From the IMG/VR virus record IMGVR_UViG_3300048769_000033, positions 1-40,408 of that record: a stretch of 40,408 nt of DNA; one strand, given 5' to 3'. This document shows, one piece after another, positions 1 to 40,408 of this stretch. The position numbers were made by a program, and so were the translations under genes. The notes beneath the pieces were generated by a model, which saw only the letters and a list, made by a program, of their open reading frames with translations, did no database searches and was not told the DNA's origin. The stretch comes from a virus (taxonomy: Duplodnaviria; Caudoviricetes). The first letter of the stretch is position 1, and every line of letters starts with the position of its first letter.

Positions 1-166
1 CTCGTAAACAACACAAAACAAACGTAAGAATACCTTTGAATCGCAAGTGCTCAACTGCCAACTCGCCAACATAACCCACTTGACACAAGCAAATCAATGC
101 CATATGGTCCAAATCATGAGGGTAAAGGGGGACCAAAGACTTCAACGTCTCGTTCCCAATGCGCGG
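1..166. repeat. Left copy of inverted repeat (pairs with 40220-40385)
   Basis: Base-by-base comparison with the reverse complement of 40220-40385 gives 165/166 identity; the only difference is A119 versus C40267 (G on the minus strand). Confidence 0.98.
80..108 (+). promoter_or_regulatory. Putative sigma70 promoter in left repeat
   Basis: TTGACA (80-85), 17-nt spacer, TATGGT (103-108), facing the + strand gene array. Confidence 0.65.
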
Positions 167-333
167 ATCGCCGAATTGACCCAACCAAAGCCATCGACGA
201 TACGAACCCACACAAACCCCCATGAAACTGCAATGAGCGCCTAAAGGACCTTACCCAGTCCAGCAAGCGCCGCCTAGCTCTGAGGCACCGAATATCAGAG
301 ACCAACGGGTACACAGTAAGCCGTAGGTGTCGA

Positions 334-558
334 ATGAGAGAAATTACGCACTTCGGACGGCAACTAGGCGAAAAATCAACGTTCATGCGGCACTGTGCGG
401 TAATGGCTGCGAGGGCAGGCCAGAACGTGCTGATAGTCGAGAGCCTGGGCAACGTGAGGCTGGAGCCGTGGACTGGCAACGTGGCCGGCGTGAGTCTCAA
501 CGACAAGTATCACGGCTTTGAAGCTGGCGAGATCAGCATCGACGAGGCAAACCTCTAG
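334..558 (+). CDS. Small hypothetical protein with degenerate P-loop-like (GRQLGEKST) and IDEA motifs
   Basis: 74-aa ORF, ATG start, abuts the next ORF at 562; motif resemblance only. Confidence 0.5.
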   Translation: MREITHFGRQLGEKSTFMRHCAVMAARAGQNVLIVESLGNVRLEPWTGNVAGVSLNDKYHGFEAGEISIDEANL

Positions 559-561
559 CCT

Positions 562-915
562 ATGGCGCAAATCCAGGTAACGCAGACCGGCGACCGGATC
601 GAGACGAGGATACGGGGCCGGGTGTTTCGCTATGCACCTGTGGCGCCCAGGTCCAAGGAGCGCCGGCGGGTATGCGTGCTGAGTGCCCACGCGGCCAGGA
701 TGCTGGAGTGTTGGGGCGTGGATCAGCCGTGCCACGGTCCCAAGTGCACGCATGGCCATCAGAGCCGGGATGAGGTCAGCAAGCTGGTGCGTGACGGCAT
801 CCTCGCATTCGTAGCCGGCAGTGAGGGGAACGTGGCCAGGTACACCTACGGACGGACGTGGAAGGGCATCGCAAGCGGAGGTCCTTTGGGGCCAAAAGTG
901 ATGCAACTCGTTTGA
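562..915 (+). CDS. Hypothetical protein with Cys/His cluster
   Basis: 117-aa ORF 3 nt after the previous stop; CWGVDQPCHGPKCTHGH cluster. Confidence 0.6.
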   Translation: MAQIQVTQTGDRIETRIRGRVFRYAPVAPRSKERRRVCVLSAHAARMLECWGVDQPCHGPKCTHGHQSRDEVSKLVRDGILAFVAGSEGNVARYTYGRTWKGIASGGPLGPKVMQLV

Positions 916-1030
916 GTGCGTCTTTATTGGTGATTCTGGTAAAACATCCAGAAAACACGTTTATTGGCAAAAACAAGGCTCTGTAAGGCTCCAGGACGCG
1001 CCGGCGAGGGGTCGATGAGGCTGGGACACC

Positions 1031-1570
1031 TTGAAAACGAGGAAGCAGAGCGCCGAGTACGGACCAGTGACCGATCCAATCTTTACGGACTGGTCGGCGT
1101 ACAAGATCCCCGGCTGGGACCAGGAGGCCGTGAACGCCAAGATCAGGAAGCGCGTTGCGCGGTCGAGGATGCGGCGGTTCCGTTCTGTGCCAGTGGCCAG
1201 GCGGATATGGTGGGTAACTCTGACAGCGACGGATGCTTGTTTGGAGGCATTCGGCCCGAAGGATCTGCCAGCGAGTCTAGCGTTCGACTCGCGAACCTTC
1301 TGGTGTTCATCTCGCCGTCGCGCCCGGCAGTTGGTGATCTCTGACCAGGCAGCCGGCGGACAGGGTGCAATGTACCCTGTCGAGTACAGGCGTTGTCCTG
1401 TGTGTGGCAAGATGTTGATTGGACCTGCAGCGCACGATTACCGCATGAAGCAGATGCGGCCGACGAAGGATTGGCAGTTCAAGGATGGGCCAGCTTGCTC
1501 GATGGATTGCAAGCCAAATGGCCGAGGGACCCAAGGGGAGCACGTAGCTTACAAGAGGAGAGCGGCATGA
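1031..1570 (+). CDS. Hypothetical basic protein with possible Zn ribbon (CPVCG...CSMDC)
   Basis: 179-aa ORF; its stop overlaps the next start (ATGA at 1567-1570); start codon uncertain. Confidence 0.6.
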   Translation: MKTRKQSAEYGPVTDPIFTDWSAYKIPGWDQEAVNAKIRKRVARSRMRRFRSVPVARRIWWVTLTATDACLEAFGPKDLPASLAFDSRTFWCSSRRRARQLVISDQAAGGQGAMYPVEYRRCPVCGKMLIGPAAHDYRMKQMRPTKDWQFKDGPACSMDCKPNGRGTQGEHVAYKRRAA

Positions 1571-1902
1571 ACAGCAAGAACCAAGCGGAAACCCTGCAGG
1601 AGAAGGTGGCAGCGATCGCCAACGAGCCGGTGGCAACAGCCATCAGCAACCTGCAAACCGAGTATCTCGCCATCGCCAAGCGGTTGCGCGGCTACTCCAT
1701 CCAGATCCACGGCAGCATTCTCAACATGCTGCAAACCGAGTTCCAACTTCGCCAAGACGAGACCAAGAACGCCATCTCCGAGTACCAGCACCAGGAGCAA
1801 TTGAAGCAGGCGGCCGCGGCGAAGGAAGCGCAGGACAAGCTTGAGGCCGAGCAGGCAGAGATTGCGAAAGCCAACGCGCCCAAGCTGGCCGTCGTCCAGT
1901 GA
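1567..1902 (+). CDS. Hypothetical coiled-coil protein
   Basis: ATG 1567 with GAGGAG RBS (1555-1560), ATGA and GTGA coupling on both sides; helical A/E/Q/K-rich sequence (start revised from 1393). Confidence 0.8.
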   Translation: MNSKNQAETLQEKVAAIANEPVATAISNLQTEYLAIAKRLRGYSIQIHGSILNMLQTEFQLRQDETKNAISEYQHQEQLKQAAAAKEAQDKLEAEQAEIAKANAPKLAVVQ

Positions 1903-3536
1903 TTGACGACGATCAGGGCGTAAATCACGGCGATCTGGCAGCGCGCATCGTTGCAATAGCCGTCACTGCCTGCTTTATGCTCGTAGCCATGGCGCATTGC
2001 CAGCCGACATGCAGCCAACTAGCTCAGGTAACGCTGTCGGGCAAGCTGGCCGGCGCCAACGGCCTGCCCGCCAAGAACTACGTGATGACCCTCAAGCCAT
2101 CGCAACAGGGCTACATCGCAGGTTGCAATGTAAATCTGGCAATCAACACAACCTGCGCAACGGCGACGGATGGCTCTGTTGTGGGCATTCAGAACCCACT
2201 GACAGCCACGGTCAACACGACCAGCGGGTCGGGATCGCTCGGCGCCGGCACCTACTACACCGTTTATGCGTGGTACGACGCTGCCGGCAACGTGACTCTG
2301 GCCAGTCCTGAGACGATCAAGATCCTCAGTGCGACTGGTTCTCTGGTTGTGAACCCTCCGTCGAGCGGCATACCAGCTCTCGCAGTCGGGATGGACGTAT
2401 TCATCGGCACAACTTCCGGTGGAGAGACGCTTCAGGGCCAAACAACCGGATCAGCGTCATTCGTCCAATCCGCGGCCCTGACTTCTGGCGCATCGCCGGC
2501 ATCGAGCAACACCACGCTCTGCCAGGTGACAGCAAACGACACGATATGGCCGACCGGCACAGGATACAACGTGTCGCTGGTCGATTCGGTTGGCAATCCC
2601 ATCCCACAATACCCCATGATGTGGCAGTTGCTTGGACCGAGCACGACGATCAACCTATCAAACGGCCTGCCCTACTACCATGGCACTGTATTCTATCCAG
2701 TTCCTATCCTCACCAATCCTGCCAACCATGGAACTCAGTCGATCAGCGGAAGCCTCGACCTCGGCGGCTACTTCCTGCGCAATGTTGGGCGCTTTGGGAT
2801 TGGAACATCGACGCCGGCATGGGGGCTGGACGTCGAAGGAAGCGGAGTAAATGGAGCGGTCAACTCTGCAAGCGGCTATCTTTTTGATGGAGCAGCTCCA
2901 ACGAATCATGTGCTGCTGGGCAATGGGAGCTATTATGTCGACTCGGCAACCATTCCGTATTCGATTCTCGACGGCGCTCCGCAGATTTTCTACCAGACGC
3001 TGCTGAACGGCTCTCATTTGAGCGATGCGGTCACACAGCGGACATACCTTGCATTGGGCTCTGGCACTGGACTGGTGGCTGCTGATGTTATTGGATCTGG
3101 GACACAAGTCACGCGCACGGTCCTTTCGGTCAATGCGACTGGATCATTAAGCAGTGACACCGAAGTGGTTAATGCCGCAGCCGCCGGGGTATCGGGGAAT
3201 TGCGCTCAGTGGGATGGAGTTGGCGGCATGGGCGATGCTGGCCGGCCGTGTGGATCTGCCGGATTCTCGTCAGGATCGACCGCCGCCGGGTATTACGTGA
3301 AAGATCCGATCGGACATATCCACGAGTGGGGATCAGCTGCTAGCACTAGCGTATCTGTGAGCATCACATACCCTCTAATGTGCTCGACAAGCGTGGTCCC
3401 TGTCTGGTCATCGGTAGACATAGGGCCAGGCGCCACTCGCAACGTCGCGTATCTGACAGCGTCTGGCACTTCCGGATTTACTGTACAAACCGACGCTTCA
3501 AGCGTGTCAGTCAACTGGAATGTGGACTGTTACTAA
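1899..3536 (+). CDS. Tail fibre-like protein with N-terminal signal-like hydrophobic segment and gp53/gpH-like C-terminal domain
   Basis: RIVAIAVTACFMLVAMAHC-Q segment; FGIGTSTPAWGLDV fibre motif; C-terminal GYYVKDPIGHIHEWG...ITYP resembles the G(Y/W)xKLPxGxIxQWG fibre-tip module. Confidence 0.75.
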   Translation: MIDDDQGVNHGDLAARIVAIAVTACFMLVAMAHCQPTCSQLAQVTLSGKLAGANGLPAKNYVMTLKPSQQGYIAGCNVNLAINTTCATATDGSVVGIQNPLTATVNTTSGSGSLGAGTYYTVYAWYDAAGNVTLASPETIKILSATGSLVVNPPSSGIPALAVGMDVFIGTTSGGETLQGQTTGSASFVQSAALTSGASPASSNTTLCQVTANDTIWPTGTGYNVSLVDSVGNPIPQYPMMWQLLGPSTTINLSNGLPYYHGTVFYPVPILTNPANHGTQSISGSLDLGGYFLRNVGRFGIGTSTPAWGLDVEGSGVNGAVNSASGYLFDGAAPTNHVLLGNGSYYVDSATIPYSILDGAPQIFYQTLLNGSHLSDAVTQRTYLALGSGTGLVAADVIGSGTQVTRTVLSVNATGSLSSDTEVVNAAAAGVSGNCAQWDGVGGMGDAGRPCGSAGFSSGSTAAGYYVKDPIGHIHEWGSAASTSVSVSITYPLMCSTSVVPVWSSVDIGPGATRNVAYLTASGTSGFTVQTDASSVSVNWNVDCY

Positions 3537-3571
3537 CTTCAACTATCAACCCAACAAGGAGCACCATAGCC

Positions 3572-4522
3572 ATGCGCAACCTCGTTCTTCGTAGCACCTT
3601 AGTCGCGCTCATCCTCACCGCCGTGTGCGCGGTACTGGGGTTTGCGCAAGTCGCCAATCAGCCGTTCACCGCTCCTGAGTACTACGCAACCAGCTTCCAA
3701 CTCTGGTCTATCAACGCCCAGAGCCCGAACACCTACATCTTCCAGGGTCGCAGCCTTTGCAGCTCAAACGGTCAGAATGTGGCCTTTTTCGACTTTGCAA
3801 CCAACGCTCCTGTCTGGATCGCGGACGCCAACACCGCGCAGTCTGAGGTCAAGACACCCTCGGCGATCATCCTCACTGCCGGCTCGTGCGGCGTTACCAT
3901 CGCGCCGAGTAATAACCACTACAACTACCAGTTGAGGTCGGGAACTGCCGGCTTGCAAGAGACGATCAACGCTGTCAAGGCGAGCGGCGGGATTCCGGCA
4001 ACCATCATCATCGATCGTAACTGGTGGTCGCTTGCCAACAACACGCCGGGAACTAGCGGCGCGGCTATCCTTGCGGCAGCCGTGGGCGGGCCTGGCGCGG
4101 CCATCGAGGACATCACGACCATTCCAGCCACCTACTATGTGTGGACCGGGACTGCCTATTCATCCAGCGCCGCATATTGGCAAAACACAGCACCTACCAT
4201 CACGGCGGGAGCGGCAGCAGGGTCTAGCCCGACAGTATCGAACGCGGCGAGTTCCACCGCACTAAGCGGTATTGCCAACGTAACAACTGGCACGGCAACA
4301 ACGACCGGCTCTTTGTTCGTCGAGACGTGGCCAACAAATGCTGGAACGGTTGGGAGCTTCCAAAATGCTGGAACATGCACAGTCGCATCGACTGGTGCCA
4401 ACTCGTTCACCACATTCACGTCGGCTACTAGCTTTACGGGAAGTCATCGAGTGCTAACGATAACAGTGACGGCCACTCCGGCAGTATCGACGGCTTACCA
4501 ATTCAGTTACAACTGCCAGTAG
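3572..4522 (+). CDS. Secreted appendage-like protein, paralogue 1 of the SGTxGLQ family
   Basis: AAGGAG RBS 3556-3561, ATG 3572; signal MRNLVLRSTLVALILTAVCAVLGFA-Q; SGTAGLQE at 3938-3961; T/S/A-rich beta C-terminus. Confidence 0.85.
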   Translation: MRNLVLRSTLVALILTAVCAVLGFAQVANQPFTAPEYYATSFQLWSINAQSPNTYIFQGRSLCSSNGQNVAFFDFATNAPVWIADANTAQSEVKTPSAIILTAGSCGVTIAPSNNHYNYQLRSGTAGLQETINAVKASGGIPATIIIDRNWWSLANNTPGTSGAAILAAAVGGPGAAIEDITTIPATYYVWTGTAYSSSAAYWQNTAPTITAGAAAGSSPTVSNAASSTALSGIANVTTGTATTTGSLFVETWPTNAGTVGSFQNAGTCTVASTGANSFTTFTSATSFTGSHRVLTITVTATPAVSTAYQFSYNCQ

Positions 4523-4539
4523 ACCATCAAGATTCAACC

Positions 4540-4574
4540 AGGGCGGCCGGCTTATGCGTCGGTCGCCCTCTTTT
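4540..4574 (+). terminator. Putative intrinsic terminator
   Basis: 12-bp stem AGGGCGGCCGGC/GTCGGTCGCCCT (two G-U pairs), 6-nt loop, then CTTTT. Confidence 0.6.
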
Positions 4575-4595
4575 ATGCAAAGGAGCATCGTCGCC

Positions 4596-6026
4596 ATGAA
4601 ATCGAGAATCATTCCCATCCTCGCCATTGCGTTTCTGATGTCCGTGGCGCTCGGAGCTCAGACTACCAGCTCCACTGCGAGCGTTACAAACCAAGCGAAC
4701 GGCCCGGCCGATGTAGCAGGGTTTCTCTATGCTGCCAACTTCGCGCACTGGACCGCATCTCCGACTGACATGGGTACACGGTGGACAAGCCCCGGCCAGT
4801 GCTATGGGACATCTGGCGGGCTAGTTTTCCCTCTGTTCTCGACCACAGCGCCAATCACGATCGTAGATGTTGGGGTTCCTGCGAACACAGAGACGGTTAC
4901 GCCGACCAATGCACTCTACACTAGCTCTGGATGCTCCGTTGCTCTCCCCGCGACCCATCCGCACAGCAACTACTATTTGAAAAGTGGTACAGTGGGGCTG
5001 CAAGAGGCCTTGAATTGGATTGGATCGGGATATGCGGTTGTGGAACTCACTGCCGATTGGACCGCTATGGGCGGAACTACCTCCATGCTCACGTCCTCCA
5101 GGGCTGGAGCGAATACGACCATCCTTGATTCGCGTACATCGAACGAGATTGCCTATTATGGAACTACCCCAACTCCCGCCCCGGTCATTGTTCCCTCATC
5201 GCTTCAGGTTGGATCAGGTACCCCTTTGCCTGGTGCGATTATCAACGCTACGCAATCAAACGTAGGAACCAGCACCCAGATCAACGTGCAGAATACATCG
5301 GTTGACAACGCGGCAAGTTCTGATTTAGTGGCAACCGCGGACAATGGCACAAATACAACTTTCTTCCTCGATTGTGGAATCAACAGCTCAACATACAATC
5401 AGGCCGCATACAATTCAGGCGGTGCCGACGACGGCTATTGCTACGCTACAAACAACTTCTTTCTTGGCGCGGCCGGATCAGGCAAGAGCGTTACAATCGG
5501 CGCTGGAGGAACGACTTCGGCGAACGTGGTAGCGACATTCGCATCCGCACTAATCACGTTTGCTCAACCGCTCACCCCATCCTTGGGAATCAATGGATTG
5601 ACAGCGGGCGTTGCCGCTGGCGCCGGCATTGATGGGCAGGTCATCTCCTCGCTAGTGCCTACTGGATCTGGAGTATCCATCGCCACATCAGGCACCACCG
5701 TCAATATGTCCAGCATCTCGCTAACCGCGGGAGACTGGGACGTAGAGGGTTCCGTAAACTTCGTGGCGGGCTCAACGACCATTGTCGGCGGCGCATTGCA
5801 TGAGGTTGGATTCAATACAACCTCTGCTACTCTGCCGGTGGACGGCTCCGAAGTTTATCTCAGTGCGCCAACACTGACCACGACAAGTGCAAACTTTGGA
5901 ACGGCTGTACCGCGCAAGGTTTACAACGTGTCCAGCACGACTGTCATTTACCTTGTGGCCAGCGGAACATTTACCGCTGGCACCGAGAAAGTTTACGGAA
6001 CCATCACAGCACGGCGCATTCGATAA
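4596..6026 (+). CDS. Secreted tail fibre-like protein, paralogue 2
   Basis: AAGGAG RBS, ATG 4596; signal MKSRIIPILAIAFLMSVALGA-Q; SGTVGLQE at 4983-5006; C-terminal SISLTAGDWDV...TITARRIR module of the kind seen in phage fibres. Confidence 0.85.
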   Translation: MKSRIIPILAIAFLMSVALGAQTTSSTASVTNQANGPADVAGFLYAANFAHWTASPTDMGTRWTSPGQCYGTSGGLVFPLFSTTAPITIVDVGVPANTETVTPTNALYTSSGCSVALPATHPHSNYYLKSGTVGLQEALNWIGSGYAVVELTADWTAMGGTTSMLTSSRAGANTTILDSRTSNEIAYYGTTPTPAPVIVPSSLQVGSGTPLPGAIINATQSNVGTSTQINVQNTSVDNAASSDLVATADNGTNTTFFLDCGINSSTYNQAAYNSGGADDGYCYATNNFFLGAAGSGKSVTIGAGGTTSANVVATFASALITFAQPLTPSLGINGLTAGVAAGAGIDGQVISSLVPTGSGVSIATSGTTVNMSSISLTAGDWDVEGSVNFVAGSTTIVGGALHEVGFNTTSATLPVDGSEVYLSAPTLTTTSANFGTAVPRKVYNVSSTTVIYLVASGTFTAGTEKVYGTITARRIR

Positions 6027-6046
6027 CTCTGGCGGGAAAAGATCAC

Positions 6047-8746
6047 ATGAAAAAACTTATCATCCTGATCTCGATCTTAGGCGCAGTCTCCTTGTGCTGC
6101 GCCCAAACTCCCGGAACTGTGACCACTGGGCCCGGCAATACCGCCGGCATCCTCTACGCATCCAGCTTCGGACAGTGGTCAGTCACCGCGGGTAATCAAG
6201 GACAGTTCTCCTGGTCGAGCCCATCATTCTGCACCGTGACCGCCGCCGGAATCCCGCTCTCTCCAGTCTTCGCTGTCGGTACTCCAGTTCTCATCAAAGA
6301 CCAGGTGACAGCCAACAGCGAGACTGTGACGCCAAGCGCGGTCAACGTTGGCGGAGCTGGTTGCTCGATCACTGTCAGCCCAGCTAATCATCACAACACA
6401 TTCGTGCTGTTATCTGGCACGGCAGGGCTTCAGGATGCCATCAATTACGCGCATGACCTTCCTTATGAAGTGATCTTGACGCCAGATTGGTCTCGGCTTG
6501 GCGGGATTACTAGCATGATCGCAACGGCTCGCGGCAACAGCAATGTGCAGATTTCCGACCAGCGGAGTGCCTGCATCATCGCTTACATTTGGTCTGGAAG
6601 CTCCTATGTTTCTCAGCCATCGTCATGTAGTGGCGGCGGCGGGGGTGTTGGTCCCGGCACGGCTGGGTACGTGCCTGTATTCACCGGAACAACCGCACTG
6701 GGAGACTCATTGGCAGACTATGGCGTGACAACGTCAGGATCGTTCACTTTTCCTGCCAACACAAACACGCCAAGCGTAAATCTGTTGCCTTTAGAACAAC
6801 TGCCAAACGGTATCGTTTCGCTAGGAATACCTCTGACATCGGTCAACCTGAGCGGGAGCGATGTGATCGCAATAGGAACAAGTGCAGAAAGTGGAGAACA
6901 GCCCGCTGCTGGCAATACTGGACAACGTGTCATCGCGTTAGGCATCGGATCAGCAACAAACAATCAAGGTAATGACGTTATTGCGCTTGGAAACGAAGCC
7001 GATTACCAGACCCCTGGTGGTCCTGCGACAGGTGAGATTGTTGCGTTAGGCATGTCCGCTTGCCATCTTGATACGGGTTCGAACGTTGTATGTATCGGAA
7101 ATCAAACCGGATTCCAGAATTCTGGCAGTTTGGTGGCAGCTATCGGCACTAATGCGGCTGAAAGAAATAGTGGAAATGTCGTCGCTGCGCTGGGAGAAAA
7201 TACGGCCCTCGTAAATTCAGGCAACATGGTGGTTGCTGTTGGAGACAACGCATCTGAATTTAACAGTGGAGATGCAGTAATCGCCATAGGCGACGGAATC
7301 CTAAATGATAACGCAGCGAGTCAGGTCATTGGAATAGGACAGAACGTTACGGGTGGAAATTCGGGAGACTCTCTTCAGCTTGGTATTGGCTGGAATATCG
7401 AAATGGCTCATGGGGGTAGCAACAATATAGCTATCGGTAACAATGCTGGGCCTGCTGGTGCTCCATATTCAGGCTCTATTGCTATCGGAGACACGGCGCG
7501 AAACACGGCGACTGGGCAAACGGTTATTGGAAACAGCAGAGCAACCGAGTTTCCAACCACTAATTTAATAATGTATGGACCTCAGCCTTCTAGCGGAGGC
7601 CCATACTGCTTGCAGATCGACAGCACTGGCAGCGTGACCTCAACAGGCGCGGCTTGCGGGTCGGGGGGCGGGGTTTCACAGATCATCGCTGGTACGAATG
7701 TGTCGATCTCTCCAGCAGGGGGGACAGGCGTTGTCACGGTGAATGCTTCGGGGGGAGGGGGTGGGTATCCCGGCTGTACCGCAGATGGATCAAACGGGAT
7801 CGTATGCACGGGACAGGTTCAAGGGAACCCCGTCAAATCGACCGCGAACAGCGTCGGCGTGAGCATCGAGAATATGTCGATTGGAACGGTATCGCAGCTT
7901 TCTTCCTTGACAACTTCCAATTCGATTTTGGCCGTTGGGTCAACAGTTTGGGTGTCGGATGGAGCGTATTGCGGAGACTTTACTGCGGGAAGTGGGAGCT
8001 ATGTCGAGAAGCTGAAATGTAACACCTTGACCAGTGGAAGCTGTTCGGCATGGTCTGTACTGTCGTGCTATCCGCCAAATACCGCGTCCTCTTCGATTCC
8101 GCAAAGCGTTTCCAATCTTGTCCTTTGGTATGCAGCCGATCACATGACTTTACTGAATGGGTCGAACGCGGTCCGCTGGATTGACAACGTTCTTGGAGAT
8201 ACCGCTTACGCTATAAACGCTGGCGCAATCTATCAAACAAGCCAAATCAACGGTCTTCCTGCTATACAGTTCTCTGGAACGACCGCTGGAAGATACACGA
8301 TCCCTTATCCAGTGATGCTAGCAAACTCGACAGTTTTTGTGGTTTTCAACCCATCCTCGTTTGGAAGACAGGATTTTATATCAGGCGGAAGCGGTGCTTA
8401 CGGATTATTTGTCAACACCAGCGGACAACTAAACCTTTTAAAATGCTACACCGCAGACCTTCCTGCTTCAACGACCACGTTAACAACAGGCACTTGGTAT
8501 CAGGCTAACGTAACCTACAACTCCAGCACATTTGCTTATTCCTATCGAGTAGCAAGAGCGGCGGCGGGAAGCGGAACAAGCAGTTATGCGATGACGTCAA
8601 ACACCAGTGGTTTGGGGTATGACGTGGCCGAATCAAACGCAGATTTTAACTCAAATCTAGCTGAGATTATCGTCTACAACCGAGTGCTGACTGGACCGGA
8701 AATCACCACGATTGAAAACTACTTGCTCGCCAAGTATGGGATTTAG
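6047..8746 (+). CDS. Secreted adhesin/fibre, paralogue 3, with YadA-head-like repeats and a C-terminal LamG/ConA-like domain
   Basis: Signal MKKLIILISILGAVSLCCA-Q; SGTAGLQD at 6413-6436; tandem NSGxxVxAxG repeats (~6850-7530); C-terminal LVLWYAAD...INGLPAIQF...AEIIVYNRVL...IENYLLAKYGI. Confidence 0.85.
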   Translation: MKKLIILISILGAVSLCCAQTPGTVTTGPGNTAGILYASSFGQWSVTAGNQGQFSWSSPSFCTVTAAGIPLSPVFAVGTPVLIKDQVTANSETVTPSAVNVGGAGCSITVSPANHHNTFVLLSGTAGLQDAINYAHDLPYEVILTPDWSRLGGITSMIATARGNSNVQISDQRSACIIAYIWSGSSYVSQPSSCSGGGGGVGPGTAGYVPVFTGTTALGDSLADYGVTTSGSFTFPANTNTPSVNLLPLEQLPNGIVSLGIPLTSVNLSGSDVIAIGTSAESGEQPAAGNTGQRVIALGIGSATNNQGNDVIALGNEADYQTPGGPATGEIVALGMSACHLDTGSNVVCIGNQTGFQNSGSLVAAIGTNAAERNSGNVVAALGENTALVNSGNMVVAVGDNASEFNSGDAVIAIGDGILNDNAASQVIGIGQNVTGGNSGDSLQLGIGWNIEMAHGGSNNIAIGNNAGPAGAPYSGSIAIGDTARNTATGQTVIGNSRATEFPTTNLIMYGPQPSSGGPYCLQIDSTGSVTSTGAACGSGGGVSQIIAGTNVSISPAGGTGVVTVNASGGGGGYPGCTADGSNGIVCTGQVQGNPVKSTANSVGVSIENMSIGTVSQLSSLTTSNSILAVGSTVWVSDGAYCGDFTAGSGSYVEKLKCNTLTSGSCSAWSVLSCYPPNTASSSIPQSVSNLVLWYAADHMTLLNGSNAVRWIDNVLGDTAYAINAGAIYQTSQINGLPAIQFSGTTAGRYTIPYPVMLANSTVFVVFNPSSFGRQDFISGGSGAYGLFVNTSGQLNLLKCYTADLPASTTTLTTGTWYQANVTYNSSTFAYSYRVARAAAGSGTSSYAMTSNTSGLGYDVAESNADFNSNLAEIIVYNRVLTGPEITTIENYLLAKYGI

Positions 8747-8755
8747 GTGAGAGAT

Positions 8756-9618
8756 ATGAAGAAAATTTCGATCATCTTTTTGCTGTCTCTTGCCGCTCCA
8801 CTGTTTGCTCAGTTGGACGCGACAAAGTGGTACGCCACTGACAATGTAATCACAGGGGCTGCGCCATCCTGCGAGTTTGCTTCAAATGTCACGGTGAACG
8901 GTGGTGACTTGAATATCGCTTTCACTGACGGCACTTACACGTGTGCGGGAGGTTCTTCGAGCTACGGCACAGGACTGATTGTTAGTGCTCCGTTTTCATT
9001 TCAATATGGAAAGGCGGTGGCACGCATCCAGTTTGGGGCCAACAATCATTGGCTATATTCCGCATTCTGGCTCGAGGGTGGTCTGGCAGGGTCGAGTGGC
9101 TATCCTCCAACATGCATTGCGCACTGCGAGCCGGAGGATACCCAGTGATGGATGCTTGTACTGGGTCCGCACAGACCACCACAGAGATTGACATTGCGGA
9201 ATGCGTGGGGACGAGTTCTTTAAAAAACAATTTGATTCTATGGCAGAACGGGAGTGTTATCAATGCATGGGTTATGTACACATCTCTTAACGGCAACGCT
9301 TCCGACAGTTTTCATATCTATGAATTGGATTGGTACCCAACTCTCCTGGTATTCAAAATGGATGGACAAATAACGAATACCATCGCGCAGTCTGTACAGG
9401 TTCCCATGTTTCTCCTATTTGATGATGAGGCTAGAACTCTTCCCACGGGACTCCCTACGGCTCTTACCGTGGACTGGGTGCGGGTGTGCAGCGATCCGAA
9501 TGCAGCCTGCAACCCCGGCGATTCAACGATGATTTTTGATGATGAGTTCAATGTTGGCGTTGTGCCTATTTCAACCAGCAATCAGGGCGAGAAAAAGCAA
9601 GGGCAAAAAGCGCAGTAG
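8756..9618 (+). pseudogene. Secreted GH16 glycoside hydrolase split by a frameshift near 9120 (pseudogene or sequencing error)
   Basis: First frame: signal MKKISIIFLLSLAAPLFA-Q, LDATKW, FQYGKAVARIQ, SAFWL; second frame: catalytic EIDIAE (9184-9201), FHIYELDW, VDWVRV. Confidence 0.8.
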
Positions 9619-9686
9619 CGGACATTACTCGGCGAGGATCCAGTAATCGGGAGCCGGGGTTGTAGAGTACGAATTCAGGAGCGGAA

Positions 9687-10229
9687 ATGACTGAACGGCG
9701 GGCGGATCAGAGAGCGACTTATGATGCCATGCTTGAATTAGCCAGGGAAAGCCAAGAACTCGCCAAAAAAACACACGATGAAATCGTGGAACTGAAAGGA
9801 GACTTGGTCACAAAAGTGGAGACTCTTTGGTCTGACATGTACAACGGCGGAAAAGAGGGTGTCAAGACGCAATTGACGCAACTAGTGACCAAATTGGATC
9901 AGCGTGATCTAAATCAGGAAAAGAATGACAAAGAGCGCGAAAAGAGACAGGCCCGCCGCGACACGCGCACAAACTTCATTCTTGTGATTATCGGCCTGAT
10001 TATTGCGCTGATTGGAGCGCTTCATGAGCTGCCTCCAGCGGTCGATTCGCTAAAAAAGTTTTTGAACGGAGGAATCCATTACCCACACTTATTTCACGGA
10101 AATAACGATGGTTCAAGGTATACTGGTCGCATGAACAGACAGCCCGAATCTTCTGTTCTACCTGACAGTGAAGTTCGCAACGCCTTAACAGTCAACTCCC
10201 AGGGGGAGCAAACTCAAGACATTTTCTAA
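9687..10229 (+). CDS. Coiled-coil plus single-TM membrane protein (possible holin/XhlA-like)
   Basis: AGGAG RBS; TM FILVIIGLIIALIGAL preceded by basic residues; lies in the lysis region. Confidence 0.7.
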   Translation: MTERRADQRATYDAMLELARESQELAKKTHDEIVELKGDLVTKVETLWSDMYNGGKEGVKTQLTQLVTKLDQRDLNQEKNDKEREKRQARRDTRTNFILVIIGLIIALIGALHELPPAVDSLKKFLNGGIHYPHLFHGNNDGSRYTGRMNRQPESSVLPDSEVRNALTVNSQGEQTQDIF

Positions 10230-10238
10230 GGAGAAACC

Positions 10239-10424
10239 GTGGAAGATGAAATCGTAGTTCAGCCCGAGGATCGACCGAAACCACCGCCGCCTATTCCTTG
10301 CGTAACAGATGCCTCTGCCGAACCCGTTGAACGCCTCGTCAAGTGCGATAAGTGCGGCTGGTTTCATACACTAGTCGATGATGTAGGCGAAGCCATCGGC
10401 GAAGCGTTTGAAAACCGTCAGTAG
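10239..10424 (+). CDS. Small hypothetical protein with CxxC
   Basis: AAGGAG RBS, GTG start; KCDKCGWFH. Confidence 0.6.
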   Translation: MEDEIVVQPEDRPKPPPPIPCVTDASAEPVERLVKCDKCGWFHTLVDDVGEAIGEAFENRQ

Positions 10425-10437
10425 GGAGGGGTGCGGC

Positions 10438-10569
10438 ATGAAAATCATTCACTGGCTCCGCAAATTGTTTGTGTGCCGGGAATGCGGCGGTAGCCGGGGA
10501 TTTAACACAAGCGCTGGATGGGTGCCATGTTGGCGATGTATCCGGAGCGGAAAGGCGAAAGCGCGATGA
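10438..10569 (+). CDS. 43-aa Zn-finger-like peptide (MKIIHWLRKLFVCRECGGSRGFNTSAGWVPCWRCIRSGKAKAR)
   Basis: Not in the ORF track (under 60 aa); GGAGG RBS at 10425-10429, two CxxC pairs, ATGA overlap with the next gene. Confidence 0.6.
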   Translation: MKIIHWLRKLFVCRECGGSRGFNTSAGWVPCWRCIRSGKAKAR

Positions 10570-11396
10570 ATGTTTTCAAAGTCTTCACCATAATTGGCGA
10601 CTATAACAAACTGACCTCAATCAACAAGGAGAAGGGAAGCATCATGAACAAACTACCACAGTATCTTACACTCGTAGTCAGTCTGACCGGAACGCTCGGC
10701 GTTCCAGCCCTGGCACAAAACTGGCTGGCGCAACCTGCTCATCAAGTGATTTATACCGGTCTTGTGGCAGCCGCGCTGATTCTCCACGCCATTTTCCCGT
10801 CGATCTTTGGCGCGTCCAGTGATGCGGCCAAGACGTCGGCTGGACTGAATAAAGCAGGAATGATCCTGCTGATTCTCGGTACAGGATTGTTCCTGATGCC
10901 TATGAATGTCTACGCGCAGACGACTACCACAACGACCAGCGCGAGCAATGGTTTCGTGGCAGACTCATCGGTTGTCGCATTGCATTACGATGGGGTTTGG
11001 AGTGCGGGAACTCATGTGACTGAATCATACGACTTCTACGATTTTGGGACGAAGAAAGCGAATCACGTCTATATTGTCGGCCATGAGCTTCTAGCTCCTA
11101 CACCTGGCTTCAGCGTCTACGCCGGAGGTGTGGCTATCGAACCAAACTTGGCTACGCTTTTCAAAAAGTTCAACGTTCCAGCGGATACCTTCTCTGCGCA
11201 GTTTGATGCAGCTTTAGGGAACGGGGTGCCGTCATCTGGCGGTTCGCATATTTCTGCGCTGGCCGGTGGACTGATCAAATACAGAGCAACCAGTCAGCTA
11301 TCGTGGAACGCATTGGAAGTCCAGTGGGTACGGTACGGATCGAACAACGGCGCTGCAATCTCAACTGGGTTGAGCTTCATCTTTGGCGGTAAGTAA
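10566..11396 (+). CDS. Holin-like two-TM domain fused through an internal signal peptide to a putative outer-membrane beta-barrel
   Basis: TMs YLTLVVSLTGTLGVPAL and VIYTGLVAAALILHAIF; internal KAGMILLILGTGLFLMPMNVYA-Q; amphipathic strands ending AISTGLSFIF-GGK; second possible start at ATG 10644. Confidence 0.7.
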   Translation: MNVFKVFTIIGDYNKLTSINKEKGSIMNKLPQYLTLVVSLTGTLGVPALAQNWLAQPAHQVIYTGLVAAALILHAIFPSIFGASSDAAKTSAGLNKAGMILLILGTGLFLMPMNVYAQTTTTTTSASNGFVADSSVVALHYDGVWSAGTHVTESYDFYDFGTKKANHVYIVGHELLAPTPGFSVYAGGVAIEPNLATLFKKFNVPADTFSAQFDAALGNGVPSSGGSHISALAGGLIKYRATSQLSWNALEVQWVRYGSNNGAAISTGLSFIFGGK

Positions 11397-11401
11397 GAAA
11401 A

Positions 11402-11545
11402 TTTGTGCGGGAAACCAACACGAGTGTATGCGCTCAAATCATCGAGAGAGGCGGCTATGAGGCCCGCACAAACCAGCTTCCCGCCTCCAGAGCGGGAAGA
11501 ACCAAAACAACTCGGGCCGACTTGGCAAAGATCGGCCCTTTCTTT
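11402..11545 (+). promoter_or_regulatory. Structured intergenic RNA ending in a terminator-like hairpin upstream of the lysin gene
   Basis: Stems 11402-11411/11463-11472 (10 bp) and 11477-11484/11492-11499 (8 bp), then GGGCCGA-CTT-GGCA-AAG-A-TCGGCCC followed by TTTCTTT. Confidence 0.6.
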
Positions 11546-11557
11546 GCGAGGTAAGAC

Positions 11558-11923
11558 ATGTGGACATATTCGCAATCGACGGGAAAACTGCTCCACGATG
11601 GCGCACTAGTCGGAATCGGCTACAGCGGACACGACAGCAGCCTTAATTGCCCCGACGCCGAAGCACTGTACGGCCTGGGGCCGATTCCGAGGGGTGAGTG
11701 GACCATTGGGTCCTTCTTTGACGATCCGGGCGGCAAGGGTCCGATCGTGGCTCATCTAACACCGGTCGCTGGTACAGAGACGTTTGGACGCTCTGGATTC
11801 ATGATCCATGGCGACAACGGATCCGCAAACCATTCAGCATCTCACGGTTGCATCATCCTCTCTCGCCCTTACCGCATCGCCATTAGAGACAGCGGAGACA
11901 AGTCGATCATCGTCACAGAGTAG
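11558..11923 (+). CDS. Tlde1/DUF2778-family L,D-transpeptidase-fold peptidoglycan enzyme (putative endolysin)
   Basis: MWTYSQSTG start, GYSG, GPIPRGEW, GRSGFMIHGD...ASHGCI (catalytic His...SxGC); GAGG RBS. Confidence 0.88.
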   Translation: MWTYSQSTGKLLHDGALVGIGYSGHDSSLNCPDAEALYGLGPIPRGEWTIGSFFDDPGGKGPIVAHLTPVAGTETFGRSGFMIHGDNGSANHSASHGCIILSRPYRIAIRDSGDKSIIVTE

Positions 11924-11933
11924 AGGTCATTCC

Positions 11934-12134
11934 ATGGGGAAACACGTAACATGGACGCCTGAAAATCTTCGCCTGCATCTGACAGCTTTGATCGATCGCG
12001 ACAATCAGGCTCATCGGGAAGCAGTTCGAATCGCTCTTGAGGCTGTGAAGGATCGCCAGAACTTGATGATCACGCTTTGCTTTCTCGGCGCCGCGCTGGT
12101 CTCACTGGCTGTCAACCTATTTGCAAGGCACTGA
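11934..12134 (+). CDS. Small protein with C-terminal TM helix
   Basis: GAGG RBS, ATG 11934; LMITLCFLGAALVSLAVNLF. Confidence 0.65.
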   Translation: MGKHVTWTPENLRLHLTALIDRDNQAHREAVRIALEAVKDRQNLMITLCFLGAALVSLAVNLFARH

Positions 12135-12183
12135 ATTCGCGGGCGTGTCGACGCGAAAGAAGGAACAAGGAACGCCAGAGCAT

Positions 12184-12213
12184 GAAGGCCCTCGAAAGGG
12201 GGCCTTTCATTTT
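12184..12213 (+). terminator. Intrinsic terminator after the lysis genes
   Basis: GAAGGCCCTC-GAAA-GGGGGCCTTT stem with GNRA loop, then CATTTT. Confidence 0.7.
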
Positions 12214-12234
12214 GAGTTGAGAAGGAGATAGCCT

Positions 12235-12480
12235 ATGTCCACGAAGGCCATGTTTGCCAAAAAGAAGGACGATAAATCCGAGAAGCCCTCTACTGGTGGA
12301 AATACCACCACTGGCGGATCGCCCACAAAGACCTCGACGGTGGCGACAAAGAACGCTACGGCTACGGCTACCGCGACGAGCAACGGAAAGGCCCCGGCTA
12401 CTGCTACCGCAACGGCCACGCCGCACAGCAAGTCGAAGCGCCCAGGCGAGCGCATCTTTGGCAAGAAAGCAGGTAGCTAA
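12235..12480 (+). CDS. Small basic low-complexity protein (K-rich ends, Thr-Ala repeats)
   Basis: GAAGGAG RBS; next ATG directly follows the stop. Confidence 0.7.
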   Translation: MSTKAMFAKKKDDKSEKPSTGGNTTTGGSPTKTSTVATKNATATATATSNGKAPATATATATPHSKSKRPGERIFGKKAGS

Positions 12481-12927
12481 ATGAGCGCACCTGGATACGC
12501 TGGAAGTCAGTACATCCTCAACATCAACGGCAGCGGTGGGGCGTTCGTTCCCATTATTGCCAAGTCCACCGTGCGGCGCCTGATTGTGAGAGAGAGCACT
12601 ATCACATCCGCCGGCGTTGCCAACACACTCCAGGGCTTGCTTCAGTACAAAGTTCCCAACGACAACACAGCCAATGGATTCACCACGATCTTTTCTGAGG
12701 CTGGCGCTAACACAATCGCTGCTCAGGGGAACGTGGTCGAGGCTGAGATAACTCTCGGTGGTGATCGCACACAGCATATGGAGATGGGCGAGATTATCGG
12801 ACAACTCGCGCAGCCGATTGTTGGATTGCCGGCGGCACAGCAGGCGGCAGCAGCCGCAACAACCATGATGCAGATCCGGTCTGGAACGGCGACCGGAACG
12901 AGCGTAACAGTCATCGAGTACAACTAA
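12481..12927 (+). CDS. Hypothetical beta-rich protein, possibly virion-associated
   Basis: 148-aa ORF coupled to both neighbours. Confidence 0.75.
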   Translation: MSAPGYAGSQYILNINGSGGAFVPIIAKSTVRRLIVRESTITSAGVANTLQGLLQYKVPNDNTANGFTTIFSEAGANTIAAQGNVVEAEITLGGDRTQHMEMGEIIGQLAQPIVGLPAAQQAAAAATTMMQIRSGTATGTSVTVIEYN

Positions 12928-12928
12928 C

Positions 12929-13129
12929 ATGGCCGAATCGAGCTGGATCCACCACATCGAGCATGAGGAGCCCGACACGCTCCACGTTCACACGCACACC
13001 GGGAAGCACTACACCCACCCCGGCGTGTCGAAGGAGAAGTTTGAGGCGATGCATAAGTCTGGCAGCCTCGGCGGATTCTTCAACCAGCACATCCGGAAGC
13101 AGCACCTCGGTAAGGAAATCCATAAATGA
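12929..13129 (+). CDS. KTSC-domain protein, His-rich
   Basis: SSxI...L.V....G..Y...GV....F......S.G.FFN..IR pattern of KTSC. Confidence 0.75.
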   Translation: MAESSWIHHIEHEEPDTLHVHTHTGKHYTHPGVSKEKFEAMHKSGSLGGFFNQHIRKQHLGKEIHK

Positions 13130-13452
13130 ATTTCCCTTTTGTTTCCCGCGAACGCTTCGACGAAGAACGAGCCAGAGCGCAGAAGGCGGAAGATGCGCTC
13201 GAAGCGTTGCGGGTCAAGTTCCTCGACTATCTGGAGCGTCACCCGGCGGCATTGCCGGTCATCGGCGAGGATACGGACCTTGGGAAGATCCAACCGATTG
13301 CGGGACGACCGACAATCGCCAACGTGATCAGTTTTGCAAACCAGAGCGCCTTTGCCGCCGCGCAAGTTCCTGGCGCCAAGGGAGCAGCGGCACAACTTGA
13401 TGAGGCGCGTCTAAAGCTCATGCGCGTAAAGAGGGAAGCGAATGGCGGCTAG
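13126..13452 (+). CDS. Hypothetical protein
   Basis: 108 aa, overlaps the KTSC stop and the portal start. Confidence 0.7.
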   Translation: MNFPFVSRERFDEERARAQKAEDALEALRVKFLDYLERHPAALPVIGEDTDLGKIQPIAGRPTIANVISFANQSAFAAAQVPGAKGAAAQLDEARLKLMRVKREANGG

Positions 13453-16033
13453 TCCTCCAGTTCTGACGATGCAATCCGGCGCAATGCCACCAGATCAAGG
13501 GCAGCAAGGTCAAGTACCCTCAACCAATGTCGAGTATGGCCCTCAGAATCCTATGCACGGAGATCAGGAGCAACTGGAACGTATGTGTGGACTGACCAGA
13601 GAAGAGGGTCAGCGCATCGTTGCTGAGATCGTCCAGCCATTCCGGACCCAGTGGGCCACCGACCGCATCATGAAGATGCCGAACTGGCTCAAGAACACTG
13701 AGTACGATAAGGGCAAGCAGATTCTAGGCTGGGACCCAATCAGTCGAACCTACTTCGATGCCGTCGCTTGGTATCGCCAGAACAACCAAGAGTCTGATTA
13801 CAGCTATCTTGAGAAGTACGTCAACAACATCACCCAGACTTGCCGACGCAACTTCGCCGCGGCCGTAGCGCGCGCCGTTCCGCCCGTCGTCGTCCGCCCT
13901 GAGAACGCCGAGAACCTCTCAGATATGGCCACGGCTAAGGCTGCCCAGGAAGCCATCTCGATCATTGAGGAGGCCAATGCGGTCAAGGGACTGCTCGGGC
14001 TGGAGTCGCAATATCTCTTCCTCTATGGCGTCTACTTCAAGTGGACCCGATTCGTCATCGATGGGACGTGGGTCGGCTACAAGGACGTTCCGCAATATGG
14101 CGAGGTCAATGCTCAGCTCTCCAAAGATCATTTTCATTGCACGAGTTGTGGGCAAGACTCTTCTGAAACGGAAATGGCGCAATCTGGCGGGATGAACTGT
14201 GTGCACTGCGGCGCGCAGCTCAGCCCCCAAGACTTCCAGCCGGGCGAGACAACCTCAGTCATAGGCCAGACTGGAACGAAGAAGAAGCCGAACGGACTGC
14301 CAAAATGGTCTATCTATTCTCCGCTCCAGGTCGATACCGACCCCACCAAAGAGTTTCTTGCCGATGTTCCTCTCTTGGCGCTTGAGTGGGAATGTGATGC
14401 CTCGGACATTCGCGCGACATTCCACGACATGGCCGATGAGATCACCGAGGGTGTCGAGAGCGCGACAAACGACAACGCAAGTTATGAGCGGCTGGTCCGC
14501 ACGATGGTTTTCTCGTCGTCGTTCTCAGTCACGGCCGATATCTTCGCGGCGCGCGGAACATACTCTCTTGTCTGGGTCCAGCCAAATTCCTACTACCGCA
14601 TCGCCGCGGACAAGCCTTTCGTCCAGAAGTTGCAGCAGTTGTTTCCCTATGGTCTGAAGTTGAGCATGTGGGGACCGGTGATCCTCAACATCGAGCCGGC
14701 AGTCCTCATCAAAGAGTGGTCGGCCTGCAAACTGCACCATGGCTATGGCCTGTATCCGCCGAGCGTGGCCGATAACGTCGTTCCGTTCAATGAGCGGTTC
14801 AACGCTATCAACAATATCCTCGACGACTACATGGAGCGTTGCTCGACCGGAATCACGCTGGTTGACCCGCGACGCATTGATATTCGAGAGATGAGCGGGA
14901 AGCCGCTGACCGGAGGGGTACTGAACCCCACACCGTCAGTCGGTGAGGGAGTCACCCAGCCGCTGTCGAATTCCATCTACCACTTCCAATTCCAGATGGA
15001 CCCAGGCCTATTCAATTACCTCGATCGCCTCTGGAACTATTGCCAGATCATCTCCGGCATTCCGCCCCAGGTATCCGGCACCGGAACAACGCCGGGCGTT
15101 GAGACGGGCACGGGTCAAAAGCAGATGCTCGATCAGGCAATGGGACCGCTGGGCGACATCTACGACTCAATCAAGGACGAGCACGCCGCCGCCGGTCAAA
15201 ATGCTATCGAGTGCCTCCAGGTCAACATGAAGTACACCGGATCTCTCTGGCAGGTGATCGAGGAGAACGGAAGCGAGTTCCGCAACAACTACGTCCACCT
15301 TGACGAGATGCAGGGCAGGGTGAGGGTCAAGTCCAACACAGATGAAGGCCTACCGAGGAGTCCCGAGCAGAAACGCCAGTGGTGCGAAACGATCATGGAG
15401 ATGGCCGAGAAGCAGAATCCGGCCGCTCTGGCATGGCTCGACGAGACCGCCAACCAGCAACTTCTCAACGACTACTGGGGCCTGCCGGGCTCGGTCGCTC
15501 CTGGCGCGGCGCAGCGGTCCAAGACGCTTCAGGACATTCGCAGGCTGCTCCAGACGCCGCCCACGCCAAAGATTGGCCCGAACGGGATGCAGATGACCGA
15601 TCCCGACGACGGTACTCCGATGTTCTCGCCGTCGATCGCGCCGAACAAATGGGTCGAGGATTACACCATCCTGTTGCCGACCATCGACCAGTTCTGCGCT
15701 GAGAATTGCGATGTGAAGCAGCAAAATCCGCTCGGATGGCAGAACGTGATTGCGTTCAAGCGACTGGCTCTGGATTATCAATCGCAGGTTCAGGGCTATA
15801 TGGCTAAGCTCAAGATGCAGGCCCAGAAGGAAGGACAGCCTCCACCGCCGACGCCGAACCCAACCGTTCAGCAGATGGAGGCCGCCGCTTTTCAGGATGC
15901 CATGACAGGACTCAGCAACCTCACGCGGCAGAGTTCCATGCCGCCCCTCGGTCCAAGTGGATCGATCGCCGGACAGGTCAGCGCGGGAAAAGAGTTGGTT
16001 GACAAAGTTGCGAAGTTTCTAGCACCGCAATAA
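13442..16033 (+). CDS. Portal protein (P22-like, with Zn-ribbon insertion)
   Basis: 863 aa upstream of scaffold/MCP; NNI...PPVVVRP...D..TAKAA, ISGI....SG......TG, C-terminal Q/P-rich helical barrel; CTSC...CVHC insert. Confidence 0.8.
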   Translation: MAASPPVLTMQSGAMPPDQGQQGQVPSTNVEYGPQNPMHGDQEQLERMCGLTREEGQRIVAEIVQPFRTQWATDRIMKMPNWLKNTEYDKGKQILGWDPISRTYFDAVAWYRQNNQESDYSYLEKYVNNITQTCRRNFAAAVARAVPPVVVRPENAENLSDMATAKAAQEAISIIEEANAVKGLLGLESQYLFLYGVYFKWTRFVIDGTWVGYKDVPQYGEVNAQLSKDHFHCTSCGQDSSETEMAQSGGMNCVHCGAQLSPQDFQPGETTSVIGQTGTKKKPNGLPKWSIYSPLQVDTDPTKEFLADVPLLALEWECDASDIRATFHDMADEITEGVESATNDNASYERLVRTMVFSSSFSVTADIFAARGTYSLVWVQPNSYYRIAADKPFVQKLQQLFPYGLKLSMWGPVILNIEPAVLIKEWSACKLHHGYGLYPPSVADNVVPFNERFNAINNILDDYMERCSTGITLVDPRRIDIREMSGKPLTGGVLNPTPSVGEGVTQPLSNSIYHFQFQMDPGLFNYLDRLWNYCQIISGIPPQVSGTGTTPGVETGTGQKQMLDQAMGPLGDIYDSIKDEHAAAGQNAIECLQVNMKYTGSLWQVIEENGSEFRNNYVHLDEMQGRVRVKSNTDEGLPRSPEQKRQWCETIMEMAEKQNPAALAWLDETANQQLLNDYWGLPGSVAPGAAQRSKTLQDIRRLLQTPPTPKIGPNGMQMTDPDDGTPMFSPSIAPNKWVEDYTILLPTIDQFCAENCDVKQQNPLGWQNVIAFKRLALDYQSQVQGYMAKLKMQAQKEGQPPPPTPNPTVQQMEAAAFQDAMTGLSNLTRQSSMPPLGPSGSIAGQVSAGKELVDKVAKFLAPQ

Positions 16034-16044
16034 GGAGAATCACC

Positions 16045-16536
16045 ATGTCTCATGTCTACAATGACAGCGTCGTCTACATCCGGAACGGCAAGCCCATTCC
16101 GGCAATCGTGCTCTCGTCGCTCCAGTCCGAGCGCGGCGAGCTGCTCACCGTCCTCTACGCGCAGCCCGACATTGGCCCCACGCTGCTCGCCCAGGGCACC
16201 ACGCGCGGCATTGCGCAGGTCCAGCAGGCGGTTGCGCCATTCAAAGAGGGCAACACATTCGGGTGGTATGACGAAGTAGTTGCAGTTCCGCAGAAAACGA
16301 TCTCCGCCCCCGAGCAGCTCGACGAGGCCCAAGGCCCGGTCACACCCGGCGATCCTGAGTCGCCGCACGCGATTCCCGGCGGAGTCGAGTCCGACGCTCC
16401 CGCGCACGAGATCAAAACATACTCGGACGGCACTGTGGTCAGCGGCCCCGGCCCGATGCCGGAACTTTCCCCCGCGCAGCAAGACGCCGCAGAATTGGTC
16501 CAGATCAAAGCAGAGCAGAATCAACCGGATGCGTAG
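16045..16536 (+). CDS. Hypothetical protein
   Basis: AAGGAG RBS; 163 aa with acidic, Pro-rich C-terminus. Confidence 0.75.
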   Translation: MSHVYNDSVVYIRNGKPIPAIVLSSLQSERGELLTVLYAQPDIGPTLLAQGTTRGIAQVQQAVAPFKEGNTFGWYDEVVAVPQKTISAPEQLDEAQGPVTPGDPESPHAIPGGVESDAPAHEIKTYSDGTVVSGPGPMPELSPAQQDAAELVQIKAEQNQPDA

Positions 16537-16607
16537 AAAGTGGACCAGACTATCGAGAACGATCAGAAATAGTCCACTCTCTGATTGCATCTGAAAGTGA
16601 ACAGTGC

Positions 16608-16638
16608 AGGGTCGCCCTTACCGGCGGCCCTTTCTATT
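16608..16638 (+). terminator. Putative terminator hairpin
   Basis: AGGGTCGCC-CTTACC-GGCGGCCCT followed by TTCTATT. Confidence 0.5.
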
Positions 16639-16691
16639 GGCCCACAATCTGACGGTCCAAGTGATCGCAGTCTTTTGAAGGAGCAGCACCC

Positions 16692-18431
16692 ATGGCAACG
16701 ACCCCAGTAGTACCGATTTCCGCCCCGGCCGCCCCGGCTCCGGCACCAGCGCCCTCCGCGGCTCCTCCAGCCGCATCACCCGCACCGCCAACTCCCGCCT
16801 CTCCAGCGCCTGCTGCGCCGTCGCCAACGGCACAACCCACAGCAGGCGCCCCACCGGCAGCCGACGCCGCGCCCAGCGGACCACAGCCGCCCGCAAAGCT
16901 GAATCCCGGCGAGTATGGCAACGCAACTGACTCCTACATGGCCGAGGTCCAGTGGAAGCAGGATCTAGCCGCATTCAAGGAAGCGAACCCCGGCGTAGCC
17001 ATCGAGGATGAATCACCGTGGACCGGGACGGAAGCGCTGCCGGCCGAGACGCCAGCCGCCGAACCCGGCACCGAAACCAAGACAGATGAGACGAAACCGG
17101 CTGACGCCGAGACGCCAAAGCCACCCGAGCCCGGCGCAGATGACGAGCCGTTTGGACTGGATGATGCTCCCGCCGCTCTCACTCCCCAGGCCTTGAACGA
17201 TCTTTTCAAGGGCGACGAGGCGCTCAAGGCAGCGGTTGAGGCCAACCCGGCCGCCAAAGGTGCGCTGTTCAAGATGGCTCGCGAGAACGCCGAACTGTCG
17301 CAATTTAAGGGCATTTTCCCGAACAAGGATGCTGCCACCTTTGCCCGCGACACCGCTAACCGCACGGTGGGCCTGCGCAGTCAGTTCCAGATGGCCGAGA
17401 CTCCCGAGGCGATGGCCGGAGCATTTGACTCCTTCATGCAGGAGTTCGCGGTCGTTGGAGCAGATGGCAAGCAAGTCATGGACGAGACAGGAAATCCGGT
17501 CTATGGCGATGATCTGTATATGTTTGGAGAGCACGTAGTCAATCGCTACGCGGACAGCACGTTGGCAGAGGTCGAGGAGAGGCTTGCCGCCAACCAATAC
17601 ACCGACGAGGCCCAGCGCGAGCGGGACAACGACCTCAAACTGGCGCTCTCAATCATCAAGGACGACCTTCACCCGGCCGAGCCTGGCGCGAAGGCTGACC
17701 CGGATCTTTCCCACTTGCCTGACGATGTGCGTAAGGAAGTTCAAGGCCGTTTGGACGAGGCCAAGCGCATAGAGAGCGAGAACGCGGCTGCCAAGGCTGG
17801 CGCTAAGAAGCAGAGCCGTGAGCAGGTCCGCACCGAGGGAAACAACAAGTTCTTTGCCGACGCAGGAAAACGAACCTTCGAACAGGCCCGCAGCATGGTC
17901 GAGAAGCTGCGCGCCGCCGGAGCCGTCATTCCGCAGTGGCAACTTGACGCCAAAGTCCCCGGCCAGAACTATACCGCATTCGACAACGAAGTCGGCAAGG
18001 CTATCGAAGCTCATCTCAAGTCCGACCCCTACGAGTACAACAAGCAATTTCAGCTTGAGTTGCAGTACATCGCCAACCCAACCCCAGAAAACCTCCAGGC
18101 CCGCCTGTCCGCATTCGACGCCGTGTTGCAGTCGAGAGATGATAGCGGCAAGAGCCTGCTCAACCGTGTTGTCACCAAATTGGTCCGCCAGTACGGTTCA
18201 CAGGCCTCTACGGCAACTACCGCGGCGGCTGGGACCGACAAGGCACCCGCAGCCAGCGTCGAGCCAAAAGCAGGCCCGGGTGCTCAACCTCATCAAATGA
18301 ATCCTGATGAGGCATACAGAGAGGCAACAAAACAGCTTGCCAGCGAGGTCAAAGACTGGCATTCTTTAAGTGCAAGCGAGCAGATGAGTCAATCGCTCGC
18401 ACGCCAGCGGAGAATTCTGACTGGCAGGTAA
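16692..18431 (+). CDS. Capsid scaffolding protein (putative)
   Basis: AAGGAG RBS; Pro/Ala-rich N-terminus, acidic helical body, basic C-terminal RQRR; lies directly upstream of MCP. Confidence 0.7.
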   Translation: MATTPVVPISAPAAPAPAPAPSAAPPAASPAPPTPASPAPAAPSPTAQPTAGAPPAADAAPSGPQPPAKLNPGEYGNATDSYMAEVQWKQDLAAFKEANPGVAIEDESPWTGTEALPAETPAAEPGTETKTDETKPADAETPKPPEPGADDEPFGLDDAPAALTPQALNDLFKGDEALKAAVEANPAAKGALFKMARENAELSQFKGIFPNKDAATFARDTANRTVGLRSQFQMAETPEAMAGAFDSFMQEFAVVGADGKQVMDETGNPVYGDDLYMFGEHVVNRYADSTLAEVEERLAANQYTDEAQRERDNDLKLALSIIKDDLHPAEPGAKADPDLSHLPDDVRKEVQGRLDEAKRIESENAAAKAGAKKQSREQVRTEGNNKFFADAGKRTFEQARSMVEKLRAAGAVIPQWQLDAKVPGQNYTAFDNEVGKAIEAHLKSDPYEYNKQFQLELQYIANPTPENLQARLSAFDAVLQSRDDSGKSLLNRVVTKLVRQYGSQASTATTAAAGTDKAPAASVEPKAGPGAQPHQMNPDEAYREATKQLASEVKDWHSLSASEQMSQSLARQRRILTGR

Positions 18432-18736
18432 CAAGTTCGTCACCCTCGTTTCTATCGCTTCCAAGGGTTTAGGGCGGCCGAAGGAGAGCGAATCGGCAGG
18501 CCGCCCGCGATTTTAGAACGACCCGAGAGCACGGCTAGAGTACCGGCGAGCAATCTACCATCGGCGTTACCCGCTGCCGCCGACAGCGCAGGATAGAGAG
18601 CCAACCAGGGAAAGGCTAGAAGCCCTCACAGCCAAGAATCCGCCCCGGCAATCGGCCGGCGCGCACCGCCCACTCCTAACCGAGCAACGCCGCGACACGC
18701 TCTCCATGCGAAGCGTGAGCGAAGGAGTGTAACACC
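18432..18736 (+). other. 305-nt non-coding, hairpin-rich leader of the capsid gene
   Basis: No credible ORF; GGGCGGCC 18472-18479 pairs with GGCCGCCC 18499-18506; CACGC/GCGTG hairpin just before the GAAGGAG RBS. Confidence 0.5.
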
Positions 18737-20041
18737 ATGCCAACACCCAATTTCACCACTGCATCCGCTGATTCCGTCATCATGCTCCAGACCTACACGC
18801 CGCCCAAGGAAGTCATTGAGAACATGGAATCCGAGCTTGACCGCCGGTTCTCGACCATGGGCCCGCAGACCATCACCAGTCTCCAGGAATTCCGCGTCAT
18901 GCTGCAGTACGAGTACGGTGGCAGCTTCGGAGCTGGTTCGACTGATGGCGGCAACTACCCGACCGGCACCGGTGGGGCATACAACGAGGGCATTATGACC
19001 CCCGTCGAGATCCTCCTGGCCATCACCTGCACCGACCTCCAGAAGCGCATCGGCAACTCCGGAAAGACCGTTATCGCGGTCAACCCCGTCGATAAGTTGG
19101 TCGCCGACGCGCACACGAAGATGCCCAAGAAGCGCAACCAGTCGCTCCAGGGATTCAACACCGGCCAGATCGCTACCGTCTCGGCCACCTATGCCGGCGG
19201 CGGGGCCAACCCGATCGCTCTGGCTACCGCTCCGTTCGGTTCCCGTCTGATCGACATTCAGGACACCGTGCAGTTCATGTCGGGTGACGGCAACTACACC
19301 CTGCGCGGCTCGGCCGTCGTGGTCGACGCTCCCAAGAACGGCATTGGCACCGGCAACCAGATCACTGTTGATAACGTGCCCGCCGGCGTCGTGGCTGGCG
19401 ATTACGTGATGGTCAACAACGTTGCCTCCGGCTCTCCGCTGTTCTTCAACGGAATCCAGTACATTGTCAGCCCCAACACGACTGGCGAGTATCTGGGCAT
19501 GGACCGCAGCCTGTCTTACGTGCAGAGCCCGGCCTACAATGCCAACTCCCTGCTCACCCTGGGCATCGTCGAGACGTTCCTGACCCGCATGCAGCAGGCC
19601 CTCGGTAACACAACCTACAACCGCGACCGCCCCAAGAACTTCTGGTACGGCCACAACGCGCAGCGCGCATCGTGGAACCAGCTCGGCTTTGCCATCCAGC
19701 AGATCACCATGCCCACTGGAAAGGCGCCGAAGTTCGACGGTGTTCCCGACACGTTCTCCATGGAGATGATTGCCGGCGTCGAGTGGCTTCTGGACACCGT
19801 GGCGGCCATCGACAAGCTGTATTTCATGGACCGCAGCAGCATGATTCGCTGCCGCTTCAACGACGCTCCCCAGTTTGTTCCCGGTCAGATCGAGGGCATC
19901 TGGTTCCAGCGCCCCAGCGGCAACAACACCAGCTCGTTTAAGGACGCCTGGCTGTATGACGCGGTGAACTATGCTTCGAGGAATAACTGGACCTCGGGCG
20001 TGATTTACGGACTTTCGATACAAACGTCGTTCAGTAATTGA
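18737..20041 (+). CDS. Major capsid protein (putative HK97 fold)
   Basis: 434 aa, strong RBS, strongly C-ending codon usage, follows portal and scaffold. Confidence 0.82.
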   Translation: MPTPNFTTASADSVIMLQTYTPPKEVIENMESELDRRFSTMGPQTITSLQEFRVMLQYEYGGSFGAGSTDGGNYPTGTGGAYNEGIMTPVEILLAITCTDLQKRIGNSGKTVIAVNPVDKLVADAHTKMPKKRNQSLQGFNTGQIATVSATYAGGGANPIALATAPFGSRLIDIQDTVQFMSGDGNYTLRGSAVVVDAPKNGIGTGNQITVDNVPAGVVAGDYVMVNNVASGSPLFFNGIQYIVSPNTTGEYLGMDRSLSYVQSPAYNANSLLTLGIVETFLTRMQQALGNTTYNRDRPKNFWYGHNAQRASWNQLGFAIQQITMPTGKAPKFDGVPDTFSMEMIAGVEWLLDTVAAIDKLYFMDRSSMIRCRFNDAPQFVPGQIEGIWFQRPSGNNTSSFKDAWLYDAVNYASRNNWTSGVIYGLSIQTSFSN

Positions 20042-20057
20042 AACTAAAGGGGTTAGA

Positions 20058-20837
20058 TTACTCTATCCCCTTCCAGTTCAACCCTTGGCACACGGCACAG
20101 ATCGTCGTCGCTTTCACATCAAAAAGCGCGGCGATCTTGCCATGTGCAATACCCCAACTTCTCAACAGTTTGATGGTGGGTATCTTATCTTCGGAGAGAG
20201 CAACGAATCGCCGTCTCCGCTGATTTTCTATCGCAGTCACAGCTTCCAGATGATCGGGATTTACGCAGGAAGGAACAAAGCAAAGATGGTCAACTTGGTA
20301 ATCGGCTGGAATCTCACCCTTGGCCTGGGTGTAAAAATGACGGTGCGCAGCATATCCGACGCCATCGACCGTTATCTTGCCGTAGCCATGTTCATCTTTG
20401 TAAAGCTGCCAAATCCAGCATGGCGTCTTGTATCCCCGGTCCTCAATAACATACTGGGCTCCCGACTTTCGCGTGTGGTGATTATGGATGAATCTCATTG
20501 GGTGCCCGGAGAGCGCTCCTGTCCGCCGATTGCTGAGCGTTGCAATTGGAGCTGGTTGGCCGCAGCCGCACTGGCAGAGGCCGGACGGGTTCGGCGGCGG
20601 GATGGGCGGCCCGCAATGGTGCCCATAGAGAAACCGTACGTGTTGGTCCTTGACCCATCCAATACCTCGCGAGGTGTAGGCGGCAACGGGAGTCGTCCGG
20701 CCACATCCGCACTGACACAATCCCGATGGGTTAGGCGGTTCCATGTTTTTCTCGCGCTTCGCCTTCCAATGGTGGCCAATAAGGTAGTTGGACTTGCATG
20801 GATGGCCGCACCCACATTTACAAAGTGTGTTGGACAT
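20058..20837 (-). CDS. Free-standing HNH homing endonuclease with three CxCGCG...HH repeats and a C-terminal HTH
   Basis: CWIW...GYG...AHR...DHLC..PSCVNPDHLEAVT..EN core; the only credible minus-strand gene. Confidence 0.9.
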   Translation of the reverse strand: MSNTLCKCGCGHPCKSNYLIGHHWKAKREKNMEPPNPSGLCQCGCGRTTPVAAYTSRGIGWVKDQHVRFLYGHHCGPPIPPPNPSGLCQCGCGQPAPIATLSNRRTGALSGHPMRFIHNHHTRKSGAQYVIEDRGYKTPCWIWQLYKDEHGYGKITVDGVGYAAHRHFYTQAKGEIPADYQVDHLCFVPSCVNPDHLEAVTAIENQRRRRFVALSEDKIPTIKLLRSWGIAHGKIAALFDVKATTICAVCQGLNWKGIE

Positions 20838-20880
20838 GAATTTACCCTCTCAGAATCAGTTCTACTCTAACACATAACCG

Positions 20881-20910
20881 GCGGGCTGCTTCGGTGGCCC
20901 GCTTTAGTTT
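20881..20910 (+). terminator. Intrinsic terminator, probably the capsid-gene terminator displaced by the HNH insertion
   Basis: GCGGGCTGC-TTCG-GTGGCCCGC, C(UUCG)G loop, then TTTAGTTT. Confidence 0.7.
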
Positions 20911-20919
20911 GGAGAAAGC

Positions 20920-21060
20920 ATGAGCATCAAGTTCTGGATTGCACGAAAGTCTGACGGCGTGCTAGTCGGCTGCCGTACGTGGAGGCGCTCGTTCAAGGAG
21001 TGGTCTCTGGTTTTTTGGATCAACCATCATTTCTGCTGCGTTGGAATGGGTCTCCGGTAA
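20920..21060 (+). CDS. 46-aa hypothetical peptide
   Basis: GGAG RBS at 20911; TAATG overlap with the next gene; not in the ORF track. Confidence 0.4.
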   Translation: MSIKFWIARKSDGVLVGCRTWRRSFKEWSLVFWINHHFCCVGMGLR

Positions 21061-21755
21061 TGCTTGATCCTCTACGCGATACCCCTCAAGAAGTCATCGA
21101 CAAACTCACCCGCTGGGGTGGTCACAACGAGTACGGCGACCCCAACTGGCGAATCATTCTGGCCGAGAACCATCTGGTCCAGCGCGCCGGCATGTGGACG
21201 GAGTTCGAAGAGGACACCGAGCAGGTTCACTTTGAGACGGTCGGCAACCAAGTACGCTACACCACGCGCCAGATCGCTCCGGATGCCATTCGTACCGGCG
21301 TTCTCTGGGTTCCGAAGTATCCTTGCACCGGCTGGATTCTTGAGCGGTGGTTTCCGCCATCGGCTTACGGGTCCAAGGTTCAATGGGAGTCTGCTCTATC
21401 TCAGGATGGCGTTACGCCCATGATGGGACCGTTTCCCGAGCGCGGCGGCTACTTCATGCTGTCTGGCGGCGGCCCATGGCCTCAGATTCCTTTGCTTGAG
21501 GACGTTCACCAGGCCATCGCGCAGTGGGAGAACGCGCCACACTGCCACGGCATTGTGAACGAGGAAGACATTGCCCGAGCGATGCAAAAAGACATAGAGG
21601 AATCTGACGCAAAGGAAGCGGCCCAGTATGAGGCTTTCTTGCGCGAAGTCACCTACATGCGCGAGACGCATCTCGAATTCATCAAGGGAAATCCGGCACT
21701 CTCGGGCTTCCGTAACCGGCTCGCCAGTTCGCAAGGACTGACCAGTCACATCTAA
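21060..21755 (+). CDS. Hypothetical phage protein (post-capsid)
   Basis: Start revised to ATG 21060; GGHNEYGDPNWRII and WILERW motifs. Confidence 0.75.
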   Translation: MLDPLRDTPQEVIDKLTRWGGHNEYGDPNWRIILAENHLVQRAGMWTEFEEDTEQVHFETVGNQVRYTTRQIAPDAIRTGVLWVPKYPCTGWILERWFPPSAYGSKVQWESALSQDGVTPMMGPFPERGGYFMLSGGGPWPQIPLLEDVHQAIAQWENAPHCHGIVNEEDIARAMQKDIEESDAKEAAQYEAFLREVTYMRETHLEFIKGNPALSGFRNRLASSQGLTSHI

Positions 21756-21801
21756 CCTCGCGGGACAGGTTCTCGGAGCGTAGCAGAAGGAGCGTATTAC
21801 C

Positions 21802-22746
21802 ATGCCAGCAGAAACAATCGCACCCCCAATCATCGGAGCCGACTCAGTTCTAGCCAGTGGCGGCCGCCCCAACGTAGAGTCTCTCGGCCATGCAGCCCAA
21901 GAGCGTCTCAATATCCGTGAGCAGAAGCTCACCGAACTGGAACTCCGCGGCGAGATCAAGCCGGCCACCATCCTCAACCTCTCACCGTTCCCGCTCAAGG
22001 TCGAGACTGGCCTATGGGATTACCAAGTTCCTGCGAAGCCAACCGACAAGCCGTTTGGAATCCTTACCGTATCCGGTACGCGCAGCTTCCCAATCTACCG
22101 CGGAAACCAGGAGATGTCAGACAAGAGCCTGCGCGCTCGCTACGACGTCAAGATCCTGCTTCCCGTCGAGCAGTTGATGGAGTTCAAGCACTGGTATATC
22201 GGCGAGACCGACGAGGATAAGCTCGTCAAGTCTGGCGGCGTGGTCGTCTTCGAGGGCGACATGGACGGCATCACGCCAAACTCTATCGTGCGGGTTCCCG
22301 AGTACGTCTTCAAAAAGGGACGCCGCTATCTGCGCTTTGTCGATCGTCCTCTCAAGGAATGCTTGACAGAAGCAAAGGAGCAACTCTACAACCATTGCCA
22401 TGCGGTCCTGATTGAAGCCGGCCACGACGCCGACGATCCGCAGAAGCGCAAGAATATCCAGAAGTACCAGCATATCGTCGCCGACTTCATGCTCCAGCAG
22501 AAGCAGATCCAGAAGGCTCCTTCCTGGCGCGAGGTTCAGTTCAAGGCGGAGGATTGCTGCCCACGCTGCAACGCGCAGTACGTGTCGAAGACCGGAATGT
22601 GCAAGTGCTCCTACGTGGTTGATCCTCTCCTGGCGTATCTGTCCGGTGAAATCGCGTATGATCACGTTCGAATGAACACGCTGACGGCCGAGCAGTGGAA
22701 AAAGGCCAAGGCCGAACAAGCACGGCGCGAAGATGCGCAGAAGTAG
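21802..22746 (+). CDS. Hypothetical protein with C-terminal Zn ribbon (CPRC...CKC)
   Basis: GAAGGAG RBS, 314 aa. Confidence 0.8.
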   Translation: MPAETIAPPIIGADSVLASGGRPNVESLGHAAQERLNIREQKLTELELRGEIKPATILNLSPFPLKVETGLWDYQVPAKPTDKPFGILTVSGTRSFPIYRGNQEMSDKSLRARYDVKILLPVEQLMEFKHWYIGETDEDKLVKSGGVVVFEGDMDGITPNSIVRVPEYVFKKGRRYLRFVDRPLKECLTEAKEQLYNHCHAVLIEAGHDADDPQKRKNIQKYQHIVADFMLQQKQIQKAPSWREVQFKAEDCCPRCNAQYVSKTGMCKCSYVVDPLLAYLSGEIAYDHVRMNTLTAEQWKKAKAEQARREDAQK

Positions 22747-22752
22747 GGGACC

Positions 22753-23484
22753 ATGCAAACCAGGGGCGATGCATTCAAGATAGTGGGTGGACTCGTCGGC
22801 GTCACTTATCCCGATGACGATTGGCTTACACCGGAATACCTCGCCCCGAAATGCAATCTAGCCTACGACCAGGCCATCATGTACCTAGAGCTCTCCTGCT
22901 CTCCATACATCGAAAAGGTCGTTACTGTTCCCAACGTGAATGTAGGCGTGGACGAAAATAACCTAACTCCGTATGGAATCACGTCATCTGGTGGGCAGGA
23001 GAAAACTTATCCATTTGAGCAGTTGGTCGAGCCTCGATTTGTAGACTTCCGCGTATCGGGTCAGACTGGCCCATGGAAGCCGGTCAAGGAATGCACCATC
23101 CTACCCGACACGCCTTCGCAGGTATTGGCGGGCACCTTCGACTTTCGAGTGCGCGGAGATTTCCGTCCCGCTCCGCTTACCAGCGATGACTCCGTGATCG
23201 AGATTCATCCGATGGCTGCGCACGCACTCGCTTACTCTATCGGAGCAATAATCGGATTTGAGCGTCCTAATGATGCTTGGGCGTCGAACTACGCAACTGA
23301 GGCAAAGGCTGCATGGGATGTGATCTCCGCAAAGCTAACGACCCAGATGCAGCGCGAAAACTTCCGCCTTGGCTCACCGAACCGAGGCTCTTCCGGCGGT
23401 AGAGGACTCGGGTGGAGTTACAACCTCCAAGCAAACATGGGCTTCGAGTGGCGCAGTTTTGGACTGTTCGTAAAGTTGATCTAA
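22753..23484 (+). CDS. Putative head-tail adaptor / tail tubular protein A-like
   Basis: Size and position before the nozzle; helical N- and C-termini around a beta core; assignment by synteny. Confidence 0.55.
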   Translation: MQTRGDAFKIVGGLVGVTYPDDDWLTPEYLAPKCNLAYDQAIMYLELSCSPYIEKVVTVPNVNVGVDENNLTPYGITSSGGQEKTYPFEQLVEPRFVDFRVSGQTGPWKPVKECTILPDTPSQVLAGTFDFRVRGDFRPAPLTSDDSVIEIHPMAAHALAYSIGAIIGFERPNDAWASNYATEAKAAWDVISAKLTTQMQRENFRLGSPNRGSSGGRGLGWSYNLQANMGFEWRSFGLFVKLI

Positions 23485-23510
23485 CCAATTCAACCCAAGG
23501 AGAAATCACC

Positions 23511-23891
23511 ATGGCAGTAACTCTCACACTGCTTCGCCAACTGCGCGGAGTCAACTACAAGAAGTCGGTGATTCAGGCCGTTATGTCTGGATCTTACGTT
23601 AATCCAACTGGGGAACTCGTCAATCTCAACGCTGCATCTGTTCTGAATCCGAGCGCACTAGACTTCACAGGTCCAAACCCATCGGATAGCTCTCTTCCGG
23701 CAGTAGTCGCCGCTCAGTCTATCGGTGGGTGGCAAGCTCAACTTGCACCAGTTCCTGGTAGCCCCAATCAGTTCAATTTGACTTTCTGGAACGGTACAAC
23801 TCAACTTGGATCAGGAACGTATGCGTCTCTAGCTGCCGCAATCGCTTCCGGCATTCTGACCTTCGAACAAGAGTGGGACCTCGGTTCCTAA
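23511..23891 (+). CDS. Small beta-rich virion protein (putative)
   Basis: AAGGAG RBS, start revised to ATG 23511. Confidence 0.7.
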   Translation: MAVTLTLLRQLRGVNYKKSVIQAVMSGSYVNPTGELVNLNAASVLNPSALDFTGPNPSDSSLPAVVAAQSIGGWQAQLAPVPGSPNQFNLTFWNGTTQLGSGTYASLAAAIASGILTFEQEWDLGS

Positions 23892-26800
23892 TTGGCTAAC
23901 TACGGGAACGCAACCAAGGTTGAATTCAGTCGCTGGCTCGGCCTCGTAGATGAGGATGATCCGACAAACCTGCCGATGGGGTGTGCAGCCCTCTCGCAGA
24001 ATTGCCGGTTCAATCTTACCGAGGTCGGGACCAGATTCGGAGTTCAAACCGCCATCCAGGGAATCAATCAGAGTCCGGTAAGCGGACTCCTGCCATGCGC
24101 TTACACGCCAGAGAGCGCAACGCAGGATTACTTTCAGGCTATCCTTCTCTACGACTACCTAGGCACGCTCCAGATCGAGAATCCTACAGGCACAGGCCGC
24201 ACCACAGCGATCAGCAGCCCAATTGTTCCCCTTCCCGCACAGTCGCACATGATAGGGACTCAGGCCTACAACCGGGCTTGGATGGGATTCTCGAACCTGC
24301 TCACGCCAACGGCTTTCCCGGCTGCTTACGATCTCTCCACAAAGACCCTCTACCCCTACGGCATGAAGCCGGTCGGTTTTGGCTGGTACGCTGGCGCTCT
24401 TGTCCTGGCTGGGGAATGCTGCACGTCGTCTGAGTTACGCTCTGGCGTCACTGTAGCTGTCGGTAACGGACATCTCTACATCTGCACCGTTGCGGGCACG
24501 ACCGGCGCAACGCAGCCTATCTGGCCGCTCACCGAGGGAGGTACAGTGGTCGACGGCGGAGTCACATGGAAAGAGCAGACTCCCGTCATGGCGAACCGTA
24601 TCCCCGTTCCCGCGTCGCCGGCACTCACACAGGCAGGTGGAGGAACTTGGAGTGCGGCAGACGACGTCTATGTAACATTCACTCTCTTAAATAATCAAGG
24701 TGAGACCCCGCCGTCAATTCCAGTCTTTTTCAATCCATCTGGAGCAGGAACGACTGTAAACGTACAAATTCCCGCACTTGCTTCGCTTGCTGGTTGGATG
24801 CAGACTCTGCCTCTAACGTACATACCTACCGGCGCAAACGTCTATGTAGCATCAGTTGCGCATGGTGCTGCCGCTCCTCAACTATCTACATATCTGCAAA
24901 CTAACTTGACACCCATTGCTCTCGGGACTCTTTACGGCATCACGGCGGCTGGCGCTGGAGCAGCCCCACCCACGACCAACACTGCGAGAATCACAGGTGG
25001 GCAGTTGCCTACGCCAGACGTTGAGCCGGTTATCACGCGCTCGGCTGGAGCTGGATCATTCCCTGCCGGTCGCGATGTATATATTCTCCAGACCTACGTC
25101 AATGCTGTTGGCGAGACACTTCCAGGACCAGCGAACTCCATCGTAGATACCCTTTCAAACGACGCAGTAGTCATCAACACACAATTCCTTCAGGGTTACG
25201 CTATGACTGGAATCAATCTCTACGAGTGCGACGTTCCGACCGGAACGACCTTTGACGGGAGCACATTCCCGCCGTACGGAGACTTTGCGCTCTTCGGAAC
25301 TTTTGGGACTGGAGCAGTGGTCACAATCACGGATACGGTGATCGGCCCCCCACCGCCCACTGTTAATACGACAGGACCGGCAGGAAACATCGCGCAAGAC
25401 ACGCTCCAGGGTGGACCGAACAGCACTCAGGGCTATCGCTGGATGACCGTCGCGTATCAAGATCAGTTCGACACCATCTCAGGATTCACGAAAGCTTCAG
25501 CCGTAAACTACATCGTTGACGAGAACGGATGGGAGTTATCCGTCTTCAATCTTCCTACGGGTCCAAGCTACATCAAGAACGTGATTTGTAGTTTCACGGT
25601 TGCTGACGGAACCAGCGCAGGGCCTTATGCTTACTCTCCTGAAACGCTGGTATCAGATGGAATCCAGATCACGACTACGGTATTTCCCAACGGAACATCG
25701 AGCGGGACGGTAAACTTCACGGATGAGTATCTGACTGGATTGATTGCGTCGACGGCAACAAACACCACTGACCGTCTTCGCGTGATCCAGCCGCAGCAAT
25801 GCGTCGACCTCTACTTCTCTGAGGCGACAAGACGGCTGTTTCAGACAGGCGTTCCTGGCTTCTACTCTGGTCACTGGGTATCTCTTGCAGACGATCCAGA
25901 GACCTACTATGGTGACACGAGCAATATCCAGGTTGGCAGCGACGACGGAGAGCGCGCATGGTGCGTGCGAGAGTACCAGGGTGTACCTTACTCCCTGCGA
26001 GAGCGGTCTGGATTCGAATTGTCTCCTACCACGTCCGATCCTGCTACATGGACAGTCACGAAGCGCTGGACGAAAGTAGGACCATGCGGGCCGCGCGCCA
26101 TCGACGTTTGTGGCCAGTTCTTGATTTTTATCCATTCAAGCGGAATCTATAAATACGAATCCTCTGCTCCGGAACTCATGTCGAAAGAACTCAACCGCTT
26201 CTGGACAACGATCAACTGGAGAACGCAGGAAACTATCTGGTGTGCGATCGATGTAGAGTACCACGAGATTCATATCGGTCTACCAGTGGGCGACAGCACA
26301 ATTCCCAACGTCGTTCTGGTTCTCAATTATGAGGAGGGGTGGAACAATCCGCTTCTTTTCTCTCGGTATTCCGGAAAAGAGATCACAGTCGAGCAGTGCC
26401 GGAAGTACAGCGTCTGGACAAACATCACTGCTTACTATGGGATGCGTGCTTATCGGACAGTCACAGGACTTCCGACGCCAGACGAGGGTCCAGCAGACAC
26501 AAGCGAAGAGGTCAGCCGGCAGTTCATCTCGCAAATGCTCTACGCTTCATCGGCTCCAGATGGAACCGTGCAGGCTCTAACTCCTGGCGTCTACAACGAC
26601 AACACATCAGGAATCGACTGCCAATATGAGACGATCTCCGCGCAGCAGATGATGGTGCAGTGCAAACTCAGCGGCATAAACATGAATGTGCGCGGCAACG
26701 GAAGCCTCTTTGTCTCATTCATCGCCGGTGCCCGCCGCATCACCGACTGGCAGGCCGACACGCCGCAGCCTAACTGGCTGGTCAAGATGAGTCCGATGCA

Positions 26801-26975
26801 GCTTGAATTGAACCCAACCAAGGGAATCAGCCGAAACACGCCCAGCAGGCTCAATGAGCGCTGGCGTATCCGCTACACCAATGGGTGCATTGCAGATGCA
26901 TGGTTCTCGATGAAATACACGTGCTTATTCATCAGTCCGATGTTCCAAGGTGGAACTTCGATAGGGAGCAAGTGA
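23892..26975 (+). CDS. Tail nozzle / stabilisation protein (P22 gp10 / T7 gp12-like) with inserted beta-sandwich modules
   Basis: N-terminal WLGLVDEDDP...NCRF; propeller-like VGPCGPRAIDV...FIHSSGIYKY; VLVLNY..W; 1027 aa. Confidence 0.7.
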   Translation: MANYGNATKVEFSRWLGLVDEDDPTNLPMGCAALSQNCRFNLTEVGTRFGVQTAIQGINQSPVSGLLPCAYTPESATQDYFQAILLYDYLGTLQIENPTGTGRTTAISSPIVPLPAQSHMIGTQAYNRAWMGFSNLLTPTAFPAAYDLSTKTLYPYGMKPVGFGWYAGALVLAGECCTSSELRSGVTVAVGNGHLYICTVAGTTGATQPIWPLTEGGTVVDGGVTWKEQTPVMANRIPVPASPALTQAGGGTWSAADDVYVTFTLLNNQGETPPSIPVFFNPSGAGTTVNVQIPALASLAGWMQTLPLTYIPTGANVYVASVAHGAAAPQLSTYLQTNLTPIALGTLYGITAAGAGAAPPTTNTARITGGQLPTPDVEPVITRSAGAGSFPAGRDVYILQTYVNAVGETLPGPANSIVDTLSNDAVVINTQFLQGYAMTGINLYECDVPTGTTFDGSTFPPYGDFALFGTFGTGAVVTITDTVIGPPPPTVNTTGPAGNIAQDTLQGGPNSTQGYRWMTVAYQDQFDTISGFTKASAVNYIVDENGWELSVFNLPTGPSYIKNVICSFTVADGTSAGPYAYSPETLVSDGIQITTTVFPNGTSSGTVNFTDEYLTGLIASTATNTTDRLRVIQPQQCVDLYFSEATRRLFQTGVPGFYSGHWVSLADDPETYYGDTSNIQVGSDDGERAWCVREYQGVPYSLRERSGFELSPTTSDPATWTVTKRWTKVGPCGPRAIDVCGQFLIFIHSSGIYKYESSAPELMSKELNRFWTTINWRTQETIWCAIDVEYHEIHIGLPVGDSTIPNVVLVLNYEEGWNNPLLFSRYSGKEITVEQCRKYSVWTNITAYYGMRAYRTVTGLPTPDEGPADTSEEVSRQFISQMLYASSAPDGTVQALTPGVYNDNTSGIDCQYETISAQQMMVQCKLSGINMNVRGNGSLFVSFIAGARRITDWQADTPQPNWLVKMSPMQLELNPTKGISRNTPSRLNERWRIRYTNGCIADAWFSMKYTCLFISPMFQGGTSIGSK

Positions 26976-26976
26976 C

Positions 26977-28038
26977 ATGGCAATCTCCCGATCTCAGATC
27001 AACGCAATCAAAGACTTTGGACTGAGAACCATATTGCTCGGGATGTTTGACCAGCATATCGTTGTTGGGCAGGCGCTCGGAATCAACATCTTGGAACCGA
27101 CTAACTCTCCGCAGACTCCAGCGAGTTTGCCTCCGCCCTCTGCATCGTTCTCTGTGACTGGCGCGAATGGCGCTTTCAATATCTCGATTACGAATCCAAA
27201 GCAGTCTATCAACAAGACCATCTATCACGAGTTGAGCTATGCAGGAGTCGTCAGCTTTGTTGGACCTACGACCACTCTTCCAGTTCAGACGACAACTCAG
27301 TTGAGCGTTCCCGCTCCCGGCGTGACGGCATTCTGGCGCTTGAGATCAAGTTACGACCAGGATAACTGGAATGCCTATCAGACACAACCGGGAAAGGTTT
27401 CGAGCGGACTGCAATCGTCAGCAGCTTCTGAGGCGGCCGTCGCTCTTAATCAAACCAACTATGCAAACGTCGATTCTGTTGATGTTGGATCTTCGGCGAT
27501 CGTTCGCGTATTTGGAAAGGCTGGACCTAACACTCAGTATCCGAGCGTGAAAGGATCTCAGGAAACCATTCGACCATCGGCGACGATCATCAACGTTCCA
27601 TTCAGCACTCAGCAGGTGGTGGGATTCGACGAAGAAAATTATCAGGTACGAGGCACACTTCCCGAGCAGCTTATCGATAAGATTGTTCCGACCGGGACGG
27701 TGAGCGTCGTCGGACCTGGTGGCGTTACGTTGCCCACGATCATACCGATTGAGGTATCCGGCGGGATTCTCGGATTCAATGTGACTAGCGGGGGAAGTGG
27801 ACTCACAGCGGACTTGACCATTACCATTGTCGGGACAGGAACGGGGGCAACCGCTGGGGCTCAAGTCATTTCAGGAGGCGTGCTGATCTCGGTGGCGCCT
27901 GGCAATGCTGGCAGCGGATACGGGTCAGGAACGACAGTAACGGTCTCCGGTGGGACGTTCGGGGGATCGACCGGCGGCGGGCAAAACATCGGCGGAAACG
28001 GTGGGAGATTCATCGTCAACGACGGAACGACGAACTGA
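26977..28038 (+). CDS. Tail-associated protein with Gly-rich C-terminal repeats
   Basis: GGSG...GTGATA...GSGY repeats; coupled to the nozzle gene. Confidence 0.65.
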   Translation: MAISRSQINAIKDFGLRTILLGMFDQHIVVGQALGINILEPTNSPQTPASLPPPSASFSVTGANGAFNISITNPKQSINKTIYHELSYAGVVSFVGPTTTLPVQTTTQLSVPAPGVTAFWRLRSSYDQDNWNAYQTQPGKVSSGLQSSAASEAAVALNQTNYANVDSVDVGSSAIVRVFGKAGPNTQYPSVKGSQETIRPSATIINVPFSTQQVVGFDEENYQVRGTLPEQLIDKIVPTGTVSVVGPGGVTLPTIIPIEVSGGILGFNVTSGGSGLTADLTITIVGTGTGATAGAQVISGGVLISVAPGNAGSGYGSGTTVTVSGGTFGGSTGGGQNIGGNGGRFIVNDGTTN

Positions 28039-28047
28039 AAGGGATTT

Positions 28048-28434
28048 ATGACTTGGGGTATTAGACCGGGATACGAGCACAACTTCATCGACGGGCGCAC
28101 CCATGTCCACCACATCCATTTCCTCAATGGGGTTACCGGTGGAGAGCATGAAGTCCAGTTGGTCCTCGGGTGCCCGTCTTGTCCCACATGCAAAAGGCCA
28201 TTTGCGCTCGATAGTCTGAGCATCCTCAATCCAATAGAAGAAGCCCAGAAGGCCATGGACGCTCTCGAAGCGAACTACAAGGCTCTGGTGGATTACGTGA
28301 ATCGATGGAAAGTCCCCGTCCGCATCGGCCCGCTTGCCAACATCATGCTCACGGATAGCAGAACGCTAGTAATTGGAGATCAGCAATATATTGAACTCCC
28401 AGTCGAGCAAAAATCTTTAAGTGACGGACAGTGA
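28048..28434 (+). CDS. Hypothetical protein with CPSCPTC
   Basis: 128 aa; GTGA overlap with the next gene. Confidence 0.65.
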   Translation: MTWGIRPGYEHNFIDGRTHVHHIHFLNGVTGGEHEVQLVLGCPSCPTCKRPFALDSLSILNPIEEAQKAMDALEANYKALVDYVNRWKVPVRIGPLANIMLTDSRTLVIGDQQYIELPVEQKSLSDGQ

Positions 28435-28871
28435 AGCCAATCATCCTTCGCCCGGCGATGCCCGCCGACCTGCCGTTTATTGAACGATTCCACGCCGAGC
28501 AGAACGAGCGTGATGAGACGAGCTATCCGCTTCCTGTCCTCTTCGATAAAGACGGCAAACTGACCGACCGAGTTCCGGTGGTCTTGGTGGGATGCGTCGA
28601 GGGAACGGACGAGCCGGTGCAGGCGCTCTGGGTTGAACGACGCGCTGAGTTGATGTTTGCCGGGTGCGACAACCCCAAGGCTACGGCGTTCGCACAGCGT
28701 GACGCCGATGCGCTGGCCGCGGTTCTTTCATGGGCAGGATACACCGGGATGCATTGCGACGTGCCTATCGCATTAGCGGAGGCGGTTGGAAAGCCTCTTA
28801 CGCGAGCTGGATTTAGCCGGAACGATGACCGTCTGGCGCACTTCTACAAGGATTTGAGGGGAAAACAATGA
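28431..28871 (+). CDS. GNAT-fold-like protein preceding the ejection proteins
   Basis: ILRPAMPADLPFI start and L.RAGF end are GNAT-like; position matches small podoviral genes ahead of internal virion proteins. Confidence 0.6.
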   Translation: MKPIILRPAMPADLPFIERFHAEQNERDETSYPLPVLFDKDGKLTDRVPVVLVGCVEGTDEPVQALWVERRAELMFAGCDNPKATAFAQRDADALAAVLSWAGYTGMHCDVPIALAEAVGKPLTRAGFSRNDDRLAHFYKDLRGKQ

Positions 28872-29884
28872 GCCGCAGCCAGCAAAGTGAAGTTTTCAAT
28901 ACAGAACAGGAGAACTCTGCTACAAACGAAACCGCAGCGCAAAAGTCCGATGCCGCAACCCAGAGCGATATTTCTAACCAGCAATCGCAACTTGCCAAGT
29001 TTGCCGCCGACAACCCTTATGTGCAGGGTGGCCAGATGGAAACTACGACAAATAGGCAACTATCTGGGACGGCAGACTCAACGGCTGCGGCAGCGAAGGC
29101 AGGAAACCAACAACTTGCCCAGCGAACCGGCGCGAATGCTTCAACAGGCGTCGCGGCGGGAGAGGCTGAGCAGGAAGCAGCACAGCGTACCCTTGGAACC
29201 CAAGAGGCAAGTGCTACTCAAAGCAGACTTGCCGCTGGATCGACTTATGGCCAGGATGTGTTGAGCGATCAAAATCAGATCACCGCAGCGCAACAGAATC
29301 TTGCCTCCCAGGAGTCGAATGCCGCTCAAGGAGAGTCCAGCACGGAAGAGAGTGCCGCCCAGCAGTCGAGCTTTATGGATGAATTAGGGAAAGGACTAAT
29401 CAGCGGAGCGGATAGCGTCGGAACGGCTTACTGCCCGGCGCGCGGGTCGATGATTCTCATGGCCGATGGAACCCAGCAGGCGATTGAGACTTTGACCATT
29501 GGAAGCGTCATTGAGGGCATCGATGGAGAGCCCCAAGTCGTCGAGGAGATTCAATCGGCTCGTTCGATTGTCCTAAAAACCGAGATCAGCGGTGGATTCG
29601 TCGTCCGTACATCCCCGGTACATGCTTGGGCTCTTCCCAAGGGTGGGTTTACCGTTGCCACTCGCGCGAACGGAAAGGTCATTCTCACGAAGAACGGAGC
29701 AGCAACCGTGCTTCGCGTCACTCCGGACGGCATGGACACGGTCTATAACGTCATCACTGACGGTTCGCATACCTACCGGGCAAATGGGGCTTGGTCTCTC
29801 GGAGTCGGCGAGGCCGAGCGAGCGGTAAGCATGGACCAGTGGGAAGAGATCGGCGAACGGATGATGCAGAAAGTAGGGGCGTAA
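28868..29884 (+). CDS. Ejection-type (Q/A/S-rich) protein with a C-terminal Hint domain
   Basis: Hint block A CPARGSMILMADG from 29432, block B TSPVH, block F VYNVITDGSHTYRANG; no terminal HN. Confidence 0.85.
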   Translation: MSRSQQSEVFNTEQENSATNETAAQKSDAATQSDISNQQSQLAKFAADNPYVQGGQMETTTNRQLSGTADSTAAAAKAGNQQLAQRTGANASTGVAAGEAEQEAAQRTLGTQEASATQSRLAAGSTYGQDVLSDQNQITAAQQNLASQESNAAQGESSTEESAAQQSSFMDELGKGLISGADSVGTAYCPARGSMILMADGTQQAIETLTIGSVIEGIDGEPQVVEEIQSARSIVLKTEISGGFVVRTSPVHAWALPKGGFTVATRANGKVILTKNGAATVLRVTPDGMDTVYNVITDGSHTYRANGAWSLGVGEAERAVSMDQWEEIGERMMQKVGA

Positions 29885-29885
29885 C

Positions 29886-31529
29886 ATGGCAGACGGACTC
29901 CAGAGTCTAATTCCATCGGCGTCGCCGATCGCATCGCAGGGCATAGATTACGACGAGTTGCTCGCGTCTGGTGACCCGGCGGGCTACATGGCGGCCAAGC
30001 GGGCAGGGTTGGAGTACAAAGCCCCCAATGTGACCCTTGCGCCGCAGCCTGCCGCACAGAGCGCGCTCGCCGCTGGAGCGGGCAAGCCACAAGAGTCTGT
30101 TGCCCCCGCGGCCACTCCTGGCCCGACGATGGGTACTGCGGCCAGCCAGTTGGCCACAGGCTCGTCGCAGTTGGCGCAAGCCGCCGTACAACCGACCGAA
30201 CATGCAGTCGGGCAGGACGACAATCCCTACTACATGACGACGGACCTTAAGAACCCCATGGATAGTTTCGGCCAGAGCCTAGCGGCTGGAGCGCAGTCGC
30301 AGGTGCCGGCGACCAATGCTCCCAACCCACAGATGGACTCGACGGGCGCGGCAACGGCCAACGTGCAGCCCGGCGGCGGGGCTGCGGAAGATCCCAATCA
30401 GAAGATCATCCAGCAGACGAGCCAGATGGGGATGGATTTCAGCAAGAAGCTTTCTGGGCAGACGACGCTTGCGCAGACAGAGGCTCCCATGGAAGCGCAG
30501 AGACCCACAACCCCCCTCAACCCCATGGACTCGCAATATCGCCCAACCAGGTGGCAGCGGTTCGGGCGCGGCGTTCTCGGCGGAGTGGAGGGGTTAGCTC
30601 GCGGCGGCATTCGCGGAGCCGTGCTGGGCGCGGTGGACCCAGCCGCAGTGGGAGCCACAGCCTACGGTGCTCCCAACCGCGCGTTCTCGATCGCAGCCCA
30701 GCAGCGGGCGGGAATAACCGATGTCATCAACGCAAAAGAAAAACAGGCCGAGGACGTGTACAAGTCCGATACTGGCCGCGCGAAGGATGTAATCGCGGGA
30801 ATCAAGGACATTGGCACAGTGGCCGCCCAAGGCCAGAACGCTCAGGCTCGCAGCGACACCGCTGGCGCGCGCGAGGATACTGCGCGCGTAGCCGGCCAAC
30901 TCGCCGACATCAAACAACAGGTGGCCGACTTCCAAGGGCAAGGAAAGGTCCCAACCAGTTATGAGGCGACTGTAGCCGCCGCTGCGCTTGAGAAAGATCC
31001 GACGCGCAAAGCAGCACTCAACGCAGCCGCCAAGACAATGGCATCGACGGAGTTGAAGAAATTTCAGTACAAGGCCGCCGCGGACGGCGAGCCGCGCAGC
31101 ACATTCCGCCAGACGATGATTGATGCTGCGACCGAGCAGATCAAGGGTCTCCAAGACAAGTACGTTTACAACCCCCGTCGCAATCAGTATGAGAACCCCA
31201 ACAATCCTAACGACATCCTGAATCCTAATGAGTACACCGACAAGAAGAATGAGATTTCATCGAAGCTAGATCAACAGTTGGGGCAGAAGAAGATGAAGCC
31301 GCTCGGTGTGCGGTTCAATCCGGCCGACGCCGGAGCGGGCAAGCCTACCGGGAGAGCGGCGCAACAGGCTGCAGCCGCAGCTCCCGCTACAACGCCACAG
31401 GCCAAGCGACCAGCCCCGCCGACGCCAACCACTCCCCCGCCAGATGGTGCCGCCGACATGGCGCTCGGATCTGACGGTCAGTACCATTACCGCGATGCAG
31501 GTAAAAAAGACCTTGGCGTGGTGAAATAA
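29886..31529 (+). CDS. Putative internal virion/ejection protein
   Basis: A/Q/P-rich with a Gly-zipper (FGRGVLGGVEGLARGGIRGAVLGAV); lies between two other ejection-type genes. Confidence 0.65.
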   Translation: MADGLQSLIPSASPIASQGIDYDELLASGDPAGYMAAKRAGLEYKAPNVTLAPQPAAQSALAAGAGKPQESVAPAATPGPTMGTAASQLATGSSQLAQAAVQPTEHAVGQDDNPYYMTTDLKNPMDSFGQSLAAGAQSQVPATNAPNPQMDSTGAATANVQPGGGAAEDPNQKIIQQTSQMGMDFSKKLSGQTTLAQTEAPMEAQRPTTPLNPMDSQYRPTRWQRFGRGVLGGVEGLARGGIRGAVLGAVDPAAVGATAYGAPNRAFSIAAQQRAGITDVINAKEKQAEDVYKSDTGRAKDVIAGIKDIGTVAAQGQNAQARSDTAGAREDTARVAGQLADIKQQVADFQGQGKVPTSYEATVAAAALEKDPTRKAALNAAAKTMASTELKKFQYKAAADGEPRSTFRQTMIDAATEQIKGLQDKYVYNPRRNQYENPNNPNDILNPNEYTDKKNEISSKLDQQLGQKKMKPLGVRFNPADAGAGKPTGRAAQQAAAAAPATTPQAKRPAPPTPTTPPPDGAADMALGSDGQYHYRDAGKKDLGVVK

Positions 31530-34500
31530 ATGGCGACGAGTCCGGTCCAGTTCGACGAAACGACAGCAGTTCCCATTGGCGGCGGGCAACAGTGGGATGA
31601 GAGCACCGCTGTGCCACTCCCCAAGGCAGCCGCGCAGCCAGCGAAGCCTACTCCAACCCTGGGAGGTCAACTGCCTAATGGGACACTCTCTGCCGCATCT
31701 GAACCATCCCTATTTGACCGTGCCCGCGATTCAGTAGGCAATAGCATTGTCGGCAAAGCGCTGGGCATGGAGTCCACGCTTGTTCCCGGCTCGCCAGAGT
31801 ACCGCCAGACCAGAGAGGCAATGCCGCAGTTGCCGGGATGGGCGAATGAGCCACTGCTTAAGAAAGAGCAGGATTGGGAATCTAGTTGGAACCCCATCCT
31901 GAAACAGCAGCGGGATCGCGAGGCGCAAGTCAGTCAGCAGTTCGATACTGCGCACCCAATCATTGGCGGCGTCGCGCGGGGAGTATCAGACACCATCCAG
32001 GGCATGACGAGCCCGGCCAATCTAGCGATGCTTGCCGCTGCTCCCGAGTCGAAGATCATCTCTGGATTCTTCGCTACCCAGGCCGCCAAGGGTGCATACG
32101 ACAACGCGGAGCAGGCATATCAGGCATGGCGCATAGGGCTGAACGGAGAGGCCGCCAAGTACCTCACGGAGTCTGGACTTAGCGCGGTTATCGCCGGACT
32201 AGCCGGAAGGTCGGCGCTCAAAGGCGCGTTCCCGGTAGACACCGGCCGCCCGTCTATCACCGAACCGAAAACCAGTGGCGGAGAATCGGAGCGGGCGCGG
32301 CTTGGCGCTGGTGCGCGGCCCCCCGTAGAGTTCCCGCCCGATACGCCCGTCTTCCCTCTCCAGCCAACCGGAGCACCACGCCTACAGGCATCCACCCCGG
32401 GAGAAGCTCCGCCGAATCCACAGAACTCTCCGGGTCCGGTCAATCCATCAACCGCCATTGAGCGCACGAAGCCCCCGACACAGTTTGCGCCAAGGCCTGA
32501 GATTCCCGCCGACAAAGGTGTGATTGTCGATGAGCAGGGTAACGCGCTCCCGGTGCGTCCCGGCCTACCTGCTCCGCGCGACACGGCAAACCGTGCCAAG
32601 CCAATCATCCCCAAAGTTGTGCCGCCCCCCGCGCCGGTCCCGCCCGTTCCGCCGCAACTTGGCAGCGCCGCCATCATGGCCACGCCGACCAATATCCAGC
32701 CAGCGCCAGAATCGCCCCAGGCCGCGCCCGCTCCGATTCAAGTCACTACCCCAGCCGCTCCGGTCCAGCAGCCGCAGGCACCCGGCACAGCCGAGGCGCG
32801 TCCGGTGGTCCAAGCGAGCACCGACCCCGCACAGTTGCGCCAATCAGCCCAGCAGCAGCAGCCAGCCCTTGAACAGATGGCCGGGCAGGTGGCCGCCGCA
32901 GTTCCTGGTGCAGAAGTAGTGGGACCCCGGGTCAAGACTGCCGAGTCAATCAAGAACAAGGACGATCGCGGCAAGGCCCCCGAGACCAACATCGACAATC
33001 TGGCAGTGCGCGTGGTCGCTTCATCCCCCGACGATGTGCCGGCAATCCAGCAAGTAATCGAGAGACAGCTCCCCGTCGCGTCCAAAGACACGATCGACAG
33101 CAATGGGCTGAACATTCCCCAGTACGCGATCCAGACCGGCAAGCCTGGAGAACCAAACCAGGTCTCAGAGTTGCAGGTCATCCCCGGCCCGGCCACGGCC
33201 AAGGCGATGAAAGAGACCGATCCGCTCTATGCTAAGCAGAAAGAGGCATTGGCGGAGGCGGCATCCGAGAAGCCGGGAAGCTGGCAGCAGAAGGCATCGC
33301 AGCGGGTCGCCGACGATCTCGGAGCACAGCTCAGCGGCATCCTCGACAAAGCCAAGGCGCAGGACGCTAAGGCGACTCCGAAGAAGCCGGACACTCCCCA
33401 GGTCGCGGCCATGTCGGGAACGGCACCGATGGGAGCGCAGCCCGCATCCGGTCCCAAGCCTCTTGTCAAGGGAACCCTCGTAACGCTGAAGGACGGGACC
33501 AAAGGGACCATCAAGGGCGGCAACGCCAACGAGCCGAACGGCGGACGCTGGATAGTCACAACCCACAAGGGGTCTGTCCTGGCCAACGGGAAGGATTTAA
33601 AGACGGAAGCTCCAGCCGAAGCGGTTACCCCGCCAGTCCAGCAGGGCCAGCCCGCGCCCGGCGCACCACGGCCAGTCGGTAAGCCGCTCATGAAGCGTAT
33701 CGAGCAGATCAAGGCCCTCGTCGCCAAAGGTCAGAAGGTGGTCATCTTCTCAAGCGAGGCCGACAACCCAACGTTGCATGAGGCATTGCATCAGGTCGGT
33801 CTGGGCGGCCTGCCAGTGACAAACATCAAGGGACCGGACTTCAGCGCACTACTCGACAATGAGGTCAACGTCCCAACCAACGCCGATGAGCCGATGGAGA
33901 TTCCAGAGATTGCGGCGGGCAAGGCGATCTATGTGGACTTCGACGGGACGCTATTCACCCAGCCGGGCGGAGTGGAGAAGCAGGAAGCCAAGGGCGGAGC
34001 AGGAGAACCGATTCGCGCCTATCACGGTACGGCGGCTCAGTTTGAAGGGGCTCCGCGCACCGATGGTCTTGGAGCACACTTCGCTCCAGAGCGCAAGTTG
34101 GCAGAGGATTTCTCTAAGGGGTCATCCGGCCGAGAGCCGGGCAGAGTCATCGAAGCTGAACTCAACATCAAGAATCCACTAAGAATCAAGGATCATGGAT
34201 TCCCGCACAGCGATGCAGAGGCTACCGTAGAGGACTTCATCAAGCAGGGGGTCTTGCCGAAAGAGTTTAGCGACGGTCTTGTCGGTCGATTGGTAAAGCG
34301 CTCCGAGGAACTTCAAAAAGGAATCGACCAGACTCTTCCCCGAGCAGAGTACAAAAAACAGCACAACGATGCTTACCAAACGGCTAATAATGAGGAACTT
34401 GTAAAGGTCAAGAAGTATTTGCAATCCAAGGGATACGACGGTCTGGTCTACGACAACACTCTTGAGGGTCACGGAGATTCATACGTCGCTTTCGACCAGA

Positions 34501-37493
34501 GGCAGATCAACGTAAAAGGAGCACCAGCCAATGAACAGCGGAACAGCCCAGAGCAGCCTGCCAATTCAGTTGCAAACGGTGGACAAGAGGAGGCCCAAGG
34601 TGCCATTCAAAAGCCAGCAGCGCAAGTGGATGAACGCCAACCGGGACAAGGTGGGCGCGAAGACGGTGGACGAGTTCAACCAGTCCAGCAAGGGGTTGAA
34701 CCTGCCCGAGAAAGCGCCGTCAAGCCGGGCGGGAAAGCGGATAGCCAAAAAGAAGTAGAACCAAAATTCAAGCACGGCAATACTCAAGCCGACATCCCCC
34801 CCGGCAGCGACGCAGGGAAGGCACTCGCCCGTATGCGTAAATCCATTCTCCCGGAAGACCTCGCGGGCGACGGGCTGGTCAACGATTCGCATATTACTGT
34901 GCGCTATGGCATCGATGCGGCGAAAGAGAACCTTGCAAACATGGAAAAGATCGCCGCCGAAGCCAAGCAAAAGAAGTCAGACCTTGGCAGCACGTTCTAC
35001 TCCGGCTTTGGCGACCCTGCACTATTCGCCCGCATCTTCCCCAACCCCGCCGAGCGCATAGCCGATTGGCTGTCCGACGCTCCCACATCCGGCGACACTC
35101 AGCGCGCCATGATGCGCGAGACGCGCGGAGAGATGGACCGCAAGGTAGCCATCGCTATCCATAAACTCAAGGACGCCTCGAAAGACTGGCGTACCCGCAG
35201 CCGCGACGACTCCATGAAGTTCTGGAATGCAGTTGAGGCCGGAAAGGTAGACTCGCTCCCCGCCAAGGACCGCGCCCTGGCTAATCTCTTCAAGGCTGGA
35301 TTCGACAACATGCGCGAGCAACTCCAGGCGCTCAAGCCGGAAGTCTTGCAGGACTACATCGAGAACTACTTCCCGCACGTCTGGGAGCGTCCATCGCAGG
35401 TATCGGCCACCATCAAAGCCATGCTCAACGGCAAGAAGCCTTTCGCCGGTAAAGCATCATTCCTGAAACAGCGCACCATCCCGACCATGCAGGATGGCAT
35501 AGACCTTGGATTCAAGCCGATAAGCTGGAACCCTGTCGATTCATTTCTGACCAAGTACGCCGAGATGGCGCAGTTCCTGATGGGCCACCAAACCTTGCAG
35601 GTGATGAAGAATGCCGGAACCGCGCGGCAAGTGCGCGTAGGCAACCAGCCGCCCGAGGGATGGACCCAACTTGACGACCGCATCGGGACTGTCCACAGCT
35701 ACGACGATGACGGACACCTGTACATTCGCGGCCACTACTACGCCCCCGCCGACGCCGCCCGCATCTTCAACAACTTCGTCTCGCGGGGCATGGCTGGACG
35801 GTCCACGATCTACGACACTTTGAACTGGGCCAACCAAAACCTCAACGCTCTCCAGCTTGGCATCTCCGCATTCCACGCATCGACCACGAGCATCAACGCC
35901 GTAACATCTGACGTTGCCCTGGGCATCCAGCAACTTGCCGAAGGGAAACCTCTGCGCGCCGGCATCTCACTGGCCACAGGGGCAGCGGTTCCCGTCTCGA
36001 TAGCCCGCACACTCATCAACGGCACTCGGCTGATGAAGGAGTATCTGGAGCCCGGCAGCTACGCCAAGATGCGGAAAGAGGCGGAGGCGCTGACAAGTGC
36101 TGGTGGCCGCATCCGTCAGAACACCATCGAGATCAAACCCCTGCAAAAGATCATCAACGCCTGGCGCAATGGCGCGGTGCTCGAAGGTCTGACGCCGATC
36201 CCAGGTGCCATCCTCCGTGCCACGGTCGCGCCGGTCATGGAGTTCTACGTGCCGCGAATAAAGCTCGGGGCCTTCTACGCCATGGCGCATAATATCCTGG
36301 ACAGCGCGCAGCGGGGCGACTGGAGCGATGGACTGGTGCGCTCCCGGATGCAGGAGGCGTGGGACTCTATCGACAACCGATTCGGACAAGTCGTCTACGA
36401 TAATCTCTTCTGGCATAAGGGCGTGCGCGATGCGCTCAACCTGGCCACCCGCTCAGTGGGCTGGAACTACGGCAGCTACCGGGAACTCGGCGGAGCGGTT
36501 GCCGATGTTGCCCGACAGGCAGGACGCGCGGCCAGCGGACAGGTCCCCCGCGTCACTCCCCGGCTGGCTTTCGGTATCGCTCTGCCGCTAGTTAGCGCGC
36601 TCTTTGGAGGCATCCTAACCTACCTCTGGACCGGCAAGCGCCCCGACGAGTGGAAGGATTACTTCTACCCCAAGACTGCGAACGGTGAGCGGCACTCTAT
36701 TCCTGGCTACATGAAGGACGTATTCTCATTCCAGCACGCCCCCGGAAAGACCGTCCTCAATAAGATGGCCCCGATATGGGAGGCAACTTCTGAGGCAATC
36801 GAGAACCGCGACTTTTACGGCACCGAGATCCGCCACAAGGATAATCCCCTGATGGCGCAGCTTGGCCAGTTCTCCCGCTGGGCCGGCAGCCAGACCGTCC
36901 CGTTTGCAATCTCCGGTGCCGAGAAACTACTCCAGCAGCGCGGCTCGGGTCCATCACTGGCCGAGATGCTGGCCGAAGCAAAGAAGCACCCCGGCGACGT
37001 GGCTCTAGCTCAACTTGGATTCCAGCCAGCACCGGCATTCATTCAGAACAGCCCCGCTCTCAACATGGCCCGCGAATACAACCGCGACAATCGCCCCCCG
37101 GGCACCAAGACCCAGGAGCAATCAGACCACTACAAGGCTCTCGATGCCGTAGTCGAGATGTACCGCTCTGGCGATGTGGACGATAAGCAGATTGATCGCT
37201 ACGTTGAAAAAGGCGTCCTCTCCGACAAGGATGTAGACAAAGCCGCCCGCGAATCGGATCAGCAGCCCATCGCCCGCGCTGTCCAGAACCTCTCCATTGA
37301 GCAGATGCTGAACGTATGGGAGAAGGCATCCCCAGATGAACGCGAGGCTATGGAACCTATCTTGGCTCGTCATGAGCGGGACATCGACAAAGAGACTGAC
37401 GATGACCGGCGCGAACAACTGCATGCGGCATTCGACAAGGCTATGAACGAGACAGAGCAAGGACCAGCAACGGCGGGAGGGCCGATCATCTAA
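31530..37493 (+). CDS. Large polyvalent ejection protein (RelA/SpoT-like, HAD-like, ART-PolyVal-like, partial 2H, LPD38-like C-terminus)
   Basis: RVKTAESIKNK/DNLAVRVV/ELQV; VDFDGTL; YHGT...LNIKNPL...GYDGLVY...VAFDQRQI; HITVRYG; EAIENRDFYGTEI. Confidence 0.8.
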   Translation: MATSPVQFDETTAVPIGGGQQWDESTAVPLPKAAAQPAKPTPTLGGQLPNGTLSAASEPSLFDRARDSVGNSIVGKALGMESTLVPGSPEYRQTREAMPQLPGWANEPLLKKEQDWESSWNPILKQQRDREAQVSQQFDTAHPIIGGVARGVSDTIQGMTSPANLAMLAAAPESKIISGFFATQAAKGAYDNAEQAYQAWRIGLNGEAAKYLTESGLSAVIAGLAGRSALKGAFPVDTGRPSITEPKTSGGESERARLGAGARPPVEFPPDTPVFPLQPTGAPRLQASTPGEAPPNPQNSPGPVNPSTAIERTKPPTQFAPRPEIPADKGVIVDEQGNALPVRPGLPAPRDTANRAKPIIPKVVPPPAPVPPVPPQLGSAAIMATPTNIQPAPESPQAAPAPIQVTTPAAPVQQPQAPGTAEARPVVQASTDPAQLRQSAQQQQPALEQMAGQVAAAVPGAEVVGPRVKTAESIKNKDDRGKAPETNIDNLAVRVVASSPDDVPAIQQVIERQLPVASKDTIDSNGLNIPQYAIQTGKPGEPNQVSELQVIPGPATAKAMKETDPLYAKQKEALAEAASEKPGSWQQKASQRVADDLGAQLSGILDKAKAQDAKATPKKPDTPQVAAMSGTAPMGAQPASGPKPLVKGTLVTLKDGTKGTIKGGNANEPNGGRWIVTTHKGSVLANGKDLKTEAPAEAVTPPVQQGQPAPGAPRPVGKPLMKRIEQIKALVAKGQKVVIFSSEADNPTLHEALHQVGLGGLPVTNIKGPDFSALLDNEVNVPTNADEPMEIPEIAAGKAIYVDFDGTLFTQPGGVEKQEAKGGAGEPIRAYHGTAAQFEGAPRTDGLGAHFAPERKLAEDFSKGSSGREPGRVIEAELNIKNPLRIKDHGFPHSDAEATVEDFIKQGVLPKEFSDGLVGRLVKRSEELQKGIDQTLPRAEYKKQHNDAYQTANNEELVKVKKYLQSKGYDGLVYDNTLEGHGDSYVAFDQRQINVKGAPANEQRNSPEQPANSVANGGQEEAQGAIQKPAAQVDERQPGQGGREDGGRVQPVQQGVEPARESAVKPGGKADSQKEVEPKFKHGNTQADIPPGSDAGKALARMRKSILPEDLAGDGLVNDSHITVRYGIDAAKENLANMEKIAAEAKQKKSDLGSTFYSGFGDPALFARIFPNPAERIADWLSDAPTSGDTQRAMMRETRGEMDRKVAIAIHKLKDASKDWRTRSRDDSMKFWNAVEAGKVDSLPAKDRALANLFKAGFDNMREQLQALKPEVLQDYIENYFPHVWERPSQVSATIKAMLNGKKPFAGKASFLKQRTIPTMQDGIDLGFKPISWNPVDSFLTKYAEMAQFLMGHQTLQVMKNAGTARQVRVGNQPPEGWTQLDDRIGTVHSYDDDGHLYIRGHYYAPADAARIFNNFVSRGMAGRSTIYDTLNWANQNLNALQLGISAFHASTTSINAVTSDVALGIQQLAEGKPLRAGISLATGAAVPVSIARTLINGTRLMKEYLEPGSYAKMRKEAEALTSAGGRIRQNTIEIKPLQKIINAWRNGAVLEGLTPIPGAILRATVAPVMEFYVPRIKLGAFYAMAHNILDSAQRGDWSDGLVRSRMQEAWDSIDNRFGQVVYDNLFWHKGVRDALNLATRSVGWNYGSYRELGGAVADVARQAGRAASGQVPRVTPRLAFGIALPLVSALFGGILTYLWTGKRPDEWKDYFYPKTANGERHSIPGYMKDVFSFQHAPGKTVLNKMAPIWEATSEAIENRDFYGTEIRHKDNPLMAQLGQFSRWAGSQTVPFAISGAEKLLQQRGSGPSLAEMLAEAKKHPGDVALAQLGFQPAPAFIQNSPALNMAREYNRDNRPPGTKTQEQSDHYKALDAVVEMYRSGDVDDKQIDRYVEKGVLSDKDVDKAARESDQQPIARAVQNLSIEQMLNVWEKASPDEREAMEPILARHERDIDKETDDDRREQLHAAFDKAMNETEQGPATAGGPII
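34600..34758 (+). CDS. Nested 52-aa basic protein (MPFKSQQRKWMNAN...LPEK) in the +1 frame inside the polyvalent gene
   Basis: GAGGAGG RBS at 34587-34593, GTG 34600; alternative start ATG 34531 with AAGGAG; resembles small MPFKS-type phage proteins. Confidence 0.6.
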   Translation: MPFKSQQRKWMNANRDKVGAKTVDEFNQSSKGLNLPEKAPSSRAGKRIAKKK

Positions 37494-38083
37494 TGGAAGT
37501 CGACACAGCCGTACCTATCCCCCTTGAACCGCAACTCCTGCGCTTTGTTGACGCCTATGTCTCTTGCCGGGACGTTAAGAAAGCGGCTCTAGAGTCTGGC
37601 TTTGCAGCCAAGGATGGCATGGCGATCTACCGCCGCAAGCCGGTATTTGAGGAGATCAGCCGGCGCATGGAGCCGATCGAGACCGCGATTGCCGTCCAGG
37701 TCGTCAAGAAGCGCACCATCAACGTGGAGATGCTGGACAAGGAACTGAAGCAGGTTATCACCATCCCGCGCAAGACGCTAGAGGCGACGCCCAGCCTGGC
37801 CACGCCCAAGGTCAATGCTATCGAGTTGGGATACAAGAGGGTCGGCCTGCTGCTCGACGACAACTTTGTGCCCGACGCATCGAGCGGCCCGGCCAAAGAG
37901 GAAGCTCCCAGGATCTACCGGCCGTCTGAGCAGACCATCATTACCCACCAGATCACCGAGACGCGGCAGGTAGTCACCCAGCGCAGCGGACAGACCTATT
38001 CTCCACAGGTTGCACAGGCCCCTGTTCAAAACACGCCAACGATCGAGGCACAAGTCGAAGACGATCCATGGGCCAACTTTTGA
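37493..38083 (+). CDS. terS: Terminase small subunit
   Basis: Q..RFVDAY...DVKKAALESGF HTH pattern and KVNAIELGYKRVG; upstream of terL. Confidence 0.7.
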   Translation: MEVDTAVPIPLEPQLLRFVDAYVSCRDVKKAALESGFAAKDGMAIYRRKPVFEEISRRMEPIETAIAVQVVKKRTINVEMLDKELKQVITIPRKTLEATPSLATPKVNAIELGYKRVGLLLDDNFVPDASSGPAKEEAPRIYRPSEQTIITHQITETRQVVTQRSGQTYSPQVAQAPVQNTPTIEAQVEDDPWANF

Positions 38084-38127
38084 GGTAAAATGGGGGCTGA
38101 GATCAAAGCGCCGTGGAGGGCGCTCCA

Positions 38128-38691
38128 ATGGACCAGCTTGAACTGGCTTCCCAGCCCACTCCCGAGTATCGCACAATCCCATTGACCAAGGGACAGGCGA
38201 CCATTGTTGACGCCGATGATTACGAATGGCTGTCTCTTTACAAGTGGTACGCGACTTGGTGCGAGAACAGCCAGAGTTTTTACGCTGTCCGCTCATCGTC
38301 TCGGAAAGAGATAGGTGGCCGCCACCAGATTTACATGCACCGCGAGATTCTCGGATTGAAACGCGGTGACCCAAGGCAGGGAGATCACGAAGAGATCACC
38401 CACACCTTAGACAATCGACGCTCTAATCTGCGCATCTCGACTGTTTTAGAGAACAAGCAAAACGCGCGCGCCACGCGGAAGAACACGAGCGGATTTATTG
38501 GCGTTTACGCCCACAGACAGAATGACTGTTTTGTCGCTGTCATATCGCACTTGAACAAGCACACTCACATCGGATGCTTCAAAACCAAAGAGTCGGCAGC
38601 CAAAGCCCGCGACAGAAAAGCGATTGAACTGCGCGGCCAGTTTGCACGATTGAATTTTCCAAAAGAGGATTATGGCTTTAACCTTGCTTGA
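38128..38691 (+). CDS. HNH-AP2 homing endonuclease
   Basis: IPLTKG...VDADDY...YMHREI...DH...LDNRRSNLR....N; AP2 part TSGFIGV...HIGCF...AAKARD...GQFARLNFP; GGAGG RBS at 38115. Confidence 0.9.
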   Translation: MDQLELASQPTPEYRTIPLTKGQATIVDADDYEWLSLYKWYATWCENSQSFYAVRSSSRKEIGGRHQIYMHREILGLKRGDPRQGDHEEITHTLDNRRSNLRISTVLENKQNARATRKNTSGFIGVYAHRQNDCFVAVISHLNKHTHIGCFKTKESAAKARDRKAIELRGQFARLNFPKEDYGFNLA

Positions 38692-40219
38692 AGATAGAGG
38701 TTTCATTCCACTTCCGGCCAACTTATCAGAAGTATCTGGCTGGAAGCCTGGAAGCTCTCCGCAGTTGAGCGCACTAGATTGCCGCGCGCAGATGCTATTG
38801 TATGGCGGAACTTCAGGTTCAATGAAAACTAACCTGCTCGTTGCTGACTCTGCTCAGGAGTTTGATAATAGTCATTTCAGAGGGGTTTTACTTCGTAAGT
38901 CATATACAGAAATGACGAACATTATGGATGAGATGGAGAAGATTTACTCTCCACTCGGCGGCCGAAAGTCGGACGGAGGAAAGATATGGCGTTTCCCCTC
39001 CGGTGGCATCATGCGCCTTGGATACTTAGCCAAAGATACCGACGTAGAGTTATACACCGGAAAGCCTATTTCATGGCTGGGAATAGACGAGGCGCAATTC
39101 CAAACAGAGGATAGGGTTCGATCCCTATTGCCGTGGGTAGCAACGCCCCCCGAGTGGGGCTTGAGAGATAGAATTCGATTGACGGCAAACCCTTCAACGC
39201 CATGGTTAAAATACGTTTTTCTAAACAACGAATGCCCGGTCTGTCATCCAGAGCGATCGGTTATTCCATGCGCCGTATACGGAGGGTCTCGCTGGAAAAA
39301 AGATGACAGTCCGACCATGCTTACCACTGCATTTATCCCTGGAAAACTCAGCGATAATCCCTACTACGATGAGCGAAAGATGAACATGCTCAAGTCGCAG
39401 ACCGCAGATATTCAAAAGAAGTTACTGGTAGGGTGTTGGTGTGCGACCGAGGGCGCATTCTTCCCGTTCATGAACGAGAGCTACATCATGCCGTACAGCG
39501 AGTGCGGCGAGCAGTGGTGGATGACCCACTTTATCTCGATGGATTACGGATACTCTGGGTCGGCCGCGGCGACGGGCCTCTACTTTATGCACGAGAACAC
39601 GCGCATCTATAAGATTGCCGAGGATGTCGAGCGCAAGATGAAGTCAGAGGAGTACGCGCACCACATCGCGCGGAAGTTTATTCAGCGCATCGGGCCGGGC
39701 GGGCAGCAGTGCCGGATTGTCTCAGGGTACGCAGACCCCGCCATGGATGCCCACACCGGTACCGGCAAGAGTAACCTCGACTTGATCAACGATGTGCTGG
39801 TACTCAATGGGGTTACGCTCACCAAGGCATCCAAGGACAGCGTGGGCAATGCTCAGCTACTCAGTGGTAAGTTGAGCAGGGGAGAATTCATCGTCACTGA
39901 CCTCTGCCCGAAGACTTACGAGAGTCTGACCAGCAGGAAGACGGACCCTGAACGCCCTGGTGCCATCCTCAAGGTGTCCGGTGAGGATCTTGACGATGTG
40001 CTCGACGAGACGCTTTACGGCCTGAACCAGTTCCTGACCGGCGAGAAAAAGCCTGATCAGGTTGCAACAGAGGAGAGGGTCCAGGCGCTCATTGCGGCTG
40101 GCGTCGATCAGCGGTCGATTGCGGTTACGCGGTGGAAGATGGAGCAGGCGTCGGCGAAGTTGGCGGCACCTGTTACCATGGGTCGGCCTGGTCTTGGTCG
40201 GGCGCAGATACATCGTTAG
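38672..40219 (+). CDS. terL: Terminase large subunit
   Basis: LYGGTSGSMKT (Walker A variant), WLGIDEA (Walker B), LTANP, nuclease motifs SMDYG, YADPA, DDVLDETLYG. Confidence 0.93.
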   Translation: MALTLLEDRGFIPLPANLSEVSGWKPGSSPQLSALDCRAQMLLYGGTSGSMKTNLLVADSAQEFDNSHFRGVLLRKSYTEMTNIMDEMEKIYSPLGGRKSDGGKIWRFPSGGIMRLGYLAKDTDVELYTGKPISWLGIDEAQFQTEDRVRSLLPWVATPPEWGLRDRIRLTANPSTPWLKYVFLNNECPVCHPERSVIPCAVYGGSRWKKDDSPTMLTTAFIPGKLSDNPYYDERKMNMLKSQTADIQKKLLVGCWCATEGAFFPFMNESYIMPYSECGEQWWMTHFISMDYGYSGSAAATGLYFMHENTRIYKIAEDVERKMKSEEYAHHIARKFIQRIGPGGQQCRIVSGYADPAMDAHTGTGKSNLDLINDVLVLNGVTLTKASKDSVGNAQLLSGKLSRGEFIVTDLCPKTYESLTSRKTDPERPGAILKVSGEDLDDVLDETLYGLNQFLTGEKKPDQVATEERVQALIAAGVDQRSIAVTRWKMEQASAKLAAPVTMGRPGLGRAQIHR

Positions 40220-40385
40220 CCGCGCATTGGGAACGAGACGTTGAAGTCTTTGGTCCCCCTTTACCCCCATGATTTGGACCATATGGCATTGATTTGCTTG
40301 TGTCAAGTGGGTTATGTTGGCGAGTTGGCAGTTGAGCACTTGCGATTCAAAGGTATTCTTACGTTTGTTTTGTGTTGTTTACGAG
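40220..40385. repeat. Right copy of inverted repeat
   Basis: Reverse complement of 1-166 with one mismatch; starts at the base immediately after the terL TAG. Confidence 0.98.
40278..40306 (-). promoter_or_regulatory. Putative sigma70 promoter in right repeat, antisense to terL
   Basis: Mirror copy of TTGACA-17-TATGGT on the minus strand. Confidence 0.55.
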
Positions 40386-40408
40386 CAGTTTTGTGATGGC
40401 GGGCACAA

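Follow-up and report, generated by a model that had tools for sequence, protein, structure and literature searches.

To our knowledge, the assembly of tailed-phage particles is taken to be completed inside the cytoplasm, and a run of late genes in a virus from peat soil raises the question whether some fibres are matured in the periplasm. The window, the whole stretch of 40,408 nucleotides analysed here (IMG/VR record IMGVR_UViG_3300048769_000033), likely comes from a podovirus with a host among the Acidobacteriaceae (Acidobacteria). The original prediction was that five consecutive genes, at 1899, 3572, 4596, 6047 and 8756 (here SP1 to SP5), open with signal peptides ending before a glutamine, and that their products are exported, oxidised and added to virions, or else displayed on the host surface. 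Signal-like N-termini before Gln were confirmed in all five, and the signals were conserved in homologues (106/106 for SP2).

Signal peptides and their genomic setting

The late genes at 1899-8746 comprise four intact, signal-bearing genes whose signals end before Gln, and the signal-bearing genes form one run in the same orientation as the lysis and virion genes. The five signal genes had hydrophobic-core scores of 2.7-3.0, and each of the other 27 genes of the window scored below 2.0; signal calls were made with our own hydrophobic-core heuristic and inspection by eye, not with SignalP. The run is followed on the + strand by a holin/chaperone-like gene with one transmembrane segment (9687..10229; label inferred, no family match) and by a gene for membrane segments, an internal signal (VYA-Q) and an outer-membrane beta-barrel (10518..11396; TM 0.77 to OMP_b-brl). 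The latter is a sixth signal-bearing product beyond the five first proposed, with a putative role that we take to be Lom-like. A probable Tlde1/YkuD-family endolysin (11558..11923, +; PF10908, E 8.7e-10) precedes the signal-less core virion module (13442..40219, +), consisting of portal, scaffold, capsid, adaptor, nozzle, a short-fibre-like gene at 26977, ejection proteins and terminase. In this module the terminases and nozzle were labelled from PHROG matches, and the rest from size, order and sequence features.

The signals have n, h and c regions and the small residues at -3 and -1 of Sec/SPase I substrates, a property conserved across homologues. Lipobox/SPase II processing did not fit, as Cys near the site was not conserved and Gln was invariant. 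SP1-5 showed neither a lipobox nor a C-terminal barrel or other membrane anchor, and the suggested display on the host surface is unlikely on this account. In the five window genes no in-frame ATG lies between signal and domain (there is one GTG in SP4 and one TTG in SP5), and a Met was present there in 8/148 relatives. Of 39 other phage fibres with the same tip module, 26 lack a signal, which argues that the signal was added and kept by selection.

Glutaminyl cyclase (PF05096) was found in four and VKOR in two of five genomes of Acidobacteriaceae, likely hosts by inferred assignment. Export and periplasmic oxidative folding of these proteins are a well-supported prediction from sequence, given the conservation of the signals, the even number and covariation of the Cys, and the cyclase in four of these five genomes. 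SP1-5 are putative Q-rule (pyroglutamate) substrates. The proposal of an N-terminal pyroglutamate gains from the conserved Gln and from the cyclase, but Gln at +1 is the host's usual pattern in exported proteins and not a speciality of the phage.

The SP1 fibre and the shared domain of SP2, SP3 and SP4

SP1 (1899..3536, +; 545 aa) is a signal-bearing tail fibre gene with 211 homologues and the same position in related phages. Its product consists of a predicted Sec/SPase I signal (residues 1-34, 1899..2000; AHC-Q, 34/35), a predicted virion-anchor domain with the lambda StfN/neck-collar fibre N-domain fold (residues 42-263, 2022..2687) and an inserted beta-sandwich (95-198), a shaft, and a receptor-binding tip that is H-lectin-like, with the R2 pyocin/AP22 gp53 fold (residues 452-545, 3252..3533). 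The n-region is atypical, long and acidic, the GTG start overlaps the upstream stop, and the Shine-Dalgarno sequence is not clear. The N-domain had its five top-scoring phage matches in neck, collar or tail-tip fibre structures, with VIA Z of 9.4 (8keg_a), 8.5 (9e7m_Ta, 94/94 residues at rmsd 2.9), 8.0 (9d93_La), 7.6 (XM1 neck) and 7.0 (DEV collar), and cellular transthyretin-like domains reached Z of at most 7.0. The gp53-like tip expected for this gene was recovered (VIA Z 10.1 and 9.9; Foldseek E 3.9e-4), PF21882 being under its cut-off. On these models SP1 is a real tail fibre, with a StfN-like anchor fold and a pyocin/AP22-gp53 tip.

Lambda Stf and the A-1(L), XM1 and DEV neck/collar fibres share with SP1 the anchor-shaft-tip layout and the N-domain fold (Z 7.0-9.4); in the accessible part of PMC12617516, on the StfN collar (PDB 9E7M), StfN, the collar of the side fibre, equals in size the 94-residue Ur-lambda chain. 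Among SP1 relatives the anchor fold retains many invariant residues and the C-termini are variable. A cleavage-like site was present in 104/120 homologues, followed by Q in 77 of those; the mature Cys count was even in 96/104, C86-C208 was invariant, and C38-C76 co-varied (both in 58, neither in 17, only one in 1). Lambda StfN and the neck/collar fibres are presumably cytoplasmic and signal-less; relative to them SP1 has, in addition, the signal, Cys pairs of disulfide type and an insertion of 100 residues. A likeness of its N-domain to Tunturi 3 gp14/gp15, seen by eye, was dropped (E 0.09-0.4, hhalign probability 0.4). PDB sequence searches with the SP1 profile, SP4, Tunturi 2 gp12 and Tunturi 3 gp14 gave nothing useful.

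The next three genes, all on the + strand, have an unnamed N-terminal domain of about 175 aa in common, which the original prediction overlooked. SP2 (3572..4522; 316 aa; model pLDDT 92.8) has a signal at 1-25 (GFA-Q, 25/26), the shared domain at about 26-205 and a C-terminal beta-sandwich with C269-C315. In SP3 (4596..6026; 476 aa), the signal at 1-21 (LGA-Q, 21/22) and the shared domain are followed by a fibre body whose SISLTAGDWDV tip module, noted earlier, was verified (phrog_11393, E 2.8e-11). SP4 (6047..8746; 899 aa) has a signal at 1-19 (CCA-Q, 19/20), the shared domain, Asn/Gly-rich repeats, a Cys-rich linker and the LamG domain that had been proposed (760-886; E 2.8e-7). The YadA-head label given to its repeats found neither a Pfam nor a PDB sequence match, the repeats being visible by eye only, and a YadA-like trimeric autotransporter does not agree with a protein that ends in LamG and has no membrane-anchor barrel.

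The shared domain (3647..4186, +, in SP2) consists of a small beta-barrel and an alpha/beta part, with an SGTxGLQE motif and one Cys pair. It precedes swappable glycan-binding or beta-helix bodies, with beta-helix/pectate-lyase-like, LamG, GDSL, F5/8, ice-binding and CBM4_9 tips. No Pfam, PHROG or NCBIfam family matched it; Foldseek with the SP2 model gave no PDB match at E<=0.001 and four BFVD matches, all uncharacterised or unnamed, three of them labelled phage proteins. The best structural comparison, of its small barrel with the 'rider' domain of the Klebsiella K1 lyase (PMC8822698), reached a VIA Z of 7.3, below our bar; ESM Atlas leads were all <0.9, and no known head-binding domain matched above the bar. 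With 408 representatives at E<=1e-10, the domain marks, by sequence, several hundred proteins of an unnamed Acidobacteria phage group. A tblastn search of 50,697 phages with SP2 and with the capsid protein gave no cultured relative (0 matches).

In all 106 full-length SP2 homologues an A/G/S/C-Q site was present and the mature Cys count was even, and Q26, C63, C106 and C269 were invariant in an alignment of 103 sequences; the signal sequences diverge, with the n/h/c properties and the Gln kept. Among distant representatives 131/146 passed the signal and Gln test, six were N-truncated and nine fell below thresholds but were signal-like by eye. Mature Cys were even in 65/65 complete shared-domain proteins on viral contigs, and in 28/42 portal and 13/25 g20979 controls; the capsid protein (29/35 even) has nearly identical sequences and is therefore of little use as a control. 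As a correction to the paired Cys first proposed, mature SP4 has 15, an odd number, and the count was also odd in 11/131 representatives.

Prediction with three copies of SP2 gave a self-association score of 0.88, with 91% contact agreement between runs and pLDDT of at least 92, and 0.00 for the best control; the mark used was reached by 20/30 true dimers and 1/23 monomers. The predicted interface (residues 27-44 and 139-205) starts directly after the cleavage site. SP2 is predicted to be a homo-oligomer, which may be a closed trimer or a larger ring.

Virion genes were neighbours of shared-domain genes at 50/60 genome loci and 55/61 viral loci, some lying directly after capsid or nozzle genes; at the other 10/60 genome loci a virion neighbour was absent within 10 kb. 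Full-length matches occurred in 2/201 family genomes, both within a phage-derived element, and a domesticated-looking Acidobacteriaceae element at a fixed chromosomal site retains these genes. Among the matches listed, a tailspike-neck motif stands directly behind the shared domain in the MAG copies L057, L077 and L092, in the order of P22-type beta-helical tailspikes (N-terminal module, then neck motif and beta-helix); our own regular expression found it in 1/90 long representatives. For SP2, SP3 and SP4 it is architecture and gene position only that suggest attachment to the virion.

SP5 (8756..9618, +) has a signal at 1-18 (LFA-Q, 18/19) and the GH16 glycanase domain that had been foreseen (EIDIAE motif; PF00722, E 1.5e-8), without an anchor domain. 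It is not the single ORF first described, as a one-base frameshift near 9120 breaks the frame. An extra base joins the frames in two of four runs and the other two match the window; assembly error as the cause was unsupported, since two runs show the window's form, one of them perhaps its source. No homologue of SP5 was present among the ORFs of loci L001-L171, and several genes in its slot in relatives also have no anchor. Attachment of SP5 to the virion is not supported.

Proposed assembly route and alternatives

Signal-bearing late genes of this kind occur in two cultured phages. In Cellulophaga phage phi18:3 (KC821620; Pachyviridae), gp085-gp087 are three consecutive late genes with signal and Gln, upstream of the lysis genes, and a GenBank note, our one source for the detection, lists them as structural proteins by MS/MS, with co-purification possible. 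Unlike the window, phi18:3 has a Bacteroidota host, and its three proteins have 0, 1 and 3 Cys and are homologous neither to SP1 nor to the shared domain; among accessible texts we found no paper remarking on these signals. Tunturiibacter phage Tunturi 2 (PP885685; PMC11924767), an imaged podovirus of Acidobacteriaceae, has signal and Gln with many Cys in gp12, gp13, gp16 and gp17; gp13 is its only annotated long tail fibre, and pectin-lyase-like gp14, labelled auxiliary metabolic in that paper, likewise has many Cys, with a signal ending ANA-T. The main text and one supplement of PMC11924767 do not mention signal peptides. The N-terminal domains of Tunturi 2 differ from those of the window, none being homologous to the shared domain, and the fibres of Tunturi 3, from the same host, are signal-less.

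We consider it probable that these proteins are exported by Sec, fold in the periplasm and dock on finished fibre-less particles at lysis. The signals, confined to the products of the run with lysis and virion genes, would direct export; SPase I would cut before Gln, host glutaminyl cyclase would likely form pyroglutamate, and Cys pairs would be oxidised, steps for which the indications are strong. SP2, and probably SP3 and SP4, are predicted to oligomerise via the shared domain, and SP1 N-domains to form a StfN-like collar. More tentatively, once holin and endolysin have acted, SP1 might attach at the neck or tail, and the proteins with the shared domain at a second, unspecified site. P22 tailspikes attach to heads in vitro, and T4 fibres also attach in vitro. 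Of the original proposal, export and folding are well supported, and SP1 attachment is supported by the fibre-anchor fold and, by analogy, the signal-bearing phi18:3 structural proteins detected by MS, but not that of SP5, which, like similar anchorless genes of relatives, would likely encode a soluble glycanase freed at lysis. Since a signal-less short-fibre candidate (26977) is present, the exported proteins may be dispensable for the particle.

Shiga toxin provides a precedent for Sec export followed by release at lysis, and it is conceivable, if unlikely, that all five products are soluble depolymerases, lectins or decoys that never join the virion, 26977 being the sole fibre. SP5 and its anchorless counterparts would agree with this, as would L089 (beside polysaccharide genes), L091 and L094, which among the loci listed resemble stand-alone host genes in MAGs. 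However, the SP1 anchor fold with its many invariant residues, the MS annotation of the phi18:3 proteins, and the sharing of a fixed N-domain by 2-4 paralogues in each genome, hard to square with free enzymes, speak against this reading. Lysogenic-conversion or superinfection-exclusion proteins shown on or held in the host envelope are an improbable reading, favoured by the adjoining barrel gene at 10518, by the fixed-site element, and by five Porphyromonas gingivalis phage genes without assigned function, whose Sec signals expose Gln and which the accessible text of PMC10367356 (cited in PMC10653852) interprets as host outer-membrane modifiers, not fibres; SP1-5 have none of the envelope-retention features sought above, their genes run in the direction of the lysis and head genes, and the anchor and tip folds are of virion type. 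In a further, very improbable reading the fibres stay tethered to the inner membrane by their signals, a cytoplasmic partner holds them beside assembling particles, and they are cleaved or picked up during passage of the particles through the envelope. In its favour, the n-region of SP1 proteins is frequently long, and 4/146 representatives have a domain with homology to window gene 16045, which lies between portal and scaffold, fused in front of the A-Q site and its signal helix (HMM E 7e-10 to 1e-4). Against it, the signals of most members are short and cleavable, of textbook type, and the fusions may simply reflect read-through. Least probable of all are N-termini unused for export (uncleaved helices or internal starts) on fibres folding in the cytoplasm, for despite the acidic SP1 n-region, its uncertain start and the heuristic scoring, the N-termini diverge with n/h/c properties and Gln kept, Cys show parity and covariation, internal Met is rare and the tip module often occurs elsewhere without a signal.

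Docking at lysis may extend beyond this virus. We lean slightly towards the view that tailed phages of one widespread group split assembly across the inner membrane, with heads and tails made in the cytoplasm and periplasm-matured fibres and interchangeable spikes, on a new oligomeric docking domain, loaded at lysis. Host-type secreted glycan-binding or enzyme domains that need periplasmic folding would then be usable as receptor-binding tips, the likely benefit, disulfide-bonded ones included; according to the accessible text of PMC3357383, the native P22 tailspike is free of disulfides and its folding takes place in the cytosol. Fibre maturation would be an extracytoplasmic assembly step, particles would become infective only as they leave the cell and might acquire spikes from co-infecting or resident elements, and the filing of such genes as 'auxiliary metabolic' CAZymes would be explained. 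No description of Sec-exported virion fibres was found in the literature within reach, which excluded subscription-only papers and bioRxiv supplements; in PMC5026251 and 10.1101/2020.10.09.334284 SignalP appears only in methods or legends.

Contigs from RNA runs overlap parts of the region, which is no proof of transcription, and related phage contigs (54-69 kb) have further upstream genes. Terminal inverted repeats of a linear genome were an unneeded explanation for the 166-nt repeat, which was at double depth in one run and is consistent with a two-copy repeat breaking the assembly.

Signal peptides and cysteines

We called signal peptides by our own n/h/c heuristic and by their conservation across homologues. 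As first noted from the sequence, signal-like N-termini before a Gln, combining a hydrophobic core with a small-x-small|Gln site, were present in all five products of the genes at 1899, 3572, 4596, 6047 and 8756 (SP1 to SP5, respectively), while the same heuristic found such a signal in none of 27 other window genes. The pattern held among homologues too. The cleavage site and Gln were found in 106/106 full-length SP2 homologues, and Q26 of SP2 was invariant in 103 sequences even though the signal residues diverge. A cleavage-like site was present in 104 of 120 SP1 homologues, and Gln in 77. Among 187 unique matches across loci to the N-terminal domain shared by SP2, SP3 and SP4, 148 had a signal with Gln, one had a signal without Gln and 38 failed, most of those listed coming from MAG frames with a frameshift or truncation or having a long n-region; of its 146 representatives at 50% identity, 131 had signal and Gln, 6 were truncated and 9 fell below our thresholds.

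Gln also occupied position +1 in 13/13 of the listed host flank genes with a signal (about six families; L176-L183), and a glutaminyl cyclase and VKOR were encoded in 4/5 and 2/5 Acidobacteriaceae genomes, respectively. Exported host proteins with this Gln, together with the cyclase, suggest that the phage follows a habit of its host. The Q-rule (Gln at +1 after signal cleavage) is stated to be exclusive to Bacteroidetes in the accessible text of PMC10653852; the Acidobacteriaceae exported proteins and the encoded cyclase suggest that it may reach beyond Bacteroidota.

An even number of mature Cys was counted in 106/106 homologues of SP2 and 96/104 of SP1, in 65/65 complete proteins with the shared domain from viral contigs and in 120/131 of the distant representatives, compared with 28/42 and 13/25 for the cytoplasmic controls portal and g20979, respectively. 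In SP1, C86 and C208 were invariant, while C38 and C76 were both present in 58 homologues, both absent in 17 and found singly in only one. The expectation of paired Cys was thus borne out by even counts and by SP1 covariation, but not by SP4 of the window, an exception with 15 mature Cys.

Fibre modules and gene context

Its structure model (pLDDT 79.5) identifies SP1 as a predicted tail fibre. The best match of its N-domain (residues 42-263), model against structures, was the A-1(L) neck fibre (Z 9.4), followed by a 94-residue Ur-lambda tail tip chain (Z 8.5, 94 aligned, rmsd 2.9), the Bxb1 tail tip (Z 8.0), the XM1 neck (Z 7.6) and the DEV collar (Z 7.0); cellular transthyretin-like domains reached Z 7.0. 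The Ur-lambda chain was equated by length only with StfN, which, according to the available part of PMC12617516, anchors the side fibres of lambda through a collar made of its residues 1-94. The inserted sandwich (95-198) resembled domains of the SPO1 capsid (Z 8.8) and the crAss001 muzzle (Z 8.6), and the gp53-like tip proposed for SP1 was recovered with R2 pyocin and AP22 gp53 (Z about 10; Foldseek E 3.9e-4). In other phage lineages (L024, L031, L036, L039, L041, L042), signal and Gln stood directly ahead of a short FxPGQxLTAxxLN motif, which we take to be a common fibre anchor.

The domain shared by SP2, SP3 and SP4, which has no family name, had 408 representatives at E<=1e-10 and was always located directly after the signal, ahead of a variable body of 100 to 1,900 residues (beta-helix, LamG, GDSL, F5/8, ice-binding, CBM). 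A classic tailspike neck followed it directly in some MAG copies, though a regex recovered this neck in only 1/90 long representatives. No structural match to its fold exceeded the bar, the best (Z 7.3) being the K1 lyase rider domain (PMC8822698, as far as accessible). Three SP2 copies were predicted to associate (0.88 against 0.00 for the best control; contact agreement 91%, pLDDT 92 or more), a mark reached by 20/30 true dimers and 1/23 monomers. The predicted interface comprises residues 27-44 and 139-205 and leaves a small barrel largely free; the prediction fits a closed trimer or a larger ring. In four fusions (P0318, P0338, P0359, P0363), a domain homologous to the product of 16045-16536, a small gene between portal and scaffold, precedes the signal helix, A-Q site and shared domain, and may link export to assembly.

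In close relatives the late run opens with SP1 to SP4 in unchanged order, and in distant relatives shared-domain genes preceded the portal or followed either the capsid gene or the nozzle. A virion gene or SP1 was a neighbour at 50/60 genome loci and 55/61 viral loci. Full-length matches occurred in only 2/201 sampled family genomes, both within a phage-derived element, which argues against an ordinary host secreted domain. Of 39 other phage proteins with the SP3 tip module, 26 lacked a signal, 8 had signal and Gln, 2 were doubtful and 3 were cut by contig ends, so the same fibre parts serve cytoplasmic and exported forms.

A phage-derived element of ~40 kb with the same exported fibres (L052-L109; G001:C15, G002:C7, G003:C10 and G004:C21, L176-L183) had capsid proteins 94-100% identical among some 25 Acidobacteriaceae MAG loci, occupied the same chromosomal site in 4/5 genomes checked and carried an ECF-type sigma factor and a phage-initiator-like gene; no integrase was seen in its flanks, and a near-identical capsid occurred in 2/201 family genomes. 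It is a candidate gene-transfer-agent-like particle. Stand-alone shared-domain genes amid host genes (L089:9788-18057, L091:9692-13171, L094:9926-15985), that of L089 adjoining a polysaccharide-biosynthesis-like cluster, are possible host captures.

Proposed export and docking, and alternatives

Direct support extends to the signals, Cys pairing patterns, modular architecture and gene context and, on models, to the fibre anchor and tip folds. The SP proteins would undergo Sec export, signal cleavage, pyroglutamate formation and disulfide bonding, steps that are jointly very probable, and the exported fibres or spikes would then dock on particles at lysis, which is quite probable for SP1 and less so for SP2 to SP4. 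Combining these gradings makes the whole route, from export to docking, fairly likely. P22 tailspikes and T4 fibres add late and spontaneously to particles in vitro.

Proteins that are exported and then only released in soluble form, as is likely for the glycanase SP5, would be an unlikely alternative for the set. The sole experimental hint of such proteins on particles comes from the cultured Cellulophaga phage phi18:3, whose gp085-087 likewise open with signal and Gln and are structural from MS/MS proteomics according to the GenBank annotation; they show no homology to the window proteins. Display on the host envelope is improbable. Fibre loading from a membrane tether is slightly less probable still, and an absence of export, set beside the conserved signals, is the least credible.

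For export followed by docking, the parts are of known kinds; we found no description of a Sec-export route for virion fibres in the searchable literature. The nearest statement in print, in the accessible part of PMC10367356, concerns five Q-rule genes without known function in P. gingivalis phages, read there as envelope modifiers. In Tunturi 2, a podovirus of Tunturiibacter that has been imaged (PMC11924767, accessible portions), signals are present on the annotated tail fibre gp13 and on gp12, gp14, gp16 and gp17, whereas the fibres of Tunturi 3, a phage of the same host, have none; signal peptides go unmentioned in the accessible portions of that paper and its supplement.

Phage genome, host and additional genes

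The 40.4-kb window, the whole record, holds a virion module nearly all on the plus strand. Terminases and a nozzle-like gene were assigned by PHROG hits, and the putative portal, scaffold, capsid and ejection genes were placed by gene order and sequence. No tape measure or sheath gene was found in the window, which points to a podovirus. A 166-nt inverted repeat (99%; 1-166 and 40220-40385) flanks the whole module, was at double depth in one run and is a possible inversion, packaging or promoter site. Since relatives have more genes upstream, the phage genome is likely larger than 40.4 kb. Metagenomes from peat and permafrost contained near-identical DNA (at least 0.9 of words present in 14 DNA runs, 5 of the 14 being possible sources). 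Relatives were present at 60 genome loci, 57 from Acidobacteriota and 3 from Verrucomicrobiota bins, and the host is therefore likely of the Acidobacteriaceae. Proteins of the ejection region (28868-29884 and 31530-37493) gave a match below cut-off to a Hint-like domain (PF05203, E 9e-7), along with an ART-PolyVal ADP-ribosyltransferase domain (E 1.2e-11).

The predicted fifth gene, SP5 (8756-9618), has both its signal and its GH16 motif, but its frame shifts near 9120 and it is not a single ORF. One extra base joins the frames in 2/4 runs while the other two match the window, so the frameshift is likely a natural polymorphism. SP5 had no anchor domain, and no homologues in the fetched loci. 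Its GH16 starts at LDATKW, with FDDEFN, presumably the first strand of laminarinases, at the C-terminus, and is possibly circularly permuted. Downstream, the product of 10518-11396 joins holin-like membrane segments to an outer-membrane beta-barrel and has its signal (VYA|Q) internally, a layout common to four relatives in the loci.

Follow-up and report, generated by a model that had tools for sequence, protein, structure and literature searches.

What does a phage gene do that encodes, in one frame, a pair of membrane helices, an export signal and a predicted outer-membrane barrel, and does its product take part in lysis? The window analysed here is a whole virus record of 40,408 bases, about 70% complete, with the terminase subunits near its right end. 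The gene follows four genes with A|Q export signals, a gene for a coiled-coil protein with one transmembrane helix (TM) and two small ORFs, and is itself followed by a structured intergenic stretch, a Tlde1/DUF2778 gene and a small TM gene. The fusion gene and its parts were located as follows:

10438..10569, + strand: ORF of 43 aa with CxxC/CxxC, its stop overlapping the first start of the fusion ORF
10566..11396, + strand: fusion ORF of 276 aa (250 aa from the second start), a single open frame
10566..10643, + strand: basic N-terminal extension of the long form, 26 aa, helical in the model and kept in window-type homologues
10626..10646, + strand: internal Shine-Dalgarno sequence and second ATG (dual start)
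10662..10796, + strand: holin-like hairpin, TM1 at 10662-10715 and TM2 at 10743-10796, predicted N-in/C-in
10851..10916, + strand: internal signal of the signal-peptidase-I type, with the cut predicted after VYA (10916/10917)
10917..11396, + strand: mature domain, namely Q, a Thr-rich linker and a predicted 8-stranded outer-membrane barrel with short outer loops

The ORF at 10566-11396 has a three-part layout of a two-helix holin-like module, an internal signal peptide and a predicted barrel domain. The sequence-only reading had described two TM segments, a linker and K-AGMILLILGTGLFLMPMN-VYA|Q, and this anatomy was recovered, with a polar linker after the two helices and VYAQ at 10908-10919. 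Both in-frame starts that it had named are also present. The first ATG (10566) overlaps the TGA of the upstream 43-aa ORF as ATGA, and the second (10644) is preceded by AAGGAG (10626-10631) and AAGGGA (10632-10637). A longer frame from 10518 was rejected as a start, as it has no ribosome-binding site and homologues begin near 10566. The protein contains no cysteine. Fifty full-length or barrel homologues in the initial search, 148 matches in the profile search and an identical copy in another assembly (L016) mark the ORF as more than a chance frame. Pfam and PHROG scans of the ORF gave no match, tblastn against cultured phages gave none either, and the PDB sequence search returned only OmpA (E 0.63). 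No sigma-70 promoter match was found near the gene. Contigs from RNA libraries span the fusion gene, the fibre genes and 17.8-20.2 kb; as such contigs neither show transcription nor rank genes, they carry no weight for or against expression in a lysogen.

Near-identical DNA occurs in peat and permafrost metagenome runs, among them three DNA runs that carry no flag as a possible source. One homologue comes from a Terracidiphilus MAG, and this protein, weak Atlas rows and the peat runs together make Acidobacteriota the likely host. Scans of GTDB genomes with A2 and P0023 gave no confirmed case. Elsewhere in the window, 31530-37493 encodes a polyvalent protein of 1,987 aa that has an ART-PolyVal domain, a Hint-domain match lies in a 338-aa ORF at 28868-29884, and parts of 20534-21059 are skipped by the RNA contigs of two runs.

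The hydrophobic helices lie at about aa 33-50 and 60-77, and the full-length model places helices at 3-21, 26-44, 57-76 and 96-109, followed by a disordered cut region and eight strands. Across 36 window-type sequences, K+R averaged 5.1 before TM1, 0.2 in the loop and 1.4 in the linker, counts that fit a predicted topology with the N-terminus in, the loop out, the linker in and the signal out. Like a holin, the module is a small protein with one to four TMs adjoining a likely endolysin gene, and the dual start known from holins is present at the level of sequence. A strict 5-mer of the Shine-Dalgarno sequence was found 4-13 bases 5' of the internal ATG in 16 of 17 loci, which are mutually related and do not amount to 17 independent tests, against 3 of 188 internal ATGs in the long ORFs of the window. 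The internal Shine-Dalgarno sequence is encoded via differing codons in different module types. Against the holin part stands that no holin family model in Pfam or PHROG convincingly matches any fused module; one Atlas row, with Holin_SPP1 on 14% of members and a score of 0.86, is a lead only. When short standalone forms were looked for, the window-type module turned up in none. Directly upstream of a standalone barrel (L010) lies a small gene of its own, with 60% identity to the fused module of P0169. Overall, the hairpin probably has holin activity, and by analogy with dual-start holins the long form might act as an antiholin-like regulator, a suggestion we make tentatively.

Whether the chain is cut after VYA bears on every reading of the gene. 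Alanine at -1 was found in 70 of 76 fused and 42 of 49 standalone exported rows, and glutamine at +1 in 73 of 76 and 46 of 49, respectively. From the cut site to strand 1, the median distance was 12 aa in fused proteins (maximum 30, no coiled coil) and 11 aa in standalone ones. A Q at +1 is the hallmark of signal-peptidase-I substrates in Bacteroidetes (PMC5837995, a paper with no mention of Acidobacteria). Since A|Q is kept alike in fused and standalone forms and the spacing is only about 12 residues, the product is likely to be a polyprotein that is cut, very probably at VYA|Q, and unlikely to be an uncleaved spanin bridge. This supports the proposal that signal peptidase splits the chain, yielding a holin-like protein and an outer-membrane protein.

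The same A-Q pattern had been claimed for the fibres, and it was indeed found on the four fibre/lectin-like genes upstream (3572-9618), all of which carry A|Q export signals and one of which matches a tail-fibre PHROG. Such signals also occur on genes in G002, G003, G004, G005, G007, G008 and G009. A GH16-like gene at 8756-9618 is split by a frameshift; an RNA contig has an extra base near 9120, and a one-base gap near 9120 yields a single frame of 287 aa.

Fusion is common and at the same time labile. Among 191 classifiable barrel homologues (window copies and one 2,519-aa match left out), 99 were fused to varied membrane modules, 80 stood alone and 12 were fragments or unclear, with a few assignments doubtful, such as P0051, a truncated fused form. 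All six standalone genes checked on DNA have an in-frame stop at most 29 codons upstream. Two separate genes in homologues had been named as a refutation of the fused design; this arrangement does occur in some relatives, where it supports the polyprotein and does not refute the fusion. The fused modules fell into 23 BLAST clusters, some of them remotely related, so that the number of independent origins is below 23. A quick tree was built from 120 barrels after removal of rows that scored less than 60 bits, rows whose ends were incomplete and seven doubtful ones. On it, the fused or standalone status changes 28 times, compared with 32.9 after shuffling (4 of 200 shuffles were as low). The window's barrel groups there with barrels bearing another module.

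Exchange of the barrel takes place at the cut site itself. Identity between L003 and L034 is 82-92 per 100 bases as far as the A|Q codons, falls to 33-40 within the mature domain and returns to 91-96 past the stop, and a breakpoint at A|Q was also found in L011/L032, in L001/L038 and, for standalone barrels, in the pair L072/L041. The same modules also carry a second passenger family, which was called a barrel from its sequence pattern and which a profile comparison shows to be unrelated to the first (probability 2.4%). Scans with the distant barrels P0144 and P0085 yielded no loci. Exchange exactly at A|Q shows that functional modules meet at the cut site. A processed polyprotein gains from this and an uncleaved bridge loses, as the spanins described to date require a lipoprotein to anchor them and a long domain in the periplasm (PMC6139136, excerpt).

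The fold of the passenger was approached by modelling, and two of its segments are needed for what follows:

11142..11189, + strand: conserved connection of 16 aa that links strand 4 to strand 5 (P-D/N-L..L..K-T-N, with a short helix), presumably periplasmic
11361..11384, + strand: match to the BAM beta-signal, STGLSFIF (S266-F273)

The mature part of 159 aa was modelled from 128 sequences with eight strands and a pLDDT of 92.8, in keeping with the barrel of about eight strands that had been anticipated. In the structural search, NspA was retrieved with Z 15.9 (rmsd 2.3, 130 aligned), OmpW with 15.2 and PagL with 14.9. A wide search gave Z 14-16 for NspA, OmpW, PagL, OmpA, OprF and a Legionella porin, with soluble barrels reaching about 11 or less, and Foldseek ranked NspA, Ail, OmpA and OmpX at the top. 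According to the model, the passenger is an outer-membrane-type barrel, and its location in the outer membrane via BAM is predicted. Other phages hold similar barrels. The window protein matches neither Ail/Lom nor OMP_b-brl Pfam families, and among 128 members OMP_b-brl and Opacity each matched one weakly (E ~0.03-0.04).

The sequence-only reading had about 160 aa of strands ending in GLSFIF and took the last aromatic strand for a terminal BAM beta-signal. The strands stood, but the protein ends in GLSFIFGGK and the last aromatic is not terminal; S266-F273 nevertheless fits the consensus of polar-x-G-x-x-aromatic/hydrophobic-x-aromatic/hydrophobic (PMC10945584, excerpt), as do 91 of 128 aligned homologue rows. 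Only GGK follows the barrel here. A C-terminal tail of more than 6 aa was found in 29 of 128 homologues, ranging from 13 to 59 aa and mostly cationic; disruptin-like tails of this kind occur, for example, in P0082, P0087 and L072:2995-3624. No histidine is conserved at 60% or more in the 128 rows and the only such serine sits in the beta-signal; a PagL/PagP-type lipid A enzyme was rejected for want of a conserved catalytic His/Ser. Small outer-membrane barrels of this type have both termini in the periplasm. With both termini assumed periplasmic when siding the loops, the median length of the outer connections is 2, 4, 5 and 2 aa in turn, though long strands may still protrude outward, and we infer that the conserved 16-aa connection faces the periplasm.

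The genes around the fusion ORF include the following:

9687..10229, + strand: coiled-coil protein with a single TM (XhlA-like layout), a likely accessory lysis protein with no family match
11397..11545, + strand: structured intergenic RNA with three hairpins, the last with a U-rich tail (terminator-like), z -3.4
11558..11923, + strand: Tlde1/DUF2778 protein of the L,D-peptidase fold, the likely endolysin (PF10908, E 9e-10)
11934..12134, + strand: 66-aa protein with a C-terminal TM (XhlA-like layout), judged from its sequence

DUF2778 proteins cleave peptidoglycan (bioRxiv 10.1101/2020.02.18.954545, excerpt), and relatives carry other wall hydrolases in the slot of this gene. The intergenic hairpins may keep expression of the endolysin below that of the fusion gene. 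One counterpart of the coiled-coil protein weakly matches a haemolysin PHROG, and a near-identical gene to that at 11934..12134 comes after an M15 endolysin in L002. In 29 loci (28 from L001-L049, after near-duplicates, short pieces and the record itself were dropped, plus L072), a wall hydrolase of at least six families lies within two genes of the barrel in 20, namely 17 of the 23 loci with a fused barrel and 3 of the 6 with a standalone one, as counted from 68 of 144 neighbouring ORFs chosen by eye for scanning. Pfam identified these hydrolases in 16 loci (Tlde1, M15, lysozyme, Hydrolase_2, glucosaminidase); PHROG matches, strong in L005 and weak in L030 and L043, extended the count, and the neighbour in L004 is 51% identical to a Hydrolase_2 protein. 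Loci outside the count are L001 and L020, which are incomplete, L031, whose hydrolase-like gene is unassigned, and L036, with Tlde1 about 4 kb off. No hydrolase was found near the barrel in L008 and L015, nor near the standalone barrels of L041, L044 and L072, which lie amid replication or HU genes.

That no lipobox spanin is evident in the window was borne out on the coding strand of this roughly 70% complete record by a home-made pattern. The pattern scan also gave no small lipoprotein that was convincing for the window, G002 or G005, the last two being complete genomes, but did give one near the cassette in G007. A small cysteine-rich lipoprotein gene lies downstream of the fused barrel at L040:5074-5304. 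No i-spanin-like gene was found in the window by a scan that recovered four of four positive controls. Such genes occur one or two genes after the barrel at L015:6451-7116, L026:4483-5235, L030:2056-2769 and L043:2034-2747. Their products have an N-terminal TM, about 190 helical aa and amphipathic C-ends, and form two unrelated families with no lipoprotein partner seen.

As a whole, the locus is best explained, somewhat short of an even chance, by a precursor that is cleaved into a holin and a barrel, the latter acting in the outer-membrane step of lysis. The cut at VYA|Q would be made by host signal peptidase I, leaving the holin-like hairpin in the inner membrane and freeing the barrel, which BAM would insert into the outer membrane. 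There it would take the place of a lipoprotein spanin. The barrel would build up simultaneously with the holin and be harmless until the wall is cut, after which it would weaken or fuse the outer membrane from its periplasmic face via the conserved amphipathic connection; in some relatives the cationic tail may add to this. A literature search on the toxicity of tethered barrels found nothing on point. The lysis role of the barrel is the tentative part of this explanation and falls slightly on the doubtful side. Against it stand the lipoprotein gene downstream in L040, the i-spanin-like genes in L015, L026, L030 and L043, which could do the outer-membrane job without a barrel, and the barrel itself, which has eight strands with neither an obvious lytic pore nor a conserved catalytic His/Ser and lacks a cationic tail in the window.

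The strongest rival keeps the cleaved polyprotein and makes the barrel a Lom-like moron, that is, a variable protein of the outer membrane that would exclude superinfecting phages or mask receptors, driven by the late promoter and repeatedly fused to the upstream holin. Phage lambda Lom is a small 8-stranded barrel of the Ail/OmpX fold, as is predicted here, and allele swapping of a surface protein is also typical of exclusion and arms-race genes. The two unrelated barrels are swapped at A|Q in lysis and non-lysis loci alike, three of the six DNA-checked standalone copies (L041, L044, L072) lie outside lysis clusters, which also counts against a lysis role, and the near-random spread of fused and standalone status over the barrel tree fits as well. 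However, the outer loops are very short, the conserved part would be periplasmic, and the barrel stays beside hydrolases of at least six families in 20 of 29 loci. Large phages such as T4 scatter their lysis genes, and the copies outside clusters are therefore weak evidence. We consider this rival unlikely, though well ahead of the remaining two.

It is improbable that the barrel anchors the upstream fibre/lectin-like proteins at the outer membrane or helps in their assembly, or that it is the 'o' half of a new two-part spanin with a TM-helical partner. The A|Q signals shared with the four upstream genes and with genes in the seven genomes named above would suit an anchor, and the i-spanin-like genes after the barrel in 4 of 29 loci would suit a partner; yet no TM-helical partner of this kind is encoded in the window, the barrel goes with holin modules and hydrolases and not with any one fibre, and binding is purely putative. 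Least probable is an uncleaved or late-cleaved chain by which inner and outer membrane are tethered and, after wall cutting, fused, a bridge that the sequence-only reading had offered and that a single chain with anchors for both membranes and the lack of another spanin in the window would favour, but which fares poorly against the conserved signal-peptidase motif, the short linker with no coiled coil and the 80 homologues that have an ordinary signal peptide and no inner-membrane module.

Preference for the cleaved precursor with a lytic barrel has consequences beyond this window. About 15% of phages have no recognisable spanin (bioRxiv 10.1101/515445, excerpt), and the fusion gene is a testable outer-membrane candidate. 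Fused and split alleles, and two unrelated barrels exchanged at one codon, provide natural controls. Should the barrel prove to be an exclusion factor, a polyprotein that signal peptidase divides to serve both membranes would still be unusual in bacteria and their viruses, as would a phage cassette swapped precisely at its cleavage site, and current family libraries missed the design. In titles and abstracts, subscription journals and supplements aside, no description of a holin, internal signal and barrel in one design was found.

Parts of the fusion protein resemble known systems. With the small 8-stranded barrels NspA, OmpX/Ail, OmpW, PagL and the OmpA N-domain it shares the predicted fold and beta-signal, and its standalone homologues carry an export signal as NspA/OmpX/OmpW-type barrels do. 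It differs from these in an identity of about 10%, the lack of a Pfam or PHROG family, the very short outer loops, the conserved inner connection and the fusion of half of the members to holin-like modules. Lambda S105/S107 and phage 21 S68/S71 are dual-start holin/antiholin genes, which likewise combine a small multi-TM protein with two starts, a basic N-terminal extension and an endolysin neighbour; here, the extension measures 26 aa, the third helix serves as a cleavable signal with a passenger, and no holin family matches. The Bradyrhizobium cytochrome b/c1 (fbcH) fusion product is processed at an internal signal; a paper search turned up no text describing this step. Its gene also joins a polytopic inner-membrane protein to an exported domain (for the fusion, PMC4986455, excerpt), but belongs to a respiratory complex and its passenger is no outer-membrane barrel.

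Like the lambda Rz/Rz1 and T1 gp11 spanins, the fusion gene lies in a lysis cluster beside the endolysin and supplies parts for both membranes. Unlike them, its product has no lipobox or cysteine, an integral barrel as anchor, no periplasm-spanning domain and a cleavable signal that separates its parts, in an orientation opposite to that of gp11 (PMC6139136, excerpt). A unimolecular spanin of the gp11 type, with a lipoprotein signal at its N-terminus and a TM at its C-terminus, was rejected, as there is no Cys and the TMs are N-terminal. The parts of a two-component spanin, a type II inner-membrane protein with coiled coils in the periplasm and an outer-membrane lipoprotein, were not found in the roughly 70% complete window. 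Disruptin gp28 of phiKT is likewise a candidate outer-membrane disruptor of a spanin-less phage (bioRxiv 10.1101/515445, excerpt), and 29 of 128 homologues resemble it in having a tail, mostly a cationic one. It is a 56-aa cationic peptide, compared with a barrel here that is tailless in the window copy, and a disruptin in the sense of a short cationic amphipathic peptide was rejected, as the window barrel is followed by GGK alone. Acidobacteria phages may have a third outer-membrane route, neither spanin nor disruptin, in the form of a small interchangeable barrel freed by signal peptidase from the holin itself; if so, one gene would both time and execute lysis at both membranes.
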